Shown here: positions 1-64,000 of the stretch, in pieces
Layout of the letters: every line of letters starts with the position of its first letter
How positions within the stretch are numbered: position 1 is the first letter of the stretch
Virus record (IMG/VR): IMGVR_UViG_3300005326_000046
Location: 16,004 to 80,003 of that record
DNA from: a virus
Taxonomy: Duplodnaviria; Caudoviricetes
DNA length: 64,000 nt
Strand: one strand, 5' to 3'
The notes under the pieces: model-generated
The model's database searches: none
What the model saw: only the letters and a program-made list of their open reading frames with translations
Told to the model about the DNA's origin: nothing
Translations under genes and position numbers: made by a program

Positions 1-1
1 G

Positions 2-172
2 GACAAGCGCGACATCATGGCGCGGCGCTTCGCTCGCCACTTGGATAACGAGTACGTGGCTCGGCAACAAGTACGCCAGTTGATCCTCAATGACTACGAA
101 AACAACTTGCCGGTTGACAGCCGGCCAGACCCGCGGGACGAATGGGTCGCATACTATCGCGAGGTGCTGTGA
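2..172 (+). CDS. C-terminal fragment of IbrA-like / PAPS-reductase-family protein (5' end outside window)
   Basis: Frame 2 is open: DKRDIMARRFARHLDNEYVARQQVRQLILNDYENNLPVDSRPDPRDEWVAYYREVL*. Its stop forms a GTGA overlap with the ParB-like gene. The family call comes from recalled C-terminal motif and context. Confidence 0.55.
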   Translation, partial: DKRDIMARRFARHLDNEYVARQQVRQLILNDYENNLPVDSRPDPRDEWVAYYREVL

Positions 173-762
173 CCGTGATCAATACCGTAGAAGACTGGAA
201 CGCCTATCGAGCCACGGCTGAGCCCGTCGTCGTGCGGGGCAAGGGCAAGCGAGAGATTCAGATACCGTGCGCCAATACGATCATGGTCAGACGCGACCTT
301 GTCGCCGCCAACACCTACAACCCGAACCATGTGTCTGACGACAAAATGGAGTTGCTCTATCAGAGCATCGTTGACAATGGCTTCGCGTTTCCGATCGTGG
401 TCATCTGGGATGACGATCAACAACTATTCGTCGTCATTGACGGATTCCACCGCTACATGATCAGCGGCCCCAAGTGGCTTGACATGTCGCACGTGCCGCT
501 GGCCGTGTTGACACACGATGCCAAGCAGCGCATGACAGCAACATGGCAATTCAACAAGGCGCGCGGCTCGCATGAGGTGGACCTCGATGCGGACTTGATT
601 CGCGCCCTGATCCAACAAGGCATGGGCGAAGATGAGATCGCGCAACATCTCGGGATCGACCTGGACACCGTGCATCGTTACAAACAGGTCTCCGGGATTG
701 CTGAACTATTCCAACACGCGGACTATTCGATGGCCTGGGAAGTGGTGGAGGTGGACGAATGA
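169..762 (+). CDS. ParB/sulfiredoxin-like domain protein (IbrB-like) with C-terminal HTH
   Basis: YNPN, SIVDNGFAFPIVV, IDGFHRY and NKARG motifs, then GMGEDEIAQHLGIDLDTV HTH-like tail. Start placed at GTG 169. Confidence 0.85.
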   Translation: MTVINTVEDWNAYRATAEPVVVRGKGKREIQIPCANTIMVRRDLVAANTYNPNHVSDDKMELLYQSIVDNGFAFPIVVIWDDDQQLFVVIDGFHRYMISGPKWLDMSHVPLAVLTHDAKQRMTATWQFNKARGSHEVDLDADLIRALIQQGMGEDEIAQHLGIDLDTVHRYKQVSGIAELFQHADYSMAWEVVEVDE

Positions 763-1412
763 CCAAATGGACTTATGGAGACGCATGGGAGCATTTCCCG
801 ATTGAACCAGGCGAGACGTGGGTAATCGGCGGTGATAGTAGGGTGGCAGTCCATGACCTCTTTCTACCCCTGCCAGGCTTCATGCTGCGCGCAGACCTAC
901 TTTTTGTTGATCCGCCCTGGAACCGTGGCAACCTGAACAGCTTCTACACGAAGGCGGAAAAGGGGTATCACATTGACCACTTCTCAGAGTTCGAGACAGC
1001 CCTGTTCCAGCGCGTTGCAGACGTAAATCCACTCGTGTGCTACCTGGAGGTAGGCAATCAGGCGAATGACCGTTGGGTGGAGATGATGCACGGTCAATTC
1101 CCATACGTGCAACACTGGAACGTAGTTTACTACCGCAAGCACCCCTGCAACATCATACGCGGGTCACACATTGGCGCGCTGGACTTCGACTACACTGGAA
1201 TGGATGAAGCAAGGGTCATCAAGAAGATAGCGGAGATTGAACGGAGCAACTGCATTGGTGACTTCTGCATGGGACGCGGCCTGGTTGGTCTTGCGGCCTA
1301 TGCTGCCGGCAAGCCATTCGTCGGCACAGAACTGAACAAGCGAAGACTGGCCGTGCTGTTGCAGAAGCTTGCGGCCAAAGGCGCCGACGTGTACTCCCTG
1401 AGCAAACCTTAA
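759..1412 (+). CDS. SAM-dependent DNA amino-methyltransferase-like protein (beta-type motif order)
   Basis: DLLFVDPPW catalytic motif IV precedes the C-terminal IGDFCMGRGLVG...FVGTELN motif I/II. Confidence 0.75.
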   Translation: MTKWTYGDAWEHFPIEPGETWVIGGDSRVAVHDLFLPLPGFMLRADLLFVDPPWNRGNLNSFYTKAEKGYHIDHFSEFETALFQRVADVNPLVCYLEVGNQANDRWVEMMHGQFPYVQHWNVVYYRKHPCNIIRGSHIGALDFDYTGMDEARVIKKIAEIERSNCIGDFCMGRGLVGLAAYAAGKPFVGTELNKRRLAVLLQKLAAKGADVYSLSKP

Positions 1413-1439
1413 ATATCTGCGCCAACAGCCGATTCCCTA

Positions 1440-1468
1440 TTGACTTTTTGCCCGACACGTGATAGTAT
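1440..1468 (+). promoter_or_regulatory. sigma70-like promoter (CCTATTGAC family)
   Basis: TTGACT-N17-TAGTAT with TG extension; SD GGAGG and ATG 1502 downstream. Confidence 0.75.
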
Positions 1469-1501
1469 ATAGTCAATCAAGCGAACATCACGGAGGGCAA
1501 A

Positions 1502-1849
1502 ATGAAGGGTAGCGAAAAGCAAATCAAGTGGGCGGAAGACATCAAGGCAGAAAAGGCGGAGCTGTTCGAGATACTACGCCAGCATGTGCGCAACGAGATT
1601 GGAACCAAGGCACTCGACTACATCCAGGACAACGAATACGCGACCTTCTGGATTGACCACCGCAATCACACGCCCATGATCATGCTGAAGTCCCTGCTGA
1701 CCGGCCGCTTTGAGGTCAAGGGTGCGTCGTTTGATCGCAAGGCCCAGATCGACCCCGATACCGGCGTCATCACTGAGACGTGGACGGAAATGGTCCGAGA
1801 TGGTGACCGCGGCGACGTCAAGTACGTGAAGCACAGCGTGACGCTGTAG
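1502..1849 (+). CDS. Hypothetical phage protein (GSEKQIKWA motif)
   Basis: ORF with SD behind a promoter; the N-terminal GSEKQIxWAxxI motif recurs in phage proteins. Confidence 0.75.
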   Translation: MKGSEKQIKWAEDIKAEKAELFEILRQHVRNEIGTKALDYIQDNEYATFWIDHRNHTPMIMLKSLLTGRFEVKGASFDRKAQIDPDTGVITETWTEMVRDGDRGDVKYVKHSVTL

Positions 1850-1894
1850 TGGAAGCGGCAACTGGCCGCAAAGAAGGGAGGGTGAAATTCCCTA

Positions 1895-1923
1895 TTGACA
1901 ACGCTATCACATTATGGTATGAT
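1895..1923 (+). promoter_or_regulatory. sigma70-like promoter (CCTATTGAC family)
   Basis: TTGACA-N17-TATGAT with TG extension. Confidence 0.8.
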
Positions 1924-1929
1924 GTGTGT

Positions 1930-2285
1930 GCACTGGTGAGGCGTCAATGCCGGTGTTCCTCCTGGTGAAGCTGCTCCACTCGCGACGGTCAGGTAATGCC
2001 GCGGTGGCTTCCCGTCGTGGAAGCACTAGGCGATGGGGTGGCTCATGGGTGGCAGTCAAAGGCCCTTAGGTTGCGACTGCCACCCACCCAGACGGTGACG
2101 GCCGAAAGGGGGTGCATGGGAAGTGTGTGACGGTACTGGGTAAAAACGATCCTAGGAGGGCAACCGTGAAAAAGGCGAGGCCTCCCCCGCGTGGCTGTGA
2201 CCACAGTTGAAATTTGATTGGGTTTAGATATAGACAGCCAAGGCCCAAGTCTTCAGTAGCCTGGGCCTTCCTCAAACCGACAGGA
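1930..2285 (+). ncRNA. Candidate structured non-coding RNA or long 5' leader (family unknown)
   Basis: About 360 nt without a credible + ORF between a strong promoter and the SD/ATG at 2295. Perfect 12-bp stem 2046-2057/2075-2086, 8-bp stem 2240-2247/2262-2269, 6-bp stem 2007-2012/2019-2024. Confidence 0.45.
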
Positions 2286-2294
2286 GAGAACATC

Positions 2295-2453
2295 ATGCAA
2301 GCACTTCGCATCACCAATGATTCCGCACGTCAACTCAAGATTGGCGCGTCATTGTCGCCAGACACGGTGGCACTTGATGATCAGTACGCCGAAGAGCAGG
2401 ACGCTATCATTGCCTGCGGCTTTGGCGAGATCGTCGAGGTGGAAGAATGCTAA
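2295..2453 (+). CDS. Hypothetical protein
   Basis: SD AGGAGA, ATG 2295; overlaps the next start. Confidence 0.65.
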   Translation: MQALRITNDSARQLKIGASLSPDTVALDDQYAEEQDAIIACGFGEIVEVEEC

Positions 2454-2728
2454 CCGGACAGCGCGGCAATTACAAGATTCACGTGAAGTATGAGAAGGAT
2501 GGCATATATCATGCCGTGTTGACAGACGCGCGGACTAGTGGGGTGTTTTCTCTTCCGATGGATTGCAAGGGGGCAATAGATGCGATCAGCGTTGCCATGC
2601 ACGTGATTGACACGTATCTTACTCCGTGCAGTGTCATCATCGAGGCCAGACCAGAACCACCCGTTGACGATGACCTTGCCGCGCAAGTCAACAAGGTCCT
2701 GGATGGCACGGGAGGCAGCGATGGGTAA
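2447..2728 (+). CDS. Hypothetical protein
   Basis: ORF in tightly coupled operon. Confidence 0.65.
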   Translation: MLTGQRGNYKIHVKYEKDGIYHAVLTDARTSGVFSLPMDCKGAIDAISVAMHVIDTYLTPCSVIIEARPEPPVDDDLAAQVNKVLDGTGGSDG

Positions 2729-3038
2729 GCGCGTGGAGATGGCAATCAATATCGTTGGGCTTCTTATTGCGTGGGGGTTCATCGTCCTCTTTTTGTCGCT
2801 CATGCTTGAACCAAAGCCGCCCGACCCATACATAACAACCACGTCCATGCCAGAGTTTGAGATGGACCGTACGATCGTGATCCCCCCAGCTATGATGACG
2901 TTTGAGTTGGACACCACAACAGAGAATGACCCGGTTCCAGCAGACATTGTGCTTCAGCTGCCCGACGAGTGGTATCAGGGAGGATGTTTTGATTACCGCA
3001 TCAGCGGAGTTGAGTGCGTGTGCGAAGAGTCCAAATGA
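2721..3038 (+). CDS. Hypothetical membrane-anchored protein
   Basis: SD GGAGG, ATG 2721; N-terminal hydrophobic helix MAINIVGLLIAWGFIVLFLSLML. Confidence 0.65.
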   Translation: MGKRVEMAINIVGLLIAWGFIVLFLSLMLEPKPPDPYITTTSMPEFEMDRTIVIPPAMMTFELDTTTENDPVPADIVLQLPDEWYQGGCFDYRISGVECVCEESK

Positions 3039-3051
3039 AAGGAGCGCGATC

Positions 3052-3264
3052 ATGTGGGCCTACGGATTGGAGCATCACGAGAAGCGGGCGCGGCGCGTCG
3101 ACAAATGGGCCAATCCACGCAGCCATGGGTTCGATCGTGCGCGCAAGGCACGCGCGCGACGCGAGGCGCGCGAAGAGATCGTGCAGCAGCTACTCGACGA
3201 ATTGGCATGGAGCCACGGGTTCGGGTATTCGATCTTCATCGGCTATTTTCGCGACGATATCTAG
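3052..3264 (+). CDS. Hypothetical basic protein
   Basis: SD AAGGAG, ATG 3052. Confidence 0.6.
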   Translation: MWAYGLEHHEKRARRVDKWANPRSHGFDRARKARARREAREEIVQQLLDELAWSHGFGYSIFIGYFRDDI

Positions 3265-3300
3265 TTTCACCAGACGGTGAAACCATCGGAGGGAGTGAAC

Positions 3301-3522
3301 ATGCTACTACTGTGTAAGTACGCAGGACAGTCCAAGGTCATTAGCTCGGCGGCGCTCAAACCAACAACGATCGCGGCACGCTGGGCGGCAAGGAATGCGT
3401 TCGGCGCGGTGTACCCGGTGGATGTTATTGTCGTCTTCAGCCACGATACGCACGTGTTCCGCGTGACCGAGAAGGACACGGTGCACAAGGTCATTGTGGG
3501 AAAGAAGGGGGCACAGAAATGA
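3301..3522 (+). CDS. Hypothetical protein
   Basis: SD GGAGGGAG, ATG 3301; ATGA overlap with the next gene. Confidence 0.6.
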   Translation: MLLLCKYAGQSKVISSAALKPTTIAARWAARNAFGAVYPVDVIVVFSHDTHVFRVTEKDTVHKVIVGKKGAQK

Positions 3523-4055
3523 GTCTAGATATCGCCCTCTATGACAAGGCCGATGGCGAGGAAATCATCGCCATGAACTGGTTGCGCAATCCCTTCGGCT
3601 TGTGTCAGTGGGCCGAAGACAACGCAGGCGACGGAGAGCAGTCGCTATGGTATGTCTGCAATGCGTGGGCATACGACAAGGGCAAGGACGTTGACCGCGT
3701 CGGATTCAAGCGCGTAGTTGACGCGTACTGGGAGCGAATCCAGAAATTGGAGCGCGGTTATTACTGGTTTGACTTGCCAGCCTATCGCGACATCGTAGAA
3801 CGCAACTGCGGTTGGATTCCTTACGAATTGGGCGGCTCGCGGCTGGGTGCGTCTCCCGCTGAGAGTCACTATGTTGACGAACGGTACAACAAAAAGCGCG
3901 ACAAGCTCGGCATTCCGATGGAGTACTTCACAGCGGGAGTATTTCACCTAGCCGGGCAGAATACGCTTGAGCACTACAAGGACTGGTTCGCAGAGTTGGT
4001 GAAGTTCGCCGAACTGCTGCAGGACACGGCATTGGAGTTCTACTGTTCAAACTAG
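3519..4055 (+). CDS. Hypothetical protein
   Basis: 178-aa ORF, coupled start. Confidence 0.75.
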   Translation: MSLDIALYDKADGEEIIAMNWLRNPFGLCQWAEDNAGDGEQSLWYVCNAWAYDKGKDVDRVGFKRVVDAYWERIQKLERGYYWFDLPAYRDIVERNCGWIPYELGGSRLGASPAESHYVDERYNKKRDKLGIPMEYFTAGVFHLAGQNTLEHYKDWFAELVKFAELLQDTALEFYCSN

Positions 4056-4063
4056 GGGGGGGG

Positions 4064-4474
4064 GTGGAAGAAATGATCGGTATCACAGTGCAAACGACTC
4101 AAAGCGCGGCTATCAGTGTGCGGGATGGGTTCCAGGGCCACTTCGAACTGCGCCAATTCGGCGGCGAGCAACTGGTGACATGTGCCAATCAGGATGCGCC
4201 GGCCCTCATTGCCGCGATCGCCCAGCAGGCTGGCGTCACGATCGAACAGATCGCGGAGGCCATGGGCGTGCCAGGGCACACAGGATTGCCATGGATCCTC
4301 GTCAGTGAGAGGCTGCCAGAGGCTGAAGGCAACTACGACGTCACGCTGCGAGATGGGACACTAAGCACATGGCGGTTCATGCAAGGCAGCACGGGTTGTG
4401 ACGGCGAAGACTATTGGCGTTACTGGGTCACAGCATGGGCTCCATCTCGTATTGCGCACAAGGCGGAGCAATGA
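4064..4474 (+). CDS. Hypothetical protein (DUF551-like C-terminal half)
   Basis: WILVSERLPE...VTAW pattern. Start is GTG 4064 or ATG 4073, behind a G10 run. Confidence 0.65.
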   Translation: MEEMIGITVQTTQSAAISVRDGFQGHFELRQFGGEQLVTCANQDAPALIAAIAQQAGVTIEQIAEAMGVPGHTGLPWILVSERLPEAEGNYDVTLRDGTLSTWRFMQGSTGCDGEDYWRYWVTAWAPSRIAHKAEQ

Positions 4475-4644
4475 TTGATAACGACTACGAAGAGGGCGAC
4501 AAGGTCACGTGGAGCGATGAGGGCGGCAGGCAGCACACGGGAACGGTTGAAAGAGTGTGGTACGTAACCGAGTATTGGATTGTACCAGACGACCCAAAAG
4601 ATGAGCCGCGTATCATGCGTTCGTCCGATCTAAGCCTGACATGA
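4471..4644 (+). CDS. Small SH3/Tudor-like beta-barrel protein
   Basis: YEEGDKVTWSDEGGRQHTGTVERV...RSSDL; ATGA overlap at 4471. Confidence 0.6.
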   Translation: MIDNDYEEGDKVTWSDEGGRQHTGTVERVWYVTEYWIVPDDPKDEPRIMRSSDLSLT

Positions 4645-4925
4645 TGTGGTGGCGTGAACACGGCCGCAACGATTACATGGGTTCCTGCTATGGCACACAA
4701 GGGGGAGTGATGAACTGCTCACGACGCAAAGGCACGGGCGAGGTTGATAACCTCCAATTTGGATGGAGAGCGCTGGGGGATGCTTGTAAGGAAGCCAGGA
4801 TGAATCCATTTATGGGCATATACGAGGTGAGTCTTTTTACGGGTATTTCCATCCCGGAACTGTATCGCATGGAATGCGGGTTGGACGATCCCGCCCCGCT
4901 AGCAAAGTTCTGGGGGATCCAATGA
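4641..4925 (+). CDS. Hypothetical protein, possible HTH in C-terminal half (start uncertain)
   Basis: MGIYEVSLFTGISIPELYRMECG resembles an XRE-type HTH. Confidence 0.5.
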   Translation: MMWWREHGRNDYMGSCYGTQGGVMNCSRRKGTGEVDNLQFGWRALGDACKEARMNPFMGIYEVSLFTGISIPELYRMECGLDDPAPLAKFWGIQ

Positions 4926-5356
4926 GCATCACCTTCGCCGAGTGGAACGCGTTTATCGACACCACCAACAAGATATCCCACTCCACGTCGCACAACATCA
5001 TCTGGCACGGCGTAAGCGCGTTCACCGATCGCGAGAAGCAAACGGTGTCGTTTGGCTACGGACACGGGCAGGAGTGGATCATCTTTCAGCAACGCCACAA
5101 TTGCGTCCTGCGCCTCGCCAAGTCAACCAACCAAGATGAGGACTTCTGTCTTGGCGACATTAGCACGCATCGCGGCGTTGAAGCCACTGTGCCGACGTAC
5201 TTCGTCAAGGAACTGCTGAACGCCGCTATCGCGTTCGTCGGCGTGCCTGAGGACTGGGAGCGCCGCGGGTTGATCCGCGCGAGTTGGTACGCGCCCATAC
5301 CTGTCATGGCAGAGGCCGCGAAGGACGATGACGACGGCGGGGACATCCCGTTTTAG
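4922..5356 (+). CDS. Hypothetical protein with acidic DDDDGGDIPF tail
   Basis: ATG 4922. The tail resembles SSB-type DIPF interaction tails, but no OB fold is recognised. Confidence 0.65.
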   Translation: MSITFAEWNAFIDTTNKISHSTSHNIIWHGVSAFTDREKQTVSFGYGHGQEWIIFQQRHNCVLRLAKSTNQDEDFCLGDISTHRGVEATVPTYFVKELLNAAIAFVGVPEDWERRGLIRASWYAPIPVMAEAAKDDDDGGDIPF

Positions 5357-5398
5357 GTCAATCAACTGATTGGTCGATCTACCGAAGGGAGAATAAGA

Positions 5399-5713
5399 AT
5401 GCCATACGATCCGCGCTTCTGTTGGGTGCTGTCCCACAAGTCGTACCACACAGGGTCCGGTACAGGATCGCTGTTCGCCGTTACAATGACATTGGCGCAG
5501 GCCAAGCAACTAGCGGTTGCATTCCTGGAAAAACGCGCGCATGATGACGGCGAAAATTTTCGCCGCGCAAGTCACTGGAAGCACGACGTTGGTAAGTGGG
5601 AGGTCTGGCAAGCTGAGAGCGATGTAACGGAAGACATCGTCATGATAGAGCGTGTGCCGTTCGGCGCGTCATATCGGTTCGATGGTGGCTATTTACCGGA
5701 CGATGCCAAATAG
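5399..5713 (+). CDS. Hypothetical protein
   Basis: SD AAGGGAG upstream. Confidence 0.65.
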   Translation: MPYDPRFCWVLSHKSYHTGSGTGSLFAVTMTLAQAKQLAVAFLEKRAHDDGENFRRASHWKHDVGKWEVWQAESDVTEDIVMIERVPFGASYRFDGGYLPDDAK

Positions 5714-5726
5714 CGCAGAAACCCTA

Positions 5727-5755
5727 TTGACAAGCGGCGCGAAGTATGCTATGAT
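5727..5755 (+). promoter_or_regulatory. sigma70-like promoter (CCTATTGAC family)
   Basis: TTGACA-N17-TATGAT with TG extension. Confidence 0.8.
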
Positions 5756-5796
5756 CTTGCATATACGGACAATCATACAATCTACAGGAGAGAGAC

Positions 5797-5976
5797 ATGA
5801 CACCTTGGGCACAAATCATCTTCCTCGCACTGATCTGTATTGACTTCGGACTGGTTGCAATGCAACATGGCAAGCCACGAGAACCATACAACTTCTGGAC
5901 GTGGATCTTCGCCACCGCGATTTAGTTCGCCATCCTCTGGTGGGGCGGCTTCTGGGCTCCACTGTTTGGGCGATAG
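5797..5976 (+). pseudogene. Small two-helix membrane protein gene interrupted by an in-frame TAG (5923-5925)
   Basis: SD AGGAGA; MTPWAQIIFLALICIDFGLVAMQHGKPREPYNFWTWIFATAI*FAILWWGGFWAPLFGR*. The hydrophobic helix continues across the TAG. Confidence 0.6.
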
Positions 5977-5987
5977 GAGAGAACACC

Positions 5988-6269
5988 ATGGGCTACTACT
6001 ACCTGGCCAATGTCAACGACCTGATCGGGAAGGTGCACCGCGTTCGTATGCTTAGCTATGATGTTGAAAATGCGGCGGAAAACGTCGCCGACAATCTCGC
6101 TAGGTGCACTAGCGTCGAAGAGATGCACCGCTGGCTCGCATCTGGCGTAGTGCGCGATGAATGGAATCGACTGGTAGACCATGCCAAGTCACTGTCCGTC
6201 ATGCTGGGTTGCATCATTGACTACGACGGTGAATTGCAGGTGCTAAACCAGGAGGCTAAGGATGAATGA
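5988..6269 (+). CDS. Hypothetical protein
   Basis: SD AGGAGAG, ATG 5988. Confidence 0.7.
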   Translation: MGYYYLANVNDLIGKVHRVRMLSYDVENAAENVADNLARCTSVEEMHRWLASGVVRDEWNRLVDHAKSLSVMLGCIIDYDGELQVLNQEAKDE

Positions 6270-6684
6270 CGTTACCATCTATCCGGAGGTGGCTTGTGCC
6301 GCCAAGTGGTGGGCTGATCAGTTGCGGGGAGATCCGATGCATGATGCTGGCGATGCTATGATGAACGCGATGGCAGCGTGGGCATCTGGTCGTATCTCGC
6401 GTCTATCTGAAGCTGACATACTGAGATTCGAGCAAGAGTTGGAGACAGTCTTGCAGGCATATGTGATCAAGAAGGGGTGGCATCCCGATCGCCCCGGCTG
6501 GGGGAACAGAGACGTAGGAACAGACTATCATCCTGATGGGACACTTGATCAGGCGGCGCAGGCTGCGGGCCTGGGTGATCTCAGTCTGCAACTACCATAC
6601 AAAACCATGATGTGGGTGAATCCGGGATCGGTTACGGTGAGTAGGGGGTATCGGGCGCCAGTTGTAGAGATTTTCCATGAGTGA
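6262..6684 (+). CDS. Hypothetical phage protein
   Basis: Coupled ORF; AAKWWADQLR and GTDYHPD motifs. Confidence 0.75.
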   Translation: MNDVTIYPEVACAAKWWADQLRGDPMHDAGDAMMNAMAAWASGRISRLSEADILRFEQELETVLQAYVIKKGWHPDRPGWGNRDVGTDYHPDGTLDQAAQAAGLGDLSLQLPYKTMMWVNPGSVTVSRGYRAPVVEIFHE

Positions 6685-6889
6685 TCCAACCAACGTCGAC
6701 GCTGTTCTTGTTACCTTGCTCATCCTGAGCATCATCGTCTTTGTCCTCGACTACTTCCCGAACTTCAGCAAGTCGCGCGAGGGATTCTTGGCGCAGCCAT
6801 GGTACGTGCGCCACATGACGGGCATCGTGAGCGCGGGACTCGTGATCGTGCTGTCGGCCGCGATTCTCTACAGGATGGTGGCGGGATGA
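6677..6889 (+). CDS. Small two-TM membrane protein
   Basis: Two hydrophobic segments. Confidence 0.65.
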   Translation: MSDPTNVDAVLVTLLILSIIVFVLDYFPNFSKSREGFLAQPWYVRHMTGIVSAGLVIVLSAAILYRMVAG

Positions 6890-7212
6890 GCCTGATTGAC
6901 GATCTGAGTGAGTACCTGCGCGACATAGCCGCTCTCGCCTGGGTATCTGGGCATGACGACTACGAGGATAGAATCGACGAGGCGGCCGATTCGTTGATTG
7001 AGTTGCAGCGCGAAAACGTTCAGCTGCGTGCCAAGGTCCGGGAGTTGGCGAAGATGTGCGACGACGTCGAGTGTGCGTCTGGAGATCCAGGCGGAGAGGA
7101 CACGGGCTGGTGTCCATTCTGTGGATACTGGCCGCCAACCGATGGGCATGCACCAGACTGCCGCCTCATCACCGCCGACATCGCGGGCCTGCTGGGGAAG
7201 GAGCAATCATGA
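6886..7212 (+). CDS. Hypothetical protein with coiled coil and CPFC motif
   Basis: ATGA overlap; WCPFCGY...HAPDC. Confidence 0.65.
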   Translation: MSLIDDLSEYLRDIAALAWVSGHDDYEDRIDEAADSLIELQRENVQLRAKVRELAKMCDDVECASGDPGGEDTGWCPFCGYWPPTDGHAPDCRLITADIAGLLGKEQS

Positions 7213-7439
7213 AACTGTCTGATCATCTACGCAATCACGCTATGGCAAGTACGCTTGCGGCACGTAGCGGCAAGCCTGTGGACTTGCAAGAGCACGCGCG
7301 GCTATTCGGCGAAGCGGCCTGGAGACTTGATTACATGGAGGGTCGACTACGCAACGTTGGTATTGTGTTGAGCGATGCAGAGTATAAGAAGGCGTGGATT
7401 TCGAGCACGGACAAACTGCTGGGGGAAGACCCATCATGA
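7209..7439 (+). CDS. Hypothetical protein
   Basis: ATGA-coupled. Confidence 0.6.
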   Translation: MKLSDHLRNHAMASTLAARSGKPVDLQEHARLFGEAAWRLDYMEGRLRNVGIVLSDAEYKKAWISSTDKLLGEDPS

Positions 7440-7798
7440 AAGCATGGTATGTCTACCGGGCTTTTGATGAGGGCGGGGAACAAGAAGCAGACATTGTGCA
7501 CGCCGAAAATCGCACCTCTGCCAAGAGGCGAGCATACAGCCTGCCGTTTTTTGACGTCGACAACTGGGTCACGGACATCGGCGCCCGGCGAGTGCCAGAG
7601 CTGGACGACAAACCAATCACCGATCTAGCATACCTGGCGCACGGCTTCGGCGTCGAGTGCGAAAAGTGTTCGGTCTACGTGTACGGACTGGAGGATTGCG
7701 TAATTGCATTCGGCAAGATCTACTGCGTCGAATGCGGCGAAAGCATTCTCAAAGATGAATATGTCGAGGCATTGTATGCTAAGGAGGATCCATCATGA
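7436..7798 (+). CDS. Hypothetical zinc-binding protein
   Basis: CEKC and CVEC pairs; ATGA-coupled. Confidence 0.7.
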   Translation: MKAWYVYRAFDEGGEQEADIVHAENRTSAKRRAYSLPFFDVDNWVTDIGARRVPELDDKPITDLAYLAHGFGVECEKCSVYVYGLEDCVIAFGKIYCVECGESILKDEYVEALYAKEDPS

Positions 7799-8028
7799 GC
7801 AAGCGCCCAAACTGGCCGAAGTGCCCGAAGTGTGAAACGCCGTGTGTCGCTATTGTTGAAATTTGCGAAGTCACCAGATCGTGGTACGCAACTGACGCGT
7901 GTGATGACCCGAGCGTGATCGGCCCTGATCCTACAGGTATATGGATATTTTGCGACAAGTGCAGAGACGACTTTGAGCTTGAAGGGATATTCGAGGCCGA
8001 TCCAAAATGGTGGGAGGAAGTCGAATGA
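7795..8028 (+). CDS. Small zinc-ribbon protein
   Basis: CPKC...CDKC. Confidence 0.65.
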   Translation: MSKRPNWPKCPKCETPCVAIVEICEVTRSWYATDACDDPSVIGPDPTGIWIFCDKCRDDFELEGIFEADPKWWEEVE

Positions 8029-8252
8029 GCAAGCGCAAGTGGCACGACATCACGCGGGCGACGGGGGACCCCAAGGACTTGCCGACACGACGGAGTCAAT
8101 ACCTTGTGGCGTTCAAGGGCAGAAAGCATTGTCGCGGATGGTGGTTCAATCCAGATGATAAGATTTCAGTCTTTATGTTCCGCGACAGCGTCATCGCCTG
8201 GCGCGAGATGCCGAAAGCGTACCGCCCGAAGCCGCGCAAGCAGAAGGGGTAG
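8025..8252 (+). CDS. DUF551-like small protein
   Basis: DLP...YLV...VIAWREMP pattern; ATGA-coupled. Confidence 0.6.
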   Translation: MSKRKWHDITRATGDPKDLPTRRSQYLVAFKGRKHCRGWWFNPDDKISVFMFRDSVIAWREMPKAYRPKPRKQKG

Positions 8253-8501
8253 GTGTTCGAGCACGAGTGCGAAGTGGATGACGGACCGGACGGTCAGGGT
8301 CTTAAGGTGGTTGAAGTAACGGTCGAAGGTTATGGAGCCGTCCTTTCGATGGGTGAATACGGGTGGCGTGATGATTTGCGCGCAATGTGGGGCGAAGGCG
8401 CAAGTCAGTATATCGCGCTAACCAAGCGCGGCACTCCGCTTCACGCGCGCGTCACGGTGGAGATCAGCGATGACAGCAAGGTGAGGGGGCAAGATGCCTG
8501 A
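8253..8501 (+). CDS. Hypothetical protein
   Basis: GTG start directly after the previous stop. Confidence 0.55.
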   Translation: MFEHECEVDDGPDGQGLKVVEVTVEGYGAVLSMGEYGWRDDLRAMWGEGASQYIALTKRGTPLHARVTVEISDDSKVRGQDA

Positions 8502-8718
8502 AATCATGACGCGCCGTTGTCGGGTCACGGAATGCGGAGATGTCGAGGTGTATCTTGATGATAGCAGCGGGAGCGGACTGATTTCCACAATGGCACATGA
8601 GGCATTTCGAGACCTGTTCGGACTACGGGGGCGTTTCTACGCCGAACCAGGTGATGAATTTGACCTGGATATGTGGACAAATGCGTACAACGTCAGCCGA
8701 GAGGTAAACCATGGGTGA
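8494..8718 (+). CDS. Hypothetical protein
   Basis: SD GAGGGGG; coupled. Confidence 0.6.
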   Translation: MPEIMTRRCRVTECGDVEVYLDDSSGSGLISTMAHEAFRDLFGLRGRFYAEPGDEFDLDMWTNAYNVSREVNHG

Positions 8719-8995
8719 GCACTACGAGAAGGCAACCTTTCACCGCGACACAGCTACCGGTAGAACGTGGGTAGAGCATTGGCCTAAGCTGTGTCTGATG
8801 TCGCCCGAGTTCATTTTGGATGGCTCAGGCATTGAGGTTGATGGTGACTTGGTCAACGGCGCAATTGTCACGGTTCGAACAACAGACGAGGTACAGCACT
8901 ATCGACTCAAGCGCGATCCCGAATGGCGCGCGTGGATTGCCGAACTGATCGACGACGCGCCAGAATTCCCTATTGACAAGAACGCCGTTACGTGA
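8711..8995 (+). CDS. Hypothetical protein
   Basis: SD GAGG; coupled. Confidence 0.65.
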   Translation: MGEHYEKATFHRDTATGRTWVEHWPKLCLMSPEFILDGSGIEVDGDLVNGAIVTVRTTDEVQHYRLKRDPEWRAWIAELIDDAPEFPIDKNAVT

Positions 8996-9001
8996 TAGGA
9001 T
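8973..9001 (+). promoter_or_regulatory. sigma70-like promoter (CCTATTGAC family) overlapping the 3' end of a gene
   Basis: TTGACA-N17-TAGGAT with TG extension. Confidence 0.75.
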
Positions 9002-9028
9002 AGGACATCACACACAAGGAGAGTAACA

Positions 9029-9304
9029 ATGCAACCATACGATTTCACGGAGGGCGCACGCGTATCATGCGGCGACGGCAAGACGGAGATCCTGTTCTAC
9101 GAGATCCCCGAGTACGACAACGAGGGTGTCAACGATGGCGAGCCGTTCCTGGTGTGCATCGATATCGCCGACCAAGACAGCTTGCCACACGCGACACTGT
9201 ATGTGCGCGTGGAAGATTGGCCCGCGTTCGTCCAGAAGGTCAACGCGTTCGAGGCCACACGGCTGGCGCGCGTCGCGAAGTGGCAGGTGGCGAACAGCGC
9301 GTGA
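9029..9304 (+). CDS. Hypothetical protein
   Basis: SD AAGGAGAG behind the promoter. Confidence 0.7.
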   Translation: MQPYDFTEGARVSCGDGKTEILFYEIPEYDNEGVNDGEPFLVCIDIADQDSLPHATLYVRVEDWPAFVQKVNAFEATRLARVAKWQVANSA

Positions 9305-9492
9305 GCTACGGTCGCGCACGGGGGATTGATGACGATGGCCGGTGAATATCTTGTTGTCGTAGACAACCTAGTGGCACACATGGATCCCGCCAAGGCTCGC
9401 GAGCTGCTGGCGATGAATGACGATGATTTTGGCGCAGCGCTAGCGCAGATGTGCTCCGCGATGTCCATCGCGCCAGCGGAAGGGGATGGCGA

Positions 9493-9783
9493 ATGATGAC
9501 TGATGAAGAACTGATGACCGACGAAGAACTGGCGCAGATTGAGGCGCGCGAGAAGCGCGCGTCTCTGTGGTCACCTCAAGACATCTTGCTGAAGGGAAAC
9601 ACGGTCCAGTCATATGCGATAGCGGGAGTATGTAGCGGCATGAGCCCCAATAAGCTAGGTAACGTTACGTTCATTGCCCATGCCCGCGAGGATGTGCCGG
9701 CGTTGGTCGCGGAGGTTCGCCGCCTGCGCGCCGAGCTTGCCGAGCACCGGCAGCGAGAGAGGATGGGGTGCGGCCATGGATGA
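9493..9783 (+). CDS. Hypothetical phage protein (FIAHAREDVPALVAEVRRLR motif)
   Basis: Motif recurrent in phage early genes; near-duplicated 18-nt start (MTDEEL x2). Confidence 0.7.
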   Translation: MMTDEELMTDEELAQIEAREKRASLWSPQDILLKGNTVQSYAIAGVCSGMSPNKLGNVTFIAHAREDVPALVAEVRRLRAELAEHRQRERMGCGHG

Positions 9784-10177
9784 TTCCACCTGCACATGGG
9801 AAACGCTGGTCGCGACGAGGAAGGAAGTCGAGGCGCTTGGCCCGTTCCCGCTGCGTCTGTGGTTCATCGGCATACCCTACGGGACGCAGGCGTGTATTGA
9901 AACACTCCTGCGAGACGCGGGGGGCGAGTTGGCCGATGCGCCAAGAGGCCTTGACAAACTCTTCTCATTCGCGCTTGAAGTGGCGGCGTTCAATCCCCTG
10001 TCGGACAAGTGTCCACTCGGCGACTACGCGCCATGGTTTGCGCGACGCGCCCTTCCAGGCGTATGGATTGAGATGTCAAACGGCGAACATCAGCGCTTGG
10101 ACCTGGACGAAGGCGTGCTCAGAGACACGCTACGGGCGGCGCTGGTGGAATCGATGAAGGAGAAGTGGAATGCGTAA
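9776..10177 (+). CDS. Hypothetical protein
   Basis: Coupled ORF. Confidence 0.65.
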   Translation: MDDSTCTWETLVATRKEVEALGPFPLRLWFIGIPYGTQACIETLLRDAGGELADAPRGLDKLFSFALEVAAFNPLSDKCPLGDYAPWFARRALPGVWIEMSNGEHQRLDLDEGVLRDTLRAALVESMKEKWNA

Positions 10178-10937
10178 GATCAACGTTGGTGACCGTGTAG
10201 TCCTTGACAGCCACCACGGCGGACGAACCTGGGCAACAAGGTGTGGCGTCGTTATGGGTATTGCAGACGGTAGAGCTACGGTGCGATGGGGTGGCGAAAC
10301 AGAGAGTCACGATCATCCCTTGTCCATCCTTGTCGCGGTGACAGATCGAGTCCCCGAGCGCATTGGAGAATCGCCAATCAACAAGTTCGCGATTAATGGG
10401 CTGAAGACCATCAGTGAACGCATCCTCTCCATGTGGCAGCAGACGCTACCCGTCTCTTCGCCACCGCAGGCGCAACCCGAGATCATGGAGTGCCTTGAGG
10501 CGATATGGCGGGACAGGGACACGTGGAAGCGCGCTTGTCTTGAAGAGCGCGAGGTTGTTGCCGAGCTTGGTGCAGGTGATAATGCGCTGTCGTGGATCAA
10601 GGCATTGCGCCGGCAGAATGCCGCGCTGGTTGCAGAGAACAGCCGCCTAGAAAAGGAGTTGCACGACACACTCGCCGCGGTCAATTCGGCGCATCACCGC
10701 ATTGACGCCTTCTTGGTGAACGAGCGCAAGCTCATGGATCGCGTCGTCAAACTGTCCGACGACCTTGAGACGTTGCGAAGCATGAACAAGGTAGCGAACG
10801 AATGGATGTCTCATCGCAATCGAGAAGCAATGGACATTGTGCGAGAGTTGGCAAAGTGGACATGGCTACAGCCGGGCATGGCACGTCTGATAGGGCGGGC
10901 GCGCACACTGATTGAGAAGGAGAGGATGGCGAAATGA
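10170..10937 (+). CDS. SH3/KOW-like N-terminal domain plus coiled-coil protein
   Basis: INVGDRVVLD...GVVMGI...ATVRW, followed by a heptad-rich region. Confidence 0.75.
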   Translation: MRKINVGDRVVLDSHHGGRTWATRCGVVMGIADGRATVRWGGETESHDHPLSILVAVTDRVPERIGESPINKFAINGLKTISERILSMWQQTLPVSSPPQAQPEIMECLEAIWRDRDTWKRACLEEREVVAELGAGDNALSWIKALRRQNAALVAENSRLEKELHDTLAAVNSAHHRIDAFLVNERKLMDRVVKLSDDLETLRSMNKVANEWMSHRNREAMDIVRELAKWTWLQPGMARLIGRARTLIEKERMAK

Positions 10938-11158
10938 GCGACTGTGCAATATGTGGTACCGATTTGAGCAAAGACCTGTTCGCCAGCGTAACAGATGATT
11001 CTGTATGCTGTATATGCAAAGTGAAATACATTGGCGGCTTGTCATCGCGCGACAGGATTCCCGTGGTGCGTGCCAGCTTGGGTCTCAAGGATGGCGAATA
11101 CTTGGCGCAAGACAATGCGCAAGAAGCAGCGAGAATTCTCGGACGCCGGGGACGGTGA
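10934..11158 (+). CDS. Small zinc-finger protein
   Basis: CAIC...CCIC. Confidence 0.65.
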   Translation: MSDCAICGTDLSKDLFASVTDDSVCCICKVKYIGGLSSRDRIPVVRASLGLKDGEYLAQDNAQEAARILGRRGR

Positions 11159-11176
11159 TGATGTGTAAAGGAGAGC

Positions 11177-12892
11177 ATGATGAGCGACTTCGGGCCAGGT
11201 GATCGCGTGGTGTACGCCGGAAAGCTAGTTCCAGAATGGAAAGGGATGGTTGGAACGGTCTCGGAAATGTGGGATGGTGGCGATGGATGCTTGGTCATAT
11301 TTGACGACTACGGGGTCGGACGCTGGGGTATAGCATGCAAAAACCTTAGGCATCACACGGGGCACACGTTCCACGTCGGCGATCGCGTAAAGTACATTGG
11401 CGACAAGGTGAAATGGAAGGGACACACTGGCACGATAACGGTACTGCGCGGCAATGATAACGACGGACCGTATGTCGAGATAAAGTGGGATGACCCGCCG
11501 TACGGCTGCGACGCAACCGCCGCGCCCTACGAGAAGAACCTCATGCGCATCGACGAACCGCGCCCCTTCAAGGTCGGTGATCGTGTGCGGTACCGTGGCA
11601 CGTTCTCGTATGAATTGGAAGGGAGAATTGGAACGGTTGTAACCAGATGGGAAAATGGTGACGGTGCCAGAATTATATTCGATGGCGATACTAGAGAACA
11701 TTCCGTGGCATCCATAAGCATCGAGCACTACAAGGACCCTGGTCCGGCGTTCCATGTAGGCGATCGTGTCACGTGTGTTGGGACCTATCGCGCCAAGGAT
11801 AGCAAGAACGGAACGATCAAGCGGCTATGGGAGTCTGGCACGGGCGCAGATGTTCAGTTTGATGGCGACAAGTACACGATAGGGGCACGGTTCTGCGACC
11901 TTGCCCACTACAAGGACCCCGTGGCGAAGTTAGCGGTTGGTGATCGCGTGCGGTACGTGGGGCACGTGAAAGAGTGGTCGGGGTTTGTCGGCACGGTGAA
12001 GGGGTTCGACGCCTGGCATATTCACGTTTGGGTGAAGTGGGACGATGCGTCCTTCGGCCTCAACTCAATCATGAATGAGTACCTTGTGCCAGATAACAGC
12101 GAGCAGCCCGCCGCGCATCCACCATTCAAGCAGGGCGATCGCGTCAAGATCATGGATCCTGGTAGTCCATTCAATTTTCAACTTGGCACGGTGAGGTTCT
12201 TCAGCGACACGAAGGTATACGTCAGGCCAGACACAGCCAACATGGCCTATGGATTCCATGACTGCCACCTGATGCATCTTCCCGCGCACGTGAGCAACCA
12301 CCGGTGCACGATGGACTCCAGCGCGCAATACGTCGATAGGCGCGAGTTGCCAACTGAACACACTGTGACCGTTACCGTCAAGCCGTCGCCGTGGTTGCGC
12401 AAGGCTATTGACAACCTGGCGAAGAAGATGGACGCTGAGGTCAAGAAGGGGCTTGCCGGGCAGGTGGCAGACGCAGAGGCGGAGATGTGCGAGCTACGGA
12501 AGCGGGTTGAAGAGACACTTGCAGAGAACAACCGCCTGAATGCAGACTGCGACAAACGGCGCGGCGAGAACAAATACCTGAACCAGGAATGCAACCGCTG
12601 GCACGATCGGTTTTACGAAGCGCTTGACGAGCGCGACGCGCTGCGCGCCGAGAACGCGAAGCTGAAGGACGAAGCCAAGACAGACGAAGAGCGTATTGTC
12701 TATCTAACCAAGGCCCGCTCAGAGTTAGCTGATTCGTGGAGCAAAACTTGTAGGCGACTAGATCGTGCCATGCGCGTCGTAGAAGCCGTTGCGGACCTTC
12801 CGTCCGATGGCGGATTCGTGGTCTGGACAGACGCGGAGCGTGTCATCGAATCAGCGCGTGAAGTCATTGCGGCCAACGGGGATGTGTGCTAG
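11177..12892 (+). CDS. Protein with six tandem SH3/KOW-like (F-x-VGDRV-x-Y) repeats and C-terminal coiled coil
   Basis: Repeats FGPGDRVVY, FHVGDRVKY, FKVGDRVRY, FHVGDRVTC, LAVGDRVRY, FKQGDRVKI; SD AAGGAGAG. Confidence 0.85.
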   Translation: MMSDFGPGDRVVYAGKLVPEWKGMVGTVSEMWDGGDGCLVIFDDYGVGRWGIACKNLRHHTGHTFHVGDRVKYIGDKVKWKGHTGTITVLRGNDNDGPYVEIKWDDPPYGCDATAAPYEKNLMRIDEPRPFKVGDRVRYRGTFSYELEGRIGTVVTRWENGDGARIIFDGDTREHSVASISIEHYKDPGPAFHVGDRVTCVGTYRAKDSKNGTIKRLWESGTGADVQFDGDKYTIGARFCDLAHYKDPVAKLAVGDRVRYVGHVKEWSGFVGTVKGFDAWHIHVWVKWDDASFGLNSIMNEYLVPDNSEQPAAHPPFKQGDRVKIMDPGSPFNFQLGTVRFFSDTKVYVRPDTANMAYGFHDCHLMHLPAHVSNHRCTMDSSAQYVDRRELPTEHTVTVTVKPSPWLRKAIDNLAKKMDAEVKKGLAGQVADAEAEMCELRKRVEETLAENNRLNADCDKRRGENKYLNQECNRWHDRFYEALDERDALRAENAKLKDEAKTDEERIVYLTKARSELADSWSKTCRRLDRAMRVVEAVADLPSDGGFVVWTDAERVIESAREVIAANGDVC

Positions 12893-12930
12893 AATAGCCA
12901 CAGCCTCGTGTACCATGTGTACAAGGAGAT

Positions 12931-12967
12931 CAGACGGCGCCGCGGAGATCGCGGCGTCGTCTGTTTC
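12931..12967 (+). terminator. GC-rich hairpin between convergent blocks, probable intrinsic terminator
   Basis: CAGACGGCGCCGCG-GAGAT-CGCGGCGTCGTCTG (14 bp with one G:U), followed by TTTC. Confidence 0.6.
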
Positions 12968-13098
12968 GGAGATTGACGGGCCGTGGTATGATTGGGTTGG
13001 CTCCCCCAGTTGCTTCGGTGGCTGGGCGCGACGGCTCTCCACGTGGGAGCCGTCTGCTTTTGTGGAAGTGAGATTTATAGGGCGTCTAAAGAGTGCAC

Positions 13099-13764
13099 TC
13101 AGGCGCTCTTTGCGTTCTGCATCTCGCCAATCAACACAGTTTTCGATTCCAGGCCACACCGACAGTTAGTCATGCATTGTGAGTTTTCCCCTGGAATTGG
13201 GAGTACCCCGTGTGGCTGCCATCCTTGCCCTGCGTAGTCCAAACATGATGGGCAATGCTCCGCCGTGCCAAGCACCCTTCGTTCGATGATAGTATATCCC
13301 GGCTTGGGTATTGGATAGTTGCCGCGATACGTATGCCAGTACTCGCGCCGCGCATTGCCCATGTACATGCCGGCGCGATTCAGCGCCTGTGCCTCACTGA
13401 TCTTGCCAGAAATGATGTCCTGCGCAAAGCCGTTGATCCGGCGATAGTCCGCCTGCAGGATGCCACCCATCCGCCCATAGTCCGCTTGTGTCAGGCGATC
13501 CCACCCGCCCGCGCCGAGCGCCCCAAACTGCAGGTGAGCCTGGAGCAACTCTGCCCGGAAGCGCGCCGTAAATACAGATGGCGAGATCTGCCCACTCATG
13601 AACGCCTGCGTCAAGCGCCCTACTTCCATCTCGCGCTGTAGGACTTCGCCGTCAAGTAGGCTCAGAATGCTAGAACGCGCCACGAAGCGGCCCGTCTTGT
13701 TGGAGATGTAGCGCGCGGCAGACTTGTTGTAGCGGTATCCTGGCAGTACTTCGTCAAGCGGCAT
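13099..13764 (-). CDS. Minor head protein, Mu gpF / SPP1 gp7-like
   Basis: Downstream of portal; C-terminal AEHCPSC...IPGENSQCMTNCRC signature. Confidence 0.75.
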   Translation of the reverse strand: MPLDEVLPGYRYNKSAARYISNKTGRFVARSSILSLLDGEVLQREMEVGRLTQAFMSGQISPSVFTARFRAELLQAHLQFGALGAGGWDRLTQADYGRMGGILQADYRRINGFAQDIISGKISEAQALNRAGMYMGNARREYWHTYRGNYPIPKPGYTIIERRVLGTAEHCPSCLDYAGQGWQPHGVLPIPGENSQCMTNCRCGLESKTVLIGEMQNAKSA

Positions 13765-14053
13765 TGGCGGTCCTCATCTGTTCATCATCGCGCGCATCCA
13801 ACAGGCGCTTGGCCCAGTTCGGGACCGTCTCGCGCGCATACCAGTCCGTGCGTGCATCCTGGACGGTCACTTGTGTGATCTGCGCGTCCTCTGGCGCGGC
13901 CTCAGGGCCAGGCAGCCACGTCGCCGGATCTTCACCTTGCGGCAAGTTGCGCAAAACCCATTGCACGGCGGCTTCAGCCTCAGCCAATGATGTACCAATC
14001 TCCAGCAATGCAGCAAGTTGCGCTTCGGCCCACTTCTGATGCAGTGGCGGCAT
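13754..14053 (-). CDS. Hypothetical protein between portal and gpF-like gene
   Basis: TAATG overlap with the portal stop gives start 14053. Confidence 0.65.
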   Translation of the reverse strand: MPPLHQKWAEAQLAALLEIGTSLAEAEAAVQWVLRNLPQGEDPATWLPGPEAAPEDAQITQVTVQDARTDWYARETVPNWAKRLLDARDDEQMRTANAA

Positions 14054-15648
14054 TAGTAGCCCCCTCCCAGCGTGCGCGCGGCGGCCATAAAGATCGCGTC
14101 CATTTCCTCGCGCGAGTCTGCCCCTACCAGATTCCATAACCGCTTGGGTGGTTCTTGCTGTGCATCGGACTGCGCGCCGTTAGCGTTTACGCTTGCATTG
14201 CTAGCGCGAGCATCCCGGTTCGCTACAGTGCCCGCCGCGGCCCCAAATAGTTCTTGTGGTGCAACAATTGGGGCGTTTGGATCGTTATTGGTACTAGATG
14301 ACGTCGCGCCGCTTTTACCCACTTCTGCGAGCAATTTGTCGCCACCATCCTCCAGTGGATCGAGTTTGGCAAACTTGCGCATCTCGTTAACGGTGATGAC
14401 CTTCTCCATCACGGCGATAGGCACATTGCCCCACGGCGCGTCGTCATAGCCAATCGCAGAACGCACCTCGTTGGGGGTGACGACCGATGAACGCAGATTC
14501 ATTTCGCGTTCGGCGACTTCCTGCGCTGCGTCGCGTGGCACAACGTCAAGACACCGCAACTCCGCGTTGTCTGGATACAAACTCATCAGTTCAGCGTTCA
14601 GGCGCTCGATGATGCGCGTCAGCATGGGTAGCAGCGTGTACTTGGCAAACAGGTATTCGCCAGTCTGGGCATTGGCGCGATTGACGTCTTCAGCCATCAG
14701 CAAGGCGGGATGCACACGCTGGGTCAAAAACGAATCCTGCCGATTCATCTTGCGGCCCTCGATGTACTCCGCGTCGCGCAAGTTCATGCCGAGATCTTTG
14801 AACTTGAAGCCGTCCCACAGAAAGGCGAGCTGTCCGGCCTTGTCTGGGTTGCCCGTGTAGGTGTCTTGCCAGTACTGCTCCATCATCTCCTTCTGGTCAG
14901 GCTTGAAGGTCTCCTTGTCGCTCTCGACAACCCCGGAAATGCGCGCCGAGTTCTTGAATGTTGCCAAGTTGTGCCGTTGTGCGGCGACATCGGCAGACAG
15001 CGCATAGGATGCCGGTTCTATTGGGGAGAGGCCGGCGAAGTCATTGAGAGGATGGAATGTGCGCAGATGGATGACGTCCTCGGTCAGGATGGGAAATTCC
15101 TTGCCGCCAACCTCGTAGTTGTAATAGACGACGCCATCCGCGTTGCTGCCAACTGGCGTGATGCGGTCCGGGCGCAAGGGCAAGAGCATCATGGGCGGGC
15201 GCTTGGGGGACGATCTGCCACCCATGTACAAATACGCATTGCCGGCCAGTCGCAATGACGACACGATGCTTTCGATGACCGTGAACTTGTCCAGCGATAA
15301 CCACTCCATGTTGGGCGCGGGCTTGCGCAGCAGTTCCAGCACGGGGTGTTCGTAGAGCCGCTCGGCGTCCTCTTCCTTGCCCGCGAACACGGCGATATCG
15401 GTCATGGCGGCGGCTTCAGCCAGCAGCGATACGGCCGCATACATGGATGGGGCACGGCGATAATACTCCGCCTGGCGCGCGTACGTGAAGGGCTCGGGCA
15501 CACCATCGCCATAGGCGGCCATGCCCCCCATCTGCGACCACCAGGGTACGAGTTGCCCCGTCCTGGTCTTGCCGACAATCTCCGCCTTGGGCTCCAGGCC
15601 AAAAAGCGCCAATGCCCGATCGACCGTAGACATGAAGTTAGCTGCCAT
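14053..15648 (-). CDS. Portal protein (HK97-like family)
   Basis: AVSLLAEAAA, HPVLELLRKP, AGNAY, PLRPDRI, VIHLR, GLSPI, TPNEVR motifs; follows terL. Confidence 0.92.
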   Translation of the reverse strand: MAANFMSTVDRALALFGLEPKAEIVGKTRTGQLVPWWSQMGGMAAYGDGVPEPFTYARQAEYYRRAPSMYAAVSLLAEAAAMTDIAVFAGKEEDAERLYEHPVLELLRKPAPNMEWLSLDKFTVIESIVSSLRLAGNAYLYMGGRSSPKRPPMMLLPLRPDRITPVGSNADGVVYYNYEVGGKEFPILTEDVIHLRTFHPLNDFAGLSPIEPASYALSADVAAQRHNLATFKNSARISGVVESDKETFKPDQKEMMEQYWQDTYTGNPDKAGQLAFLWDGFKFKDLGMNLRDAEYIEGRKMNRQDSFLTQRVHPALLMAEDVNRANAQTGEYLFAKYTLLPMLTRIIERLNAELMSLYPDNAELRCLDVVPRDAAQEVAEREMNLRSSVVTPNEVRSAIGYDDAPWGNVPIAVMEKVITVNEMRKFAKLDPLEDGGDKLLAEVGKSGATSSSTNNDPNAPIVAPQELFGAAAGTVANRDARASNASVNANGAQSDAQQEPPKRLWNLVGADSREEMDAIFMAAARTLGGGY

Positions 15649-15832
15649 CGTTCGCCTCTACTTTCGTCGCGTAGCGGCTCATGATCGCGCCCGCAATCAA
15701 GGCGACGATCAACCATGCCACCAGCGCAAACACGCACCACCAATCCAGGTAGATCACGCGCAGGAGCATCAGCCACACCAGCGCGAAGATGCTAGTCCAA
15801 CTCAGGGTCGCTACCAGCTTTGTTATCCGCAT
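15638..15832 (-). CDS. Small membrane protein between terL and portal
   Basis: Two hydrophobic helices; overlaps both neighbours. Confidence 0.6.
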   Translation of the reverse strand: MRITKLVATLSWTSIFALVWLMLLRVIYLDWWCVFALVAWLIVALIAGAIMSRYATKVEANDGS

Positions 15833-17357
15833 CCTTCTTGCCGTACCTTTCCTTCAGCCAGTCCAGCATGGACTTGCCGGTGTTCCTGGACGCGATCACG
15901 GCCAACGCGAACGCGTCTGCTCGATCGTCATGCTGTCCCGGTGGCGCAAGCAACGTTGACCCGTCAATACTAGCCAACTCTTCATAGGTGGCGCTGTTGT
16001 GCACCAGACAGGCCTGATCCTTGAACGCGTCTGCGCATGCGTCATACAGCAACGCCTTACCCTTCGAATTGTTCAGCCAGCCGCGCTTTCCGTCGTAGCC
16101 GTTTTCTAGTACGACCTCGGGTGCATTGTCGTGCAACCACAGCAACACCGCGTGACCGTGGTTGTTCCGCTCCACGAGCACGTTTGCCCGGTTGTACCAC
16201 TTTGACAACGCGTTGAGTGTGGCCCCAAACTGCGATGGTTGCAGGTGCTCGGCCAGGCTTGCTACCTGCTCGCCAGTGTCGGCATCAATTACCTCCAGCG
16301 CCGAATTGTCGCTGGTTGGATTGCCTTCTGCCGGATCCCCGCCGATACCGTAACTTCTGCCTGGCATAGGCGGCCTGAATACTCGCAATCCCGGCAATGA
16401 CGGCACGTCAAATAGTGCGCCATCGTTCACCCCGACCTGAACCAGCGGGCGCAACTCTTCGTAGCACTGCATCAGCCATTCGGGCGGGATCCGCTTGTCC
16501 AGCGTCTTGGCGGCCAAGGCCTCTTCTGGCGTGTCTGGGTACTCCTGCCACAGTTCGTCTTTCGCGCCCGTCCGAGCTAAGACATCGCGCTTCTGCGCCT
16601 CGTACCATTCCTGTGTGCGCTCGGGTCGCGCCCGCCAAGACAGAAATACCGGCTTGTAGTCGTTTTCGCCCCTGCGCGCCGCTTCGTAAATGCGCTTGAA
16701 TGCCGACAAGGGCGTCTTCTTGTTGACCGTACTGAGCAGCGCCAGCTGTCCGCCCGCGTCCACCGTGGGCTTGACGTCCGTCAGCAACCCGTTCAGATCC
16801 TCAATGATGTCGGCTTCGTCAATAATCGCCAATGACGCTGTATACGATCGCCCGCCCGTGGTCGGAAAGGCCAGGGCGCGCGATCCATTGTTGAGCCGTA
16901 GCTCATGCGTTGACCGGCTACGCGTGCCCGTGCGCATCCAATCCGGCAACCGGTCATACATGCCAGTCAGCCGGAAGTAGAGCAACTCCACCGCCTCATC
17001 GTCACGGCGCGAAAACAAGAGCACGGTCGCGGCCGGATGAAACACCATGAGCCACAGTGCATACGCCAGCATCAGCCACGACAAGCCCAACTGCCGCGCC
17101 TTGAGAATGACAATCAGCTTGCTTAGCCTAACATCCTCCAACACGCGCTCTTGCGCCGGCCACAAGTCGAACGGCAGCCAATCTTCTTTCTTGTGCGCAT
17201 CGTAGATCTTGACATAATCGCGCACGAAGTGAACTAGATCATTCTTGCAGCGTTCCCAGTCCGCCTGATGTTCGCCGTGTTCCTCTTCGATGAGCATCTC
17301 ACCGAGGATCAACGGCAACGAGTCTTGTAAGCCCTTCGCTGATTGCAATGAGAGCAT
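15792..17357 (-). CDS. terL: Terminase large subunit
   Basis: KARQLGLSW Walker A-like, IIDEAD Walker B, LSTV coupling motif, GGDPAEG...DNSA and HDDRADA nuclease motifs. Confidence 0.93.
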   Translation of the reverse strand: MLSLQSAKGLQDSLPLILGEMLIEEEHGEHQADWERCKNDLVHFVRDYVKIYDAHKKEDWLPFDLWPAQERVLEDVRLSKLIVILKARQLGLSWLMLAYALWLMVFHPAATVLLFSRRDDEAVELLYFRLTGMYDRLPDWMRTGTRSRSTHELRLNNGSRALAFPTTGGRSYTASLAIIDEADIIEDLNGLLTDVKPTVDAGGQLALLSTVNKKTPLSAFKRIYEAARRGENDYKPVFLSWRARPERTQEWYEAQKRDVLARTGAKDELWQEYPDTPEEALAAKTLDKRIPPEWLMQCYEELRPLVQVGVNDGALFDVPSLPGLRVFRPPMPGRSYGIGGDPAEGNPTSDNSALEVIDADTGEQVASLAEHLQPSQFGATLNALSKWYNRANVLVERNNHGHAVLLWLHDNAPEVVLENGYDGKRGWLNNSKGKALLYDACADAFKDQACLVHNSATYEELASIDGSTLLAPPGQHDDRADAFALAVIASRNTGKSMLDWLKERYGKKDADNKAGSDPELD

Positions 17358-17931
17358 CGCGGTCCTTCACGTGTTCCTTGACCAGGCCGGCAATGGCGGC
17401 TATCAGCACCATGGCCTTTTCCGCCGATATCATCTGCTGCATTTCGACAAGCCGCTTGCGCTCTGACTCCACCAACTGTTTACGCATAATAAGCGTGGAC
17501 CGTATGTCTATCCAGGCGGCATTGTCTTCGAAGCCATTCTTGATCAACGCGCCGATGGCGTTCAGCGCCTTGGCCTGCGCGGCGTGGTCACCGTCCTGTC
17601 TCGCCGCAACCATCTCGTACCACGTGACCTGTAGGCTTTTCCAGATGGCGCCGGATTCGCCGGTGTCCACCCGTAGCAACAAGTCGGCAAGCCGGGCATC
17701 CACAACGGCAATCTGGTCGCGCAGCTCCAGCAAGTTGTTATCGGCCAGCGCATCGTTGTAGCGCTCCATCAGCCGAGCCGGTAGGTACTTCGAGTACTTG
17801 CCGGTTTTGAACGACGGGGACGCCACACCAGACAGTGACTTTCCGCCGTGCACGTAACACACATTCTTGCCAACCATCGCGTGACGGGTACATTGTTTCC
17901 CCGTGCTCTTGGCTTTTGCGGTGCACTGCAT
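17299..17931 (-). CDS. Probable terminase small subunit (HGGxSTG-like zinc knuckle)
   Basis: CTAKAK...C...CYVHGGKS...FKTGKYS; immediately upstream of terL. Confidence 0.75.
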   Translation of the reverse strand: MQCTAKAKSTGKQCTRHAMVGKNVCYVHGGKSLSGVASPSFKTGKYSKYLPARLMERYNDALADNNLLELRDQIAVVDARLADLLLRVDTGESGAIWKSLQVTWYEMVAARQDGDHAAQAKALNAIGALIKNGFEDNAAWIDIRSTLIMRKQLVESERKRLVEMQQMISAEKAMVLIAAIAGLVKEHVKDRDALIAISEGLTRLVAVDPR

Positions 17932-17992
17932 TATGAGGTCTCGACTCTACTATGGGGTGCATCCCCCCTATAAACCAACCCAAAATTCACTC

Positions 17993-18021
17993 TTGACATT
18001 CACCCTCACCTATGCTATTAT
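17993..18021 (+). promoter_or_regulatory. sigma70-like promoter, divergent from terS
   Basis: TTGACA-N17-TATTAT with TG extension. Confidence 0.75.
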
Positions 18022-18053
18022 GTTTCTAGCAATTACATTCTCGGAGGTGAAAC

Positions 18054-18266
18054 TTGGATGATGCACTCACGAACACGATAGGCACAGAAGAAGCCGCGGC
18101 TTTCCTTGGCCTGTCGCAAGCTGGCGTGCGGTACCACCTGTACCGCGTCAAGGACCTGCGCCCCGACTTCAGGGACGGGAACAAGATTCTCTTCCTGAAG
18201 GATACGCTTGTCGAGTTCAACAAACGCAAGCGCAAACCAGGGCGTCCGGGCCTAGAACCAGACTGA
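18054..18266 (+). CDS. Excisionase/MerR-like HTH (HTH_17-type) DNA-binding protein
   Basis: IGTEEAAAFLGLSQAGVRY; SD GGAGGTG, TTG start; basic tail RKRKPGRP. Confidence 0.8.
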   Translation: MDDALTNTIGTEEAAAFLGLSQAGVRYHLYRVKDLRPDFRDGNKILFLKDTLVEFNKRKRKPGRPGLEPD

Positions 18267-18284
18267 CCGCTTGACATAAGGGAA

Positions 18285-18560
18285 TCAGTGCTTAGTTGCA
18301 CTGGAACCCCATAGCGTCTTGCGGATGACGTCTGGAATGCTAACGGGTTTGCGGATTACTCGCATGCTCCGGCTTGCGTTTGCCTCAATGGCGGCCTTTT
18401 CCTCGTGGTATACCTGTAGGCCGCGACCCAGCACCATGAGCACCAGGACAACGATGGGTAACCATGGGGCAGCCGGGAAGAGTTGGGGCAGTTGGTCCAC
18501 CAGCAGCGCGATAACCGCAATCCAGACGGCGTTAGGGATTTCGGGTAGTTTGATGCGCAT
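18285..18560 (-). CDS. Two-TM membrane protein, possibly holin-like
   Basis: SD GGAGG on the minus strand; two hydrophobic helices and a basic C-terminus. Confidence 0.6.
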   Translation of the reverse strand: MRIKLPEIPNAVWIAVIALLVDQLPQLFPAAPWLPIVVLVLMVLGRGLQVYHEEKAAIEANASRSMRVIRKPVSIPDVIRKTLWGSSATKH

Positions 18561-18651
18561 GTGTCAAGTACCTCCATGCGCAGTATAGCACATGGTGTTG
18601 AAAAACACACTATGTCAATTTCACGTCAGGTAGATTCACAAGGAGAGAGAG

Positions 18652-19347
18652 ATGGCAGTAAAGACACATGGTTATCGGCTGCACGTGGAGTTCATTACTC
18701 CCGTGCTTGGGACTCAGTCAACGCGTGAAGTAGCGACCGAGTTTATCGCCAAGAAGTCCGGCTTCGAGATCCCCCAGGATGAACAGGAAACACTCCCCGA
18801 AGCGCTGGAACGCGGAACCACCGTCTTTCACCGCAAAGACGACAAGCCGGTCTACTACGATTATCACATCCTCGGATTCCTGCGTGAAGCCGGATCTGTC
18901 CTCAATGGCAAGGTGACCGGTGGCGTCAAGAATCTCCGCAGTAAGGTTGAGAATAACGTCTTTGCGTTCCCCCGGCAGATTGAGCTACACGTGCCCGATG
19001 GAGCGGACTACGAGCCTTACAACGAGCGTGCGCTTCGAGCCAAGACGGCGCGGGGACCGCGCGTTACCCTCGTGCGATCCGAGCAGTTGCCAGAAGGCAC
19101 GTGGTTTGACGCCATGCTGGAAGTGATCGACGGCGAGATCACAGAGAACGTCCTGCGCGACTTGTTCGACTTCGGTTATTTGCGCGGCTTCGGTCAGTGG
19201 CGCACGGGTTGCTGGGGCCGGTTCGTGTACACGTTGACCAGCGACGAAGAGAAGCCAAAGGCCAAGGCAAAGAAGGTCGCGACGGATGATTCCGTCACGA
19301 CTATCTCGGGGATCCCCGTCATGCTGATGGAGGCACAACATGGATGA
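18652..19347 (+). CDS. Stand-alone Cas7-group RAMP-like protein (Vipr-like candidate RNA-guided effector)
   Basis: RAMP-type first strand YRLHVEFITPVLGT, internal ILGFLREA and RALRA motifs, C-terminal glycine-rich loop GYLRGFGQWRTGCWGRF; SD AAGGAG. No other cas genes in the window. Motif recognition only, no HMM run. Confidence 0.8.
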   Translation: MAVKTHGYRLHVEFITPVLGTQSTREVATEFIAKKSGFEIPQDEQETLPEALERGTTVFHRKDDKPVYYDYHILGFLREAGSVLNGKVTGGVKNLRSKVENNVFAFPRQIELHVPDGADYEPYNERALRAKTARGPRVTLVRSEQLPEGTWFDAMLEVIDGEITENVLRDLFDFGYLRGFGQWRTGCWGRFVYTLTSDEEKPKAKAKKVATDDSVTTISGIPVMLMEAQHG

Positions 19348-19597
19348 TGGTTCAGAATATGAATACGTTGATACGGTTCGAGTGCACTTTTATGTGATTG
19401 ATGACGAAGCGCGAGCATTGCGTAAGCTTGCCTATCTTGAATTGCGCACACCGCGCGACCAGGTGCGTTTCATGTTACGCCAGGAGCTTACGCGGCGCGG
19501 TTTGTTGCCGGTTGCGAAGGCCGCCGCGGATGACTCGACTACGACCAGCGCGGGCGTGCCCGTCATGGTGATGGAGATGAGCGATGCCGAAGTATGA
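19340..19597 (+). CDS. Ribbon-helix-helix-like small DNA-binding protein
   Basis: Strand VRVHFYV followed by helices EARALRKLAYLELRTPRDQVRFMLRQELTRRGLL; overlaps the RAMP gene stop. Confidence 0.6.
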   Translation: MDDGSEYEYVDTVRVHFYVIDDEARALRKLAYLELRTPRDQVRFMLRQELTRRGLLPVAKAAADDSTTTSAGVPVMVMEMSDAEV

Positions 19598-20279
19598 CAT
19601 TGGCAGCAAGGTGGCTTACAGGCACGAAGATGGCCGGCGCGTCGTCGGGCACGTGGTTGACTACTCGCCACATAGCGATCACTACACGATTCGCTTGCCA
19701 GAAGAACTGGTAACCGTCGACTCCGAGAACATCACTGCTGTGCCGAAGTACAACGTCGGCGACAAACTCAAGTACCGCAGTTCCGTAGGGTTCATAATTC
19801 CATGCACCGTGATTGCTGTCCACGAGCATGGTAAATTCGGACGCAAGTATGAGGTTCGGTTGGAAGGAAACCGGTGGCAGAATATCCCCATGCATCTTTG
19901 CGAAGAAGACATCGTAGACACACCAAGTGAAAACCCAGTGCCGCCTGTGGGCTCACGCGTCTTCTATCATGACTTCTCACATGCCGAGAGCGCGTGGAGC
20001 GGCAGGCTTGGTACTGTTGTTGGTCTTGCGGTGGGTGGTGTTCATGTGCAATTTGACGGCGAGAAAGACACGTGGAACTTGGAAACGGCCAAGGTGCACC
20101 TGGTTGACGACGCTTATGGATTGTTTGCGAACAACGACGCCCTCAAGTTAGCCAACAAGGAGATCGTTGTCCTCCGCGACGCGCTAAACTCCGCGAACAC
20201 TGAAGCAAACACGCTGCGCCGTTGTGTCGACAGAATTCATAGGCTTACCCATGAAGCACTGGGCCTAGATGATGACTAG
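19584..20279 (+). CDS. Three SH3/KOW-like repeats plus C-terminal coiled coil
   Basis: YDIGSKVAY, YNVGDKLKY, PPVGSRVFY; the stop codon abuts the pentamer array. Confidence 0.8.
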   Translation: MPKYDIGSKVAYRHEDGRRVVGHVVDYSPHSDHYTIRLPEELVTVDSENITAVPKYNVGDKLKYRSSVGFIIPCTVIAVHEHGKFGRKYEVRLEGNRWQNIPMHLCEEDIVDTPSENPVPPVGSRVFYHDFSHAESAWSGRLGTVVGLAVGGVHVQFDGEKDTWNLETAKVHLVDDAYGLFANNDALKLANKEIVVLRDALNSANTEANTLRRCVDRIHRLTHEALGLDDD

Positions 20280-21256
20280 GCATTGGCAGAGATCCGTCTT
20301 GCGACGCGCTGGCATAGCATGGCACGGTAACGCAACGGCGCCGCGTGGCGTCGCTCGGCAGTGGTAAAGTCAGGCGTAGCACAGTATCAGCATAGTACGG
20401 TCATGTGGAGCGGCGGCAAAGCGAAGTAAAGTCCCGCGGCGGCATGGTCTAGTCCAGTCGAGTCCCGCGCGGCAATGGCTTAGCGCAGCAGGGCGTTGGC
20501 ACAGCGACGTGTCGCAGCGCGATGGCGTGGCCTAGTGCAGTCGTGCAGTGGCACAGCTTGGCGAAGTCTCGTTTGGCACAGCAATGGCGAGGTATTGCGC
20601 GATTCGGCAAAGGCGAAGCGGTGTCCTGCACGGCAACAGTCTAGCGTGGAACAGTCAGGTATTGCCGGGTGTTGCGAGGCGTTGGCGAGGCGAGGCTTTG
20701 TGAGGCGTTGGTCCTGCATAGTTGGGTGATGCATTGGCAGGGTTCGGTCAGGCACTGCGCTGCGCTGGTAGTGCTCGGCAGTGTTAGGCATTGGCAAAGC
20801 GTTGTAGGCCGCTGTCCTGTCTCGTTCTGCATGGCGATGGTCAGGTGAGGCGCTCTAACGTGCCGCGGGGGCACGGCGCTGTTTTGCGGCCCTATGTTCT
20901 GCAATGGCGAAGTTCAGCCTTGTGCCGCGAAGGCATAGCCTGGCACAGTTCAGCATGGTAACGGTCTTGTTTGGCACACTGATGTCTAGCAACGGCCAAG
21001 CACAGCAAGGTCCGGCAATGGCATAGCCCAGTATGGCAGTGCGACGGCAAAGTTCTGCTTGCGCCGCAATGGCGAGGCATTGCCAAGCACAGTTTTGTCC
21101 GGCAATGGCAAAGCGTGGTTACGTTTGGTAATGGCATGGTGCAGCAAAGTAACGCATCGGTAAGGCCAAGTGACGTTTGGCGATGGTGTGGCATAGCTGC
21201 CTGCGGCAAAGTAACAGTGAGGTAAAGCTGAGTCATGCAGTGCAACGGTAAGTCCT
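20279..21256 (+). ncRNA. N-G-Y-N-N pentamer array, candidate guide-RNA (vrRNA-like) locus
   Basis: About 180 pentamers by hand parse (e.g. ggcga ggcga ggctt tgtga ggcgt t ggtcc tgcat agttg ggtga tgcat t). One extra nt recurs mostly every 26 nt. Only a handful of pentamers break the GY rule. No credible ORF. Confidence 0.85.
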
Positions 21257-21289
21257 CAAAACGATTGGCAAGGCCCGAAGGGGGAAACA

Positions 21290-21844
21290 ATGGCAAAACG
21301 GTGGTTCCACTGGAAGAAGTTAGGGCGATACGTCGAGATCGACACAACCCGCACGTGCAAGAACTGCGGCGCGGTGCATCCATACCTCGGAGGCGAATCG
21401 TACACGCTTCGTCAGTCTCTGGGCGCAAAGATCATCTGCCCAGTCTGCGACCACGAGTACGAGATGCGCACAAGCCAAGAGATTGTTCTGGGCCTTATCG
21501 AGCACATCGGGCACGTTGAGGCGGAGCGCGACTACTGGAAGAACTTGTGGTACAACGGCGGATACAAGAACCGGCCAGCACCGCGAGATAGGCCATGGGA
21601 CATCAAGGCCGTTGACGGCTCGCCAACCATCGTCTCAGGGCCGGCACTGTGTCCAAAGTGCGGCAAGCAGCAGGTTGAACTACACGCCGGTGTGCTGTAT
21701 CCTGGCAATGACCTTCCGCACATGGAGATTCGTTGTCCAGACTGCGGCCCGCTTCAGGCCAACCCCTACGAGCCGTCCGAGGATCCAATCAACAAGGATG
21801 CTCCACCGGTGAAGCCGTGGGCACCGCCGCAGGAGCAACTATGA
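21290..21844 (+). CDS. Multi-CxxC zinc-finger protein
   Basis: CKNC, CPVC, CPKC and CPDC pairs; SD AAGGGGG. Confidence 0.75.
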   Translation: MAKRWFHWKKLGRYVEIDTTRTCKNCGAVHPYLGGESYTLRQSLGAKIICPVCDHEYEMRTSQEIVLGLIEHIGHVEAERDYWKNLWYNGGYKNRPAPRDRPWDIKAVDGSPTIVSGPALCPKCGKQQVELHAGVLYPGNDLPHMEIRCPDCGPLQANPYEPSEDPINKDAPPVKPWAPPQEQL

Positions 21845-22080
21845 GGTACTGTTCGGCCTGTCGAATTCGAGAGGGAACGATTCACGCATTCCTGATCATG
21901 GACATCGTCGCGCCCACTTCAACGAAGCATAAGGACGTGAGCTTCTGGCTATGTCCACAATGCGAGAAGCTCACACAGAAGACGTTCACGCGCAACGCCG
22001 ACCAGAAGGAACGCGTTGCGCGCTTGCTTGCCGCAGAAGAACCGCGGTTCGCGAAAGGCAACAATGGTCAAGCAACTTGA
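21841..22080 (+). CDS. Small zinc-binding protein (ClpX/UVR-like CxxC...LCxxC)
   Basis: MRYCSAC...WLCPQC; ATGA overlap at 21841. Confidence 0.65.
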   Translation: MRYCSACRIREGTIHAFLIMDIVAPTSTKHKDVSFWLCPQCEKLTQKTFTRNADQKERVARLLAAEEPRFAKGNNGQAT

Positions 22081-22381
22081 CATGGTCTTCCCAGAGGATC
22101 CCCCGCCGTCATCGTGGGCCCTGATGCGCGGCAACCATCCCCTGATGGAGCGCGGGTCCATGTGGCACTGCGCGTTGTATCACTTCGATGAGCACTGGAA
22201 ACCGCGCTGGACGCAGGTGATGCAGTTCACGTTGGCTGAGGCGCGCGACTTCTTCGGCGACACGGTCCTGCTGGAACTTGAGAAGGCAGGGCCGAATGAC
22301 TTCTTGTACTTCGAGCCGGGGGATGCGAAGCCGCTGTCGATCGGGAACTATCCTGGTGAAATGAAGATGCCGCGATTATGA
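22064..22381 (+). CDS. Hypothetical protein
   Basis: ATG 22064 after AAAGG. Confidence 0.6.
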   Translation: MVKQLDMVFPEDPPPSSWALMRGNHPLMERGSMWHCALYHFDEHWKPRWTQVMQFTLAEARDFFGDTVLLELEKAGPNDFLYFEPGDAKPLSIGNYPGEMKMPRL

Positions 22382-22391
22382 AATGGAACAC

Positions 22392-22420
22392 TTGACAAGC
22401 TAGACAATACGTGATAGGAT
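22392..22420 (+). promoter_or_regulatory. sigma70-like promoter, probably yielding a leaderless mRNA
   Basis: TTGACA-N17-TAGGAT with TG extension; ATG 8 nt after the -10, no SD. Confidence 0.7.
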
Positions 22421-22427
22421 GTGAGTA

Positions 22428-22622
22428 ATGGAAAAAGAACAGTTGACCGTATCGGAGGCGGCACGATTGCTGGGAGTCAGTCCGGCAACGGTACGCAGGA
22501 TGTTGGACAGTGGAGTCATCCAAGGATGGCGCATTCCTCTTGGAACGCGTCATCGGCGAATTCCGCGCGCCGAGATAGAGCGCGTCATGCAAGGCACGGG
22601 GCCAGAGGGGGATACGTCATGA
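22428..22622 (+). CDS. Excisionase-family HTH (HTH_17) protein
   Basis: LTVSEAARLLGVSPATVRRMLDSGVIQGWRIP...RRIPRAEIER. Confidence 0.9.
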   Translation: MEKEQLTVSEAARLLGVSPATVRRMLDSGVIQGWRIPLGTRHRRIPRAEIERVMQGTGPEGDTS

Positions 22623-22900
22623 CCAAGCGATGCAAGCATACCCGCAACAATACGACACTCTTCAAGTTACGCGAGATCGGTACATATGCAATCCTGGGAT
22701 TCCCGAATCAACACGAAAACCCTAGACCCCTATGGGACCGCAGCCAATGGAGCGTTACGGTCAGGTGCGGTGACTGTAACGGGAGATTTCACTTCACGTC
22801 AAACCGTTATCCCTTGTGGGTTGGCCGCATCGTGGCGAAGATGGCGCCTGAGTTGTTCGAGCCGAAAGAGCGAGACGATGCAGGGGATGTCGCGACGTGA
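22619..22900 (+). CDS. Hypothetical protein with CxxC
   Basis: ATGA overlap; RCGDCNGRF. Confidence 0.6.
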   Translation: MTKRCKHTRNNTTLFKLREIGTYAILGFPNQHENPRPLWDRSQWSVTVRCGDCNGRFHFTSNRYPLWVGRIVAKMAPELFEPKERDDAGDVAT

Positions 22901-22925
22901 GAATTGAAACCATGAAATGGGGCAC

Positions 22926-22955
22926 TTGACAAAACGTTACGGAGTGTGATATCAT
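22926..22955 (+). promoter_or_regulatory. sigma70-like promoter, probably yielding a leaderless mRNA
   Basis: TTGACA-N18-TATCAT with TG extension; ATG at 22963. Confidence 0.65.
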
Positions 22956-22962
22956 GGACGTC

Positions 22963-23178
22963 ATGAGATGGTACTACACCATGGGTGAGGCGGCGCAATT
23001 CTTTGGCGTTTCAAGGCAGAGCATATGGCGCTGGTGCTACGACGGCAAACTCAAGACAGTACAGTTGCCGTCTGGCAGGCGCGTGATTCTACGCGATGAA
23101 GTAGATCGCGTCATGAACGCTGGATCACAAGAGGGGGAACTGGATGGAGAAGAAGCGAAGGCACTTTCCGACATTTGA
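22963..23178 (+). CDS. Excisionase-family HTH (HTH_17) protein
   Basis: YTMGEAAQFFGVSRQSIWRWCYDGKLKTVQLPSGRRVILRDEV. Confidence 0.88.
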   Translation: MRWYYTMGEAAQFFGVSRQSIWRWCYDGKLKTVQLPSGRRVILRDEVDRVMNAGSQEGELDGEEAKALSDI

Positions 23179-23362
23179 TGGACTGGATGTCAGTTTGTCT
23201 GACGACGGTGAATACATCGAACTTTCACAGATGGATCCGTCTGGCGACCCGGATCACATGATTTTGATACCGCTACAGTTAGCCAAAACGGTCAGCATAT
23301 GGCTCAGGGAAATTGAGAAGGAGTCCGGGTTTGACCAACAGAATAGGGAGAATGTGACATGA
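23144..23362 (+). CDS. Hypothetical protein
   Basis: SD AGAGGGGG. Confidence 0.65.
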   Translation: MEKKRRHFPTFDGLDVSLSDDGEYIELSQMDPSGDPDHMILIPLQLAKTVSIWLREIEKESGFDQQNRENVT

Positions 23363-23622
23363 CCGAAGAAATAGGCGTTCTTGCCGCGCGAGAAGAGACG
23401 CGGGTAGAAACCGGTAATCTAGAAGACAAGGAATGGAAGATCAGACCCAAGTGGGGAGCGACGATCTACATTGCAGAGTCATTGGATGACATCTTGATCA
23501 CACAGGCTCGCGAGTCTGAAGACGGGTTAGTGTCGATAGCGCTAGATGACATCGACACTGTCTGTCAGTTTTTACAAGAGGCAAAGCGGGGAGCAATCAA
23601 GCTGCGCACCGACAAGGAATAA
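23359..23622 (+). CDS. Hypothetical protein
   Basis: ATGA-coupled. Confidence 0.65.
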   Translation: MTEEIGVLAAREETRVETGNLEDKEWKIRPKWGATIYIAESLDDILITQARESEDGLVSIALDDIDTVCQFLQEAKRGAIKLRTDKE

Positions 23623-23625
23623 GGC

Positions 23626-24636
23626 ATGGCAGACTTTCGCAGTGTCCAAACCAGGATGTGGCGCGAAGACGAATGGTTCATGGATTTACCCACAGATGCG
23701 CGTCTGTTCTGGATCTATCTCTTCACGAATCCGAGCGCAAGCATCTGCGGCATGTACCGACTACCGCCCCGCACCATGTCATTCGAGAGTGGCCTATCAC
23801 ATGAGCGCGTGTTGGAGTTGTTGGACCAGTTTACACGGGCGGGCAAGATCGCGTATGAGGATGGAGTGATTTGGGTAGTCCGTATGCGCGACAATCAACT
23901 GGGCGACAAACTCAGTAAGACACAGCGTATAGGCATCATCAAAGACATGGCCAAGATTCCCCCGTCTCCGTTGAAGGATCACTATCTAGACCACTATGGA
24001 TACCCTATTGGTAGCCCATGCATGGCACCAGGTGAAGACGACGAAGGCCTAGATAGCCTATGCATAGGTCGCGCTACGTTACGTTACGATACTGTTACAG
24101 ATACGTTACGTCACGTGACGTCATCGGAGCCTATGCAACTTTGCAGTAGAACAGATGATGAAAACGACGATATCACAAATGACCATGATCGTTCCCTTGA
24201 AAACTCCGAAGGTGTCTCTCCCAAAAAAGAACCAGTGAAACGCAACGTAACGCCCATGAAACGCCATGAAACGGTAAAAACCGATCGTAAGAAGTCGATT
24301 GACGCGGCCTCTGGGCTCTTCAACACGCGCGTGCACATGATCACAGGGGGATTACCGCGCGACGAGCTTGAAGAGTTAGCCGGCACTCTGTTCGACATGG
24401 AGGTTCCAGGGTGGTTTGAGATGGCGATAGACGCGGCCGAAGCCGCGGGAGCACGCAACTGGGCCTACGTGCGCGCGTGTATCAAGAACGCCATTCGGGA
24501 AAAGCGCCCGCCAAGCGCGAAAGGCAAGGGGAATGGAGCCAATTTCAGAGGTGGTAACCGCCGCAATCCAAAACGCAACGACCCGACCCCGGAGGATATC
24601 GAAGAGTGGAACAACGCCCCAATCATCGAAGAGTGA
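23626..24636 (+). CDS. Phage replication initiator / replisome organiser (N-terminal wHTH, DnaD-like C-terminal motif)
   Basis: VQTRMWREDEW...ARLFWIYLFTNP...CGMYRL N-terminus; NWAYVRACIKN C-terminus; precedes a DnaC-like gene. Confidence 0.8.
   Translation: MADFRSVQTRMWREDEWFMDLPTDARLFWIYLFTNPSASICGMYRLPPRTMSFESGLSHERVLELLDQFTRAGKIAYEDGVIWVVRMRDNQLGDKLSKTQRIGIIKDMAKIPPSPLKDHYLDHYGYPIGSPCMAPGEDDEGLDSLCIGRATLRYDTVTDTLRHVTSSEPMQLCSRTDDENDDITNDHDRSLENSEGVSPKKEPVKRNVTPMKRHETVKTDRKKSIDAASGLFNTRVHMITGGLPRDELEELAGTLFDMEVPGWFEMAIDAAEAAGARNWAYVRACIKNAIREKRPPSAKGKGNGANFRGGNRRNPKRNDPTPEDIEEWNNAPIIEE
24075..24273. repeat. Short CGTTACG and (CA)TGAAACG repeats inside the initiator gene, candidate origin iterons
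   Basis: TACGTTACGTTACG 24075, TACGTTACGTCACGTGACGTCA 24102, CGTAACG 24246, TGAAACG x3 at 24236, 24257 and 24267. Confidence 0.4.
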
Positions 24637-25291
24637 ACCGTGCGCTACCTGCCACGGCATCAAGTGGGTCTTACCCAGAGTCGACGCGGAACACTTCTTG
24701 TTCGACATGCCGCAACCGTGCCCACAGTGCAACACCGGGCAAATGCACGTCTATCTATGCGCATTGCTCGGGATTCCTGCGGCGTTACAAGCAGCGGTCG
24801 CGGAACCTCCACGCAGGACCAAGGGCGGCGCGCAAGCAACGGCGCTGGTAAGGCGATTTGGAACAACCAATCAGGGCGTCTTGACCGTCAGTGGCCCCAA
24901 TGGTGTGGGCAAGTCCAGGATCGCGGCGTCGATCGTGATGCAGGCCTATCGCGCCGAACGTAGCACCTACTACGTGCGGTTGCCAGTCCTGCTGAATGGC
25001 ATCAGGGCAGGGTTTAGGGACGCGGATGCTAAGGCACGCTGGGACAAAATCATGGGCGTCCAGGTTCTAGCGCTTGACGAACTGACGCCTGGCGACAATG
25101 ATTGGGAGCGGCGCGAGGTGCAACGGATCATCACGGAGCGCTATGAGTTGTCCATGGTGGATTGCGGCACGGTGTTTTGTACGGAGTGCGACATGACAGA
25201 GTTTTCGGGTCACGCGTACAGCAGGCTCACGGATAAACGCTGTGCGGTTGTGCAATTGGAAGGACCAGATTTGCGGAAGATCAGGGAGTGA
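24533..25291 (+). CDS. DnaC/IstB-like AAA+ ATPase (helicase loader)
   Basis: Zn motifs CATC and CPQC, Walker A GPNGVGKS, Walker B LALDEL, RLTD arginine finger. Confidence 0.88.
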   Translation: MEPISEVVTAAIQNATTRPRRISKSGTTPQSSKSEPCATCHGIKWVLPRVDAEHFLFDMPQPCPQCNTGQMHVYLCALLGIPAALQAAVAEPPRRTKGGAQATALVRRFGTTNQGVLTVSGPNGVGKSRIAASIVMQAYRAERSTYYVRLPVLLNGIRAGFRDADAKARWDKIMGVQVLALDELTPGDNDWERREVQRIITERYELSMVDCGTVFCTECDMTEFSGHAYSRLTDKRCAVVQLEGPDLRKIRE

Positions 25292-25305
25292 AAGGGGGGA
25301 ATAGG

Positions 25306-25560
25306 ATGCGCATCAGTCTAAGGTGGTGGAATGCACGTAAGGACACAGAAGAGCGGGTCGCGGCACTGCAAGAGCAAAATAGGATTCTACAGGAACGGAT
25401 TGATCGCCTTTTTGATCAGGAGCAAAAGTATCGCAGGCTGGCGCGTGCACTTGCTAGCATCATGATGCATGGTGAGATACGCGAAGAAGATGGACTTGTC
25501 AACGAGACCGTTGAGGTCCTTACTGGAGCGTCGCGTGGCACAACAACAAAAGCCGACTGA
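25306..25560 (+). CDS. Small coiled-coil protein
   Basis: ATG 25306 after GGGGGAATAGG. Confidence 0.55.
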   Translation: MRISLRWWNARKDTEERVAALQEQNRILQERIDRLFDQEQKYRRLARALASIMMHGEIREEDGLVNETVEVLTGASRGTTTKAD

Positions 25561-27319
25561 ACGCCCTATCCCAGCCAACCCGGAGGCGGAGGAAGCCGTA
25601 CTTGGTTCCGCCTTGCTTGACCCAGACGCGATCGTCATCTTGTCTGGCATCCTCAAGCGCGGCGACTTCTACCGTGAGAAAAACGGGTGGATCTATCAGG
25701 CAATGCTTGACCTCCACAACGAGGGCAAGCCGATTGACTTCGTTACCCTGGTTGACGTCCTGGAGCGCAACGACCAGCTTACACAGATAGGCGGCGCGAG
25801 TTATCTCACGGGCCTGTTGAACAAGGTTCCGTCTGCCATGAATGCCGAGCATTACGCGGGCATCGTCGCACGTGCCGCCACCTTGCGCAGACTCATCGGT
25901 GTTGCAGGCATAATTGCTAATCTTGCCTACGACGAAACGACACCAGCGACAGAGATTGTCGATAAGGCGGAAACGCTAATCCTCGGCATGTCTGAGCGTA
26001 CGAGCCGCAACGAGCCCACACCCATCGGTGCGGGGCTGCGGGCCGTGGTGGATCGTCTGGACTACATCCAGCGCCACGAAGGCGAGCTGTTGGGTGTGCC
26101 CACGGGATTCGCTCGCCTTGACGGCCTGGTGGGTGGCTTCCAGAAGTCTGACCTGATCGTCCTTGCGGCGCGGCCAGGCGAGGGTAAAAGCTCATTCGCC
26201 ATGAACATCAGCCTGAACGCGGCCAAGGACTACGGGCAGCGCGTCGGCGTGTTTAGCCTGGAGATGAGCAAGATCGAGCTGGCGCAGCGGATGCTCGCCA
26301 CAGAGAGCGGAATTGACCAGAAGATGCTGCGGCGGGGCGGACTGAGCCCAGACGAATGGGCGCTACTGATGGAGACGGCTGGACGCATGGCCGAACTACC
26401 GATTTACATTGACGATTCAGCCAGCCTATCAGCGACTGAGCTACGCAGCAAGGCGCGCAAGCTCCAGGCGGAGCACGGTCTTGACTTCGTGGTTGTTGAC
26501 TACTTGCAATTGATGACGGGGGACGCGCGGGCGACGAATCGGGTGCAAGAGATCGCGACGATCACGCGCGGACTCAAGGCGCTGGCGCGCGAGCTGGATG
26601 TGCCTGTGCTGGCACTGTCGCAGTTGTCGCGGGCGATTGAGACCCGTAGCGAGAAGACGCCAATGCTATCAGACCTACGGGAAAGCGGATGTTTGGCCGG
26701 CAGCAGCATGATCGAGATAGCTGGTACGGCGTGGCCGGAACGAATTGACTCTCTTGTTGGGCGAGACAACCTGTATGTCGGGGCCATGAACCTTGCCAGT
26801 AGGAAGGTTGAGGCAAGTAAAGCCGGTAGCATATTTTACTCTGGCGTAAAGCCGCTTTATCTACTACGGCTTTCCAGCGACCTTATGATACGGGCAACAG
26901 CCAACCACAAGTTTTTCGTCAAGGGAGCGGGATGGAAACGACTTGACGCTTTGACTTGCGATGATGAGTTGGCCGTCAGAAACGAGCGCTTGGCGATTTG
27001 TGACGTGTCGTGGGCGCGGTTTGTTTCGCGCGAGTATGCAGGAACCGGAAAGACGTATGACATAACCGTGCCATGTTACAGCAACTTTGTTGCCAATGGG
27101 ATCATCTGTCACAACAGTATCGAACAAGATAGTGATATTGTCATGTTTATTAAGAAGCAAGACGCGGACGCCGCATCAGGCGGCTTGGCGAACGAGGATC
27201 TAGTGCGTATCGTCATCGGCAAGCACCGCAATGGGCCTACGGGCTCGTTTCCCCTCTTCTTCGACCGCAAGCGCACGCGGTTCCTGGAGCTTGAGACGGT
27301 GGAGAAGCCGCCGTATTGA
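25469..27319 (+). CDS. dnaB: Replicative DNA helicase DnaB containing a mini-intein
   Basis: EAEEAVLGS, TGFARLD, LAARPGEGKS, FSLEMS, VDYLQL, LSQLSR, SDLRESG/SIEQD, KHRNGPTG. Confidence 0.97.
   Translation: MVRYAKKMDLSTRPLRSLLERRVAQQQKPTERPIPANPEAEEAVLGSALLDPDAIVILSGILKRGDFYREKNGWIYQAMLDLHNEGKPIDFVTLVDVLERNDQLTQIGGASYLTGLLNKVPSAMNAEHYAGIVARAATLRRLIGVAGIIANLAYDETTPATEIVDKAETLILGMSERTSRNEPTPIGAGLRAVVDRLDYIQRHEGELLGVPTGFARLDGLVGGFQKSDLIVLAARPGEGKSSFAMNISLNAAKDYGQRVGVFSLEMSKIELAQRMLATESGIDQKMLRRGGLSPDEWALLMETAGRMAELPIYIDDSASLSATELRSKARKLQAEHGLDFVVVDYLQLMTGDARATNRVQEIATITRGLKALARELDVPVLALSQLSRAIETRSEKTPMLSDLRESGCLAGSSMIEIAGTAWPERIDSLVGRDNLYVGAMNLASRKVEASKAGSIFYSGVKPLYLLRLSSDLMIRATANHKFFVKGAGWKRLDALTCDDELAVRNERLAICDVSWARFVSREYAGTGKTYDITVPCYSNFVANGIICHNSIEQDSDIVMFIKKQDADAASGGLANEDLVRIVIGKHRNGPTGSFPLFFDRKRTRFLELETVEKPPY
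26690..27115 (+). mobile_element. Mini-intein (142 aa, no homing endonuclease) at the RESG/SIEQD site
   Basis: Begins CLAG, block B TANHKF, block F/G TYDITVP..NFVANGIICHN, followed by Ser. Confidence 0.95.
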
Positions 27320-27393
27320 CATGTACGCGTTTCGCCGTTTTGGGTACACGTTCTGCGTACATGTCGCCAACGGGTACACGTGCAGGGAGTCGT

Positions 27394-27729
27394 ATGTTTG
27401 ACCTACTATTCGCACTCATGGTTACAGCAACCGTCACCGGCTATGCTCCATCTGCTGGTGGAATCAACTGTGACGGCAACTGCGGTGTCACGGCGGCCGG
27501 GCTGCAACCAGGGCCCACGATAGCCGCCTGTGGCGACGCGTGGCCGATTGGCGCGGTTCTATGGGTCAGGCGCGCAAGGCGCGTCGTCGTGTGTGGCGAT
27601 CGCTTCGGGCCTGGAGCGCCGAGACGCGCGGTTGACTTGTGGTTCGCGACGAGGCAAGAGGCGCTGAAGTGGGGCAGGCGCGAGAGCCTCATCGTTTCCA
27701 TCGGCAAGGTCAACTTGCACCGCGAGTAA
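27394..27729 (+). CDS. 3D-domain / double-psi beta-barrel cell-wall protein
   Basis: VTATVTGY...TAAG...IAAC..WPIG...VCGDRFG...VDLWF...ALKWGRR; SD AGGGAG. Confidence 0.75.
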   Translation: MFDLLFALMVTATVTGYAPSAGGINCDGNCGVTAAGLQPGPTIAACGDAWPIGAVLWVRRARRVVVCGDRFGPGAPRRAVDLWFATRQEALKWGRRESLIVSIGKVNLHRE

Positions 27730-27798
27730 AATTCCTTTGCATCAAAGTCCTCGTCGTTATAATTTTGAGCCAATTGTTATAATGCATCGTCCCCCACG

Positions 27799-27919
27799 AA
27801 CCTTAAAGATTCGCGTCGCGTCGAAACTCGCGCGGATTCCCTATTGACATGCAGTGCGAGATATGCTATAATCATGGTGTAGTTAGGAAGTCAACCAAGC
27901 AACACGGAGGGATACGATG
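27799..27919 (+). repeat. Promoter cassette copy 1 (AACCTTAAAG, imperfect hairpin, TTGACA 27844/TATAAT 27867, GTAGTTAGGA, SD, ATG)
   Basis: Aligns over about 115 bp with copies at 30161 and 34367. Confidence 0.9.
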
Positions 27920-28285
27920 GGCAAGCGTGTGTCAAACCAGGAAATTGCAGCAATGATCATCACAACCAAATACAACGACTTTGCTCCAGCCATATACAAT
28001 GTAGTTGACTACCGCAACGTTAGGGTGGCAAGCTTTTTGGAACCAGTTCGCGATGAGACTAGGGTTCCTAGCATCATTGCATACTATGAAGATAAGGGTT
28101 ATATCTGTGAAGTTCGGGAGAATCGCGGCGACTTCATGGACACCATACAGAACGTGATCATAGTAACACACAACACGGCTCAACACGTGAGTTTCCGTAG
28201 CTGGGGGGCTGCGGCTGCCTACGTGCGCAGCAACTACACGGCCCTTGCGGCCGCCAGAACAGCCTTTTACGCCAACGCCGACTAG
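27917..28285 (+). CDS. Hypothetical protein
   Basis: First gene behind cassette 1, SD GGAGG. Confidence 0.7.
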   Translation: MGKRVSNQEIAAMIITTKYNDFAPAIYNVVDYRNVRVASFLEPVRDETRVPSIIAYYEDKGYICEVRENRGDFMDTIQNVIIVTHNTAQHVSFRSWGAAAAYVRSNYTALAAARTAFYANAD

Positions 28286-28334
28286 ATATTCCCACCCACA
28301 GGCGAGCCGGCGCCTAATCCGGCAGGAGAGTGAC

Positions 28335-28763
28335 ATGTCAAATCTAGGAGTGGGATACTTGATCAACGCGATGCTTCGTGGCAATGTAGAATCTGTCAAT
28401 GTTGCGAAATCATCCTACGGCAAGACCATCGCGGCACTTGAGAAGGGCAGCCATGATGGCGAGGAAGCGTTGATCTTCACCTTCACCGATGGGGTAAAGA
28501 TGGCACTGTGGGACGATGCCCGCTCATGTTGTGAGAGTCGGTACCTGCACACGGACGATGATCTGTCCAGTGTTGTGGGCGCAGAACTCGTATTGTTGGA
28601 CGTGCGAGATGGCGGAGTGAAAGACGACGAAGACGGTAGTCATGAGTGGGCGTTCTTGCACATCATCACGGACAAAGCAACCGTGGTGGTAGAGACCCAC
28701 AACGAACACAACGGCTACTACGGCGGCATTGATCCGCGATGTGAACTCATCACGGAAGACTGA
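28335..28763 (+). CDS. Hypothetical phage protein (SCCESRY / HNEHNGYYGG motifs)
   Basis: SD AGGAGAG, ATG 28335. Confidence 0.75.
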   Translation: MSNLGVGYLINAMLRGNVESVNVAKSSYGKTIAALEKGSHDGEEALIFTFTDGVKMALWDDARSCCESRYLHTDDDLSSVVGAELVLLDVRDGGVKDDEDGSHEWAFLHIITDKATVVVETHNEHNGYYGGIDPRCELITED

Positions 28764-28777
28764 AACAAGGAGAGAAC

Positions 28778-29791
28778 ATGACTAACCAACCACAGAACCA
28801 GAAGCAAGGCCGCGAGTTGGCGCCGCGGCAGGAACAGGACGCAGAGATCGTTGTTCAGCCAAGCAACAAGATCCCAGATGAGATCCTGCAAGTTGCTGCG
28901 ACCCTTCACGCCATGGCGGTTGAGGGTGGAGGGGGTATCTCGAAGGCCGCCGCAATTCGCGCCGCACAGTACTTGCGCGATACGGGAGACACGCTTGGCC
29001 GCGACGTCTATCTGGGTACGAAGGGTAACGTTGCCGGCCAGATCATGGATGGCTATCAGGGCGTAGCAAAGCGCGTCAAGCGTGACTACTATGCCAAGTA
29101 CCGCCGCCCAACAGCAGAGGAAATGGAAGACCATGAGATGGACCCCAATGGCAGCGCGCTTATCTGTGAGGTGTACGTTTACGACCTCATGGAGAGGGCG
29201 CGGCGAGTGGGGATGCCGTATGAACCAATAATCGGAATCTGCTACTACGGGCCAAGGGTGGAGTTTCGCGTTCCTCCGACGAAGACGCGCCGCTGGGTGC
29301 TTGAGAAAAACGCCCTCAAAGATGCGCTGCGTCACGTGTCTGGCGTACCAACAACCCTCGGCGAAGCCATGGAGATCGCGGAAGAGCACGGCGTAGACCC
29401 AGACCTGATCAAGGACCTTGACGGCATCACGCCACGGCAGGCCATGGACTACGTTGATGCCGTTGTGCGCGTCCAATCTGCCGAGCCAGAAGAACCCGAG
29501 TCCGAGCCGTCAGAGGAAGGCCTGATCATCACGAAGGCCGCGGTCAAGGGATGGGAAAAGATGTGCCTGATCCTGGCGAACTCTGATCCGTACTTCGCGC
29601 TCGATGCCCCGGACAAGCCCAACGTGGACTTGATTGTCAAGTTGGCGACCCAGGCGCTTGGATTTGACACCGTAACCGTGAGGAACCTGTCCGAGATCCA
29701 GCAAGCGCTGGTCGAGTACCACAAGGCTGAACGGGAAGAGCTTGACGATGATCAGGGTGACCTGTTCTCAGAAGACCCAGAATGGAAATAG
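28778..29791 (+). CDS. Putative single-strand annealing recombinase (RecT/Red-beta-like)
   Basis: GYQG near the N-terminal core and EKNALKDALRHV resembling the K-x-A-x-x-x-A-L-R motif; acidic tail; lies near sbcC/sbcD. Confidence 0.5.
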   Translation: MTNQPQNQKQGRELAPRQEQDAEIVVQPSNKIPDEILQVAATLHAMAVEGGGGISKAAAIRAAQYLRDTGDTLGRDVYLGTKGNVAGQIMDGYQGVAKRVKRDYYAKYRRPTAEEMEDHEMDPNGSALICEVYVYDLMERARRVGMPYEPIIGICYYGPRVEFRVPPTKTRRWVLEKNALKDALRHVSGVPTTLGEAMEIAEEHGVDPDLIKDLDGITPRQAMDYVDAVVRVQSAEPEEPESEPSEEGLIITKAAVKGWEKMCLILANSDPYFALDAPDKPNVDLIVKLATQALGFDTVTVRNLSEIQQALVEYHKAEREELDDDQGDLFSEDPEWK

Positions 29792-29801
29792 GGAGGGCGA
29801 C

Positions 29802-30140
29802 ATGGGCAAGAGAAAACAAGCAGGACAAGAGGCAATCGCGCAACTGAACGAGTACGCGTGGGCGGAGAATCAGTCCAACATTACGATTCTGCATATGTAT
29901 CCCGGCAAGCTGGCGTACCCAGAGGGGTTTTACGGCGATCGGTGGTTTCAGTTGGTTGGCTATGACGATGTAAGCAAGACACGGGTCGACCTTGGGCAAC
30001 ACGATCGAATCAACATTGAGGATGGAGTGGTGGTGCGACACGTCGAGATCTTCGCGGATGGGTCCACACTTGTGATGTTCGGCAAACCCGTTGAGGTAGA
30101 TGACAATCAGGCCGCCAGCGTTTGTCCAGCGTACTGTTAG
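29802..30140 (+). CDS. Hypothetical protein
   Basis: SD GGAGGG, ATG 29802. Confidence 0.65.
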   Translation: MGKRKQAGQEAIAQLNEYAWAENQSNITILHMYPGKLAYPEGFYGDRWFQLVGYDDVSKTRVDLGQHDRINIEDGVVVRHVEIFADGSTLVMFGKPVEVDDNQAASVCPAYC

Positions 30141-30160
30141 TATCGCGCGTGTGGCGTGCC

Positions 30161-30280
30161 AACCTTAAAGAATCCGCACTTGCGCAAACTCGTGCGGATT
30201 CCCTATTGACACGAGACGCATGATATGCTATAATCAAGGCGTAGTTAGGACAGCAACCAAGCAACAGGGGGGACACGATG
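30161..30280 (+). repeat. Promoter cassette copy 2
   Basis: AACCTTAAAG, 9-bp stem AATCCGCAC/GTGCGGATT, TTGACA 30206-N17-TATAAT 30229, GTAGTTAGGA, SD, ATG. Confidence 0.92.
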
Positions 30281-30655
30281 AAGGCATACATGGTCACGTG
30301 GACAAAGTCACCGAAGAGCCGCCGATTCTATACGTGGATCAGGTATGCCGAAACCCTTGAAGCGGCAGCGGAAAGTGCAACAAGGGCAATTGACGAAGAG
30401 ACATTCGGCGAAGGCATATTGATCAACGTAATAGCCGCCCCCGTTATTGGAGACGCGGTCACCGTCAAGGGCAAGACCTACGTAATCGAGACCATTCACA
30501 CGGCTGACTCAACGCAAGCGGAACATCCTCACTATGCACAGAGTATGCGGGACCGTGGTCTTATCGCAAGCGGGAGTTGCCGCCTGGCAAGTGGCCGCAA
30601 GGTCCACGGCATTGACTGGTGGAAGAGCGGATCAGTGACGCTGTTTGATGTCTAG
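30278..30655 (+). CDS. Hypothetical protein
   Basis: First gene behind cassette 2. Confidence 0.7.
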   Translation: MKAYMVTWTKSPKSRRFYTWIRYAETLEAAAESATRAIDEETFGEGILINVIAAPVIGDAVTVKGKTYVIETIHTADSTQAEHPHYAQSMRDRGLIASGSCRLASGRKVHGIDWWKSGSVTLFDV

Positions 30656-30702
30656 TGTTCGACTCCCCCGGTCGGGCGATAGCCGGCAGAAGGAACTTTG
30701 CG

Positions 30703-31008
30703 ATGCATTACTATACTTGCACTCAGGGGTTCGAACTTCCTTTTGAGTCCGAGGCGGCAGCATTTGATGGTATATTCCGCGCGATCCTGGATGACGCCGC
30801 GCAATCATGGGAACTAGAGTGCTACACTGGGATAGAGCTTGTCCGGGACGATGGAGAGTCACAGTGGGTTTATGATACGGGAACCGGATACTCTGCTGTG
30901 TCATCAACTGTTCAGGATACGATTCGCGAGGCCCTTGTCTACTTGGACCGGGGCGGCACATGGCGATTTGTGGGGCCACTGGACCTTGAATGCGGTCGCT
31001 GCTACTAA
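30703..31008 (+). CDS. Hypothetical protein
   Basis: SD AAGGA, ATG 30703. Confidence 0.65.
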   Translation: MHYYTCTQGFELPFESEAAAFDGIFRAILDDAAQSWELECYTGIELVRDDGESQWVYDTGTGYSAVSSTVQDTIREALVYLDRGGTWRFVGPLDLECGRCY

Positions 31009-31057
31009 TCACACACGCCCCACCGGTCGGGCAAAAGGCCTATAGAAGGAGAATCTT

Positions 31058-31300
31058 ATGCGTGGCAAGGCGGAGGCGGTAGCACGAAGTCTCTTGCGCG
31101 AACTGGGGAAGGACCCCAAAGATATCTCGCCAGACGAGGCACTTGTGGTGCTAGATGATTTTGAGCGAACCAATCCGAACCATGACGCGTCTGTGTGGTA
31201 TCGCACCGCGACTGACAATCAGATCAGGTTGTTCAAACGAGAATGGCAGGGACGGCAGAGGTATTATGCAGAAAGAGATAGACTGGCTAGCGCGCGCTGA
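31058..31300 (+). CDS. Hypothetical protein
   Basis: SD AAGGAG. Confidence 0.65.
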   Translation: MRGKAEAVARSLLRELGKDPKDISPDEALVVLDDFERTNPNHDASVWYRTATDNQIRLFKREWQGRQRYYAERDRLASAR

Positions 31301-31484
31301 GTACTACGGTAAGGAAGCTGCCGCCAATGGCAGGCGGCACATGTCCGCGGATGATCGAGAGGATATTGCTCTAGCCTATGGTGTGTCAAGGTGGCTTGAT
31401 ATACCATTTTACGAACGTGACGCGGCGATGGAGTGCTTTCGTCGCGGTTGGGACATAGAAAAACGGAACCAACGCGGCTTTTGA
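31266..31484 (+). CDS. Hypothetical protein
   Basis: ATG 31266, overlapping the previous gene. Confidence 0.55.
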   Translation: MQKEIDWLARAEYYGKEAAANGRRHMSADDREDIALAYGVSRWLDIPFYERDAAMECFRRGWDIEKRNQRGF

Positions 31485-31507
31485 AGCGCAACAAAAGGAG
31501 AGAGACC

Positions 31508-31822
31508 TTGAAGCACAACGATAAGAGATGCACGACCTGGGACAAGAACGAACCTTCGACTTTCAGCGATATCACCTTTGCTCCAAACTATGACCAGCCG
31601 CCGCACATATGGATCGAATTCGCTAACGGATATACGGCATCCATCATTTTCTGGAGTGACGCGTTTGAGATGGCGTGCATGAACAAGCTCGGAGTCGTGT
31701 ACAATACCGCATTTGGCGATGACGTACGCTATTCCCTCGACGAAGCCAGTGTAACTGAGGGACTGCGGATCATCCACGGGTTGTCGCCCATTCCGTTTCG
31801 CTTCAAGGAGAGAAAGGCATGA
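31508..31822 (+). CDS. Hypothetical protein
   Basis: SD AAGGAGAG, TTG start 31508. Confidence 0.6.
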   Translation: MKHNDKRCTTWDKNEPSTFSDITFAPNYDQPPHIWIEFANGYTASIIFWSDAFEMACMNKLGVVYNTAFGDDVRYSLDEASVTEGLRIIHGLSPIPFRFKERKA

Positions 31823-34368
31823 TCCCCAACAAACTAACCCTACACAACTTCATGTGCTATCGCGGCACACAAGAAGTGGACCTCACGGGCATGCCGCTTG
31901 TCTGCCTCACTGGCGACAACGGGCACGGCAAGTCCAGCGTCCTGGACGCCATCACGTGGGCGCTCTTCGGCCAGGCACGCGCCAACCGTGACGATGAACT
32001 CATCACCCTTGGCGAGTCCGACATGTCCGTCACGCTGGACTTTGAGTTGACGGGCCATCCGTACCGCATCGAACGCGGCCGCAATGCCGTGCGCCAGAAG
32101 TCATCACTGGCATTCTGGCTGATGGGAACTGGCGAGACAGGCACGGACATGGGCGGATCTGGCATCCGTGAGACACAGGCGGCCATCGTCAACACGCTCC
32201 ACCTGGACTACGATTCCTTCGTCAACTCCTGCATGTTGGTGCAGGGGCGATCGGATTCGTTCATGGTCAAGCGACCAGCCGAGCGCAAGCAGGTGCTTGC
32301 CGACATCCTTGGGCTCGGCGACTGGGAGCAATACGAGGCCACGTGCGCGGGGCTGCTGTCTGCGGCCAAGAACCGCGCGACAGAGATCGAAGCACAGGCG
32401 AAGCTCATCGAAGGCAAGATTGAAGCCGAGAGCGACGCGACCGCTGCGCTAGAATCGTGCGAAAGTGCCCTGAACGTTGGGCTTTTGGGGGTGAAAACGG
32501 CGCAAACCCGCAAAGACGATGCGGAAGCCTCGTTGACCAAATATCGCGGCTTTCGGTCCACACAGGCAGCGAAGTTGGACGTCTTGAACCGCGAGAGGCG
32601 GGAGATAGTCGCGTTGGTAGACGCATTGTCCGCGGATGGTATCGCGCGTGGGCAACTTGCCACCATCAAGGAGCGCAGCGCGGAGATCATCGCGGCCTAC
32701 AACCAGCTGGTTGCATTGCGCCAGGCGGAAAGCAACCTGGTTGACCGGTCGCAGCGCCACATGGCGGCAAGCAAGCGCGTCAATGTCGCTGAGGGCGCGC
32801 TGATTGACTGGCAGCATGGATTGGAGATGCGCCAGCAACAGGCGACCAAGGACATCCTACGACTGTCGGCGGCGCTCAATGAGATTGGGCACAAGATCAA
32901 TGCCCGCGACCTACTGATCAGCAACCTTGAACTACTGAGTAACCTAGATGCCGCGCTTGTAGACAACGAAAACGAACGCAAGTCTCTTGAGGCAGAAACC
33001 ACGGAAGTGCGTGACGTGCGTTCTGCGCTGAAGTTTGCCCGCGATAGCGCGTCGCAACGATTGTCAAGCGCGGCAAGCCTACAGGTCGGCGGATCATGCC
33101 CTACTTGCGGTCAAGGGCTAAGTGAAGAGCACATCACATCCTTGCAATCGGAGACTGAAGCTGAGTGGTTTGAGACCAACGCCCAACTAAAGGCGGCTGA
33201 TGGTGCACTTGAGTTTCTAGCGCGACGCACAGAGGCATACCGAAAAGAGGCCGCTGAACTTCAGCGCAAGGTGACCCAGAGGATTGAATTACAAACTGCT
33301 ATCGCGTCTATCACAGAGGCCATTGACGGGGCAGGCGGGTTGCGCGACGAATTGAAGACTGCCCACAGTGAAGGCGATACCGTTTCAAAAGAACTCGGAA
33401 GCAGAACATCCCTGCACGAGGAACGCGACGAGGCCAAGGTGGCACTAGATGAGATCGGCTACTGTTCTGCGGACCATGCCGCCTTGCGCGTGGAGCTTGC
33501 CAACAAGGCGAACGCGGAGCGCGACTACCAGGCATTGCTTGGGACCGAAACCGAACTACTGACGATCGAGCGCCGCATCCAGGAGCGCGAACATGCCTTG
33601 ACGGAGAAGAGGCAACAGGCCGCAGCACTTGAGGCAGAAGTCGTCGCGCTGGAAGCGCAATGCGCCAACGAAGAGAATGAGCGATCGGTTCTGCGGGCGG
33701 CAGAGGCAGAGTTGCAACGGGCGCAGGACGATCTTGTCGCAGCCCAACGCCAGGAAACCATCGCTCGCCAACGTGTGCAAAATTTGCAACAGTTGGAGGC
33801 CGAACTCAAGGACCTGGAATACGGACGCGCCCAATCCGAACGTGAGACGGCCCGGTTGGCAATGCTGCGCGAGGCGTTCGGCAAGCGCGGCGTGCCGGCT
33901 CTCATCATTGACAGCGTCCTGCCGGAGATCCAATCCGAGGCGAACGTGCAGCTTGACAGGATGACCGATGGCCGTATGACCGTGCGACTTGAGACCCTGC
34001 GCGATAAGGTTACTGGAGGCGGGGCAATCGAGACGCTGGACGTCATCATTGGCGACGAATTGGGCGAACGGCCCTACGAACTGTACAGCGGTGGAGAAGC
34101 GTTCCGGGTCAATCTAGCGCTGCGCATTGCCATCAGCAAGCTATTGACGCGGCGCGCAGGGGCGCGGTTGCAAACACTGATCATTGATGAGGGGTTCGGT
34201 AGTCAGGATGTACGCGGGCGCGAGTTGCTCCTAGAGACGATCAACGCTGTGCGCCAGGACTTCGAGCGGGTCATCGTCGTGACGCACATCGAAGAGTTGA
34301 AGGACGCATTCCCGGCGCGGTTGGTTGTGCGCAAGGGCGTGGACGGGTCGCGCGTATACGTGGAGTAA
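31819..34368 (+). CDS. sbcC: SbcC/Rad50-like SMC ATPase
   Basis: Walker A GDNGHGKSS, Q-loop LVQG, zinc hook CPTCGQ, signature YSGGE, Walker B IIDEGFG, H-loop VTH. Confidence 0.95.
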   Translation: MIPNKLTLHNFMCYRGTQEVDLTGMPLVCLTGDNGHGKSSVLDAITWALFGQARANRDDELITLGESDMSVTLDFELTGHPYRIERGRNAVRQKSSLAFWLMGTGETGTDMGGSGIRETQAAIVNTLHLDYDSFVNSCMLVQGRSDSFMVKRPAERKQVLADILGLGDWEQYEATCAGLLSAAKNRATEIEAQAKLIEGKIEAESDATAALESCESALNVGLLGVKTAQTRKDDAEASLTKYRGFRSTQAAKLDVLNRERREIVALVDALSADGIARGQLATIKERSAEIIAAYNQLVALRQAESNLVDRSQRHMAASKRVNVAEGALIDWQHGLEMRQQQATKDILRLSAALNEIGHKINARDLLISNLELLSNLDAALVDNENERKSLEAETTEVRDVRSALKFARDSASQRLSSAASLQVGGSCPTCGQGLSEEHITSLQSETEAEWFETNAQLKAADGALEFLARRTEAYRKEAAELQRKVTQRIELQTAIASITEAIDGAGGLRDELKTAHSEGDTVSKELGSRTSLHEERDEAKVALDEIGYCSADHAALRVELANKANAERDYQALLGTETELLTIERRIQEREHALTEKRQQAAALEAEVVALEAQCANEENERSVLRAAEAELQRAQDDLVAAQRQETIARQRVQNLQQLEAELKDLEYGRAQSERETARLAMLREAFGKRGVPALIIDSVLPEIQSEANVQLDRMTDGRMTVRLETLRDKVTGGGAIETLDVIIGDELGERPYELYSGGEAFRVNLALRIAISKLLTRRAGARLQTLIIDEGFGSQDVRGRELLLETINAVRQDFERVIVVTHIEELKDAFPARLVVRKGVDGSRVYVE

Positions 34369-34483
34369 CCTTAAAGAATCCGCACTTGTGGAAACTCGTG
34401 CGGATTCCCTATTGACATTGGGTGCGAGATATGCTATAATCAGGGCGTAGTTAGGACAGCAAGCTACACAGGAGGATACGATG
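34367..34483 (+). repeat. Promoter cassette copy 3 (between sbcC and sbcD)
   Basis: AACCTTAAAG, AATCCGCAC/GTGCGGATT stem, TTGACA 34412-N17-TATAAT 34435, GTAGTTAGGA, SD GGAGG, ATG 34481. Confidence 0.92.
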
Positions 34484-34780
34484 GTAAGCTTTGAAAAATG
34501 GGCCAGCGAATATACCTGGAAGGTCCGCAAGAATCCGAACAGGGTAGTAAGTTTCCAGGTTCCAAACGCCGACATCGAGGACTATGGTTGGACCATCATC
34601 GAAAAACGCGACGGTACCTTTTTCGTCACAGCATACCGGATGAGCGGCGGGGAAGTTAGTCTGCCATTCCACACCTTCGACAACGCAGAGGACGCAAAAC
34701 TCTGGGCGATGCGCTGGGATTTCGACCGCCAACGACGTTTGGTGGATGAATTTAGAGCAGATGAGAGCATCGAACTTTGA
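34481..34780 (+). CDS. Hypothetical protein
   Basis: First gene behind cassette 3. Confidence 0.7.
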   Translation: MVSFEKWASEYTWKVRKNPNRVVSFQVPNADIEDYGWTIIEKRDGTFFVTAYRMSGGEVSLPFHTFDNAEDAKLWAMRWDFDRQRRLVDEFRADESIEL

Positions 34781-34822
34781 ATCACGCCCAGCCGGGCGAC
34801 AGCCGGCAAAAGGAGCCCATAC

Positions 34823-35059
34823 ATGACGCGGGATGAACTGTCAAAACTAGAAGCAGAGTCAACTCAAAAGGCGCTATATCAGCGCCTTTGTGGAGGCAGC
34901 GTGATAACATATACTGGAAATTATGCCGCATTCTACATTGAAATTTATAGGGACAAGACCTATGCGGTGTTTGATAAGGAGTGGAAAAAGCTGAGCGTGA
35001 GAGTCTTGCCGGGATGGATAGGGCCACTTGACCTTCGCGAAGATGAGGTGCGCGCTTGA
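34823..35059 (+). CDS. Hypothetical protein
   Basis: SD AAGGAG. Confidence 0.65.
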   Translation: MTRDELSKLEAESTQKALYQRLCGGSVITYTGNYAAFYIEIYRDKTYAVFDKEWKKLSVRVLPGWIGPLDLREDEVRA

Positions 35060-36267
35060 ACGAACTACGACTGATCCACACGGCAGACTTACATCTCGGC
35101 ACTGAGGCTGGCCCTGTTGACACGGACGGCCTCGGGCCGAGAACGTCGGATGCAATCCGCCGCCTCAGCGATTGCATCGAATACGCAATCCAAAATCACG
35201 TTGACCTGTTCGTCTTTGCTGGCGATGCGTACAAGTCGCGCAACCCGACCCAAACGCTACAGCGCGCCTTCGTGCGCCAGATCAAGCGCCTGGTGGGCTA
35301 CGGCATCACCGTCGTGCTTGTGCCAGGCAACCACGATCGGTCGCGCAACGTCAACCGTGCCAACGTGTTTGACGTATTTGAGGCACTGGACATTCGCGGC
35401 GTGATCGTTGGTCAAGACGGCTTGGCGCAGACGATCACGACATTGTCCGGCAAACGCGTCTGGCTGGCAACCGTGCCGTATCCCGCGACCAACGGCATGG
35501 ACTCGGCAGAGGTTGAGACACTGTTGCTCAAGGACATTGACAATGCAGCTTGGACTGCGTCTCAAGCCGCCCCCGTAATGGTTCCGCGCGTGCTTGTCGG
35601 ACACTTCGCCCTAGCAGAGGCGACGCCTGGCGCAGAGCGCGGCATCATGGTCGGGCGCGACGCAACCGTGCCGGTGTCGCGGCTGAACGCGGACGTGTTC
35701 GACTATGTCGCTTTGGGTCACATCCACAAGCACCAGGAATGGGGCGAAAATGTCGCCTACTGTGGCAGTATCGAGCGCGTGGATTTTGGCGAAGAAGGCG
35801 ACGCGAAAGGCTGGCTTGACGTAACGATTGACGCCAACGCGAAGACGACCGTCAACTTCATCGAACAGCACAACGTGCAGGCTCGGTCATTTGTCACCCT
35901 GCGAGCCGACGTGCGGCAAGAAGCGAATCCTGCGGCCGCGATTCGCGGCATGGTTGACGAAGCAATCGCGGGAGGGAAGATCGCGGATGCGGTTGTGCGG
36001 CTTGAGGTTATGCTGCTACCAGAACAGCAGGGCGCGCTGAACGAGGCAGAGGTCAACGCCAGGCTGGACTCTGTTGCGCAGTCACACGTCATGCACAAGA
36101 CGATCGACCGCGTGGATCGCAAGCGGCTTGGCGGCGCGTCTGCGGAGTCCATGACGCGCGAGGAATTGCTACGAAATTTCTTCGTGGCGAAGGGGATAGG
36201 CGATGCCGATACAGAAGCATTGGTCGATCAAGGTGTCGCTATTATGCAGGAGCAGTCGCATGGGTAG
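35056..36267 (+). CDS. sbcD: SbcD/Mre11-like metallophosphoesterase nuclease
   Basis: HTADLHLG, FAGDAY, PGNHD, LVGHF, LGHIH and YCGS motifs. Confidence 0.95.
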   Translation: MNELRLIHTADLHLGTEAGPVDTDGLGPRTSDAIRRLSDCIEYAIQNHVDLFVFAGDAYKSRNPTQTLQRAFVRQIKRLVGYGITVVLVPGNHDRSRNVNRANVFDVFEALDIRGVIVGQDGLAQTITTLSGKRVWLATVPYPATNGMDSAEVETLLLKDIDNAAWTASQAAPVMVPRVLVGHFALAEATPGAERGIMVGRDATVPVSRLNADVFDYVALGHIHKHQEWGENVAYCGSIERVDFGEEGDAKGWLDVTIDANAKTTVNFIEQHNVQARSFVTLRADVRQEANPAAAIRGMVDEAIAGGKIADAVVRLEVMLLPEQQGALNEAEVNARLDSVAQSHVMHKTIDRVDRKRLGGASAESMTREELLRNFFVAKGIGDADTEALVDQGVAIMQEQSHG

Positions 36268-36607
36268 AATGTGGACGCCATCTGAGACGCTGACGCGGGT
36301 CACGCTGAAACAGATCAATGCCAACACGGAGAATAAATTCTGTACCGTCTGTGGAAGAGAGATGCGTCTTCGAGCGACAAAAGAGGGATACGATCGGTTC
36401 ACGGGCGAACGTCTGATAGAGATCAGGACAGAGTGTCCAGCCATAGGCGAAAAGCGCGGACTGTTTCGGCGCCTTGTTGAACACTTCGCGCTGGGTGAAG
36501 CGTCGCATGATTCATGGTGGCTGGGTGGACTGCGACAGTCTGAGTTCGACGCCTTGGACGAAGAGACGAAGAGGAAATTCGTCGTTGACGAGAAGAGGCC
36601 ACAATGA
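36260..36607 (+). CDS. Hypothetical protein with CxxC
   Basis: ATG 36260; KFCTVCG. Confidence 0.6.
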   Translation: MGRMWTPSETLTRVTLKQINANTENKFCTVCGREMRLRATKEGYDRFTGERLIEIRTECPAIGEKRGLFRRLVEHFALGEASHDSWWLGGLRQSEFDALDEETKRKFVVDEKRPQ

Positions 36608-36948
36608 TAGCGATGCAGATTAGATGGTGGGACGAAAAAGATCTATGGATCCTGGCTTGTGACGCAAGGTGCGAGAAGGCCTGGGGAATGAACAGCCAGC
36701 CCAAGGTAAGCATGTCGGAAGACGAAGACGATTATGCATACCTTGCCGACGATGAACTTGGCATAGCACCAGATGACCCAGGCACGTATGAAGGGTTCCA
36801 GGCAAAGCCGATGTGCGCAACGAATCGTCTGAATAAGTGGTGTGCTCGGGAGTGTGAACGGTCCGTCATGGCGAAGCCAAACACTGAATTCGATCTTCCG
36901 AATCTTGCAGTGCGGCTTGGTAACATGCGGGAGTACGTTGATGACTGA
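36604..36948 (+). CDS. Hypothetical phage protein (LNKWCARECERS motif)
   Basis: ATGA-coupled; Cys-rich motif. Confidence 0.7.
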   Translation: MIAMQIRWWDEKDLWILACDARCEKAWGMNSQPKVSMSEDEDDYAYLADDELGIAPDDPGTYEGFQAKPMCATNRLNKWCARECERSVMAKPNTEFDLPNLAVRLGNMREYVDD

Positions 36949-37171
36949 ACGAATATACAGGCTCGGAGCGATTGTCACTGTCGCCGAAGATGCGGCCAAA
37001 TCGTGCGTAGCGCTTGTTGAACTGGAGAGGTTCCAAGCCATGCAGTACTCTCCAGAACTATGGGCCATGGTACACGCGACGACGTGTCTCTTCCGGGACG
37101 CGCTGAACGGGTTCGAGAAGATTGAGGCTGAATTCGCAGCGGAAGGAGCGCGGCAAGTTGAACGAGACTGA
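36941..37171 (+). CDS. Hypothetical protein
   Basis: ATG 36941. Confidence 0.6.
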   Translation: MTERIYRLGAIVTVAEDAAKSCVALVELERFQAMQYSPELWAMVHATTCLFRDALNGFEKIEAEFAAEGARQVERD

Positions 37172-37355
37172 ACATCCTGACGCGGTTAAGGACGCGTACT
37201 ACCTGGCCTTCACGGCAGACACGGATCCCGCGGCGGCCATGGAGCGGTTCGCGCAGAAGTATGCTGAAGCGCCGCGCTGTTCCTTCGTCTCGCGCGGCAA
37301 TCTTCTGGTGGGTCCGATCCCGGAGCATGCCACCAGGAACGGCGGGCGGAATTAG
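37158..37355 (+). CDS. Hypothetical protein
   Basis: SD AAGGAG, TTG 37158. Confidence 0.55.
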   Translation: MNETEHPDAVKDAYYLAFTADTDPAAAMERFAQKYAEAPRCSFVSRGNLLVGPIPEHATRNGGRN

Positions 37356-37420
37356 CGATTGGGCAGCAAAACGATAATTTGTCAACGCGGAATTGTAAAC
37401 AACGATAATTTGGAGGCGGC

Positions 37421-37606
37421 ATGAGTGACCTGGAAGAGATCAAGGGAATCATTGGACTATTGCCGGAGGGCGAGCGGATGACGGTAGACCTACTCGCGAC
37501 GGCCATCCGGGCAATCGTCATGAGCAATAAGAACGGCGTATTGGCAATGTCGCTGGTTGGCATCGAACTGAGTAGCTCGATCGACGACGGCGGCAGCGAT
37601 CAATAG
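37421..37606 (+). CDS. Hypothetical protein
   Basis: SD GGAGG. Confidence 0.6.
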   Translation: MSDLEEIKGIIGLLPEGERMTVDLLATAIRAIVMSNKNGVLAMSLVGIELSSSIDDGGSDQ

Positions 37607-37682
37607 GGACGCGCTGGCGTTGTGTGCAAAATGGGATGTTCACAACAACGAATTGCACACAGGACAGATCAACGGAGGCGGA

Positions 37683-37922
37683 ATGATGGAGCAACATGAG
37701 CGCGTATTCGGCAACTTCAGGCGGACGCAGGGCGGGATCGTCTACGATGACGATCCCAATGTGATGCTCTGCGGCATGGATAGCACACACGAGTTATTCG
37801 GCGCCGCTGTGACCGACGACATCAGCGAACTGTCGGTTGGTGAGAAGTTCTATGTTCGGGTGACCTATGAGACGATCAAGCTACCAGACGACGGAGGGGG
37901 CAATGCACACAAACTACCTTGA
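37683..37922 (+). CDS. Hypothetical protein
   Basis: SD GGAGG, ATG 37683. Confidence 0.6.
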   Translation: MMEQHERVFGNFRRTQGGIVYDDDPNVMLCGMDSTHELFGAAVTDDISELSVGEKFYVRVTYETIKLPDDGGGNAHKLP

Positions 37923-38346
37923 CATAAGAGGCCGGCTTGGAAAGCCCACGTGGTGGGACGAATACGCCGTGCCGCGCTACTGCGAATTCACTACAGATCG
38001 CATTGCCAATACCGGCGCGCGACAATGTGCCCTCGTAGAGATAGCGTGCCAAAGCTGCGGCCACAAGTATCAAGTAGCGGTGTCTAGCAGGGTAACTGAC
38101 CCCTATCCGCTAAGCACACTCATTGAACAACGATGGATGAATTATGGAGACCCGCCGAACTACTGCTGTTTCATGGGCGCGAGCGTGAACAGTATTCCAT
38201 TGCGCGTGTTGGAGTTCTGGATAATACATTCCGCAACGGGAATGGGATGGGAGCGTTTCGAGAAATATGAGAGCGCTGACATCGTGCCAGACTGGGCCAA
38301 GGATATCGTGGAGGAAATGCACCTGCTGGACAAGGGCGCGCCATGA
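37903..38346 (+). CDS. Hypothetical zinc-binding protein
   Basis: SD GGAGGGGG; ACQSCGH and HYGDPP-like motif. Confidence 0.7.
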   Translation: MHTNYLDIRGRLGKPTWWDEYAVPRYCEFTTDRIANTGARQCALVEIACQSCGHKYQVAVSSRVTDPYPLSTLIEQRWMNYGDPPNYCCFMGASVNSIPLRVLEFWIIHSATGMGWERFEKYESADIVPDWAKDIVEEMHLLDKGAP

Positions 38347-38621
38347 TTGAATACTGCCCCAACTGCTATGCAGAGTTGCTTCCACAACAGCAAGAGTACT
38401 GGAACAAATATGGTCTTCCAGAACTTGGCGAAGCGGCGTGTGTTGCTTGGATCCCGCCTATGTTCAAGTGCGAATGTGGATTCCCAGTCGACGGCATAGT
38501 GATAACGCTGGAAATACAAGATGGAAAGATCCTCCGGGAATCATGGATATGGCCCCAGTGGACGTGTTCACATTGCGGCAAGACCATCCCGGAGCGCGAG
38601 ACGCATCATTGTTCGCAGTAG
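38343..38621 (+). CDS. Zinc-ribbon protein
   Basis: CPNC, CECG, CSHC. Confidence 0.65.
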   Translation: MIEYCPNCYAELLPQQQEYWNKYGLPELGEAACVAWIPPMFKCECGFPVDGIVITLEIQDGKILRESWIWPQWTCSHCGKTIPERETHHCSQ

Positions 38622-38746
38622 CCGCTGGTTAGTATTGGCCCAGCGGCTGAGGCCTTTGTGGAACCCGAACTGTCAGTAAGGGTCAGATGGATCGTAGCAC
38701 AGAATCGCGCGGTCGGCAAGTCAACCTTAAAGATTCGCGCCGGCTA

Positions 38747-38775
38747 TTGATTTCCCGCCGCATGTATGCTATAGT
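38747..38775 (+). promoter_or_regulatory. sigma70-like promoter with truncated cassette (AACCTTAAAG at 38723)
   Basis: CTATTGATT-N17-TATAGT with TG extension; SD GGAGG then ATG 38793. Confidence 0.65.
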
Positions 38776-38792
38776 GTTCTGGAGGGGGAAGA

Positions 38793-38993
38793 ATGGACGA
38801 ACACAATGACGAAGACGAATTCACTGATCTGGGGGATGGATTCTCCATCAACATCACGTATCTGCAAACGATTGCCGACAGGATGGCTGCGCCTTGGCTA
38901 CGGCTCGCGGACGTTCTCGAAGAGGCGCGCATAGCCTTCGAAGAATTCAACGAGATAGCAGAGTGCTACGGTATAACGGTGGATGAACTCTGA
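38793..38993 (+). CDS. Hypothetical acidic protein
   Basis: SD and promoter upstream. Confidence 0.6.
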   Translation: MDEHNDEDEFTDLGDGFSINITYLQTIADRMAAPWLRLADVLEEARIAFEEFNEIAECYGITVDEL

Positions 38994-39355
38994 TGTCAAG
39001 CAAGAAGAAGGTGTCTGATTTTTTTGTCACAATTGGCCCCATATCGCCACCGGATCTACTAGGGCTAGTCGGTCTTGTTGATCCCGTTGTACGCAAACAC
39101 ATACTGGGGATGTTTATGATCCCTTCGCACATTATAGACTGCGACTTGGCGCGTCAAGCGGCAGAACAAGACCGCCTTTGGCGAGAAGAGAATGAACGCG
39201 TCGCAATGGAGTTTGGTATAACCGTAGAACAGGTTCGGGCACTGGACAATTCTCACCTTGGTCCAATATGGCGCGCGGCATGTCGCTCAGGTAAAGACGA
39301 CACGCGCAGACTGATTGAGATTTCAGAAAAATGGGTAGAAGAGGATAAAGCATGA
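38993..39355 (+). CDS. Hypothetical protein
   Basis: Coupled ORF. Confidence 0.6.
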   Translation: MSSKKKVSDFFVTIGPISPPDLLGLVGLVDPVVRKHILGMFMIPSHIIDCDLARQAAEQDRLWREENERVAMEFGITVEQVRALDNSHLGPIWRAACRSGKDDTRRLIEISEKWVEEDKA

Positions 39356-40047
39356 AAGAGCGACCGATTCTCTACGGCGCGCCGATGATCCGTGCGCTAA
39401 AGGCTGGCATCAAGACGCAGACACGACGAACGCGCGGACTTAAGGAACTCAATTCGTCTCCTGACAGTTGGGAAGTAATGCCATCCTGGTGCGACGGAGA
39501 GTGGATCTTTCATACGGACCCCTGGACCGAGGCTCATGGCATTGAATGTCCATACGGCAAACCTGGAGACGTTCTGTGGACGCGCGAGACCTTCGCCATT
39601 GAGAACAACTTCAACATGGGCGACTACGATCCACCGCTCAACGACGGCCGGCCCGTGCGAAGACATGATGATCCCGACTATGGGAAATGGTGGGAACAGT
39701 GTCACTACCGCGCCACGGATCCCACGCCAGAACTGGCCTACGAGGACAGCGGCAGCGAGCCGGATGTCCGTTGGAAGCCGTCGATCCATATGCCTAAGTG
39801 GGCGTCACGCCTCCGCCACGTCATCACTGACGTGAGTTTGGAGCGCTTGCTAGATATTACGTTTGACGACGCGATCGCCGAGGGCGTGTTCGCCGACTTC
39901 GATCCACAAGACGGGCATGGGTTCCGATGCGAAGCGCGCATCATGTTTTTCGAGTTGTGGGATTCGATCAACAAGAAGCGCGGGCTAGGATCCGATGTCA
40001 ATCCGTGGGTGTGGAAGATCACGTTTGAGGAATGCGGCAATGGATGA
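39352..40047 (+). CDS. ASCH/PUA-like phage protein
   Basis: RPILY..PMIRAL..G.KTQTRR, PYGKPGD.LW.RE, WKPSIHMPKWASR, DAIAEG, NPWVWKITF. Confidence 0.85.
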   Translation: MKERPILYGAPMIRALKAGIKTQTRRTRGLKELNSSPDSWEVMPSWCDGEWIFHTDPWTEAHGIECPYGKPGDVLWTRETFAIENNFNMGDYDPPLNDGRPVRRHDDPDYGKWWEQCHYRATDPTPELAYEDSGSEPDVRWKPSIHMPKWASRLRHVITDVSLERLLDITFDDAIAEGVFADFDPQDGHGFRCEARIMFFELWDSINKKRGLGSDVNPWVWKITFEECGNG

Positions 40048-40270
40048 TGCGCTCTTCGATCATCTAGATGGCATAATCGCGTCTGCTGAGACCATATCGT
40101 CCATGGTCGGTACCTTGATCCGGGTTGCCGAGAAGCTTGACGGAGAGCCCGAGCCCACGAACGTCCAGCTTCTCAAGAACATCTTGCGGGACGGCGTTCT
40201 GTTCATTGCGGCCGAATGCAAGACGATCGACGAGCATGTGGGGGCATTGGAAAAAGACGGCGATGCATAG
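40040..40270 (+). CDS. Hypothetical protein
   Basis: ATG 40040. Confidence 0.6.
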   Translation: MDDALFDHLDGIIASAETISSMVGTLIRVAEKLDGEPEPTNVQLLKNILRDGVLFIAAECKTIDEHVGALEKDGDA

Positions 40271-40691
40271 AGAACCCATCTGGGTCTTCAGGTACGATCC
40301 CCAACGATTCCTGTGGTTGTGCGGCAACGTGCACGGAGAGCTACACAACGTGTGCGATGAGGCGATAGACGCGTATTTCGAAGCACGTAAGCCCATGCCG
40401 ATTGGCGACAGCGTCCATCGCAGATTTCCGATCTACAAATATGGGGGTGTTACCCGGAAATGGCCGGTAAGCACAGAGACAATGAATTACGTTGGCGTAA
40501 CACTTGAGCGTTGGGTGTTCTACGATTGGCACATTACATTCTGGTGCAAGTTCGTTCCTGAAATTCCCGCATGGGTATGGCAGGGAAAAGAGTACGTCAA
40601 GCAATTGGATCCCATCAAATGCAAGGAGTATCTAGATGCCAAAGCACAACTTGATGAGCGAACGCACACAACCGGACCCCAGACCGATTGA
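40263..40691 (+). CDS. Hypothetical protein
   Basis: ATG 40263. Confidence 0.6.
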   Translation: MHREPIWVFRYDPQRFLWLCGNVHGELHNVCDEAIDAYFEARKPMPIGDSVHRRFPIYKYGGVTRKWPVSTETMNYVGVTLERWVFYDWHITFWCKFVPEIPAWVWQGKEYVKQLDPIKCKEYLDAKAQLDERTHTTGPQTD

Positions 40692-40968
40692 GGCCGTCAT
40701 TGCAGAGATTGAAGCGCTCTACAATCGCGGACGCGGTCCGCGACCGGTAGACAATCTGCGCTACGTGGGTAAGAAAAGCTGTACAAGGTGCGGCAGGCCA
40801 ATTGCTACAGCCGCTGCCTATCATGACCTCGGGGCAGGCAATGGAACCAATCTCTGTTGGGGTGATTGCCACCAAGAAGCGGATCTTACCGTGCCAATCA
40901 TGGACGTCATGCGCCTGGTGGATGAAATCCGCCAACTTCAACGGTCCCATGATGAGAAACAAGCGTAA
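40636..40968 (+). CDS. Hypothetical zinc-binding protein (start uncertain)
   Basis: SCTRCGR...LCWGDC. Confidence 0.55.
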   Translation: MPKHNLMSERTQPDPRPIEAVIAEIEALYNRGRGPRPVDNLRYVGKKSCTRCGRPIATAAAYHDLGAGNGTNLCWGDCHQEADLTVPIMDVMRLVDEIRQLQRSHDEKQA

Positions 40969-41297
40969 TGCCACCAGGACGCATATTTACCCGAAAAGAC
41001 ATAGAAACGGCAAAGGCGGCCCGTAGGACTAGGAAGTTAGCCGCTTTGCAGTCAAACGTGCGCTTCGATTGGCCAGACGATGCGCGCTGGGTGGACCTGG
41101 CAACGGAGCGCGGCGTTCGTCTGCCGTTGCGCCTAGCATTGTGCACGCCGGCAAGCATTGCGCGCTTCCTGCATCGGCTCGGGCGTGACGGCGCATGGTT
41201 CAAGAAGTGGAGCGGTTACAATCCAGCCGGGTGGATCGCGATGAACCCGCGCTGGTCGCTGCGCGCGGTAGTAGGACTCATACTAGAGGAACTATAA
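40968..41297 (+). CDS. Hypothetical basic protein
   Basis: TAATG overlap. Confidence 0.65.
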   Translation: MPPGRIFTRKDIETAKAARRTRKLAALQSNVRFDWPDDARWVDLATERGVRLPLRLALCTPASIARFLHRLGRDGAWFKKWSGYNPAGWIAMNPRWSLRAVVGLILEEL

Positions 41298-41307
41298 GGA
41301 GAGAAAC

Positions 41308-41682
41308 GTGAGTAAGCTTTTCAAACTAGAAGACGTGGTCAGTGTGGTTACCGGTTACTTCATGTCCGAGGACATCGGGGACATCTACGCCATCCTCAAT
41401 TACATGACAGGGGATGACCTATTCACTCACCAACTACCGCGCGCGGCAGATGCATGCAGGCCAAGCCTGATAGAACAACATCCACTTCTGGCGCAACTTG
41501 ACTTTGACGGCCTGGAACTCGAAGAGATGCGCGCCAAGATTGAGGAAGTGCGCCCGAAAACCGGCAATGAGCTGTGGGTTAGTCCGCTGGCAGAGTGGGA
41601 GCACAAGGGAGCCATCCGGGAACTTACCGAACTTGTGGGCGAAGATCGAGTGATCGTGCTTGACGTGGAGGGGCACGCATGA
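41308..41682 (+). CDS. Hypothetical phage protein (LNYMTGDDLFTHQLPRA motif)
   Basis: SD AAGGAGAG, GTG start. Confidence 0.75.
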   Translation: MSKLFKLEDVVSVVTGYFMSEDIGDIYAILNYMTGDDLFTHQLPRAADACRPSLIEQHPLLAQLDFDGLELEEMRAKIEEVRPKTGNELWVSPLAEWEHKGAIRELTELVGEDRVIVLDVEGHA

Positions 41683-42428
41683 AGATAGCAGAAGGCGAGC
41701 TGATGATTCTTGGGAGATGCAAGACTGACGGAAACGTCCTGTATCTGCCAAATGAACAGCTTGACCGCAAGACCTACGAGGCAGTGAACAAGTGCCTCGT
41801 TGCCATCGGCGGCAAGTGGGATCGGAAGTCGAAGGGGCATGTGTTTGACCACGATCCCGCGGACGATCTGGACTCCATGCTGTTGACCGGCGAAGTCACG
41901 GACACCAAGAAGCTCTACCAGTTCTTCCCGACGCCGCGACCAATCGCTGAGCAGATGTGCGACCTGGCAGAGTTGGATTCGACATGCACGGTCCTTGAGC
42001 CAAGTTGCGGGCGCGGCGACTTGGCCGATGTTATCTATGAACGCGGCGTGGCCGAGGTCTTCGGCGTGGAACTAAACCAGGGCATGGAACGATACCTCCA
42101 CGATAAGCCGTATGCCTGCATGGTTGGCGTAGACTTCCTGGAATTTGCGCGCGACGAGAATCACTATTGGGACCGGATCGTGATGAACCCTCCGTTTGCA
42201 CACGGACAAGACGTGCAGCATGTTCTCGCCGCGTACAAGCTTCTCGCTTCGGCTGGGGTCCTTGTTTCAGTGATGAGCCCGTCGCCGTTCTTCAGGGACA
42301 ACAAGGCGTCGGTTGGTTTCCGCGAATGGCTTCGTGAGGTTTATGCAGAGGTCATTGACGTACCTGAAGGTGCATTCAAAGATAGTGGTACGACGATCCG
42401 GACGAAGATTGTCAAGATAAAGAGGTGA
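41679..42428 (+). CDS. N6-adenine DNA methyltransferase-like protein
   Basis: QFFPTP, VLEPSCGRG motif I, DRIVMNPPF motif IV, FKDSGT motif VIII. Confidence 0.88.
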   Translation: MKIAEGELMILGRCKTDGNVLYLPNEQLDRKTYEAVNKCLVAIGGKWDRKSKGHVFDHDPADDLDSMLLTGEVTDTKKLYQFFPTPRPIAEQMCDLAELDSTCTVLEPSCGRGDLADVIYERGVAEVFGVELNQGMERYLHDKPYACMVGVDFLEFARDENHYWDRIVMNPPFAHGQDVQHVLAAYKLLASAGVLVSVMSPSPFFRDNKASVGFREWLREVYAEVIDVPEGAFKDSGTTIRTKIVKIKR

Positions 42429-42437
42429 GATAACACC

Positions 42438-42719
42438 ATGGCAGACGGAACGGGGAATGACGGCAACACACTACACGTCCCGGACAACGCGGCGCTGATT
42501 GTGCAATGGAACGGGCATCACGTTGAGCTTCATCACACGCAGGGAATAATCGTCGTCGACGGTGTGGCATGGGACATCGAGAGTCTAGCGCTGATCGGGT
42601 CGGATGATCCCATGAGGGTAACATTTTGGACGGAGAACGGCCGTCGCTACGCCTTTGTCCAGAAGCTCGCCAAGAAGCCGCGTGGACTACCCAAGGTCAC
42701 AAAGGGAGAGCAACGATGA
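42438..42719 (+). CDS. Hypothetical protein
   Basis: SD GAGGTG. Confidence 0.6.
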   Translation: MADGTGNDGNTLHVPDNAALIVQWNGHHVELHHTQGIIVVDGVAWDIESLALIGSDDPMRVTFWTENGRRYAFVQKLAKKPRGLPKVTKGEQR

Positions 42720-42976
42720 TGGAACGTCTTCGTCCCGTCTTAATCCTGCTTGAAATCTTCGGTGCTGCAATCTTCGTCTGCTGTGGTATAATAGCAGCGG
42801 CACACGGATTGGCCGCACATCCATTCCTGGCGCGCGTCGCAGTGAGCATGTTCCTTGCGATGATTGTACTCATTGTGCTGAATTGGGGCACGTCCACACT
42901 GAAACGGGGTGAGAATGCGGTGCGATTTCCATACGGCAATTATGAAGGAACTGGACCGGATCGAGGCGAAGATTGA
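42716..42976 (+). CDS. Two-TM membrane protein
   Basis: ATG 42716; two hydrophobic helices. Confidence 0.6.
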   Translation: MMERLRPVLILLEIFGAAIFVCCGIIAAAHGLAAHPFLARVAVSMFLAMIVLIVLNWGTSTLKRGENAVRFPYGNYEGTGPDRGED

Positions 42977-43062
42977 AACGCTGCACAAGGCATGCGATGA
43001 ACTTGGAGAGGACTTTCAAAAGTTGTTCAGCGAAGCGGAGGATCTGAATGTGGGAGAGGTAG

Positions 43063-43437
43063 ATGGTTGACGTTCCATACCAGTGCCAATTGCGCTTCGA
43101 GGTTTCGGGGACGCCGGTAGCGAAGCAGAGCTTTAGGTTTCGCTCGGGAGGTGGCTATCAGCCTCCGCGCGTGGTCGCGTGGGAGAAGGAAATCGCGCGT
43201 TGCGCGCGTGCGGCCATGGGGGATCGTCTGCCGTTCATCGGGCAGTGCGAAGTGCGGCTTGACTTCAGACTGCCAACCAAGCGCCGCGTTGACTTGGGCA
43301 ACCTGAGTAAGCCCGTGCTGGACGCGTGTAACAAGATCGCGTTCAAAGACGACAGTCAAGTCGTGCAGGAAACTAACACAAAGCGGCTGGACAGAGACAA
43401 TCCGGGCGTGTCGGTTGTGATCGTTGAATTGCCATAG
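43063..43437 (+). CDS. rusA: RusA-family Holliday junction resolvase (DLGN variant)
   Basis: GTPVAKQ, RVDLGNLSKPVLDAC, FKDDSQVV. Confidence 0.85.
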   Translation: MVDVPYQCQLRFEVSGTPVAKQSFRFRSGGGYQPPRVVAWEKEIARCARAAMGDRLPFIGQCEVRLDFRLPTKRRVDLGNLSKPVLDACNKIAFKDDSQVVQETNTKRLDRDNPGVSVVIVELP

Positions 43438-43445
43438 GAGCGTGC

Positions 43446-43688
43446 ATGGACAAAGACGATAGGCTAGACAGAGACGACAAGCTGGTCTCGCTTACCATCG
43501 CAATGATGAACGGGAAGCGCGTTCTCACGAAGGACATTGCGGAAGAGTTTGACATAAGCCTAACGACGTCGTGGCGGTGGCTTCGCAAAATCGCCAAGTT
43601 TACCAACATGCAGATAGACGATTGCGGCTACTGGTACATAGACAACATCCGTCGCAGACAGGTGCAGGTCGAGTACTTCCGCCCCTAG
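43446..43688 (+). CDS. HTH DNA-binding protein
   Basis: VLTKDIAEEFDISLTTSWRWL. Confidence 0.7.
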   Translation: MDKDDRLDRDDKLVSLTIAMMNGKRVLTKDIAEEFDISLTTSWRWLRKIAKFTNMQIDDCGYWYIDNIRRRQVQVEYFRP

Positions 43689-43903
43689 TCCTTCTTCTTG
43701 AACGCCAGGATCCTTTGACCGGTAGGCCCCTTGGCCCACCGCTGTGTTAGCCGCCCCTCTCGAACCTCTTTCTTCAGCAGATTACGTGCCACATCATCGT
43801 CAATGTCCATTTCTTGCGCCAGATCACGCGTAGTGACTTCCCCTTCTTGCAGTTCCATGAGCATGTATCGGTCGCGCAACTCGCGCAGAATGTCGCTATT
43901 CAA
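43685..43903 (-). CDS. Winged-HTH protein
   Basis: VTTRDLAQEMDIDDDVARNLLKKEVREGRL. Confidence 0.7.
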   Translation of the reverse strand: MNSDILRELRDRYMLMELQEGEVTTRDLAQEMDIDDDVARNLLKKEVREGRLTQRWAKGPTGQRILAFKKKD

Positions 43904-44783
43904 GCGTAAGCTCCTCTTCTTCGTCCTGTTGGATTTGCGTAATCAGTGGTATCACTTCCGACGATCCGTCTGGGTCGATCTGAATCACCAACAAGCCAAT
44001 CTCCGATACGCCGTCTGGGTTGAGGCGATAGACGAACTCCGTCTTGAGTTGCCAGCCGGGAAGCGTGAACGCCTCAGATACGATCTTGAAGTTCCTGTCG
44101 CGTACTTCTGCGCGGTCTGACTGGTGGCGATGCGATCGGACGATGAAGCGTGGCATCTCCGCCTTCGTTTCTAGGCAGTCCAGGTAATAGGACTTTAGGA
44201 ACCAGCGCAGGTTGTTGCCGCGCAACCAGTTGCGCGCGCCGCGTCCCGGTCCATGATGCGCGATGCTGATGAGATTGCCGCCGACGCGCAGCAAGAGACG
44301 TTTCTTGACATAAGATCCGACCGTGTTATCGTCTGGCTTGATATCCAGCAACGTGCGCGCGATGCGCTCTTCCGTGCTAGAGCCCGGCCCGACATGAGGT
44401 TCAGTGCCAGTGATGTAGAAGAGTCGATCGCGGCCTTGACGGAAGGACACCCGATCGAGCACTGGTTGCATACAGCGGTAGTGAATGCGTTCCTGGACGT
44501 CCTTGCGCATGGTCATGAGCTGCGTCGTGCCGTGGTGAATCCCTTCTATGGCGTCGCCATTGTGACAGACAATCAACTGTCTGCCCCGGCGCAGTTCCGC
44601 GACAGTGTCCCACGAATTCAACCAGAATTCCCATTCCAACAGTTGCCATCGGTTGGGCGCAATGGCCTCATCGTCTGGTAGAATCGTGGGCGTATCAGGA
44701 TGTAACGCGAAGGGATGGCCGCTGTGCAAATCACCGAACAGCGCAAGTGTCCAGCCTTCTTTACTTCGCATTGAGCTTGGCAT
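43896..44783 (-). CDS. Calcineurin-like metallophosphoesterase
   Basis: GDLHSGH, NGDAIEG, GTEPH, AHHG and RSHRH motifs. Confidence 0.85.
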   Translation of the reverse strand: MPSSMRSKEGWTLALFGDLHSGHPFALHPDTPTILPDDEAIAPNRWQLLEWEFWLNSWDTVAELRRGRQLIVCHNGDAIEGIHHGTTQLMTMRKDVQERIHYRCMQPVLDRVSFRQGRDRLFYITGTEPHVGPGSSTEERIARTLLDIKPDDNTVGSYVKKRLLLRVGGNLISIAHHGPGRGARNWLRGNNLRWFLKSYYLDCLETKAEMPRFIVRSHRHQSDRAEVRDRNFKIVSEAFTLPGWQLKTEFVYRLNPDGVSEIGLLVIQIDPDGSSEVIPLITQIQQDEEEELTLE

Positions 44784-45426
44784 TCAGGAGCGATGAGATT
44801 CCGTCAATCTTGCGCTCCACTGACTCCAGACGGGTGTCCATCTGGTCAATGCGGGAGACGATGCCGCGATAGCCATTGGTGATGCCGCCGACAAGCTCGA
44901 TCATGGCGGCCTGATCGTCCGCGTCGTCTTCCGGCAGATCCATCACGGCTTCGATGGCGCAATCGTAAGATTCCCCGACATCCGCGTCGGCCATCATGGC
45001 GCGCACGAATTCCGTTGTGAACGTGTAGGCTGGCTTGTCTTGAATCTCAGACTTCATGCCGATGGCATTGATGCCTACTCTTGAAATCGCCCGAGTCACC
45101 GCCTTCAGTGATGCATCGGGTTCTGCGCTGTAGCATGCCGCCACTATCATCGCCCGCGGATTGCCCTTGCGCGCCTGCGTTGCGACCCATGAGCCACCCA
45201 CGGTTGTGTTGTCTGCCAGAAGCAACCTGTCTGGCATACCGTGTCCAGCCCACACGACGATGTCATGCTTTTGGCGCAGCACGGATGCAACCTTTGACTT
45301 CGTGGCATTTTTGCCGCCAACCAGGGTATAGGTCACTCCTTCGATGTTGGCAATCTCCGATATCTCATTCGTCCAGGTGATCGGTCGTTGTCCGGGTGCG
45401 TCAGGTGCGATAAGCAAAACGTCCAT
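44761..45426 (-). CDS. CHAT-domain (caspase-like) protein with C-terminal coiled coil
   Basis: DIVVWAGHG (His) and IVAACYS (Cys) dyad, GINAIGM...IQD..A..F; tail IVSRIDQMDTRLESVERKIDGI. Confidence 0.75.
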   Translation of the reverse strand: MDVLLIAPDAPGQRPITWTNEISEIANIEGVTYTLVGGKNATKSKVASVLRQKHDIVVWAGHGMPDRLLLADNTTVGGSWVATQARKGNPRAMIVAACYSAEPDASLKAVTRAISRVGINAIGMKSEIQDKPAYTFTTEFVRAMMADADVGESYDCAIEAVMDLPEDDADDQAAMIELVGGITNGYRGIVSRIDQMDTRLESVERKIDGISSLLNAKLNAK

Positions 45427-45487
45427 GTGAGATGTCCTCCGCCGGTGCTAGATTGATGTGCTCTCTCATTTTTGCTACCAACGATCG

Positions 45488-46111
45488 CTACTCAAGCCAC
45501 GCTAGTATGATTTTCAGGATGCGAGTCAGAATGCGCTTGAACCATGACACATCGTCGGCATCAATGGGTGTATCCGGTTCGTCTGGCGTGTCCGATTCAT
45601 CGGGTTCTTCGGGCGTATCTGGCTCTTCAGCCACAGCACGCTTACGCCACGTGAAGCGGAAACACACGTGCCGCTTGTAAGGCAACCCCACTCCGCCGAT
45701 GATGTCCGAGTTGATGCGCCCGGCATTGTCGCCAACGTACAGCGCGAGCGGTCCTACTGCTGGTGGGTAGTAGCCATTGCTGATGACATGCTCCCCAGAC
45801 GGATTGCCAGGCAAAAGCTTGTTCTGTAGACGCGCTTCAGGATCCCCGACGTGTGCCGCTGCGTTTTCCAGTCGCCAGTACGGATACGACAAGTAGACCT
45901 TGGCCGCGGTTTGGATGTTAGCTTCGTTCAACACAACGCAGGTCGCGACCGTGTTATTTCCCGAAGCCGTTTCGTCAATCAGTTCCGCAAGAACCAGTTC
46001 GTATTCCGTGTCCGGTTGCTTCTCGACAACCAACTCCACACCAACAACCTGATTTGCGCTGTTCAGCGCGTTGGCGCGGCAATTCTCCGCGCGTGGATCA
46101 AAGTCAGACAT
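45488..46111 (-). CDS. Hypothetical protein with acidic Pro-rich linker and hydrophobic C-terminus
   Basis: EEPDTPEEPDESDTPDEPDTP followed by WFKRILTRILKIILAWLE; in the lysis cassette. Confidence 0.75.
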   Translation of the reverse strand: MSDFDPRAENCRANALNSANQVVGVELVVEKQPDTEYELVLAELIDETASGNNTVATCVVLNEANIQTAAKVYLSYPYWRLENAAAHVGDPEARLQNKLLPGNPSGEHVISNGYYPPAVGPLALYVGDNAGRINSDIIGGVGLPYKRHVCFRFTWRKRAVAEEPDTPEEPDESDTPDEPDTPIDADDVSWFKRILTRILKIILAWLE

Positions 46112-47737
46112 TCAGGTCACCTCTTCCAGATAATCGCCATGACTCCATCCCGTTATGGAAAGTCCGTTCAGCGAACCGGTTACGCGCAACCAGGGCGCGT
46201 CTTCCTCCAACACCGTGAGCACTGCCCCCTGCGGCCAGACACCGATCACTTGTGAGTTGACATTGGCTGTGGATCGACACCGCAAACCGATAGCTGGCAG
46301 AACCTTAACGAATCTGCCCGTGCGCAAGTCCGACATGCGCGCAAACAGGAACCGGCCGGGGCACACCGTGCCCGCCATGACTTCACGATGAGCGAAGACC
46401 CCCAGCGGCTGGGGTGACAGAAAGTCATTCAGCACATGAATAACTTTCACAAGCGTATCGAGCAATAGTTGCGGTGGTTCGTCCGTGTCGAAGTTGCCCA
46501 TGCAGGACACGCCAATCGAATCCGTGTTCGCGCCGCCCGCGTGCCAGCGGATCGTTCCGATGTCCCCGACGTAGTGCACGGAACCATCCACGTTGACGCC
46601 GATGTGATAGCCGATGCCGGGCCATCCTTTGCTCGCCACATGGTAGTGCGCAACGGTCTCCCATGTAGTGGTCGTGGGTGTCGCCGTGTGGTGGATGACG
46701 ATGCGGTTGATTGCGTCAAGTTGCCGAGTTTGGTATGTTTCTGCACCGGTCTCCAATTCCGCGCGCAGATCAGTGAACGCTTCCCCAAATGCTGTGCGCA
46801 GTGCGTCAGCCAGGGTTGCGGTGGCGGGTTCCTGTGGAGGTATCTCTATGGGGATGTTGTGATAGTGGTTGGCGAGGATGTCAACCACTTCGCCGTCAAT
46901 GCGGTAGGTGTCCCACTTGGCGTCGCCGTTGGACCCCAGGCAGTAGACGCAGTAGCCCAAGATGCGGTCGCTCCACTGTTCGCAGTACTGACCGATGTTG
47001 ATCAGGTCTTGCGCATACTGTTTGGCCGATGCACCAGGCATGGCGGCCCACCCCGCGGCCTTCTTGCCCGTGATCAAGCCGTCGATCCCGTACTCCGTGA
47101 TGCCAAACTTGAGCTTCTTGTACGGGATCAGGGGTAGCACTTGCTTTTCCAGCCTGTGAATGTTCCAGTCGGCGCCGCCCTTGCTGTCGGGCCCCCAGAG
47201 GGTGGGCGTGCCATACTGGTGCGCAATCCAGATGTGGCCCCAGCGTTCAGCAAACTCCATGGATTCATCTACCTGTCGCCACAGCGCGGCGCGGTCATTC
47301 TCCGGCAGGTCCGGTTGCCCCGTGGACGTACCATCCATCGCGCCGTGATAGTTGGCCTCGTTCGCCAGTTGCATGCGGCGCAACAGGTAGCGATTCAGGT
47401 TCGGGCGTTGGTCCCAGAACGGGCACACTTCGTTCTCTACGGCCCAGTAGTCTACCAGCCCAAAGGCCTCATTGTTCACAATCAGACCGTGTGCCCACTG
47501 CGCCGCGCCTTCGGGATCGTTTTTGATCCGCTCGTTCATCTCGTTGTCTTCAACGTAGACGCGCGCGATGGTCGTGGTGTTGGGGCACACCGCCTTCAGT
47601 AGTTGCATGTCCTCGCGTTTTGGGATCAGCTTGAGCGCCAGGCGCGGTTGCCACAAGGACAGTGTGTCAACGAACGGCGACACGCTGCCCGAGATGTGCG
47701 GGCCGATGATCGCGCCCTTACTCATCGCTGCCCCCAT
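46112..47737 (-). CDS. Modular endolysin: glycoside-hydrolase-like barrel + N-acetylmuramoyl-L-alanine amidase (Amidase_2) + SH3
   Basis: Amidase motifs IVIHHTA, GYH, HAGGAN..SIGV, HRE..TVCPG; N-terminal VENE, HQYG and ITEYG acid/base motifs; C-terminal SH3-like GWSHGDYL. Confidence 0.88.
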   Translation of the reverse strand: MGAAMSKGAIIGPHISGSVSPFVDTLSLWQPRLALKLIPKREDMQLLKAVCPNTTTIARVYVEDNEMNERIKNDPEGAAQWAHGLIVNNEAFGLVDYWAVENEVCPFWDQRPNLNRYLLRRMQLANEANYHGAMDGTSTGQPDLPENDRAALWRQVDESMEFAERWGHIWIAHQYGTPTLWGPDSKGGADWNIHRLEKQVLPLIPYKKLKFGITEYGIDGLITGKKAAGWAAMPGASAKQYAQDLINIGQYCEQWSDRILGYCVYCLGSNGDAKWDTYRIDGEVVDILANHYHNIPIEIPPQEPATATLADALRTAFGEAFTDLRAELETGAETYQTRQLDAINRIVIHHTATPTTTTWETVAHYHVASKGWPGIGYHIGVNVDGSVHYVGDIGTIRWHAGGANTDSIGVSCMGNFDTDEPPQLLLDTLVKVIHVLNDFLSPQPLGVFAHREVMAGTVCPGRFLFARMSDLRTGRFVKVLPAIGLRCRSTANVNSQVIGVWPQGAVLTVLEEDAPWLRVTGSLNGLSITGWSHGDYLEEVT

Positions 47738-49169
47738 TGGTCATGCGTTCCGCACGATAGGCCAGGCCGTATTTCTGATTCACCAGGTCATAGAGGATCT
47801 GCGCGGCGTAGCTGTTCTTCATCCAGGTTTCCGAATGCGTCGCTTCCAGTTGACGTAACGCTTCCTCAGTGTACCAACGCCCAATGCGCGTTATGTCGCC
47901 CAACGCTTCGGGATGCTCTTCAGACGGCAGGGTGCGATGGGGTTCAACAAACTGATCCTTGAAGAGGTCAACGCGGTGATACATGCCAGGCGGCAAGTCA
48001 ATCTTGCCACCACTGACGCGCAGTTCAACGTTCTCTGCAATTACGCCGACGTTCCCATGTGCAGCGTAGAGCCGCGCCAGGCACGTGCCTTCTTCCTGCT
48101 CTGTTCCGACTTCGATTTCGCATCCGTCTTCACCAACCGTCAGGAGCCACCGATCGAAGTAGACGCTGTCTTGTTCGAAGGTCAATTCGCCCGCGCCGCT
48201 TTGGTACATGCTGTGGCCCCAGTTGCCGCTATCGCCAGTCACGCCCCATTGCACTTCGGGGTATTCCGCGCCGCGAAAGACGATCCAATAAGCGGCGGGG
48301 TCGGGTAGTTCATGTTCTATGTCCAAATAGTGCTCTACCCATGATCCTTGCAAACTCACGAACTTAGCATCCCAGTCCATGGCATGCAAGATCATCCAGT
48401 ACAGTTCCCACGGATCCTTGTTCCCGCCTTCATCGCGTGGCTCGAACGCGCAGTAAGGCGCATACATGGATTCATCGTACTTGCCGATGGTGGTTCCGTT
48501 TGTCTCTCCCACTGCGTCTGGTTGGTCGATCTGAAGTCCGTTCATCTTGTAGCCAATGCGGTACTGATCCAACATGCCAGCAACCACGCCCCGCAGGTTC
48601 TTGCCCCACGGCTCTCCGGGCGCGGGCGCGGCCTCAATGTAGACAGGGATCGTTCCTGCGGCGGCACTGGCGCGCTGCATCAGCGCGTCAATAAAGTCAA
48701 GGTACTGGTAGACGGTCATCACCTGTGCCCCGGCTGCGGCGAAGGCAACACCCTTGCGATCGCGACACGCCAGCGTCTCTTGGTCGACGCCGAGCGCCAA
48801 CCAGAACGCAGCAACCTGCGGGTTGTTCTGGTAGCGCTTCAGGATTGCTTCTACCGCATTGGCGTAGGCGTCAATCCATGCGTCATTGTCATAGGCGGGC
48901 ATCTCCGCCGTCTGTCCATTCACGGTCAGGACGTGTGACTTCTTATGGAAAGTCGGCGTCAGGTCAACCAGATCGTTCATGTAGAAAACAAGTGCCAGGT
49001 GCACTGGGTCAGAACGTTTCGCCATCCATGAATCTAGTTTGCCGAAGTTATAGACCCCTGGCGCGGTCTCGAATTCGCGCCAAATGACTGGCAGGTGTGA
49101 GTTCCAGCCCTCAGGCGCTTGGCGCATGACGTCCCATGTCAGCACGAAGTCCATGTAGATTTCCTCCAC
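47718..49169 (-). CDS. Glycoside-hydrolase-like (TIM barrel) protein
   Basis: VIWREFETAPGVYNFGKLDSW resembles the GH42/GH-A clan N-terminus; lies between tail and lysin genes. Confidence 0.55.
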   Translation of the reverse strand: MEEIYMDFVLTWDVMRQAPEGWNSHLPVIWREFETAPGVYNFGKLDSWMAKRSDPVHLALVFYMNDLVDLTPTFHKKSHVLTVNGQTAEMPAYDNDAWIDAYANAVEAILKRYQNNPQVAAFWLALGVDQETLACRDRKGVAFAAAGAQVMTVYQYLDFIDALMQRASAAAGTIPVYIEAAPAPGEPWGKNLRGVVAGMLDQYRIGYKMNGLQIDQPDAVGETNGTTIGKYDESMYAPYCAFEPRDEGGNKDPWELYWMILHAMDWDAKFVSLQGSWVEHYLDIEHELPDPAAYWIVFRGAEYPEVQWGVTGDSGNWGHSMYQSGAGELTFEQDSVYFDRWLLTVGEDGCEIEVGTEQEEGTCLARLYAAHGNVGVIAENVELRVSGGKIDLPPGMYHRVDLFKDQFVEPHRTLPSEEHPEALGDITRIGRWYTEEALRQLEATHSETWMKNSYAAQILYDLVNQKYGLAYRAERMTNGGSDE

Positions 49170-49208
49170 GTGATTACGCGAATCGCGATTCTAATAATCG
49201 TGATTCGA

Positions 49209-49589
49209 TTAGGCCGGCTTGCCTTCCAGCCTGGCAACCAACAGCATCACGCGCTCCGCCTCATTCAGTGTCCAGCGGTCATACGCGTTGACTATGCGCA
49301 GCAAGGTCATTGCCTCACTCTGTGTCACGCCAAGATCGGTCACGATGTCTGGCGTTGCCGCATCTGGTCCGGTAGACTGATAGCCACCAGGCACAGCCAC
49401 AAGTCGGTATTGCTCGAGTTCTTCCGGCGACAACTTGATCCGCTTGAACAGCGGGAGCAACGTTTCGAAGTCGCCAACGCGCATCGGTTGCACCGATAGC
49501 GCGGTCTGTAGCGACACGCGGTCAAAGATGGTGAATCCCGTCAGTTGCTTCTCTTCCTTGGCTGGTTCTTGGACGCGTTTTGTGACCAT
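49209..49589 (-). CDS. Hypothetical protein
   Basis: SD AAGGAGAG and upstream TGCTACAAT extended -10; start 49589. Confidence 0.65.
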   Translation of the reverse strand: MVTKRVQEPAKEEKQLTGFTIFDRVSLQTALSVQPMRVGDFETLLPLFKRIKLSPEELEQYRLVAVPGGYQSTGPDAATPDIVTDLGVTQSEAMTLLRIVNAYDRWTLNEAERVMLLVARLEGKPA

Positions 49590-49655
49590 CTCTCTCTCCT
49601 TATGTAGATATCTTTCTGCCACCATTGTAGCACGGGTCGTCAAGAACACAATCGA

Positions 49656-52600
49656 CTACGATTGCTTGACTAGGCCAAGGTTCTGGAGCGCCGTGATGAC
49701 GTCATCCACGACGGCCCCGGCCCCGGTTGCCAGGACGGCGCGAACGATTGGCGCGACGCCATAAAATCCAAGTGCGGACTCAGTGCCCGCGCCGCGTATG
49801 CGAATACCTTCGCGTGCCGCCGTATCGTATGCGCTCAGCACAAGATCGGCCTTGCGGGTCGCGTGCGTTGCCTCATACCACAACGTCGAAATGAGTGCGG
49901 CGGACTGAGCCGCGGTAGTTGATGATTCCAGGTTGAACGCTAGTCCCAAACCAAACCCAGCCGCCGCCGTGCCGCTGGTGTCGTGACCAAGCGTAGCAAC
50001 GTTCACGATGGCATCTGTGCCAGCGTCGGTGAGAAGTGTGTGGAAACGTGTAGCCGGTCCCGTCGTCCCGATACCGACGTTGCCCCCATCTAAGATAGTA
50101 AACACCTCAGTTGCGCCGTCAAAGATATTAACCAAATCACCCGTACCATCACCCTGTACTCGCAGGACGGTATTGGTCTCCGAGGTAGCACTGTCTTGGA
50201 CAATATCCATGACGGCTGTGGTAGCAGTTCCGGCAGTATTGTTGCGGTAGAAATATCCTGCTCGGTAGTTCGTGCTGGTGCCAAAGACGCCAATATTGTT
50301 CGTGCTGATGCCATAGACGCCAACAGAGTTCGTGCTGGTGCCAAAGACGCCAATATTGTTCGTGCTGTTGCCATAGACACCATAAGAGTTCGTGCTGATG
50401 CCATAGACGCCAATATTGTTCGTGCTGTTGCCATAGACACCATAAGAGTTCGTGCTGATGCCATAGACGCCAATAGAGTTCGTGCTGTTGCCAAAGACGC
50501 CAACAGAGTTCGTGCTGGTGCCAAAGACGCCATAATAGGTTCTGCCCCTTATCTTGTACCTTAATCTCGCATCAGTATTAGTCCAGGTTGAACCATCAGT
50601 AGAAGTGGCTCCCAGATTAGTAGAGACATCAGAGTCAAGGACAATATTGCCACCAGTGGGAGCGGCAGAATACTTTAGTACCAACCAATAACTTGCCCCC
50701 GAAGTTAAGGTATATTGGGTTCCTACTGATAGCTCCTGATATGAAGTAGTAATAGTGCCCAAACGGACACTATTGCCCGTAGCTAAAGCTGCGCCAGTGG
50801 GTTTTGAAGGCGAACCGCCATCATCGGCATAGAGATAGCCGACAACATAAGCAGTGGTATTGGTAATATCGGCCGACTCTTTAATTCTAACTAAGTAGTC
50901 ACCCATAGTGTGGTTGCCGTCAGCCGTAAACTTAACTGCCACATACTGGGTAGCCATGGTAGAGTCAGTACCCGTGTAGGCAGAACCATCCTGTAGGGTA
51001 GAAGCGATTTGGGTAGCCGAGATGGACGGATAGGTAGACTGGTTGACAGTTTGGTTGGTAATGATATTACCGACTACATCTAATTTATAGCCGGTGGTGG
51101 GAGAGATGGTGCCGATGCCGACTCTCGCATTTGTCGTATCGACATTGAGAATGGACGTTCCAGCCGCGTTCTGCATTTGCAGCGCCGTCGTACTGTTAGC
51201 CACTGGCTTCCATGACGGTCCGATGATGCCATTGGTGAACGTCTGCGCCTGCGCGGACGCGCCAGTCTGTGCACCGGTGGTCAGTAGGAAGCCAGTAGAG
51301 GCAACACTGTTGAGGTACTGCGCGTTGAGATTGTTTACTATCGTCGTACTGGCAATCGTCAAAGGCGCCGTGCCCGTGGCGACGTCGCTCTCGAATGTCT
51401 GGGCGCGAATTTCATAGCTGCCAGCATCCCAGTCGGCAATCAGCGGTCGCGTACCCGTATCAAGCAACGCCACCTCATTGATGATCCCGCTTCCCGAAGT
51501 GGTGTACATGGCTTCGTCATCACTGTCATTCTCGAAGCTGATGGCGAGTTTGATCTGTCCGCTTGCATTATCGTTGTCTGCCCCAACCGGCGCGGCGTCG
51601 TTGAACACGCTCCACGACGATGCCAACACAATGATATCTGCCCCAGCCGTGGCGGAGGCGTTCCACGCCAGCGTGTTGCCGCCAACATGCGGACACGAAC
51701 TCTTCAGGTGGCATTCCTGTATCTCTACGTCTCCGCCCGTGCCCTCATGCTTGACAATGTAAGTCTTAGCTGATCCGCCCGCATTCGGATTGCGCGCGTA
51801 GATAAAGCAGTTGTAAAAACGCGCATCTGTGCTTCCGGTAAAGCGAATGGCGTGTACTGCGGCATCCACACTTGTATTGATGACGATGTAGCAGTTGGTA
51901 AAATAGCTTGTATCCACTGCCGAATTGGCAATGACTGAAGTTGTAGCAGGATCAGGGGCATAAATCGTCAGATCATCAACGTGTGAACCGCCGCCACAGG
52001 TAAGCACGCCGCTGAGTGTGGTCGCTTTCCAGCCATGCCCACGCAATGACACGTAGTCAGGCAATGTGACATTTTCCACGTAGATACCTGTCCATACCTC
52101 AATGACATATGGGTTGTCAGCAGCCGCATCTCCAGCTGTGTTGATGGCGGTCACCGCCGCGCCAATGGTTGAGTAGTTACCGTTGCCATCAGCATCGACA
52201 ACCATGATGTTGGTGGTCCAATGCTGATAGCGCGCATCGCCCGTCTGGCGATTCAACGCATCTGTGTCCGCGGTCGCGTCACCAACTTCCACGAGTCGCA
52301 ATGAGTTGAAATCAACGGTTCCACTACCGACAACAAATTGAAGTGCTCCGCTTGAGTCGATCAGTATGTCGCCGCCGAGTGTGTTGATACTGAGTCCAGA
52401 AAGTGCAACCAGATCAAGGTTGCCAGCAGATGCATATACCGTCACATTGAAAAGGATATCGGGGGGCGATGGCTGGACGGCCTTTATTGAAAACTTAGTG
52501 TCGCCGCCCGCGTTGACCCATTTCAGCGCGTTGGGATCACCAGTTCCGCTTGTTATCTTTATACCGTCTGCGTCTAGTGCGACATCACCGCCGCCAGCTT

Positions 52601-54191
52601 TGATTGATCCATCCGAGTCAAAGTACGCCTGTAATGTGCCAGCATTCAGCCCAAGCAACATGCCTGCCCCTGATGTCGGATCCCACCCAAACACGACACC
52701 AGTCGCGGTTCCATAGTCTGACATACTAGTGAACGTTGTCGATCTGTCAATCGACGCGATCCACTCGTTTACATAAAGGTTCTGGACTTCACCATTGAAA
52801 GCAGGCGTTGTTGGTTGGCTGTAGGCGCCACCCGTTCCAGCGGCTCCGCCCCCGACATAGTTGCTCAGCTTAGCCGTGTGCCCGCCAAAACTCACGCGGC
52901 ATGATACTGACTCAGGACCGGTAAGCGTCGTAACAACCTGCCTTACTGCATAGTAGCCCGTGAATCCCAGCGTTGAGAACTCCACTTGCAAACGCTGCCC
53001 GGCACGAATGCCCCAGCGCGCGACCTCCAGCGTACCAGTTGCAACGCCATAGGCGTATTCTGTCAGGAGTGCGTTGGCTATCTCAGTGGCCGCGTCCTCG
53101 GTTGTAATGGTAGAGTCAGGGACTTCGTAGTCGAACCACAATCCGTATTGTGCCTGGCTTGCGGCGTCTTCGGCTTGCGCCGTTACGTTTTCGTTGTAGA
53201 CATAAGTAATGGATATGTTATCCACGCCGATGCCTGGCGGAGAAACGTCAGGCCAGCGCACGGTCCCGGCAGAGTAGTTGACCAGCGCGTCATACCCACC
53301 GCCGAACGTGTCGTACCAGTCCACGCCGTAACTTTGCAGTACCCCGCCAACGGTGATACGCACCATGGTACGCACGGGCTTGTACGTCAGCGCGAACGTG
53401 GTCGTGGCCCCGTCTCCCGAAAACGTTTCCGTCACGGGATCGGACGCCTTGACGCCACCACGCACGGTGATTCTGTTGCGAATGTCTGTCGCGTCAACGC
53501 TGTTGTCCGGGTCCTTCAAGGGCGGGAATGAGGTAGACCAATTGGCACTGGCAATCCTGGCAATGGAGAATGGCGCGGTGTCAGATGACGCGGGGCCGAA
53601 CCACAGATTGGCGCTTGCATCAATGCGCCAGGTCCACGTCGCCGCCGCAAGATTAGTTACCACGGTAGCTAGTGCATCCAGCAACTTGCCGAGCTTTTGA
53701 CCGTCTGTGACAAACAGATCCAGCGTTTGACCCGAAGTGACATGCGTCGTAACGTCGAACGCCGTCTGGGCCGGTGGCGTGCCGGTTGGGTCTAGCGCCT
53801 GATTGAACAGATCGACAATGATGTCTGCAACGTCTTGGTTTACGTAAGTCTTGCGAACAATCGTTGTTCGCGCCAACTTGGTTGTGTAGCTCTCGCAGGT
53901 CACAGTCCAAATGCGATACGCGCCGTTGGCCCCGAGCCGCGGCTTGGGCGTAACAACATAGCCACCAAACGCCACATCAGATCCGTCGAGCGTCCAGATG
54001 ACCTCTTGCCATTCCGTGACTTCCAGCGCGTCAGTGACATCGGTCAACTCGAAAACCAGGGTGTCAATCTGGCTGCCTTCGTTGTCCGTGAAGATAAGAC
54101 TACCGGTGTTCACCTTCGACCAGACTTCGGTCCCGCCGATGGTCAGTGAGAAGGTGTGGTCTATGTCAATGGCTGGCACATTAGCCCCCAA
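49656..54191 (-). CDS. Large tail tip / baseplate hub fused to fibre or receptor-binding domains
   Basis: Follows the tape measure. Hub-like N-terminus, pectin-lyase-like segment (VDADGNGNYSTIGAAV), NVGIGT fibre motifs, 10-aa GVYG repeats. Confidence 0.85.
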   Translation of the reverse strand: MGANVPAIDIDHTFSLTIGGTEVWSKVNTGSLIFTDNEGSQIDTLVFELTDVTDALEVTEWQEVIWTLDGSDVAFGGYVVTPKPRLGANGAYRIWTVTCESYTTKLARTTIVRKTYVNQDVADIIVDLFNQALDPTGTPPAQTAFDVTTHVTSGQTLDLFVTDGQKLGKLLDALATVVTNLAAATWTWRIDASANLWFGPASSDTAPFSIARIASANWSTSFPPLKDPDNSVDATDIRNRITVRGGVKASDPVTETFSGDGATTTFALTYKPVRTMVRITVGGVLQSYGVDWYDTFGGGYDALVNYSAGTVRWPDVSPPGIGVDNISITYVYNENVTAQAEDAASQAQYGLWFDYEVPDSTITTEDAATEIANALLTEYAYGVATGTLEVARWGIRAGQRLQVEFSTLGFTGYYAVRQVVTTLTGPESVSCRVSFGGHTAKLSNYVGGGAAGTGGAYSQPTTPAFNGEVQNLYVNEWIASIDRSTTFTSMSDYGTATGVVFGWDPTSGAGMLLGLNAGTLQAYFDSDGSIKAGGGDVALDADGIKITSGTGDPNALKWVNAGGDTKFSIKAVQPSPPDILFNVTVYASAGNLDLVALSGLSINTLGGDILIDSSGALQFVVGSGTVDFNSLRLVEVGDATADTDALNRQTGDARYQHWTTNIMVVDADGNGNYSTIGAAVTAINTAGDAAADNPYVIEVWTGIYVENVTLPDYVSLRGHGWKATTLSGVLTCGGGSHVDDLTIYAPDPATTSVIANSAVDTSYFTNCYIVINTSVDAAVHAIRFTGSTDARFYNCFIYARNPNAGGSAKTYIVKHEGTGGDVEIQECHLKSSCPHVGGNTLAWNASATAGADIIVLASSWSVFNDAAPVGADNDNASGQIKLAISFENDSDDEAMYTTSGSGIINEVALLDTGTRPLIADWDAGSYEIRAQTFESDVATGTAPLTIASTTIVNNLNAQYLNSVASTGFLLTTGAQTGASAQAQTFTNGIIGPSWKPVANSTTALQMQNAAGTSILNVDTTNARVGIGTISPTTGYKLDVVGNIITNQTVNQSTYPSISATQIASTLQDGSAYTGTDSTMATQYVAVKFTADGNHTMGDYLVRIKESADITNTTAYVVGYLYADDGGSPSKPTGAALATGNSVRLGTITTSYQELSVGTQYTLTSGASYWLVLKYSAAPTGGNIVLDSDVSTNLGATSTDGSTWTNTDARLRYKIRGRTYYGVFGTSTNSVGVFGNSTNSIGVYGISTNSYGVYGNSTNNIGVYGISTNSYGVYGNSTNNIGVFGTSTNSVGVYGISTNNIGVFGTSTNYRAGYFYRNNTAGTATTAVMDIVQDSATSETNTVLRVQGDGTGDLVNIFDGATEVFTILDGGNVGIGTTGPATRFHTLLTDAGTDAIVNVATLGHDTSGTAAAGFGLGLAFNLESSTTAAQSAALISTLWYEATHATRKADLVLSAYDTAAREGIRIRGAGTESALGFYGVAPIVRAVLATGAGAVVDDVITALQNLGLVKQS
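50268..50533 (-). repeat. Nine tandem 30-bp units encoding GV(F/Y)G(T/N/I)STN(S/N)x
   Basis: GTTCGTGCTG recurs at 50268 and every 30 nt to 50508; 50351-50410 and 50411-50470 are near-identical 60-mers. Confidence 0.95.
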
Positions 54192-57100
54192 GCTGGATCT
54201 GGTAGATGATGGCGCGCTTCAGGTCGTTGAATTGCTGAGCATCCAGCGGCACGCCGCCGCCCGCTTCGCCCTCAAAGCGCACGATGACCTCGCGTCGCGA
54301 ATCAACCTCGAACCTTCCGCTGGAGAATTGGCCGCCCGCAACCGCGGCCAAATCGGCCAATTGCGCCGTGGCCCGCGCGACGTCCGGGATGCCCGCCTCG
54401 ATTCCCTGCGCCATGCCGAGCGGGATGTTCAGCGCCAAGTCTGCCATGAGCCGACTAGGCGACGCGATACCAAGTTCATCACGTACGGCCGCTTCGATGT
54501 AGGCGGTCAGAGAATGAATGGCAGTATTGAGCGCCCCGAGATAGGCCAACCCCAACCCGCCATTGGGATCAACGCCCCAGGATATCCCGCGCACGAGATC
54601 CTGTCCAATCGCTACGCCGAAACCGTAGGTCGTTTGCCGCGTCTGCGAACTGTAGCCGAATGCGGTTGTCAGCAGGGCAAGCAACGTATCTGTGGTCATG
54701 TATACATAATGTGGCATCATGCTGGCAGTGACGGCGGCCCAGTACAGGCCATCCGTGATGCCCGTGCCAATGCCAGCGCCCCAGGTTGCCGTCGTGTCAT
54801 GATCTGGCAATCCATCCTCAATGCCGATGATTGCCCCGATAATGGCCCCCCCCGCGCCCTCGACATCGGTACCTGCGCCAAACAATCCCGCCGTGAACGT
54901 CGCGAAGAGTTGCAGAGTGTAGTCGATCAGGTCTTGCAACTGTGCCATGGATGGTAGACCGTGTTCGTCTAGCGCCACGAACAGATCAAGCGCGCGTTGT
55001 AGCACGTCCAGCACGGACATAACTGCGGCGCTGAAGTCCGTCGCGATGGGAATCCAGGTGGCATCACGTTCCGCGACCACGTACTCATCAAACGCCGTTA
55101 GCGTTCCGCTCATGCGTTCGATCACATCTGCCATGCGCCGCTTGAATACTTCCAGGTCACTAGATGTTCCGTCAGTCAGTTGACCGAACACTGATAGCGC
55201 TTGTCCGATCGCTCCCACAACAACACCCACGGCGGTTGCGAACGCGGACGTCGCTTCAAGTCCGTCCTGTACGCCGGGTCCAAGCGCGTATTCCTCCACT
55301 AGACCATAGGTGTAGGTCACTGACCCCAAGAACGATTCGATTCTACTGTTCAGCAGGCCGATGTAGCCCTGTAGGCCCTTGAACAGATCAAGCCCAGCCG
55401 TCAGGCCGCCGAACACGGCAGACATGGCGTTGCCAAATGCCGTAACGGGACCAAAGGCGGTTTGTGCCTCTTCGACAGTCATTGGGTAGGTGGCAACCAC
55501 CCACTGATTCAGGCGGTAGAACACGCCTTCGGTGAACGTCTCGAACCGTGCCCACGTGTCACCATCTGGTTCGGTGAACGAAAAGTCAGCAGCCATTGAG
55601 AGTGCCGCTTGTAGGCCGCCGAACACAGAACTGAGAGCATTGCCCCAGGCGCTCACGGGACCAAATGTCTCTGCGTCCTCCGCGCTAGATGGGTAATAGC
55701 TAAAGATTAGAGCATAGAGCGTGCTAAACACCTCAAACGTCCAGGTGATAAATGAATACCAGACCCCTTCATCGACATCCCACGTATCCGGTAGCACACC
55801 TGCCAGCGCGACTGCTGCCTGCAAACCACCGAATATGGAACCAAGTGCCCCACCCCACGCACTCACCAGCGCCAGCCCTTCCGTCGTGTATACGGGCGTT
55901 GTGCTGTACTGCGTCATGTGCCCGGTTTGCAGCCAGGCATAGGCCATGTCAAAGACGTCTGTCACCCAGCCGAAGAAGTCTACCCACACGGTATCATCCA
56001 CCGACCAACTTGCGGGAAGATTTCCGGCCAGCGTCAACGCGCTGTTTAGGCCGTTGAAGATCGACCCAACGGCAGACCCCCAAGCCGTGACAAGCGCCAA
56101 CCCCTCATCGGTGTAGACGCCCGTCTGGCTAAATGGCGTGGTGTGAACTACGCCAAGCCACTGGTATACCAGGTCAAAGACCTCCATGACCCACACGTAG
56201 AAGTTATTCCAGACGCTCCAATTTGGTGTCTGCCAATCTTCGGCCAGGGTGAAGTTGGCCGCGGCTTGCAGTCCCGCCACCAGCGAGGACAACGCGCTGC
56301 CGAACGAACTTACCAGCTCGATACCTTCGCCGCCCAGCATGGTATCCGACAGTGGCGTGCCGTCATCCACCGGCATGCCCGCGTTCAGCCAGTCGTAGAA
56401 TGTCGCAAACGTCTCCTCAACCCAATCTACGAACGGATCCCACACCGCGGAACTTGGAGCGGCCCATTCTGCTGGCATGGTTGCAATCAAGCTCACGCCT
56501 GCGGAAAGCCCGCCCATCAGCGCGCTTACGGCAGTACCAAACGCCGACACCAGGTCGCTTGTGCCCGTGTCCCACATCTGGATGCCTTCCGCAAGCCTGT
56601 CCATGATGCGCTTGAGCACCTGAACCAGCGTGTCTATCTTGTCCTCGGACACATTCAGGCCAGTGGCTGTATCAATGTCTGCCAACAACGCGATGCCGGT
56701 TTGCAACCCACCCGCGATACTGCCGAGCGCCGTCGCGAACTTGACCATGTCCTCATCGTAGAAGAGCATGGTATCGCGCCGTAGACGGCTCATCTTGTCC
56801 ATGATGGCCGTCCAGGTCACGCGAAACGAATCAAACTTGTCAACCAGGTCGTCGGCCTGTTCCCATGCGGCAAGATCTGTCAGGAAGCTAAGCCCCAAAG
56901 TAAAGGCCCCGGCAACCGCGGATAGCACGTTGGCGAACTCGGTCACTTCGGCGGGCAGCTCCTTGAATTGCTTCCACTGCATGACTTCTTCCAGGCGTAC
57001 CAGCATCAGGCCCAGCGTCGAGCCCAGTGACGCGATGAAGTCCTGTAGTGCGCTGGTGCGACCCATGCCGTGCAACGAACCACCGCGCACGAATTCGTCT

Positions 57101-60100
57101 AGTTGGTCCCAGAAGGCCAGCACGTTTGAGAATGGTTCCAGGATCGCACCCAACAGATCCGCGAACTCAGTCACGGTAACGGGGAGTTCCTTGAACTGTT
57201 TCCATTGCATCAGCTCTTCAATGCGAACCAGCATGAGTCCGAGCGTCGATCCCAACGCGGCGATAAAGTCGTCTATCAGTCCCGCACGCCCAATGCCATG
57301 CAACGAGCCGCCCTGAATGAAGGAATCGAGTTGGTCCCAGAAGGCCAAGGCTTCTTGGAATGGACCAACCACGCCGCCCAGCAAGTCGGCAAACTCTTGC
57401 ACGTTTACCGGCAGTTCATCGAACTGTGTCCACATGGTCAGGCGCCAGATGCTTGTCAGCATGAGCCCCATGGTTGACCCGAGCGATGCGATCATCTTGT
57501 TCAGCGCATCTGTTTTACCGACGCCGTGTAGAGACCCGCCCTGAATGAAGGAGTCAAGCGCGTCCCAGAAGTCAAGCATGTCAGAGAATGGACCAAGCAC
57601 AGCGCTGAGCGTGTCGGCGAACTCCAGCGTGATCGCGGGCAACTCTTCGAACTGCGGCCACTGCATCACGATCAGCAAGCTGTCAAGCATGAGGCCCAGC
57701 GTGGACCCAAGCGCAGCGACGAATTCGGCAAGGATTGGTGTCCTGCCGACGCCATGTAGGGATCCCGCGCGAATGAATTCGTCTAGCGCGGACCAGAAGT
57801 CCACCATGTCACTGAACGGTTCCACAACAGAACCGACAATCTCCACGAAGTCCACGAAGTCAGGCGGGAGCTGCTGGATTTCATCGGTGTAGATGACGCG
57901 GTGTAGTTCCTCCGCCATGACGAACAGCAGATCAGCCAGACCCGCGATGATGGTGCGAAGATCCTCGCGATACTTTTCATCGAACACCAGCGCGGGCCGA
58001 TAGCTGACGATTGACTGCAAGTCGCCCGCGAACTGCATTGCGGCAGCCATCGGGTTCAGCGCCGACACCAGCGCCGAGTTGAAGATTTCGAACGCGGGAC
58101 CGATCTTGGCAATGTCTCCCGTCTTGATGCGCGTAAGTTGCGATGCGACCAACTGCAGGAAGTCCGCCATGCTTGGAATCAGCGCGCCCACAGCCTCCAG
58201 GTTGATTTCCGCCTTCGATAGATCGACGGACAACTCCGTCATGCCGGACACGGCCTCGATCATGCTCTTAATCGTCGACATGGCCTTGCTTATGTTGTCA
58301 GCGGCATCCCCAGTCAACCCGCTGGAGCCGGTAAATGCCTTAAACTGCGACGCCAACTGGCGCATGATGTCCATGACGGGCGCAAACAGTTCCGCGAAGT
58401 TGTCGGCAATGGGCGTTTCGGCTAGACGCACGGCAAGATCAATGGCCGCGACCGCCGCGTCTATGATGGCCTTAGCCGCGTCAGCGGATGCCTTCGCGGC
58501 TTCGGGTTCCATGTTTTCAATGCCGATGATCATACCAGCGATCGTATCTTCGCCTAGCCACATGAAGCGCACGGATGGTGAATGTGAGAGGAGCCAATCT
58601 CTCGCCGCGTTGTAAGCATCAACAACGGCCTGTACTACGGCATTTATAAGGGATTGTACTGATCCTACTACGCCGTCGACCATACCCTTAATGAGGTCTC
58701 TGCCAAAGTCAACGATCATTTCCCAATTGTCAGTTATCCATGTCCCAATCGACTCGATTGTGCCCGTGATGTTATTTTTTACCTCAAGCACATCGGCGGC
58801 CACGTTTGTGATTATTTCATCCCATACTTCGCTTAGGTTTGTTATTATGTTATCCCATGCGGTACTCGCGTCTTCCTTGACATTCTCCCATGTGTCTCCG
58901 ATCACAGTTTTTACGTCTTCCCACTTGACCTTCTCGCCTCCAGTCAGGTCAGCCCAAATGCCTGAGATGGTATCGAAAATCGCCCCCCAAATCTCATCTA
59001 CAATGCCCAGAATCGCGCCAAAGATTTCCCCCATATCCTTGCGCATCTTTTCAGCAGACTTCGTTCCTGATTCAACTGCCCCCTTCCAGTCCCCATTGAA
59101 CACCTTGACGACGATGTCAACCGCCCCAGTAATGGTATCAGTGATTAGGTTGAAGAACCCAGATATGCCATCCGCCAAGTGACCGACCAGACCAAGAGCA
59201 TGATCAATGACTGAGCCCAGCACCTCACCGAGGGCCAACGCGATAGCGGCTGCCAGCCCTGCCAAGAGAACAAGCAGAGGCTGAAGCGATTTTCCCAACT
59301 CCACGAGCTTTGGTTTCAGCTTGTTCCAATCGTCGCCAAGTCCGCTAACGGCGTCGCCCACATGCTCGAACATTCCCGCAAACATGTCTAGCACTGGCTG
59401 CAAAGTGCGCATTCCGTTCTGAACATCAAGCACAAATGACCCAAAGCCCGTTAGCTGCGTGGATGTCCCAGTATCCTGGTACATCAGTGAGTCCCACAGC
59501 GGCTTGATGGCCGTCTTGATGCTTGCTGCCCATATCGGAGCATTGTTTTGAACGTAGAGGGCAACGTTTCCAACCCAAGCGCCTATCTTTTCGCCTGCCC
59601 CCGTGACCATTCCATCGCCGTTTGTGTCCCACCAGTCGACGAGTCCGCGCCACCACTTACCAATCTCTGTACTCAAAGTGGTTATCCACGTGGACACGTT
59701 TGTTCCTATGCCGGTCGCAATATTGCCAATCCATGTACCGATCTTGCCAATGCCATCAGTGACAAGTGCCCCGCCGCCACCTTCCCACCAATCAACCAAC
59801 CCGCGCCACCATTTGCCAATCTCGGTTCCCAGATTCGTTATCCATATTGACAGGTTGGTTCCTATACCGGTGACAACGCCACTGATCCACGTGCCGACTT
59901 TACCAATACCATCCGTGATGAGTTGTGCACCTCCAGTGTCCCACCACGTAACCAATCCGCGCCACCACTTGCTGATTTCGGTTCCGAGGTTGATTATCCA
60001 CGTGGCAACATTCTGCCCGATTCCGGTGATGACACCGCCAACCCAAGACGCGACCTTGCCAATGCCATCGGTAGTGAGTTGTGCGCCACCGCCATTCCAC

Positions 60101-62679
60101 CAGTCAACGAGATACCTCCACCACTTACCGATCTCGGTCCCGAGCTTGGTTATCCATCCACCCACAGCCTGCCCAATGCCCCTGATAACGTCAGTAGCCC
60201 ACTTGCCAATCTCCTTGAGCGTGTCAGTAACCAGGGTCTTCCCGCCCGTGTTCCACCAGTCCACGAACACGCGATATAGCCTACCGACCTTTTCAAATAG
60301 CCACTTGCGCGCCAGAACGAAGCCGGCAATCTCAATCGTGAACCAGCCCGCGACAAACCGGCCGATGGCCGCGAACACATCTTTCGTGAGTTGCGCGCCG
60401 CCCGTGTCCCACCAGGTAGCAAACGTATACCACAGTTTTCTGACCCAGGTACTCAGGTTGGTTATCCATATCTCTACCTGTCCAGGCAGCGCATCGATTA
60501 CCGAATTGATCCACTTATCTATCTTGGTCAGAGCATCGGTTACAAGTTTTGCACCGCCCGTATCCCACCAGTCAACCCACCCGCGCCACCATTTACCAAC
60601 AGCAATGCCAAGGTCGGTTGCCCAAGTCGAAACGGACTTTCCAATACCAACGACAACGTCACTAACCCACTTACCTATGCTGGTCAGCGCGTCTATGGTC
60701 AACTGTTTACCGCCCGTATCCCACCAATCAACGAGTCCGCGCCAGAGTTCCCCCGCCTTAGTCCCGATGTTCTTGATCCAAACGGGAACATTGTCAACCA
60801 GGTACTTCCAGGCCGCGTCCCACCACTCCTTGATCTTTTCCCAGACCGCGGGCAATCCGCCAAAGTCAAAGGCTTCCTTTAGCTTCTTGATTTTGTCAAT
60901 GATGAAGCCGATGACCTCTTGCGTCTTGTCCTTGATGCCGCCGAGGTTGCTGTTCCATGCCGCGCCCAGCGCGGCCGCGGCCGCAATGATGGCAGTAATC
61001 GGGTTCAACAAGGCCGTGAGCTTCATGATCGTTCCAGCAACCGCAAAGCCCAACAACACAATCCCGATGCCCTTCAGCGCGCCGATGAACGCGTCGGCGT
61101 GTTCCGAAACGAACTGGAATGCCGCCGTGAGTGGGGGCAGGATGCGTTCTTGGAGGTTCTGGAAGATTGCTGCAACCTCTTCGGTCGACGGGATCATGTC
61201 CGTGATGATGCCCATTAGGTCCGTCGCCTTCTTTATCAGCGGCGTCATGAACATCTGAATCAACGGCGTACCGACACGAATCATGAACGCTTCGATGTTG
61301 CCCTTGAGTTGCTCCATTGCGGCGTTGAAGCCTTGCGTGCGCGCGGCCGCGGTCTCAGACGCTGTCGCGCCGTTGGCTATCGCATCAGCCATGGCATTCC
61401 AACCATCAGCGCCTTCGTCCAGTAGGGTGTTCATGGCCTTCATGCCGTATGTGCCGGACAGAAGCTGTACCGAAGCATTGCGTTGTTCCTCCGTCATGAT
61501 GGTTGTGCTTTCAACGGAGGTGTTTGTTGCATCACTATACGCGGCTATGGCTGCCTTGGCATCATCGTAGGCGGTCTGGGCCTTGTACAGTTCGTAGGTG
61601 TTGCCGCCGAGCGTGCGCCCAAATCCTTCCATTGTGCCATTGGCGGCCGCGTATTCAGCCTCAAGGGCGCGCATTTGGTCAGCATTCATTCCCGTGTGGG
61701 CTTCAGCGACGACAAGTGCGCGCTCAAGTGACGTCATTTGTTCAGCCGCCTTTTCAGCGGCAGCGGCCATGTCCTTAGTGGCGGCACTATGCGTCACGGT
61801 TCTGGTAGAACCCAGTTCGAGAGCACTAGACAACTGTCCCATGATGTCGGGCAGCGATCGCATTGTGCCCTCTGCCGTGTAGAGAGACACACCAAGATTG
61901 TTGAGTTCATCTACGACATCGTCTGTCGGACGCATGAGGTTGGTCATCATGGACTTGAGAGCTGTACCAGCCTCAGCGCCAGCAATACCACGAGATGACA
62001 GAAGGGCCAATGCCGTGTTCGTCTCTTCCAAAGACCAACCAAACGTCGCGGCGGTGGGACCGATATTCTGCATTGCCAGTGTCAGATCACTCACGGACGC
62101 CAGGGATGCATCCGCAGATGCCACGAATGAATCAGAAATGCGCGTCGCATCATCTGCGCTGAGGCCAAACGTCGCCATGGCAACAGCGACCGTTTCTGAT
62201 GCCGTCGCAAGATCCAACTCTGACCCGGCTGCCAAGTCGATTGCTGCGCGCATGGCCCCTGTAAGTGATGTTCCTTTGGTCAGGTAGGAATTCAAATCAC
62301 CGAACATGTCATTGGTGGTCATGCCGGCCTTGTAGAAGTTGGTCATGGCGTCCGCGGCTTCAGATGCGGAGATGCCCACAAGTTCGGTATCGGCGCCAAT
62401 CTGCAGCGCCGCTTCTGATAGATCCTCCATAGACGTGCCCGAGTTGCGCGCGGCGACGCCCATGATGTTGACTTGCGTCTCGAAGTCCGCTGCAACCGTG
62501 GACGCCTTGAGGCCAAACGCGCCGAGCGCGGCAATACCCGCCGCGCCGGCCCCCATTAGCGCTGTACTCATGTTCTTGGAGAATGATGCTATCTGGTTGT
62601 CAACACCAGTGACGGTGTTGTTGAAGTTCGTCGCGTCGCCGATGAACTCGAAGACAGCGGAACCTAGGTTAATGGGCAT
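54181..62679 (-). CDS. Tail tape measure protein (TP901-family core), 2832 aa
   Basis: N-terminal TP901-type core (GIAGAEAGTALKSMM), Trp-periodic helical repeats, 76-aa repeats; directly downstream of the chaperone genes. Confidence 0.95.
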   Translation of the reverse strand: MPINLGSAVFEFIGDATNFNNTVTGVDNQIASFSKNMSTALMGAGAAGIAALGAFGLKASTVAADFETQVNIMGVAARNSGTSMEDLSEAALQIGADTELVGISASEAADAMTNFYKAGMTTNDMFGDLNSYLTKGTSLTGAMRAAIDLAAGSELDLATASETVAVAMATFGLSADDATRISDSFVASADASLASVSDLTLAMQNIGPTAATFGWSLEETNTALALLSSRGIAGAEAGTALKSMMTNLMRPTDDVVDELNNLGVSLYTAEGTMRSLPDIMGQLSSALELGSTRTVTHSAATKDMAAAAEKAAEQMTSLERALVVAEAHTGMNADQMRALEAEYAAANGTMEGFGRTLGGNTYELYKAQTAYDDAKAAIAAYSDATNTSVESTTIMTEEQRNASVQLLSGTYGMKAMNTLLDEGADGWNAMADAIANGATASETAAARTQGFNAAMEQLKGNIEAFMIRVGTPLIQMFMTPLIKKATDLMGIITDMIPSTEEVAAIFQNLQERILPPLTAAFQFVSEHADAFIGALKGIGIVLLGFAVAGTIMKLTALLNPITAIIAAAAALGAAWNSNLGGIKDKTQEVIGFIIDKIKKLKEAFDFGGLPAVWEKIKEWWDAAWKYLVDNVPVWIKNIGTKAGELWRGLVDWWDTGGKQLTIDALTSIGKWVSDVVVGIGKSVSTWATDLGIAVGKWWRGWVDWWDTGGAKLVTDALTKIDKWINSVIDALPGQVEIWITNLSTWVRKLWYTFATWWDTGGAQLTKDVFAAIGRFVAGWFTIEIAGFVLARKWLFEKVGRLYRVFVDWWNTGGKTLVTDTLKEIGKWATDVIRGIGQAVGGWITKLGTEIGKWWRYLVDWWNGGGAQLTTDGIGKVASWVGGVITGIGQNVATWIINLGTEISKWWRGLVTWWDTGGAQLITDGIGKVGTWISGVVTGIGTNLSIWITNLGTEIGKWWRGLVDWWEGGGGALVTDGIGKIGTWIGNIATGIGTNVSTWITTLSTEIGKWWRGLVDWWDTNGDGMVTGAGEKIGAWVGNVALYVQNNAPIWAASIKTAIKPLWDSLMYQDTGTSTQLTGFGSFVLDVQNGMRTLQPVLDMFAGMFEHVGDAVSGLGDDWNKLKPKLVELGKSLQPLLVLLAGLAAAIALALGEVLGSVIDHALGLVGHLADGISGFFNLITDTITGAVDIVVKVFNGDWKGAVESGTKSAEKMRKDMGEIFGAILGIVDEIWGAIFDTISGIWADLTGGEKVKWEDVKTVIGDTWENVKEDASTAWDNIITNLSEVWDEIITNVAADVLEVKNNITGTIESIGTWITDNWEMIVDFGRDLIKGMVDGVVGSVQSLINAVVQAVVDAYNAARDWLLSHSPSVRFMWLGEDTIAGMIIGIENMEPEAAKASADAAKAIIDAAVAAIDLAVRLAETPIADNFAELFAPVMDIMRQLASQFKAFTGSSGLTGDAADNISKAMSTIKSMIEAVSGMTELSVDLSKAEINLEAVGALIPSMADFLQLVASQLTRIKTGDIAKIGPAFEIFNSALVSALNPMAAAMQFAGDLQSIVSYRPALVFDEKYREDLRTIIAGLADLLFVMAEELHRVIYTDEIQQLPPDFVDFVEIVGSVVEPFSDMVDFWSALDEFIRAGSLHGVGRTPILAEFVAALGSTLGLMLDSLLIVMQWPQFEELPAITLEFADTLSAVLGPFSDMLDFWDALDSFIQGGSLHGVGKTDALNKMIASLGSTMGLMLTSIWRLTMWTQFDELPVNVQEFADLLGGVVGPFQEALAFWDQLDSFIQGGSLHGIGRAGLIDDFIAALGSTLGLMLVRIEELMQWKQFKELPVTVTEFADLLGAILEPFSNVLAFWDQLDEFVRGGSLHGMGRTSALQDFIASLGSTLGLMLVRLEEVMQWKQFKELPAEVTEFANVLSAVAGAFTLGLSFLTDLAAWEQADDLVDKFDSFRVTWTAIMDKMSRLRRDTMLFYDEDMVKFATALGSIAGGLQTGIALLADIDTATGLNVSEDKIDTLVQVLKRIMDRLAEGIQMWDTGTSDLVSAFGTAVSALMGGLSAGVSLIATMPAEWAAPSSAVWDPFVDWVEETFATFYDWLNAGMPVDDGTPLSDTMLGGEGIELVSSFGSALSSLVAGLQAAANFTLAEDWQTPNWSVWNNFYVWVMEVFDLVYQWLGVVHTTPFSQTGVYTDEGLALVTAWGSAVGSIFNGLNSALTLAGNLPASWSVDDTVWVDFFGWVTDVFDMAYAWLQTGHMTQYSTTPVYTTEGLALVSAWGGALGSIFGGLQAAVALAGVLPDTWDVDEGVWYSFITWTFEVFSTLYALIFSYYPSSAEDAETFGPVSAWGNALSSVFGGLQAALSMAADFSFTEPDGDTWARFETFTEGVFYRLNQWVVATYPMTVEEAQTAFGPVTAFGNAMSAVFGGLTAGLDLFKGLQGYIGLLNSRIESFLGSVTYTYGLVEEYALGPGVQDGLEATSAFATAVGVVVGAIGQALSVFGQLTDGTSSDLEVFKRRMADVIERMSGTLTAFDEYVVAERDATWIPIATDFSAAVMSVLDVLQRALDLFVALDEHGLPSMAQLQDLIDYTLQLFATFTAGLFGAGTDVEGAGGAIIGAIIGIEDGLPDHDTTATWGAGIGTGITDGLYWAAVTASMMPHYVYMTTDTLLALLTTAFGYSSQTRQTTYGFGVAIGQDLVRGISWGVDPNGGLGLAYLGALNTAIHSLTAYIEAAVRDELGIASPSRLMADLALNIPLGMAQGIEAGIPDVARATAQLADLAAVAGGQFSSGRFEVDSRREVIVRFEGEAGGGVPLDAQQFNDLKRAIIYQIQLGG

Positions 62680-62860
62680 TGGTCACCGCGCGTTTCCAGC
62701 CCGTGATGAGTTTGCAGCGACGCCGCCAACACTTGATAACGACGTCGCTTTCGTTCACCGGGGCCATGACCATTCTCTCCCTAGCCATGAACTGGAGCGC
62801 GTTGCAACTGGGACACCGCACCTGGTGTGCGTCCCCGTCATTTCTTGGTTGCTTCTGCAC
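62669..62860 (-). CDS. Com-like zinc-ribbon protein
   Basis: VRCPSCNAL...VIKCWRRRCK; overlaps both neighbours. Confidence 0.55.
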   Translation of the reverse strand: MQKQPRNDGDAHQVRCPSCNALQFMARERMVMAPVNESDVVIKCWRRRCKLITGWKRAVTNAH

Positions 62861-63206
62861 GTTTGCGCTCCATTTCGTCCGCTTCCGCCTTGATCCTGGC
62901 GTATTCCGCCTTCAAAGATCCCGGCTTGGCTGCGATGATGTTGGGCATGTCCCCAACGTGAACCTCTTTGCCACTGCTGAGCGCCGATTGTCCCGCCTGA
63001 AGTTGCAGCCGCTTGACAAGCGCCCGGTGGTGCTCGCCTTTCTTGCCAGGATTCGCGGCAATGGTGGCAATCGTCAGCGCGCGTAGATCCTCTTCGGCCT
63101 CCAACTGAGCAACCTTACGCAAGCCAACCACGAACCGCCGCCACGGAATTTTCAGCGCGGACTCGAACGTATAGCCGGGATAGTAGTGAATGAATCGCCC
63201 GACCAT
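62838..63206 (-). CDS. Tail assembly chaperone, gpT-like part (reached by -1 frameshift)
   Basis: The -1 frame is open through the slippery site (GGIDIARMVGRF...); position before the tape measure. Confidence 0.8.
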   Translation of the reverse strand: MVGRFIHYYPGYTFESALKIPWRRFVVGLRKVAQLEAEEDLRALTIATIAANPGKKGEHHRALVKRLQLQAGQSALSSGKEVHVGDMPNIIAAKPGSLKAEYARIKAEADEMERKRAEATKK

Positions 63207-63217
63207 GCGGGCGATGT

Positions 63218-63589
63218 CTATTCCCCCGCTTCGGTGCTACCGTCCCCCGCGTTGGCTGGCGTTTCAGTTTCGGGCACTTGCGCGCGCCATTCCTCGGACA
63301 CGTAGTCCGCGAGCTTGTTTAGGATTGGCAGCTTGAGTTGCAGCAACTCGTCGCGCATCTCAGACAGACCAGGCACGCACAGGAAGGTCAAGGTCAGGCC
63401 CTCTTCGAACTGGGCCGCGCGGTCTCCGGACTCCAGCGCCTTCGTCCGTTTCTGCTGCGTCTTCAAATACTTGATCCACATTTCGCCAGTGACACCAGCT
63501 ACCTCGTACTTCTTGCCTTTGTAGATCACGATCTGTTGGGTGTCATCGTCGATCAATTCGTCTAGATTCAGGATTTTGGGCTCTGCCAT
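63218..63589 (-). CDS. Tail assembly chaperone, gpG-like
   Basis: SD AAGGAG, start MAEPKILNLDEL at 63589; ends at the slippery site. Confidence 0.85.
   Translation of the reverse strand: MAEPKILNLDELIDDDTQQIVIYKGKKYEVAGVTGEMWIKYLKTQQKRTKALESGDRAAQFEEGLTLTFLCVPGLSEMRDELLQLKLPILNKLADYVSEEWRAQVPETETPANAGDGSTEAGE
63221..63227 (-). other. Programmed -1 ribosomal frameshift site G GGG GAA
   Basis: Minus strand GCG GGG GAA TAG; a -1 slip joins 63218-63589 to 62838-63206. Confidence 0.85.
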
Positions 63590-63672
63590 GTCGAGTGGTC
63601 TCCTTGCATGGTCTAGATTATGGAGTGATTGTGCGTTTGCACTGTCGGGCAGCGTCAGGCACGTCGCAAAGC

Positions 63673-64000
63673 CTAGATTTCGATTTCGATCCACATGGGC
63701 ATCGTCTTGGGAGCCCCGCCGGTGACAAGTGACTCGAACGTGACTTCCAGGGTAGAGTTCTCACCCTTCTGCACCGTGCTTGCCAGCGGACTGGTTACAC
63801 GCGCCTTGGGGATGGTCACCCGCATGTCCTTGCCGTTGTTCTTCGTGAAGCCCAGGATGATCACATTGGTCAGTTCTGTGATCGTCCCCAGAGTGCCCGA
63901 GCCGAGCTTCTGTGAATCAGCCGTCGAACTTGCCCCCATCGAGAACAGCGTCGAAAGAACCGAGTAGGTCCATTCAGTCATGGTTACCGTGATCTTGCCA
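63673..64000 (-). CDS. Major tail (tube) protein, C-terminal part; 5' end outside the window
   Basis: Frame open to the window edge; MRVTIPKARVT...LEVTFESL beta-rich; upstream of the chaperones. Confidence 0.8.
   Translation of the reverse strand, partial: GKITVTMTEWTYSVLSTLFSMGASSTADSQKLGSGTLGTITELTNVIILGFTKNNGKDMRVTIPKARVTSPLASTVQKGENSTLEVTFESLVTGGAPKTMPMWIEIEI

Follow-up and report, generated by a model that had tools for sequence, protein, structure and literature searches.

A phage locus pairing a Vipr RAMP gene with a long N-G-Y-N-N pentamer array is a VIPR system from a clade distant to SUSP1

The locus analysed here belongs to a virus record of 80,003 bp that is complete and carries terminal repeats, and from which a window of 64,000 nt (the whole stretch of DNA examined) was taken; features of the locus are listed in Table 1. 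Portal and large terminase genes are located just upstream of the region, on the opposite strand, and replication genes lie downstream. The vipr gene carries a GGAG Shine-Dalgarno sequence 7–10 nt 5' of its ATG and points away from its upstream neighbour, a hydrophobic ORF on the minus strand (18285–18560), as a preliminary description of this gene, made from the sequence, had noted. Downstream of vipr, an 85-aa gene and a 231-aa gene follow in the same operon, with overlaps of 8 nt and then 14 nt, and lead to an array of pentamer repeats that lies approximately 0.9 kb downstream of vipr on the same strand. The locus recurs without any difference on a contig (L112) from another sample, metagenome SRR5248219, and this copy is uninformative on variation.

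Table 1. Features of the locus, in positions of the 64,000-nt window
Feature	Coordinates	Strand	Description
vipr ORF	18652–19347	+	231 aa; minimal RAMP protein with one RRM core, thumb beta-hairpin and G-loop
Lys-rich linker and tail of Vipr	19246–19344	+	Residues 199–231; predicted to be disordered and outside the RAMP fold
RHH-like gene	19340–19597	+	85 aa; Atlas RHH_5/RHH_9/Arc cluster scores 0.93, Arc-like structure rows
Second tail copy	19508–19594	+	C-terminus of the RHH-like protein; BLASTP 16/26 identical, E 5e-7
SH3-like gene	19584–20279	+	231 aa; possibly three SH3/Tudor/KOW-like repeats and a C-terminal helical region (weak evidence)
vrRNA array	20279–21251	+	973 nt, 188 N-G-Y-N-N units; begins at the stop codon of the preceding gene; from phase-aware segmentation
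GC-rich hairpin followed by T-run	20859–20885	+	From a scan for terminator-like elements; inside the array
CxxC gene	21290–21844	+	184 aa; several CxxC zinc-ribbon motifs; between the array and the small zinc-ribbon gene
Small zinc-ribbon gene	21841–22080	+	79 aa, CxxC...CxxC; ATGA overlap with the preceding gene

No family model for the 231-aa Vipr protein was found in Pfam, PHROGs or NCBIfam. [quoted passage not shown] An AlphaFold2 model, computed with an alignment of homologues as input, reached a pLDDT of 84 and adopts the RAMP fold. The model is composed of a single beta-alpha-beta core, a thumb hairpin at approximately residues 121–146 and the C-terminal loop (175–191) followed by a strand, with no second RRM. 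Foldseek comparison with the PDB identified type VII Cas7 and type III-A Csm3 as the best matches (E 1e-8 to 1e-6, probability 1.0), at TM-scores of 0.45–0.55 and sequence identities of 10–14%. The best match in BFVD was A0A8S5R426 from Siphoviridae sp. ctcMb1 (E 3.4e-17, 31% identity, TM 0.61/0.72), and a profile of the Vipr family compared with PDB sequences matched type VII Cas7 at 5e-6 and Csm4 at 3.6e-4.

A word-indexed search retrieved 132 relatives, most of them approximately 198 aa in length and ending directly after the last strand, and an exhaustive search identified 1277 matching clusters (50% identity) at E ≤ 1e-3. The closest cellular homologues belong to MAGs of Chloroflexota (Anaerolineae, Dehalococcoidia) and Blastocatellia. 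In an alignment of 30 homologues, residues L19, G20, Q22, R126, R129, G135, R142-S143-E144, G175, G179, W183 and G189 are invariant, and conservation is 90% or higher at the G-loop residues G181, Q182, R184, G186 and F191. The sequence features noted above go beyond chance, given the RAMP matches from Foldseek, the invariant loop residues and the 1277 matching clusters. The ORF is real, and its product is predicted to be a RAMP with one RRM, a thumb and a glycine-rich loop. Neither of the outcomes that would have spoken against the preliminary description, a best structural match outside the RAMP fold or a poorly conserved loop among homologues, was observed.

A phage-encoded RAMP of this size corresponds to a system first described in 2026 preprints, the Viral Interference Programmable Repeat or VIPR (bioRxiv 10.64898/2026.04.26.720920). 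According to the preprints, a RAMP of approximately 20 kDa (Vipr) polymerises on RNAs (vrRNAs) built from GGY/NN pentamers. Double-stranded DNA is read through the NN bases, each unit passing over one base, and the complex silences competing phages and satellites (10.64898/2026.04.26.720920, 10.64898/2026.04.26.720927). The same sources describe the filament of SUSP1 as having six subunits per turn. Vipr is placed there as a separate, early-branching RAMP clade, and seven VIPR types are distinguished, some with a YNNNG or other consensus and some with tail-less "staggered" arrays (10.64898/2026.04.26.720920). The 2026 preprints present VIPR as a phage-borne, RNA-guided means of silencing DNA and propose it as an ancestor of CRISPR RAMPs; the experiments to date concern one type only (SUSP1 and P. 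fulva).

We identified the SUSP1 counterpart by searching the 90.7-kb phiSUSP1 genome with the family profile, which matched a single ORF at E 8.5e-4. This ORF is ALH47069.1, annotated as a hypothetical protein, and the long intergenic regions that flank it are densely filled with GGTNN repeats. Comparison of a 40-sequence profile with ALH47069.1 by hhalign gave a probability of 87% and an E-value of 3.8e-6 over 172 colinear columns at approximately 20% identity, an alignment that spans the whole of both proteins, and a plain family HMM matched the PDB chain 36pp_D ("SUSP1 Vipr protein") at E 0.14 over 107 residues. As judged from these alignments, the link to the sole experimentally characterised Vipr appears modest but consistent. 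The G-loops align as GVGDWRP-RFGRF in SUSP1 and GFGQWRTGCWGRF here. In the published SUSP1 structure, G2 and Y3 of the repeat are contacted by W178 and R179, whereas the contacts to G1 come from H17 and D177 (10.64898/2026.04.26.720927). The first pair aligns with the conserved W183 and R184 of our protein, and H17 and D177 align with T21 and Q182; a glutamine occupies the position equivalent to D177 in all 54 related loci with a parseable loop. The thumb arginine R138 of SUSP1 falls no more than two residues away from the invariant R142, in a part of the alignment that is gapped. The preliminary description had assigned the protein to the Cas7 group of RAMPs. The Cas7-like RAMP fold is borne out by the model, but with 10–14% identity to Cas7 and Csm3 and with the SUSP1 alignment the protein is better filed as Vipr.

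The array was detected by a phase-aware two-state segmentation, in which it scored 465; the next highest score, 52, belonged to its own reverse strand, and the remainder of the 64 kb scored at most 37. Of 151 pentamers, 145 (96%) carry G at position 2 and 149 (99%) carry C or T at position 3; at position 1, G accounts for 44% and A for 30%. Retention of the G2/Y3 contacts together with replacement of the G1 contacts fits an array with a fixed G-Y and a free position 1. The pentamers are interrupted at regular steps by 34 units of 6 nt, one per 5–6 units, each of which moves the phase by +1 base. The array is in this way divided into approximately 35 blocks, each of which opens with a strict GGY unit and closes with a 6-nt unit. 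Exactly 26 nt is the commonest block length, seen in 19 of the 34 blocks between 6-nt units. A model-free autocorrelation of G[CT] reflects the same arrangement: it is 0.52 at lag 5 and -0.13 at lag 25, and stands at 0.59 and 0.49 at lags 26 and 31, corresponding to a 26/31-nt super-period set by the 6-nt units. A scan of single-base Fourier power at a period of 5 nt missed the array because of the phase drift, and the phase-aware segmentation and autocorrelation recovered it.

The same organisation extends to related loci. Across 86 arrays, position 1 is G in 83% of block-initial units as against 30% of inner units, the 6-nt units follow the consensus N-G-Y-R-R-N, and blocks of 26 nt and 31 nt dominate (25% and 26%, respectively). 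The array described here, with its 188 units, is among the longest in this analysis. An independent gene caller placed no genes within the tract, and the ORFs listed inside it are by-products of the repeat. The hairpin and T-run detected within the array fall in its most degenerate stretch (units 20864–20900) and may represent a putative internal terminator or processing site dividing the array in two. No repeated element of the size of a 3' tail was found in 20279–21300, and an Rfam search of 17900–21600 at E ≤ 1 returned no match and hence no hammerhead ribozymes or known tails.

The preliminary description regarded the RAMP gene as stand-alone, and this view did not hold. The vipr gene heads the operon that runs into the 973-nt array, and the combination recurs in relatives. 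From 220 viral contigs encoding a relative, 80 loci were fetched, and an array was counted when it lay beside the vipr homologue on the same strand with a score of at least 60 (the 95th percentile of the background is 33). Such an array is present in 69 of the 80 viral loci, in 59 cases downstream of the gene (median gap 18 nt) and in 9 upstream; among the 11 weak loci, several end just past the gene. The same pairing was found in 20 of 26 species-representative genome and MAG loci, which brings the overall count to 89 of 106. Based on the homology to SUSP1 Vipr, the 188-unit array and the same-strand pairing in 69/80 and 20/26 loci, we file the locus as a VIPR system, and not as a lone RAMP or an anti-CRISPR decoy.

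The decoy reading had been offered as an alternative in the preliminary description, and would make the protein a Cas7 look-alike that joins or caps a type I/III effector complex of the host and thereby disables it. A Cas7-like fold encoded by a phage with no cas partners would suit such a mimic, but an array conserved in 89 of 106 loci and the conserved RNA-contacting W-R of the G-loop are left unexplained by it. Identity of 10–14% to any Cas7 is also far too low for mimicry of a specific host subunit interface, and the spread of Vipr-family homologues over many phyla is a poor fit to a protein matched to one host system. We found no support for a decoy and judge it very improbable.

We also considered that the gene could be a remnant or miniature of a type III/IV/VII-like CRISPR-Cas locus, the other parts of which are elsewhere or lost, a thought encouraged by the identity of the best solved-structure matches (type VII Cas7 and Csm3). 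However, no CRISPR-like array of direct repeats and spacers was found in the window by TRF, and no cas domains or genes for Cas5, large or small subunits were found among the neighbouring genes within approximately 4 kb on either side, in agreement with the reported lack of Cascade partners. The repeat period here is 5 nt, not the 28–37 nt of repeats with spacers, and the gene is intact and conserved in over 1000 clusters. This is the least probable of the explanations weighed, and one we hardly credit.

Taken as a whole, the locus is very likely explained by a Vipr protein of a VIPR system acting through an array-guided mechanism. The RAMP fold, the homology to SUSP1 Vipr, the array with its statistics, the conserved pairing and the viral context are supported directly by the results above; the working of the system would follow the SUSP1 model. 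The operon of the vipr, RHH-like and SH3-like genes would be transcribed on into the adjoining 973-nt array. By analogy with the SUSP1 experiments, each pentamer of the array RNA would be bound by one Vipr protomer, with the fixed G-Y held by the G-loop (Q182-W183-R184) and the thumb and the variable bases exposed. The resulting helical RNP filament would recognise, via these variable bases, the double-stranded DNA of a competitor, be it a phage, a satellite or a prophage, and silence transcription of the target, both activities being those seen in the SUSP1 experiments.

Natural targets were sought in the phage's own genome and in 84 related loci, with arrays masked. Guides were taken as single blocks and as sliding windows of 8, 10 and 12 units, and seven pairing rules were applied (NN with 0–3 skipped bases and NNN with 0–2, the 6-nt unit being counted as either 0 or 1 further base of target). 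In this database the best matches were no better than those of shuffled guides. Fifty-one "perfect" colinear matches proved to be artefacts from unmasked duplicate loci. Two 19/20 matches of relatives' arrays under the NN rule with one skipped base (from the L032 array to the L025 vipr gene, and from L071 to L054) were attributed to chance, as neither extended past the sampled window. Exact scans of IMG/VR with two 9-unit patterns of the same rule and two 8-unit contiguous-triplet patterns gave 0 matches.

These results bear on a further explanation, in which Vipr and the array belong together but in this clade the array does not hold guides for DNA targeting. The long, tail-less NGYNN tract might then serve as a scaffold or sponge RNA for Vipr polymerisation, and the filament could control an early operon of the phage itself, tie up Vipr or act on RNA in place of DNA. 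Several observations are in line with such a role: conserved 3' tails are missing, the 6-nt steps are the only obvious unit boundaries, single blocks hold only approximately 10–15 variable bases, no target was obtained under any of the seven skip rules, and both residues that contact G1 in SUSP1 are replaced. However, base composition is close to uniform at positions 1, 4 and 5, and the arrays of relatives are unalignable although their G-Y is kept, which is the signature of stored variable information and not that of an unchanging scaffold. The bona fide VIPR types described in the 2026 preprint text include tail-less "staggered" arrays and YNNNG repeats, and the target search covered small local data and exact matches only. 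We consider an array without a guide function improbable, and retain the array-guided VIPR system as the preferred interpretation.

The C-terminal extension of Vipr distinguishes this protein from nearly all of its homologues, which end at approximately residue 198. Residues 200–224 have pLDDT values below 50 in the AlphaFold2 model, so that the tail falls outside the RAMP core, as had been proposed. The tail includes the sequence D-D-S-V-T-T-I-S-G-I-P-V-M-L-M-E and, among the relatives examined, is shared by one only (L085). A database search with residues 190–231 against proteins of similar length found only the protein itself. A second copy of the tail forms the end of the RHH-like protein, and the two copies are also recognisable as DNA (19272–19332 and 19516–19576, 75% identical over 61 nt). 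No copies beyond these two were detected by a tail-motif scan of the 80-kb genome; a loose resemblance, PIPVMAEA, occurs in the protein at 4874–5356. The L085 locus encodes an 80%-identical Vipr fragment followed by a 46%-identical RHH homologue and then directly by an array. Its RHH homologue is without the tail, which indicates that the second copy here is a recent local duplication. By sequence comparison the tail appears confined to this phage lineage, and a tail common to Vipr and an RHH protein did not come up in a text search of the three VIPR preprints.

The 85-aa protein is probably a ribbon-helix-helix DNA-binding protein, an assignment at the level of a lead. Its AlphaFold2 model is poor (pLDDT 56) and places two helices at residues 22–34 and 38–52. 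A database search with this protein found only itself, and no homologues of either the RHH-like or the SH3-like protein were found in the 80 viral loci; we regard the RHH-like gene as a candidate lineage-specific accessory gene. The SH3-like protein gave a weak match to SH3_15 (E 0.27), and its structural matches in the Atlas (Agenet, KOW, SH3_15 and Tudor) all have TM-scores below 0.5 and are leads only. An SH3-like gene between the RHH gene and the array was seen only in this phage.

Combining the array and tail observations, we put forward a tentative two-part proposal that we regard as doubtful in its joint form: that the guide grammar of this clade is unlike the published GGY/NN code with its 1-nt skip, and that the shared tail peptide is a docking motif. 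In the array G-Y alone is fixed, three bases per pentamer vary and one nucleotide is added every 5–6 units. By analogy with the six-subunit turn of the SUSP1 filament, the interval between 6-nt units may correspond to approximately one turn, and the array may be read as approximately 35 turn-sized modules or in another register. The shared tail may recruit both proteins, Vipr and RHH, to a common partner, for instance the adjacent SH3/Tudor-like protein or some host factor.

Two further genes follow the array. The 184-aa CxxC protein has Pfam matches below the curated cut-offs (Lar_restr_allev at 4.4e-6, DZR and others) and is not matched by the profile of the small zinc-ribbon family. This latter family surfaced from clustering of the neighbouring ORFs, and the gene at 21841–22080 was also called by the independent gene caller. 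No Pfam family was found for its product. With a profile built from 8 members, the gene was seen alongside vipr and the array in 14 loci of the nearest subclade (E ≤ 2e-16), four of them Chloroflexota MAG loci. In the phage's own genome the profile matched this gene alone (1.4e-29). The placement of the gene varies, as it is located after the array, between vipr and the array, or just upstream. Its distribution makes the small zinc-ribbon gene the strongest candidate for a conserved accessory gene (vap) of the subclade.

The kind of system found here is already known (2026). The locus has peculiarities of its own, namely a free repeat position 1 accompanied by corresponding residue changes, a super-period of 26/31 nt, a tail present in two copies and a zinc-ribbon gene nearby, but these fall short of defining a new kind, and our understanding of such genes is unchanged by the locus. 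Its value is as a clean and complete VIPR example from a clade distant to SUSP1, with its nearest cellular homologues in Chloroflexota MAGs. As such it offers a test case for whether the published targeting code generalises, for how tail-less arrays are cut into guides, and for what accessory proteins and a shared C-terminal peptide contribute.

Among known systems, the structural resemblance is to type VII Cas7 (PDB 8yhd, 8z4j and 9j9e) and Csm3 (PDB 6ifl and 6ifn), in which RRM, thumb and G-loop are arranged as in the Vipr described here. The G-loops are also similar, reading G-I-G-G-W-L-N-K-G-Y-G-R in the Cas7/Csm3 group and G-F-G-Q-W-R-T-G-C-W-G-R here. Unlike the type VII and III-A systems, the locus has no Cas5, Cas10, Cas11 or Cas14 partner and no CRISPR array, and the RNA period is 5 nt as opposed to 6 nt in class 1 effectors. 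The closest viral structure, A0A8S5R426, is likewise phage-encoded and of similar size, and its name, "Cas system-associated RAMP superfamily protein", is an automatic one only.

The likeness to SUSP1 (type II VIPR; ALH47069.1, PDB 36pp) covers the whole locus: both have a phage-encoded single-RRM RAMP of approximately 200 aa with a thumb and a W-R G-loop, one or more small accessory genes (here candidates) in the same operon, a same-strand pentamer array with fixed G-Y, and no cas genes. The differences are concentrated in the array. SUSP1 has vrRNAs of approximately 100 nt, each with 9–16 units and a pseudoknot tail, whereas here there is one continuous tract; neither the conserved 3' tail nor the pseudoknot of type II arrays is present. 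Position 1 of the unit is G in SUSP1 and is not fixed here, and SUSP1 arrays stay on multiples of 5, whereas here a 6-nt unit every 5–6 units shifts the phase. The Vipr here has the extra C-terminal tail as compared with SUSP1 Vipr, and the candidate accessory genes appear unrelated to SUSP1 vap1. The published rules for processing and for the 1-nt skip may not transfer to this clade. On sequence grounds, the missing 3' tail argues against type II and not against VIPR. Other VIPR types are closer in this respect: the "staggered array" of a preprint figure legend fits the regular +1 phase shift and lack of tails seen here, and the array, when read as G-Y-N-N-N, corresponds to the YNNNG consensus given in the Methods of the same preprint.

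The zinc-ribbon gene listed below is a candidate accessory (vap) gene of the nearest vipr subclade. Within that subclade, homologues were identified beside vipr or the array at the related loci L006-L009, L011-L015, L020, L086 and L088-L090, and the position of the gene relative to both varies between loci. Members of this family are about 70–115 aa long and share the motif Q-x-x-R-V-A-R-x-L; no Pfam family was matched by the zinc-ribbon protein. The promoter-like site in the table is the strongest one upstream of the vipr operon.

Features of the vipr surroundings and of the remaining window
Feature	Position	Strand	Details
160-aa protein gene	4874-5356	+	C-terminal end is an SSB-like acidic tip, DDDDGGDIPF
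Near-consensus sigma-70-type promoter	17993-18021	+	TTGACA, 17 nt, TATTAT, with TG
Small HTH_17-like gene	18054-18266		Downstream of the promoter-like site
Small zinc-ribbon protein gene	21841-22080	+	CxxC...CxxC; conserved neighbour of vipr and array
Further HTH_17 gene	22428
Further HTH_17 gene	22954
DnaB-type replicative helicase gene	25469-27319	+	Intein_splicing domain, residues 425-549
Very large ORF	49656-54191	-	1511 aa
30/60-nt tandem repeat	50267-50532		8.9/4.4 copies; inside ORF 49656-54191
Very large ORF	54181-62679	-	2832 aa
156-nt tandem repeat	59626-60156		3.4 copies; inside ORF 54181-62679

In the 160-aa protein, for which neither Pfam nor PHROG returned a match, the acidic tip is preceded by the peptide P-I-P-V-M-A-E-A, loosely like G-I-P-V-M-L-M-E, which is present in the tails of both Vipr and the RHH protein; this resemblance may be coincidental. 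Elsewhere in the window, the DnaB-type replicative helicase is split by an intein.

Between two related loci, ten consecutive array units (L032:5929-5980) agree with the 5' part of a vipr gene (L025:2995-3025) at 19 of 20 NN positions when scored under the 1-nt-skip rule, with 6-nt units given one extra skipped base. This match is reminiscent of the vrRNAs targeting vipr that have been reported for SUSP1-family phages. Because it does not extend beyond the ten units, we took it as chance.

A 26/31-nt super-period was identified in the window array (20279-21251) and in 86 arrays of loci L005-L084. Array blocks in this Vipr clade contain one 6-nt unit per 5–6 pentamers, and a strict GGY opens each block. 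This pattern may be what the preprint calls a “staggered array”; alternatively, the super-period may be tied to the filament turn, which comprises six subunits. Unlike the arrays of the window's Vipr clade, those of the Escherichia phage SUSP1 are without it.

What the first reader, a model, noticed from the sequence alone, without database searches (positions are those of the whole stretch)
20279..21256. About 180 N-G-Y-N-N pentamers: a 1-kb array whose variable dinucleotides look like stored information
Hand parse, e.g. 20311 ggcat agcat ggcac ggtaa cgcaa c ggcgc cgcgt ggcgt cgctc ggcag t ggtaa agtca ggcgt agcac agtat c. Positions 2-3 are almost always G then C/T, position 1 is G>A>T/C, and positions 4-5 vary freely. 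Only a few pentamers deviate (20290, 20601, 20648, 20978, 21200). Unlike a satellite, the units are not converging on one sequence: the scaffold is kept and the NN is diverse, which suggests selection on both. The 5-nt and 26-nt periods are incompatible with a coding repeat.
Basis: seen in the sequence. Interest (0 to 1): 0.95.

Follow-up and report, generated by a model that had tools for sequence, protein, structure and literature searches.

The report
Phage VIPR guide-RNA array
The 1-kb five-base repeat tract is the guide-RNA array of a phage VIPR system, a CRISPR-related RNA-guided DNA silencer first described in 2026 preprints, so it is real stored information but belongs to a kind already in print.

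Summary
Window 20295-21251 parses into 185 N-G-Y-N-N units: G at position 2 in 179 and a pyrimidine at position 3 in 184. Positions 1, 4 and 5 are near-random. One extra base about every five units gives the 26-nt period. Chain score is 141, against 7.1±1.9 in shuffles.

It lies on the same strand as a Cas7-like RAMP gene (18652-19347), 948 bases downstream of it. About 73 of 80 viral loci encoding relatives of that protein carry the same kind of array just after the gene. This matches published VIPR systems (Vipr protein plus GGY/NN vrRNAs; bioRxiv 10.64898/2026.04.26.720920). It is the relaxed "YNNNG" form, without type II tails.

Family-level evidence adds two points:
- Each block between extra bases behaves as one guide.
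- All three free letters seem to be read contiguously. One 7-unit block of a relative spells 21/21 bases of a sibling phage's AlpA gene start, and decoded arrays are enriched about twofold in TTGACA.

No target was found for this window's own guides.

This scan has noted VIPR arrays before on other DNA (144 notes, at least 121 genomes). Verdict: new member of a known kind.

The parts
17993..18021 (+). Promoter-like site (TTGACA, 17 nt, TATTAT, with TG) ahead of the operon. It probably drives the genes and the array.
   Evidence: 11 of 12 matches. This is a consensus match only. No terminator-like site lies between it and the array on this strand, apart from weak ones.
18054..18266 (+). 70-aa ORF that weakly resembles an HTH_17/AlpA-type helix-turn-helix regulator.
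   Evidence: PF12728, E 0.002, below the curated cut-off. A relative (L075) has a Phage_AlpA gene in the same position, two genes upstream of its vipr.
18319..18588 (+). 89-aa ORF of unknown family between the HTH-like ORF and vipr.
   Evidence: no Pfam or PHROG match.
18652..19347 (+). vipr candidate: a 231-aa stand-alone Cas7-like RAMP. It has the G-loop GFGQWRTGCWGRF, a long beta-hairpin 'thumb' (residues 121-146) and an extra C-terminal tail of about 30 aa.
   Evidence: AF2 mean pLDDT 81.7. Foldseek PDB top hits are type VII Cas7 and Csm3, E 2e-8. VIA-align gives Csm3 Z 11.8 (rmsd 3.8, 161 aligned) and type VII Cas7 Z 10.6. There are 132 unnamed homologues.
19340..19597 (+). 85-aa ORF overlapping the vipr stop. 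Its C-terminus repeats the Vipr tail. It may be a small DNA-binding accessory protein.
   Evidence: residues 57-79 match Vipr residues 202-227 at 62% identity, E 5e-7. No Pfam or PHROG match. No homologue in the 80 related loci.
19584..20279 (+). 231-aa ORF that ends where the array leader begins. It is a candidate accessory (vap-like) protein of unknown family.
   Evidence: only a faint SH3_15 hit (E 0.27). No homologue in the related loci. It is called as a gene in two independent assemblies.
20295..21251 (+). vrRNA array: 185 N-G-Y-N-N units in 35 blocks (mode five units, 26 nt). Each block is best written G-(GY-NNN)n.
20859..20875 (+). GC-rich hairpin followed by GCGCTGTTTT inside the array. 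It is terminator-like and splits the array into stretches of about 565 and 375 nt.
   Evidence: Its function was not tested.

Best explanation
The tract is the guide-RNA (vrRNA) array of a phage-encoded VIPR system.

Proposed mechanism:
1. The array is transcribed with the upstream Cas7-like Vipr gene.
2. Vipr protomers bind one per five-base unit and hold the conserved G-Y.
3. The free letters are presented to base-pair with double-stranded DNA of rival mobile elements, whose transcription is then blocked.

In this Vipr clade the first G of the published GGY is relaxed to N. A single extra base (a block-initial G) cuts the array into blocks of 4-7 units, so each block reads G-(GY-NNN)n.

I infer that each block is one short guide. 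I also infer that all three free letters of each unit are read, so that a five-unit block specifies 15 contiguous target bases. Promoters and gene starts of sibling phages are the likely targets.

Shown here:
- the array and its statistics;
- the RAMP fold of the upstream gene;
- the family-wide pairing of gene and array;
- one exact natural target in a relative;
- the motif enrichment in decoded arrays.

Inferred: transcription, processing, protein binding, silencing, and the reading rule for this particular phage.
For: Array statistics.

Cas7-like fold of ORF 18652-19347:
- Foldseek E 2e-8 to type VII Cas7 and Csm3.
- VIA-align Z 11.8 to Csm3, rmsd 3.8, 161 residues aligned.
- Profile against PDB sequences: type VII Cas7 E 3e-4; 'SUSP1 Vipr protein' 36pp_D E 0.42 over the G-loop.
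- hhalign against the SUSP1 Vipr ORF: probability 61%, E 7.8e-5, aligning GQWR with GDWR.

Gene-array pairing: about 73 of 80 IMG/VR loci encoding relatives carry an NGY array on the gene's strand, directly after the gene in most. These hold 8085 units, 87% of them NGY, with an extra base every 4-7 units. Position 1 is G in 74% of units that start a block and in 25-33% of the others.

Published mechanism. The classification methods list YNNNG repeats, and 'staggered' arrays are mentioned.

RNA structure: the array RNA folds less well than all 200 shuffles, z +2.3.

No self-target: the best self match is 3 mismatches in 15.

Reading rule:
- A 7-unit block at L074:6700-6735 decodes to 21/21 bases of L075:1728-1748. 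That site is the ribosome-binding site and ATG of a Phage_AlpA gene (PF05930, E 3.7e-12) two genes upstream of the sibling phage's vipr.
- The match starts and ends exactly at the block borders, and L074's own site has 4 mismatches.
- Triplet-shuffled arrays give 0.0035 such matches per replicate.
- Decoded arrays hold TTGAC 43 times against 22.4±4.3, and TTGACA 18 times against 7.6±2.7, when only the third letters are shuffled.
- In the window TTGAC occurs 3 times against 0.8, P 0.03.
Against: - No natural target was found for any of this window's 35 guides in IMG/VR or JGI metagenome scans, so its function is inferred by analogy.
- Sequence similarity to the characterised SUSP1 Vipr is confined to the G-loop and is weak.
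- There is no invariant 3' tail or pseudoknot as in type II vrRNAs.
- The three-letter contiguous reading rests on one exact match plus motif statistics in relatives. The published rule for SUSP1 skips the third base.
- Semi-conserved block ends could bias composition tests.
- Five-unit guides specify only 10-15 bases.
- Two ORFs without homologues sit between vipr and the array, unlike the related loci fetched here, where the array mostly follows the gene directly.
- No expression data could be obtained.
Confidence: 0.85

Rival explanations
1. It is a VIPR array that follows the published rule unchanged. Only positions 4-5 are read, every third target base is skipped, position 1 is merely unconstrained, and the extra base is a tolerated slip rather than a guide boundary.
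For: The 1-nt skip rule is shown experimentally for SUSP1 and P. fulva. Near-identical block pairs differ as often at position 1 as at positions 4 and 5. The decoded 80-aa string has no protein match.
Against: In the L074 to L075 match all seven third letters agree as well. TTGACA and TATAAT enrichment disappears when only the third letters are shuffled. TAG and TAA triplets are depleted and TAT enriched. Block-initial G is kept in 74-98% of blocks across the clade. NNx searches spanning junctions found nothing.
Confidence: 0.25
2. The long transcript is not cut into guides. It acts as one scaffold or decoy that soaks up Vipr protein (its own or a rival's), or builds a long filament, with no sequence-specific target.
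For: No target was found for the window's guides. There are no tails or ribozymes marking processing sites.
Against: A pure scaffold needs no near-maximal entropy at three positions, and would not give promoter-like words in decoded form. Sibling phages share some blocks and differ in others. One block matches a sibling's regulator start exactly.
Confidence: 0.06
3. It is a double-stranded DNA element, for example a partition or packaging site bound by a protein every half helical turn (5.2 bp), and not an RNA gene.
For: The mean unit length of 5.2 bp equals half a DNA turn.
Against: The motif is strand-specific and lies on the strand of the RAMP gene, downstream of it, in about 73 loci. The partner protein has an RNA-binding RAMP fold. 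Block length varies from 4 to 7 units within and between arrays, so helical phasing is not kept.
Confidence: 0.03
4. It is a translated low-complexity ORF.
For: Mechanical ORFs of 60-178 aa overlap the tract on both strands, and one gene caller placed a minus-strand gene there.
Against: Conservation has periods of 5 and 26 bases, not 3. Arrays in relatives share the scaffold but not the sequence, length or any frame.
Confidence: 0.01

Closest known systems
VIPR systems with YNNNG repeats and 'staggered' vrRNA arrays (bioRxiv 10.64898/2026.04.26.720920, methods and fig. S17-S18 legends)
   Same: - It is phage-encoded.
- It has a lone Cas7-like RAMP with an adjacent same-strand array of pentamers.
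- The G-Y core is fixed and the first G is relaxed.
- Units abut without tails.
   Different: I could not see the figures or tables, so I cannot confirm that 'staggered' means this 5n+1 block layout, or say which of the seven types this clade is. The preprint states that this array form was not confirmed by small-RNA sequencing, and it gives no reading rule for it in the text I could read. This locus also has two unique ORFs between vipr and the array, and a tail on Vipr.
Type II VIPR of Escherichia phage SUSP1 (KT454805.2: vipr 28474-29061, vap1 28031-28471; PDB 36pp)
   Same: - The protein is a small RAMP with a G-loop of the form G-x-W-R.
- Guides are built from five-base units.
- The system is phage-borne.
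- There is no self-targeting.
- Short guides are functional there (a 6-unit, 18-bp footprint).
   Different: - SUSP1 has strict GGY units and no six-base units.
- Its vrRNAs are about 100 nt, each ending in an invariant pseudoknot tail.
- Its G-loop is GDWR rather than GQWR.
- Its third target base is skipped.
- Protein similarity to this clade is confined to the G-loop.
Cas7 backbone subunits of class 1 CRISPR effectors (Csm3, Cmr4, type VII Cas7)
   Same: The fold is the same (Z 10.6-11.8). Both have the glycine-rich loop and thumb hairpin, and one protomer binds per fixed number of guide nucleotides.
   Different: - There is no CRISPR repeat-spacer array and no other cas-type gene among the ORFs next to it that I scanned; the rest of the genome was not searched for cas genes.
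- The guide information is interleaved with scaffold letters every five bases.
- The system is virus-encoded.

Membership tests
VIPR system | Stand-alone RAMP protein (RRM core, glycine-rich loop, thumb) outside a CRISPR-Cas locus | tested here: met
   Cas7/Csm3 fold with a G-loop at residues 179-191 and a beta-hairpin at 121-146. The neighbouring ORFs scanned have no cas family hits. A genome-wide cas or CRISPR search was not run.
VIPR system | Adjacent tandem pentamer array with a conserved GGY or related core and hypervariable other positions, on the gene's strand | tested here: met
   185 units with G2 in 97% and Y3 in 99%. The same pairing occurs in about 73 of 80 related loci.
VIPR system | Sequence homology of the protein to a characterised Vipr | tested here: inconclusive
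   Only the G-loop region aligns. hhalign probability is 61%, E 7.8e-5. Profile against 36pp_D 'SUSP1 Vipr protein' gives E 0.42. tblastn does not reach SUSP1.
VIPR system | Phage or provirus encoded | tested here: met
   G000 is a virus record of 80,003 bases. Relatives are IMG/VR contigs.
VIPR system | vrRNAs are expressed and co-purify with Vipr | not testable with these tools
VIPR system | Guides do not match their own genome | tested here: met
   the best self matches are at chance level (3 mismatches in 15).
VIPR system | Guides match rival mobile elements | tested here: inconclusive
   None was found for this window. One exact block-sized match was found in a relative trio.
VIPR system | Accessory vap gene next to vipr | tested here: inconclusive
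   Two ORFs (19340-19597 and 19584-20279) lie between vipr and the array. They have no family match and no homologue in related loci.
Type II VIPR (SUSP1-like) | Strict GGY, 9-16 uninterrupted units per vrRNA, invariant 3' tail with pseudoknot | tested here: not met
   Position 1 is G in only 43% of units. There is an extra base every five units or so, and no recurring tail. SUSP1's own arrays are shown for contrast.
Type II VIPR (SUSP1-like) | Target read as NN with every third base skipped | tested here: inconclusive
   Family data favour reading of the third letter too. This is not shown for this phage and has not been tested experimentally.
CRISPR array | Identical direct repeats of 20-50 nt separated by unique spacers | tested here: not met
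   Tandem Repeats Finder reports only a 23-nt GCGAG run. The periodicity is 5 and 26 nt with no identical repeat.

The most novel reading that the evidence does not exclude
In this large Vipr clade (G-loop GQWR, units G-Y-N-N-N) the code differs from the published one. Only two scaffold letters are hidden, and three of every five RNA letters pair with three contiguous DNA bases, with no skipped base. A single block-initial G delimits guides as short as 12-21 target bases. Dozens of such guides are strung together with no tails. They are aimed largely at sigma-70-type promoters and gene starts of sibling phages.
Probability: 0.45. Interest if true: 0.65.

Novelty: new member of a known kind. 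Interest (0 to 1): 0.4.

Why it matters
VIPR is a very recent class of RNA-guided DNA recognition, proposed to predate CRISPR. This locus adds a well-preserved example from an uncultured 80-kb phage; the closest cellular relatives of its Vipr are in Chloroflexota MAGs.

The clade it belongs to is large. It has at least 132 protein clusters and about 73 arrays of up to 1.6 kb.

If the block-wise, three-of-five contiguous reading holds, this clade packs 50% more information per unit than the SUSP1 type. It would also use the shortest known natural guides, and it would show that the reading rule co-varies with one G-loop residue (D against Q). That would matter for understanding how the code evolved and for designing compact programmable repressors.

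As an observation in this window it is an instance of something already in print, and this scan has already seen it many times.

Tried and rejected
- **Rfam:** no family matched in 19500-22000.
- **blastn:** no match for the locus against 50,697 phage records.
- **Close variants:** two other assemblies carry the same phage, but they are 100% identical over 18652-21900. No unit gain or loss could be read. The 90%-cluster mate P0123 could not be fetched.
- **One long gapped copy of a gene:** the array decoded as 184 codons has 2 stops against 5.4 expected (P 0.07). An 80-aa decoded stretch found no protein among 5.8 billion. Rejected.
- **NNx searches with junction gaps of 0-4:** these were run against 0.9-2.1 Mb of related loci and the phage's own genome and gave only chance-level hits. 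A 19/20 hit under the zero-skip rule fell in an A/T-rich start region and was judged chance.
- **IMG/VR and metagenome scans:**
  - A 10-unit NNx pattern gave 0 hits.
  - Decoded blocks at 20441, 20550 and 21071 gave 0 hits in IMG/VR, and the first two gave 0 in JGI metagenomes.
  - A 16-nt promoter-like core gave 45 hits, all compatible with chance.
- **Sibling phages sought through neighbouring genes:**
  - The 336-aa protein at 23626-24636 found none.
  - The HTH protein at 22428-22622 found three short contigs. One has the same promoter core as this phage, and none matches a guide better.
- **More sibling groups:** whole contigs of four further sibling groups were searched for a second block-sized exact match, and none was found.
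- **Tail docking:** a complex prediction of the 231-aa ORF (19584-20279) with the Vipr tail returned no verdict.
Full report
**1. The observation**

Window 20279-21256 is non-coding and strongly periodic. Base identity between positions k apart peaks at k = 5 (0.38), 26 (0.45), 31, 36 and 52, against about 0.265 in dinucleotide-preserving shuffles, so z is 9 to 13. Tandem Repeats Finder sees almost nothing. The units share a scaffold, not a sequence.

I wrote a chaining parser that links N-G-Y starts by steps of 5 bases, with penalties for steps of 6 or 4. It gives one chain at 20295-21251 with 185 units and a score of 141, against 7.1±1.9 in shuffles:
- Position 2 is G in 179 of 185 units, and position 3 is C or T in 184 of 185.
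- Positions 1, 4 and 5 carry 1.84, 1.88 and 1.91 bits of entropy.
- 33 units have six bases. The sixth base is a pyrimidine in 30 of them.
- These six-base units cut the array into 35 blocks, 18 of which have exactly five units. This is the source of the 26-nt period.

The qualification is that the block ends are semi-conserved.

**2. What surrounds it**

All ORFs from 18054 to beyond 25000 are on the plus strand. A strong promoter-like site lies at 17993-18021.

The ORF at 18652-19347 has no Pfam, PHROG or PDB sequence match. Its AlphaFold model (pLDDT 81.7) is nevertheless a Cas7-type RAMP:
- Foldseek top hits are type VII Cas7 and Csm3, E 2e-8.
- VIA-align gives Csm3 Z 11.8 (rmsd 3.8, 161 residues aligned), Cmr-beta 11.4 and type VII Cas7 10.6.
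- It has a glycine-rich loop GFGQWRTGCWGRF and a long beta-hairpin at residues 121-146.

Two overlapping ORFs follow, at 19340-19597 and 19584-20279. The last stop codon abuts the array leader.

**3. Relatives**

The protein has 132 unnamed homologues at E ≤ 0.001, most of them about 198 aa long. I fetched 80 IMG/VR loci and 17 loci from GTDB genomes. The closest of the latter are in Chloroflexota and Blastocatellia MAGs.

My parser finds an N-G-Y array on the gene's strand in about 73 of the 80 viral loci, directly after the gene in most. Pooled, these hold 8085 units, 87% of them N-G-Y, with a six-base step every 4-7 units. Position 1 is G in 74% of units that open a block and in 25-33% of the others.

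Block length is typical of each phage: 4-5 units in L042, 6 in L003 and L015, and 5 here. Every member with a readable G-loop has G-x-G-Q-W-R/H.

Only the RAMP gene is widely shared among neighbouring genes. The two ORFs between vipr and the array here have no homologue in those loci.

**4. What it is**

The literature search then found three 2026 preprints.

They describe Viral Interference Programmable Repeat systems. A lone, phage-encoded RAMP (Vipr) polymerises on a vrRNA built of GGY/NN pentamers, one protomer per unit. It hides GGY and presents NN to double-stranded DNA, skipping every third target base, and it silences rival elements. The classification methods list alternative repeats NNNGG, YNNNG and NNNNG. 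The text also mentions 'staggered arrays' that were not confirmed by RNA sequencing.

N-G-Y-N-N is YNNNG in another register. The locus therefore meets the defining features I could test: a stand-alone RAMP, an adjacent same-strand pentamer array, a viral genome, and no self-target.

It is not the characterised type II. SUSP1's arrays (KT454805.2) have strict GGT/GGC units, no six-base units, and an invariant tail after each run of about 15 units.

Protein similarity to SUSP1 Vipr is limited to the G-loop:
- hhalign probability 61%, E 7.8e-5.
- Profile against PDB chain 36pp_D: E 0.42.

In SUSP1 the G-loop residues D177, W178 and R179 contact G1, G2 and Y3. Here the aligned residues are Q, W and R. 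The change at the G1-reading residue goes together with the loss of the G1 requirement. This is an inference from two clades.

The array RNA folds worse than all 200 shuffles (−115.1 against −125.7±4.6 kcal/mol, z +2.3). That fits an RNA kept single-stranded for coating by protein.

**5. How this clade may read its guides**

In the middle units, position 1 is as free as positions 4 and 5. A unit can therefore be written G-Y-N-N-N and a block G-(GY-NNN)n. I decoded each block as the run of N4-N5-N1 triplets.

(a) *An exact natural target in a relative.* Among 1011 distinct blocks searched against 2.2 Mb of related loci, one 7-unit block (L074:6700-6735) matches 21 of 21 bases at L075:1728-1748.
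- The match begins and ends exactly at the block borders.
- The target is the ribosome-binding site and start codon of a Phage_AlpA regulator gene (PF05930, E 3.7e-12), two genes upstream of that phage's vipr.
- L073, L074 and L075 come from sibling phages with 85-93% nucleotide identity.
- L074's own homologous site has four mismatches.
- Windows shifted by two units gave no comparable hit.
- Triplet-shuffled arrays gave an average of 0.0035 exact matches of a block of seven or more units per replicate, over 2000 replicates.
- All seven third letters agree, which is not expected if they were ignored.

(b) *Promoter-like words.* Decoded arrays of the family contain TTGAC 43 times, against 22.4±4.3 when only the third letters are shuffled. 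TTGACA occurs 18 times against 7.6±2.7, TATAAT 26 against 16.6±3.7, and GGAGG 61 against 47.0±6.0 (shuffling whole triplets gives a similar result).

(c) *Triplet usage.* Against a Markov expectation, TAG and TAA are among the most depleted triplets and TAT is the most enriched.

Together these results favour 'one block = one guide, three of five letters read, contiguous target, often a promoter or gene start of a sibling phage'. I put this at about 45-55%. It rests on one exact match plus statistics, and the published rule for SUSP1 skips the third base.

**6. This window's guides**

The 35 decoded blocks are listed. None matches the phage's own genome better than chance.

Three contain TTGAC (P 0.03). 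The block at 20550 reads TGGAAC-T-CTTGACAA. The phage's own promoter-like site at 22385-22399, upstream of an HTH_17 gene at 22428-22622, reads TGGAAC-A-CTTGACAA. This 14-of-15 agreement is within chance for the search space. It resembles the L074 case (a near-self site, presumably exact in a rival), so I record it as a lead only.

No target was found for any guide tried, by exact scans of IMG/VR and JGI metagenomes or by searches for sibling phages through neighbouring genes. Section 8 lists the attempts.

**7. Other points**

The Vipr here carries an extra tail of about 30 aa. Residues 202-227 are 62% identical to the C-terminus of the 85-aa ORF next door (E 5e-7). This suggests a shared docking peptide, perhaps for the third ORF, but the idea is untested.

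A GC hairpin with a T-run at 20859-20884 interrupts the array.

**8. What I tried that failed**

- Rfam had no family in 19500-22000, and blastn of the locus against 50,697 phage records found nothing.
- Two other assemblies carry this phage but are 100% identical over 18652-21900, so no gain or loss of units could be read. The 90%-cluster mate P0123 could not be fetched.
- Reading the array as one long gapped copy of a gene is rejected. The 184 decoded codons have 2 stops against 5.4 expected (P 0.07), and an 80-aa decoded stretch found no protein among 5.8 billion.
- NNx searches with junction gaps of 0-4, against 0.9-2.1 Mb of related loci and the phage's own genome, gave only chance-level hits. 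A 19/20 hit under the zero-skip rule fell in an A/T-rich start region and was judged chance.
- IMG/VR and metagenome scans found nothing real:
  - a 10-unit NNx pattern gave 0 hits;
  - decoded blocks at 20441, 20550 and 21071 gave 0 hits in IMG/VR, and the first two gave 0 in JGI metagenomes;
  - a 16-nt promoter-like core gave 45 hits, all compatible with chance.
- Sibling phages were sought through the 336-aa protein at 23626-24636, which found none. The HTH protein at 22428-22622 found three short contigs. One has the same promoter core as this phage and none matches a guide better.
- Whole contigs of four further sibling groups gave no second block-sized exact match.
- A complex prediction of the 231-aa ORF (19584-20279) with the Vipr tail returned no verdict.

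**9. Verdict**

The class is already published (April-October 2026), and this scan has flagged it many times on other DNA: 144 notes in at least 121 genomes, several on YNNNG or G-punctuated arrays.

I file it as a new member of a known kind. The reading-rule result for this clade is the part that could be new.

Noticed in passing
window 19255-19332 and 19508-19576: The C-terminal tail of the Vipr candidate (residues 202-227) and the C-terminus of the adjacent 85-aa ORF (residues 57-79) share a 26-residue motif (D-D-S-x-T-T..G-x-P-V-M-x-M-E; 62% identity, E 5e-7). Most Vipr homologues lack this tail. It may be a shared docking peptide.
   Followed up: partly
L074:6700-6735 and L075:1728-1748: A 7-unit guide block of one phage decodes to 21/21 bases of the ribosome-binding site and ATG of a Phage_AlpA gene next to the vipr operon of a sibling phage. 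The phage's own site differs at 4 bases.
   Followed up: yes
window 20550-20585 and 22385-22399: One guide block decodes to a promoter-like string that agrees at 14 of 15 bases with the phage's own promoter-like site (TTGACA at 22392) upstream of an HTH_17 gene. This is within chance, but it has the same pattern as the L074 case.
   Followed up: partly
window 20859-20884: A 6-bp GC stem followed by a T-run lies inside the array and splits it into two sub-arrays. It may be an internal terminator or attenuator.
   Followed up: no
L221 and L222, matching window 18652-21900: The same phage segment is 100% identical in two other public datasets (JGI 3300001866 and SRR5248219). The look-up read six contigs that carry the same protein.
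   Followed up: yes
window 21841-22080: A 79-aa ORF with no Pfam match belongs to a small family found beside vipr or its array in 13 of the related loci. It is the only neighbour besides vipr that recurs.
   Followed up: partly
window 22428-25300: Downstream lies a run of small HTH_17/excisionase-like genes (22428-22622 and 22954-23178), a 336-aa protein of unknown family, and an IstB-like ATPase gene. This looks like an early regulatory and replication module.
   Followed up: partly
L001-L100 arrays (family level): Decoded arrays are enriched about twofold in TTGAC/TTGACA, and also in TATAAT, relative to shuffles of the third letters only. The reverse-complement words GTCAA and TGTCAA are about as frequent, but were not tested against a null.
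   Followed up: partly

What the first reader, a model, noticed from the sequence alone, without database searches (positions are those of the whole stretch)
20285..21256. Decoding hypothesis: NN pairs specify a gapped target (NN-x-NN-x), possibly skipping codon wobble positions
Concatenated NNs include 20389-20475 AT AC CA GG GG / AA GA AA CC GG / AT CT CC CG CC GC AA and 20550-20584 AC TT GA CT TT AC AA. By my hand count TA occurs only 2 times and TG 3 times among about 180 NN slots (about 11 each if uniform). That is what codon positions 1-2 of a sense strand would give, since TAx and TGx are stop/Tyr/Cys/Trp. If so, the guide would ignore synonymous escape mutations. My recollection is that VIPR targets skip every third base. 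The wobble link is my inference, and the depletion could also reflect constraints on the RNA itself. I did not find a self-target by eye, but I did not search exhaustively.
Basis: inference. Interest (0 to 1): 0.8.

Follow-up and report, generated by a model that had tools for sequence, protein, structure and literature searches.

The report
Phage VIPR guide array, decoding unverified

Summary
The repeat is real. Window 20285-21256 (+) holds 188 units of x-G-Y-N-N in 34 blocks, typically four pentamers plus one hexamer (about 26 nt). It lies downstream of a 231-aa gene (18652-19347) whose model has a Cas7/Csm3-type RAMP fold. 57 related loci carry the same kind of array beside the homologous gene.

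This matches VIPR (bioRxiv 10.64898/2026.04.26.720920), including its "staggered" arrays and "YNNNG" repeat variant. The NN-x rule with the wobble base skipped is already published. This scan has noted the same idea in at least 10 other genomes.

The TA/TG argument is weak:
- TG (3) equals the expectation from a T-poor first and G-poor second position (3.2).
- TA is 4 against 8.8 expected (P 0.06).
- N1 and N2 are independent in the window (P 0.44).
- Across the family the biases match plain genomic dinucleotide bias as well as codon positions 1-2.

Gapped searches with skips 0-3 and shuffled controls gave chance-level hits only. They covered the phage genome, 1.46 Mb of related loci and 401 Anaerolineae-class genomes. 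Exact-pattern scans of IMG/VR and JGI metagenomes also found nothing real.

The base before G-Y is as variable as NN, so each unit may carry three informative bases.

The parts
18652..19347 (+). vipr-like gene: 231-aa Cas7-group RAMP protein (P0002)
   Evidence: More than 130 unnamed metagenomic homologs at 50-63% identity. AF2 model built on alignment A1 has pLDDT 80. Top structural matches are Csm3, Cmr4 and type VII Cas7: Z 12.4 (9g9a_D, 6ae2_B) and Foldseek E 8e-8. The glycine-rich loop GFGQWRTGCWGRF matches RAMP G-loops (E 3e-5 to Csm4, 5.5e-5 to type VII Cas7).
19340..19597 (+). 85-aa ORF overlapping the vipr stop; possible accessory gene
   Evidence: ORF list. No Pfam or PHROG hit. No homolog in 98 related loci. 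Called as a gene in L099 and L100.
19584..20279 (+). 231-aa ORF (P0001) ending 5 nt before the array; possible accessory gene
   Evidence: ORF and translation. No Pfam or PHROG hit. No homolog in 98 related loci.
20285..21256 (+). vrRNA-type array: 188 units x-G-Y-N-N in 34 blocks. A typical block is four pentamers plus one hexamer (26 nt). It starts with GGC and ends xGC-R-W-Y.
   Evidence: Segmentation. The same grammar appears in 57 arrays beside homologous RAMP genes. No Rfam family matches.
20859..20885 (+). GC-rich hairpin followed by TGTTTT inside the array, in a stretch of irregular units
   Evidence: Terminator-like site. Irregular units at 20854-20899.

Best explanation
Window 18652-21256 is a phage VIPR-type locus. 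A Cas7-like Vipr protein is encoded upstream of a roughly 970-nt array that is most likely transcribed on the + strand. The array is likely cut or read as about 34 short guides, one per 26-nt block, matching the 'staggered' architecture of the VIPR preprint.

**Proposed mechanism (inferred).** Vipr protomers would bind one five-base unit each. They would hold G-Y and present the variable bases, so that five guide bases correspond to three target bases. A guide would bind double-stranded DNA of a competing phage, prophage or satellite and silence it.

**Shown here:** the repeat grammar, the RAMP fold and G-loop, conservation of gene plus array in 57 loci, fast change and cassette-like replacement of the variable positions, and absence of self-targets.

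**Inferred from the literature, not shown here:** transcription and processing, DNA binding, the one-base skip and its wobble phase.

The TA/TG shortage is not evidence for the rule, because single-position composition and ordinary dinucleotide bias account for it.
For: **Array and protein.**
- Array grammar.
- RAMP fold and G-loop.
- Phage context (portal, terminase, DnaB).
- The same array type sits directly after the homologous gene in IMG/VR and GTDB loci.
- The 26-nt block profile is conserved over 243 blocks.

**Turnover of variable positions.**
- L085 against L016: G changes 3%, while x, Y, N1 and N2 change 20-28%; the vipr gene differs by 6%.
- L060 against L061: vipr is 100% identical and the arrays are identical except that two adjacent blocks are replaced wholesale.

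**Composition and self-targeting.**
- Among six codon-phase models, the two in which the skipped base is the wobble position fit the window's internal NN best (-499.7 and -501.2, against -509.7 to -524.5).
- No self-target above shuffled controls, as reported for VIPR.

**Published rule and architecture:** bioRxiv 10.64898/2026.04.26.720920 and 10.64898/2026.04.26.720927.
Against: - A uniform composition model fits the internal NN as well as the codon 1-2 model.
- The NN interaction pattern equals generic genomic dinucleotide bias.
- Guides of five units give only 10 read bases under the NN-x rule. That is little specificity for a genome-scale search.
- The base before G-Y is hypervariable here, unlike the fixed G of the characterised type II systems.
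- Sequence similarity to the solved SUSP1 Vipr is not significant (36pp_D, E 0.61).
- The closest solved folds are RNA-targeting Cas7 proteins.
Confidence: 0.7

Rival explanations
1. **Contiguous-triplet reading.** In this family the unit is G-Y-N-N-N and all three variable bases pair with the target. A five-unit block would then read 15 contiguous target bases (five guide bases to three target bases, none skipped), and the wobble base would be read rather than ignored.
For: - The base before G-Y is as variable as N1 and N2 in the 26-nt block profile.
- It changes as often between related arrays: 25% against 24-28%.
- It is replaced together with NN in the L060/L061 cassette swap.
- It is statistically coupled to the next unit's N1 although G-Y lies between them. 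Chi is 29 against 8 in permutations, z about 6, 0 of 300 permutations reach it, stratified by array and by Y. Five of the six other non-adjacent pairs tested there are clearly uncoupled (z -0.3 to 1.2); N2 to next N1 is marginal (z 1.4, 27 of 300).
- Split-half reproducibility of that coupling is r 0.49, against 0.19 for N2 to next N1.
- Ten read bases per block seems too few for specificity.
Against: - The coupling is weaker than for truly adjacent bases and matches genomic dinucleotide bias only moderately (r 0.53-0.56).
- N3 composition (A/G-rich, C-poor) does not resemble third codon positions of this phage.
- N3 matched the skipped base at chance level (26%) in the chance-level hits.
- The characterised type II system extrudes the skip base into a protein pocket.
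Confidence: 0.2
2. **One long filament RNA.** The array is not a set of independent short guides. The extra base every five or six units adjusts the register once per helical turn, and the RNA reads one long target or acts as a scaffold or decoy for Vipr proteins.
For: - Block sizes of 5 and 6 units dominate the family (255 and 242 blocks).
- The SUSP1 filament has 5 (DNA-bound) or 6 (RNA-only) subunits per turn.
- No tail or ribozyme separates the blocks.
- The third VIPR preprint reports satellite-encoded standalone vrRNAs that redirect VIPR to decoy sites.
Against: - The preprint's legend for staggered arrays describes individually processed vrRNAs that share one nucleotide.
- Guide turnover in L060/L061 respects block boundaries.
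- The array sits beside its own vipr gene.
Confidence: 0.07
3. **RNA targeting.** The system targets RNA rather than DNA, like the type III and type VII Cas7 proteins that are its closest solved structural relatives.
For: Top structural matches are Csm3, Cmr4 and type VII Cas7, which bind crRNA and target RNA.
Against: Published VIPR systems bind double-stranded DNA and repress from either strand. No nuclease or effector domain was found next to the gene. The window's internal NN fit both the sense and the antisense wobble-skip phases.
Confidence: 0.03

Closest known systems
VIPR systems (Vipr RAMP protein + vrRNA + vap), bioRxiv 10.64898/2026.04.26.720920; type II of Escherichia phage SUSP1 and a Pseudomonas fulva prophage are the characterised members
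   Same: Phage-borne. A solitary Cas7-like RAMP gene with no CRISPR array or other cas genes. An adjacent non-coding tract of five-base units with conserved G and pyrimidine and hypervariable bases. No self-targets. The proposed NN-x rule with wobble skipping is the published rule.
   Different: - Units are x-G-Y-N-N with x variable, not GGY-NN.
- There is no invariant 3' tail or pseudoknot.
- Runs are 5-6 units long instead of 9-16.
- Two unrelated ORFs lie between vipr and the array, with no recognisable vap.
- Sequence similarity to SUSP1 Vipr (PDB 36pp) is not significant (E 0.61).
'Staggered vrRNA arrays' and 'YNNNG' repeat variants mentioned in the same preprint (fig. S18 legend and type-classification methods)
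   Same: Back-to-back guides with no spacer or tail and a one-base register change at each boundary. The consensus has three variable positions per pentamer.
   Different: Only the legend and methods text could be read. The figure, the type assignment and any target rule for this variant were not available, so equivalence is by description only.
Class 1 CRISPR Cas7 backbone filaments (Csm3, Cmr4, type VII Cas7)
   Same: RRM core, glycine-rich loop and a long beta-hairpin. One protomer binds per fixed number of guide bases, with periodic base flipping.
   Different: No CRISPR repeats, no Cas5, Cas6, Cas10 or Cas3, a five-base rather than six-base period, and a guide built from micro-repeats instead of an acquired spacer.

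Membership tests
VIPR system | Vipr protein with RAMP (RRM-core) fold | tested here: met
   AF2 model pLDDT 80. Csm3, Cmr4 and type VII Cas7 are the top matches: Z 12.4 with rmsd 3.8 over 154-161 residues, Foldseek E 8e-8.
VIPR system | Glycine-rich loop of RAMPs | tested here: met
   Invariant G175, G179, W183 and G189 in 48 homologs. The C-terminal profile matches Csm4 and type VII Cas7 G-loops at E 3e-5 and 5.5e-5.
VIPR system | Thumb domain that flips the conserved repeat bases | tested here: inconclusive
   The model has a long beta-hairpin at residues 121-146 in the position of a Cas7 thumb. I made no residue-level comparison with SUSP1 Vipr.
VIPR system | Sequence-level membership in the Vipr family (PSI-BLAST family of X1U2U4; SUSP1 Vipr, PDB 36pp) | tested here: inconclusive
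   Profile A1 against 36pp_D gives E 0.61 over the G-loop region only. The match is lost with the C-terminal profile. The preprint's family list was not available.
VIPR system | Tandem five-base repeats with conserved GGY (or related consensus) alternating with hypervariable bases, next to vipr | tested here: met
   188 units with G in 182 and Y in 185. The same holds in 57 related loci. Variable positions change 20-28% while G changes 3%.
VIPR system | Non-CRISPR, minimal, mostly viral locus | tested here: met
   The 80-kb virus record carries portal, terminase and DnaB genes. No CRISPR-like repeat was found and no cas domains in neighbouring genes.
VIPR system | Accessory vap gene | tested here: inconclusive
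   Two ORFs lie between vipr and the array. They have no family hit and no homolog in 98 related loci.
VIPR system | vrRNA expressed and bound by Vipr | not testable with these tools
No RNA data were available.
VIPR system | Targets follow the one-base skip rule, with the skip base at the wobble position | tested here: inconclusive
   No target was found above chance in the own genome, 1.46 Mb of related loci, IMG/VR, JGI metagenomes or 401 Anaerolineae-class genomes.
Staggered vrRNA array (VIPR preprint, fig. S18) | Adjacent vrRNAs abut with a one-nucleotide register relation and no tail between them | tested here: met
   32 of 34 blocks end in a hexamer that shifts the pentamer register by +1. 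The figure itself could not be seen, so the match is to the legend text.

The most novel reading that the evidence does not exclude
In this widespread VIPR variant (G-Y-N-N-N units in 26-nt blocks), the base that type II systems fix as G has become a third reading position. Each five-unit guide would then pair with 15 contiguous target bases, keeping five guide bases per three target bases but skipping none. The wobble-skipping logic would not apply to this branch, and short one-turn guides would still be specific.
Probability: 0.2. Interest if true: 0.6.

Novelty: new member of a known kind. Interest (0 to 1): 0.3.

Why it matters
The decoding rule itself is not new. It was published in 2026 with biochemical, structural and in vivo support.

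This locus adds an example from an uncultured 80-kb phage. Its relatives lie in Chloroflexota and Acidobacteriota metagenome bins, and it represents the compact staggered form of the array. That form has very short guides and a third variable base per unit, and it has not been characterised experimentally.

If the third base is read, the VIPR code is not uniform across types. Target prediction for this large environmental branch would then need a different rule.

Tried and rejected
**Structure prediction**
- A single-sequence fold of the RAMP protein failed (pLDDT 31). It was redone with an alignment.

**Search for sister phages**
- blastn of the vipr neighbourhood against INPHARED phages found no match.
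- The portal protein has only one 52%-identity relative in IMG/VR, so sister phages are not available.
- L099 and L100 are the same phage with an identical array, so they give no micro-evolution data.

**Gapped searches in the own genome**
- Own genome by block, skips 0-3: equal to shuffled NN.
- Best own-genome hits lie at chance E-values and in random codon phase.
- Peptide-level decoding against the own proteome: 1 hit against 3.6 expected.

**Gapped searches in the 1.46-Mb set of related loci**
- Blocks of 7 or more units: no excess, and the phase bias equals that of shuffles.
- Adjacent-block distance histogram: no peak for any skip.
- Triplet decoding with skips 0-3: no excess.
- vipr genes only: 27 hits against about 37 in shuffles.
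- Blocks of 9 or more units at relaxed identity: nothing above chance.

**Public collections**
- IMG/VR exact scans gave 0 hits: two 9-unit NN-x patterns, three 20-base triplet-decoded patterns and one 10-unit block from L012.
- The JGI metagenome scan of the 9-unit block at 20638 gave two unrelated hits. One lies in a MEDS-domain gene beside rho, with the skip at codon position 1. The other lies in a frame with CoA-transferase-like sequence (by eye, not searched). I judged both to be chance.
- 401 genomes of the class of an Anaerolinea bin, up to 1 mismatch: 1 hit against 2 for the reversed control pattern, and 0 hits for the second block.

**Other checks**
- Stop-codon depletion in triplets: TAA 0.50 and TAG 0.48 of expectation, but TGA 1.06. 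The genomic background gives 0.79, 0.54 and 1.06, so I rejected this as a codon signature.
- Rfam found no family and no hammerhead.
- A direct alignment to SUSP1 Vipr, to check the G1-binding residue, could not be obtained.

Full report
**What is in the sequence**

Window 20285-21256 (+) is non-coding and has a five-base period. Autocorrelation is 0.38 at lag 5 and 0.36 at lag 10, against about 0.22 elsewhere. A dynamic-programming segmentation gives 188 units of the form x-G-Y-N-N, with G in 182 units and a pyrimidine in 185.

The units fall into 34 blocks, and 19 of them have five units. A typical block is four pentamers followed by one hexamer. The block is therefore 26 nt long and the register slips by +1 at each boundary. 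Blocks begin with GGC (23 of 34). Hexamers end xGC-R-W-Y, with extra base T in 19 and C in 10.

**Context**

The window belongs to an 80,003-bp virus record that carries portal, large terminase and an intein-bearing DnaB.

The gene at 18652-19347 lies upstream on the same strand. It encodes a 231-aa protein with more than 130 unnamed metagenomic homologs. With an alignment it folds confidently (pLDDT 80). Its best structural matches are Cas7-group RAMPs: Csm3 at Z 12.4 and type VII Cas7 at Foldseek E 8e-8. Its glycine-rich loop matches RAMP G-loops by profile.

Two ORFs of 85 and 231 aa sit between this gene and the array. They have no family hits and no homologs in related loci.

**Family**

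Searches with the RAMP alignment returned 80 IMG/VR loci and 18 genome loci. The closest genome loci are in Anaerolinea, Chloroflexota and Blastocatellia bins. In 57 distinct loci my detector finds the same kind of array, usually starting within about 100 nt of the gene's end.

Over 243 blocks of 26 nt the profile is GGC, then A-rich NN, then three internal units, then xGC-R-A-N. The base before each internal G-Y is as variable as N1 and N2. The real unit is therefore G-Y-N-N-N.

Two comparisons between related arrays:
- L085 and L016: vipr is 94% identical. G changes in 3% of units, while x, Y, N1 and N2 change in 20-28%.
- L060 and L061: vipr is identical and the arrays are identical except that two adjacent blocks are replaced wholesale. 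The handles are kept and the variable bases are new, which looks like cassette-style guide turnover.

**What is known**

This matches VIPR as described in bioRxiv 10.64898/2026.04.26.720920.
- VIPR is a solitary phage RAMP with vrRNAs made of GGY/NN pentamers.
- NN pairs read double-stranded DNA with one skipped base per unit.
- The skip base falls overwhelmingly on the wobble position, which the authors discuss as a counter to synonymous escape.
- No self-targets are found.
- The preprint also lists 'staggered arrays' whose vrRNAs share one nucleotide, and alternative repeats including YNNNG.

The structural preprint 10.64898/2026.04.26.720927 shows one protomer per repeat. G1, G2 and Y3 are sequestered and the target's skip base is extruded into a pocket.

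The scan's earlier notes show the same idea raised for at least ten other genomes.

- TG (3) equals the expectation from N1 and N2 composition (3.2).
- TA is 4 against 8.8 expected (P 0.06).
- N1 and N2 are statistically independent in the window (P 0.44).
- CG (3) and GG (6) are as rare as TG.
- With all units, codon positions 1-2 of this phage's ORFs fit NN best (-506.0, against -518.5 uniform and -526.0 genomic). That margin comes from the A-rich first and last units of each block, which are part of the array's grammar.
- For the 120 strictly internal units, the codon 1-2 model (-499.7) equals the uniform model (-499.1). The two wobble-skip phases do beat the other four phases by 8 to 25 log units.
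- Across the family (3663 units), the marginal-corrected dinucleotide pattern correlates at r = 0.88 with codon positions 1-2 and equally at r = 0.88 with plain genomic dinucleotides.
- The apparent stop-codon signal (TAA 0.50, TAG 0.48, TGA 1.06 of expectation) tracks the genomic background (0.79, 0.54, 1.06).

The composition is compatible with the rule, but it does not single it out.

**Target searches**

No skip length gave an excess over shuffled controls, and no real target appeared in any database I could search.
- Own genome, by block, skips 0-3: no excess over shuffled NN. The best hits are at chance. Peptide-level decoding gives 1 hit against 3.6 expected.
- The 1.46-Mb set of related loci: no excess for long blocks, for adjacent-block pairs at any spacing, for triplet decoding, within vipr genes, or at relaxed identity.
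- Shuffled NN hits already favour the wobble phase about 2:1. Codon phase must therefore always be judged against shuffles.
- Exact scans of IMG/VR found nothing.
- The JGI metagenome scan gave two unrelated chromosomal hits that I judged to be chance.
- 401 genomes of the candidate host class gave no more hits than the reversed control pattern.
- No sister phage is available, and other assemblies of this phage carry an identical array.

**An unexplained signal**

The base before G-Y (N3) is coupled to the next unit's N1, although G-Y separates them in the array. Chi is 29 against about 8 in permutations (z about 6), and 0 of 300 permutations reach it. The test is stratified by array and by Y.

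Six other non-adjacent pairs were tested in the same way. Five are clearly uncoupled, and N2 to next N1 is marginal. Split halves of the family reproduce the N3-N1 pattern (r 0.49).

This is what contiguous source triplets would give. N3 is also hypervariable and five-unit guides are short. This leaves open a reading in which this branch reads three bases per unit and skips none. I put that at about 20%.

**Verdict**

The feature is real and is a new member of a known kind, a VIPR staggered array. The decoding hypothesis is already published and remains the best prior. This array neither confirms nor refutes it. The TA/TG argument should not be counted as support.

Noticed in passing
window 25469-27319 (+): The DnaB-like replicative helicase carries an intein (Pfam Intein_splicing within DnaB_C).
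   Followed up: no
window 20859-20885 (+): A GC-rich 6-bp hairpin followed by TGTTTT lies inside the array, in the only stretch where several units lose the G-Y handle (20854-20899). It may end one transcript or split the array in two.
   Followed up: partly
window 21290-21844 (+): The first gene after the array encodes a 184-aa protein with two zinc-ribbon motifs (weak Lar restriction-alleviation and DUF7479 hits, below Pfam cut-offs). It has no homolog in the 98 related loci.
   Followed up: partly
L060:1069-1543 vs L061:981-1450: Two IMG/VR phages have identical vipr genes and arrays that are identical except for two adjacent blocks replaced wholesale, including a 5-nt indel. This is a natural example of guide turnover.
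   Followed up: partly
L039:12085-12189 (+): A separate in-register run of 21 canonical GGY-NN units lies about 1.5 kb downstream of that locus's staggered array (10572-10813). It looks like a classical long vrRNA beside a staggered array. No target was found in the local set.
   Followed up: partly
L043:9100-9916 and 10626-11203; L065:9627-9869 and 10667-10965: Some relatives carry arrays on both sides of the vipr gene.
   Followed up: no
family-wide, 57 arrays: Block sizes of 5 and 6 units dominate (255 and 242 blocks). These equal the subunits per helical turn reported for the DNA-bound (5) and RNA-only (6) SUSP1 filament. This may be a coincidence.
   Followed up: no
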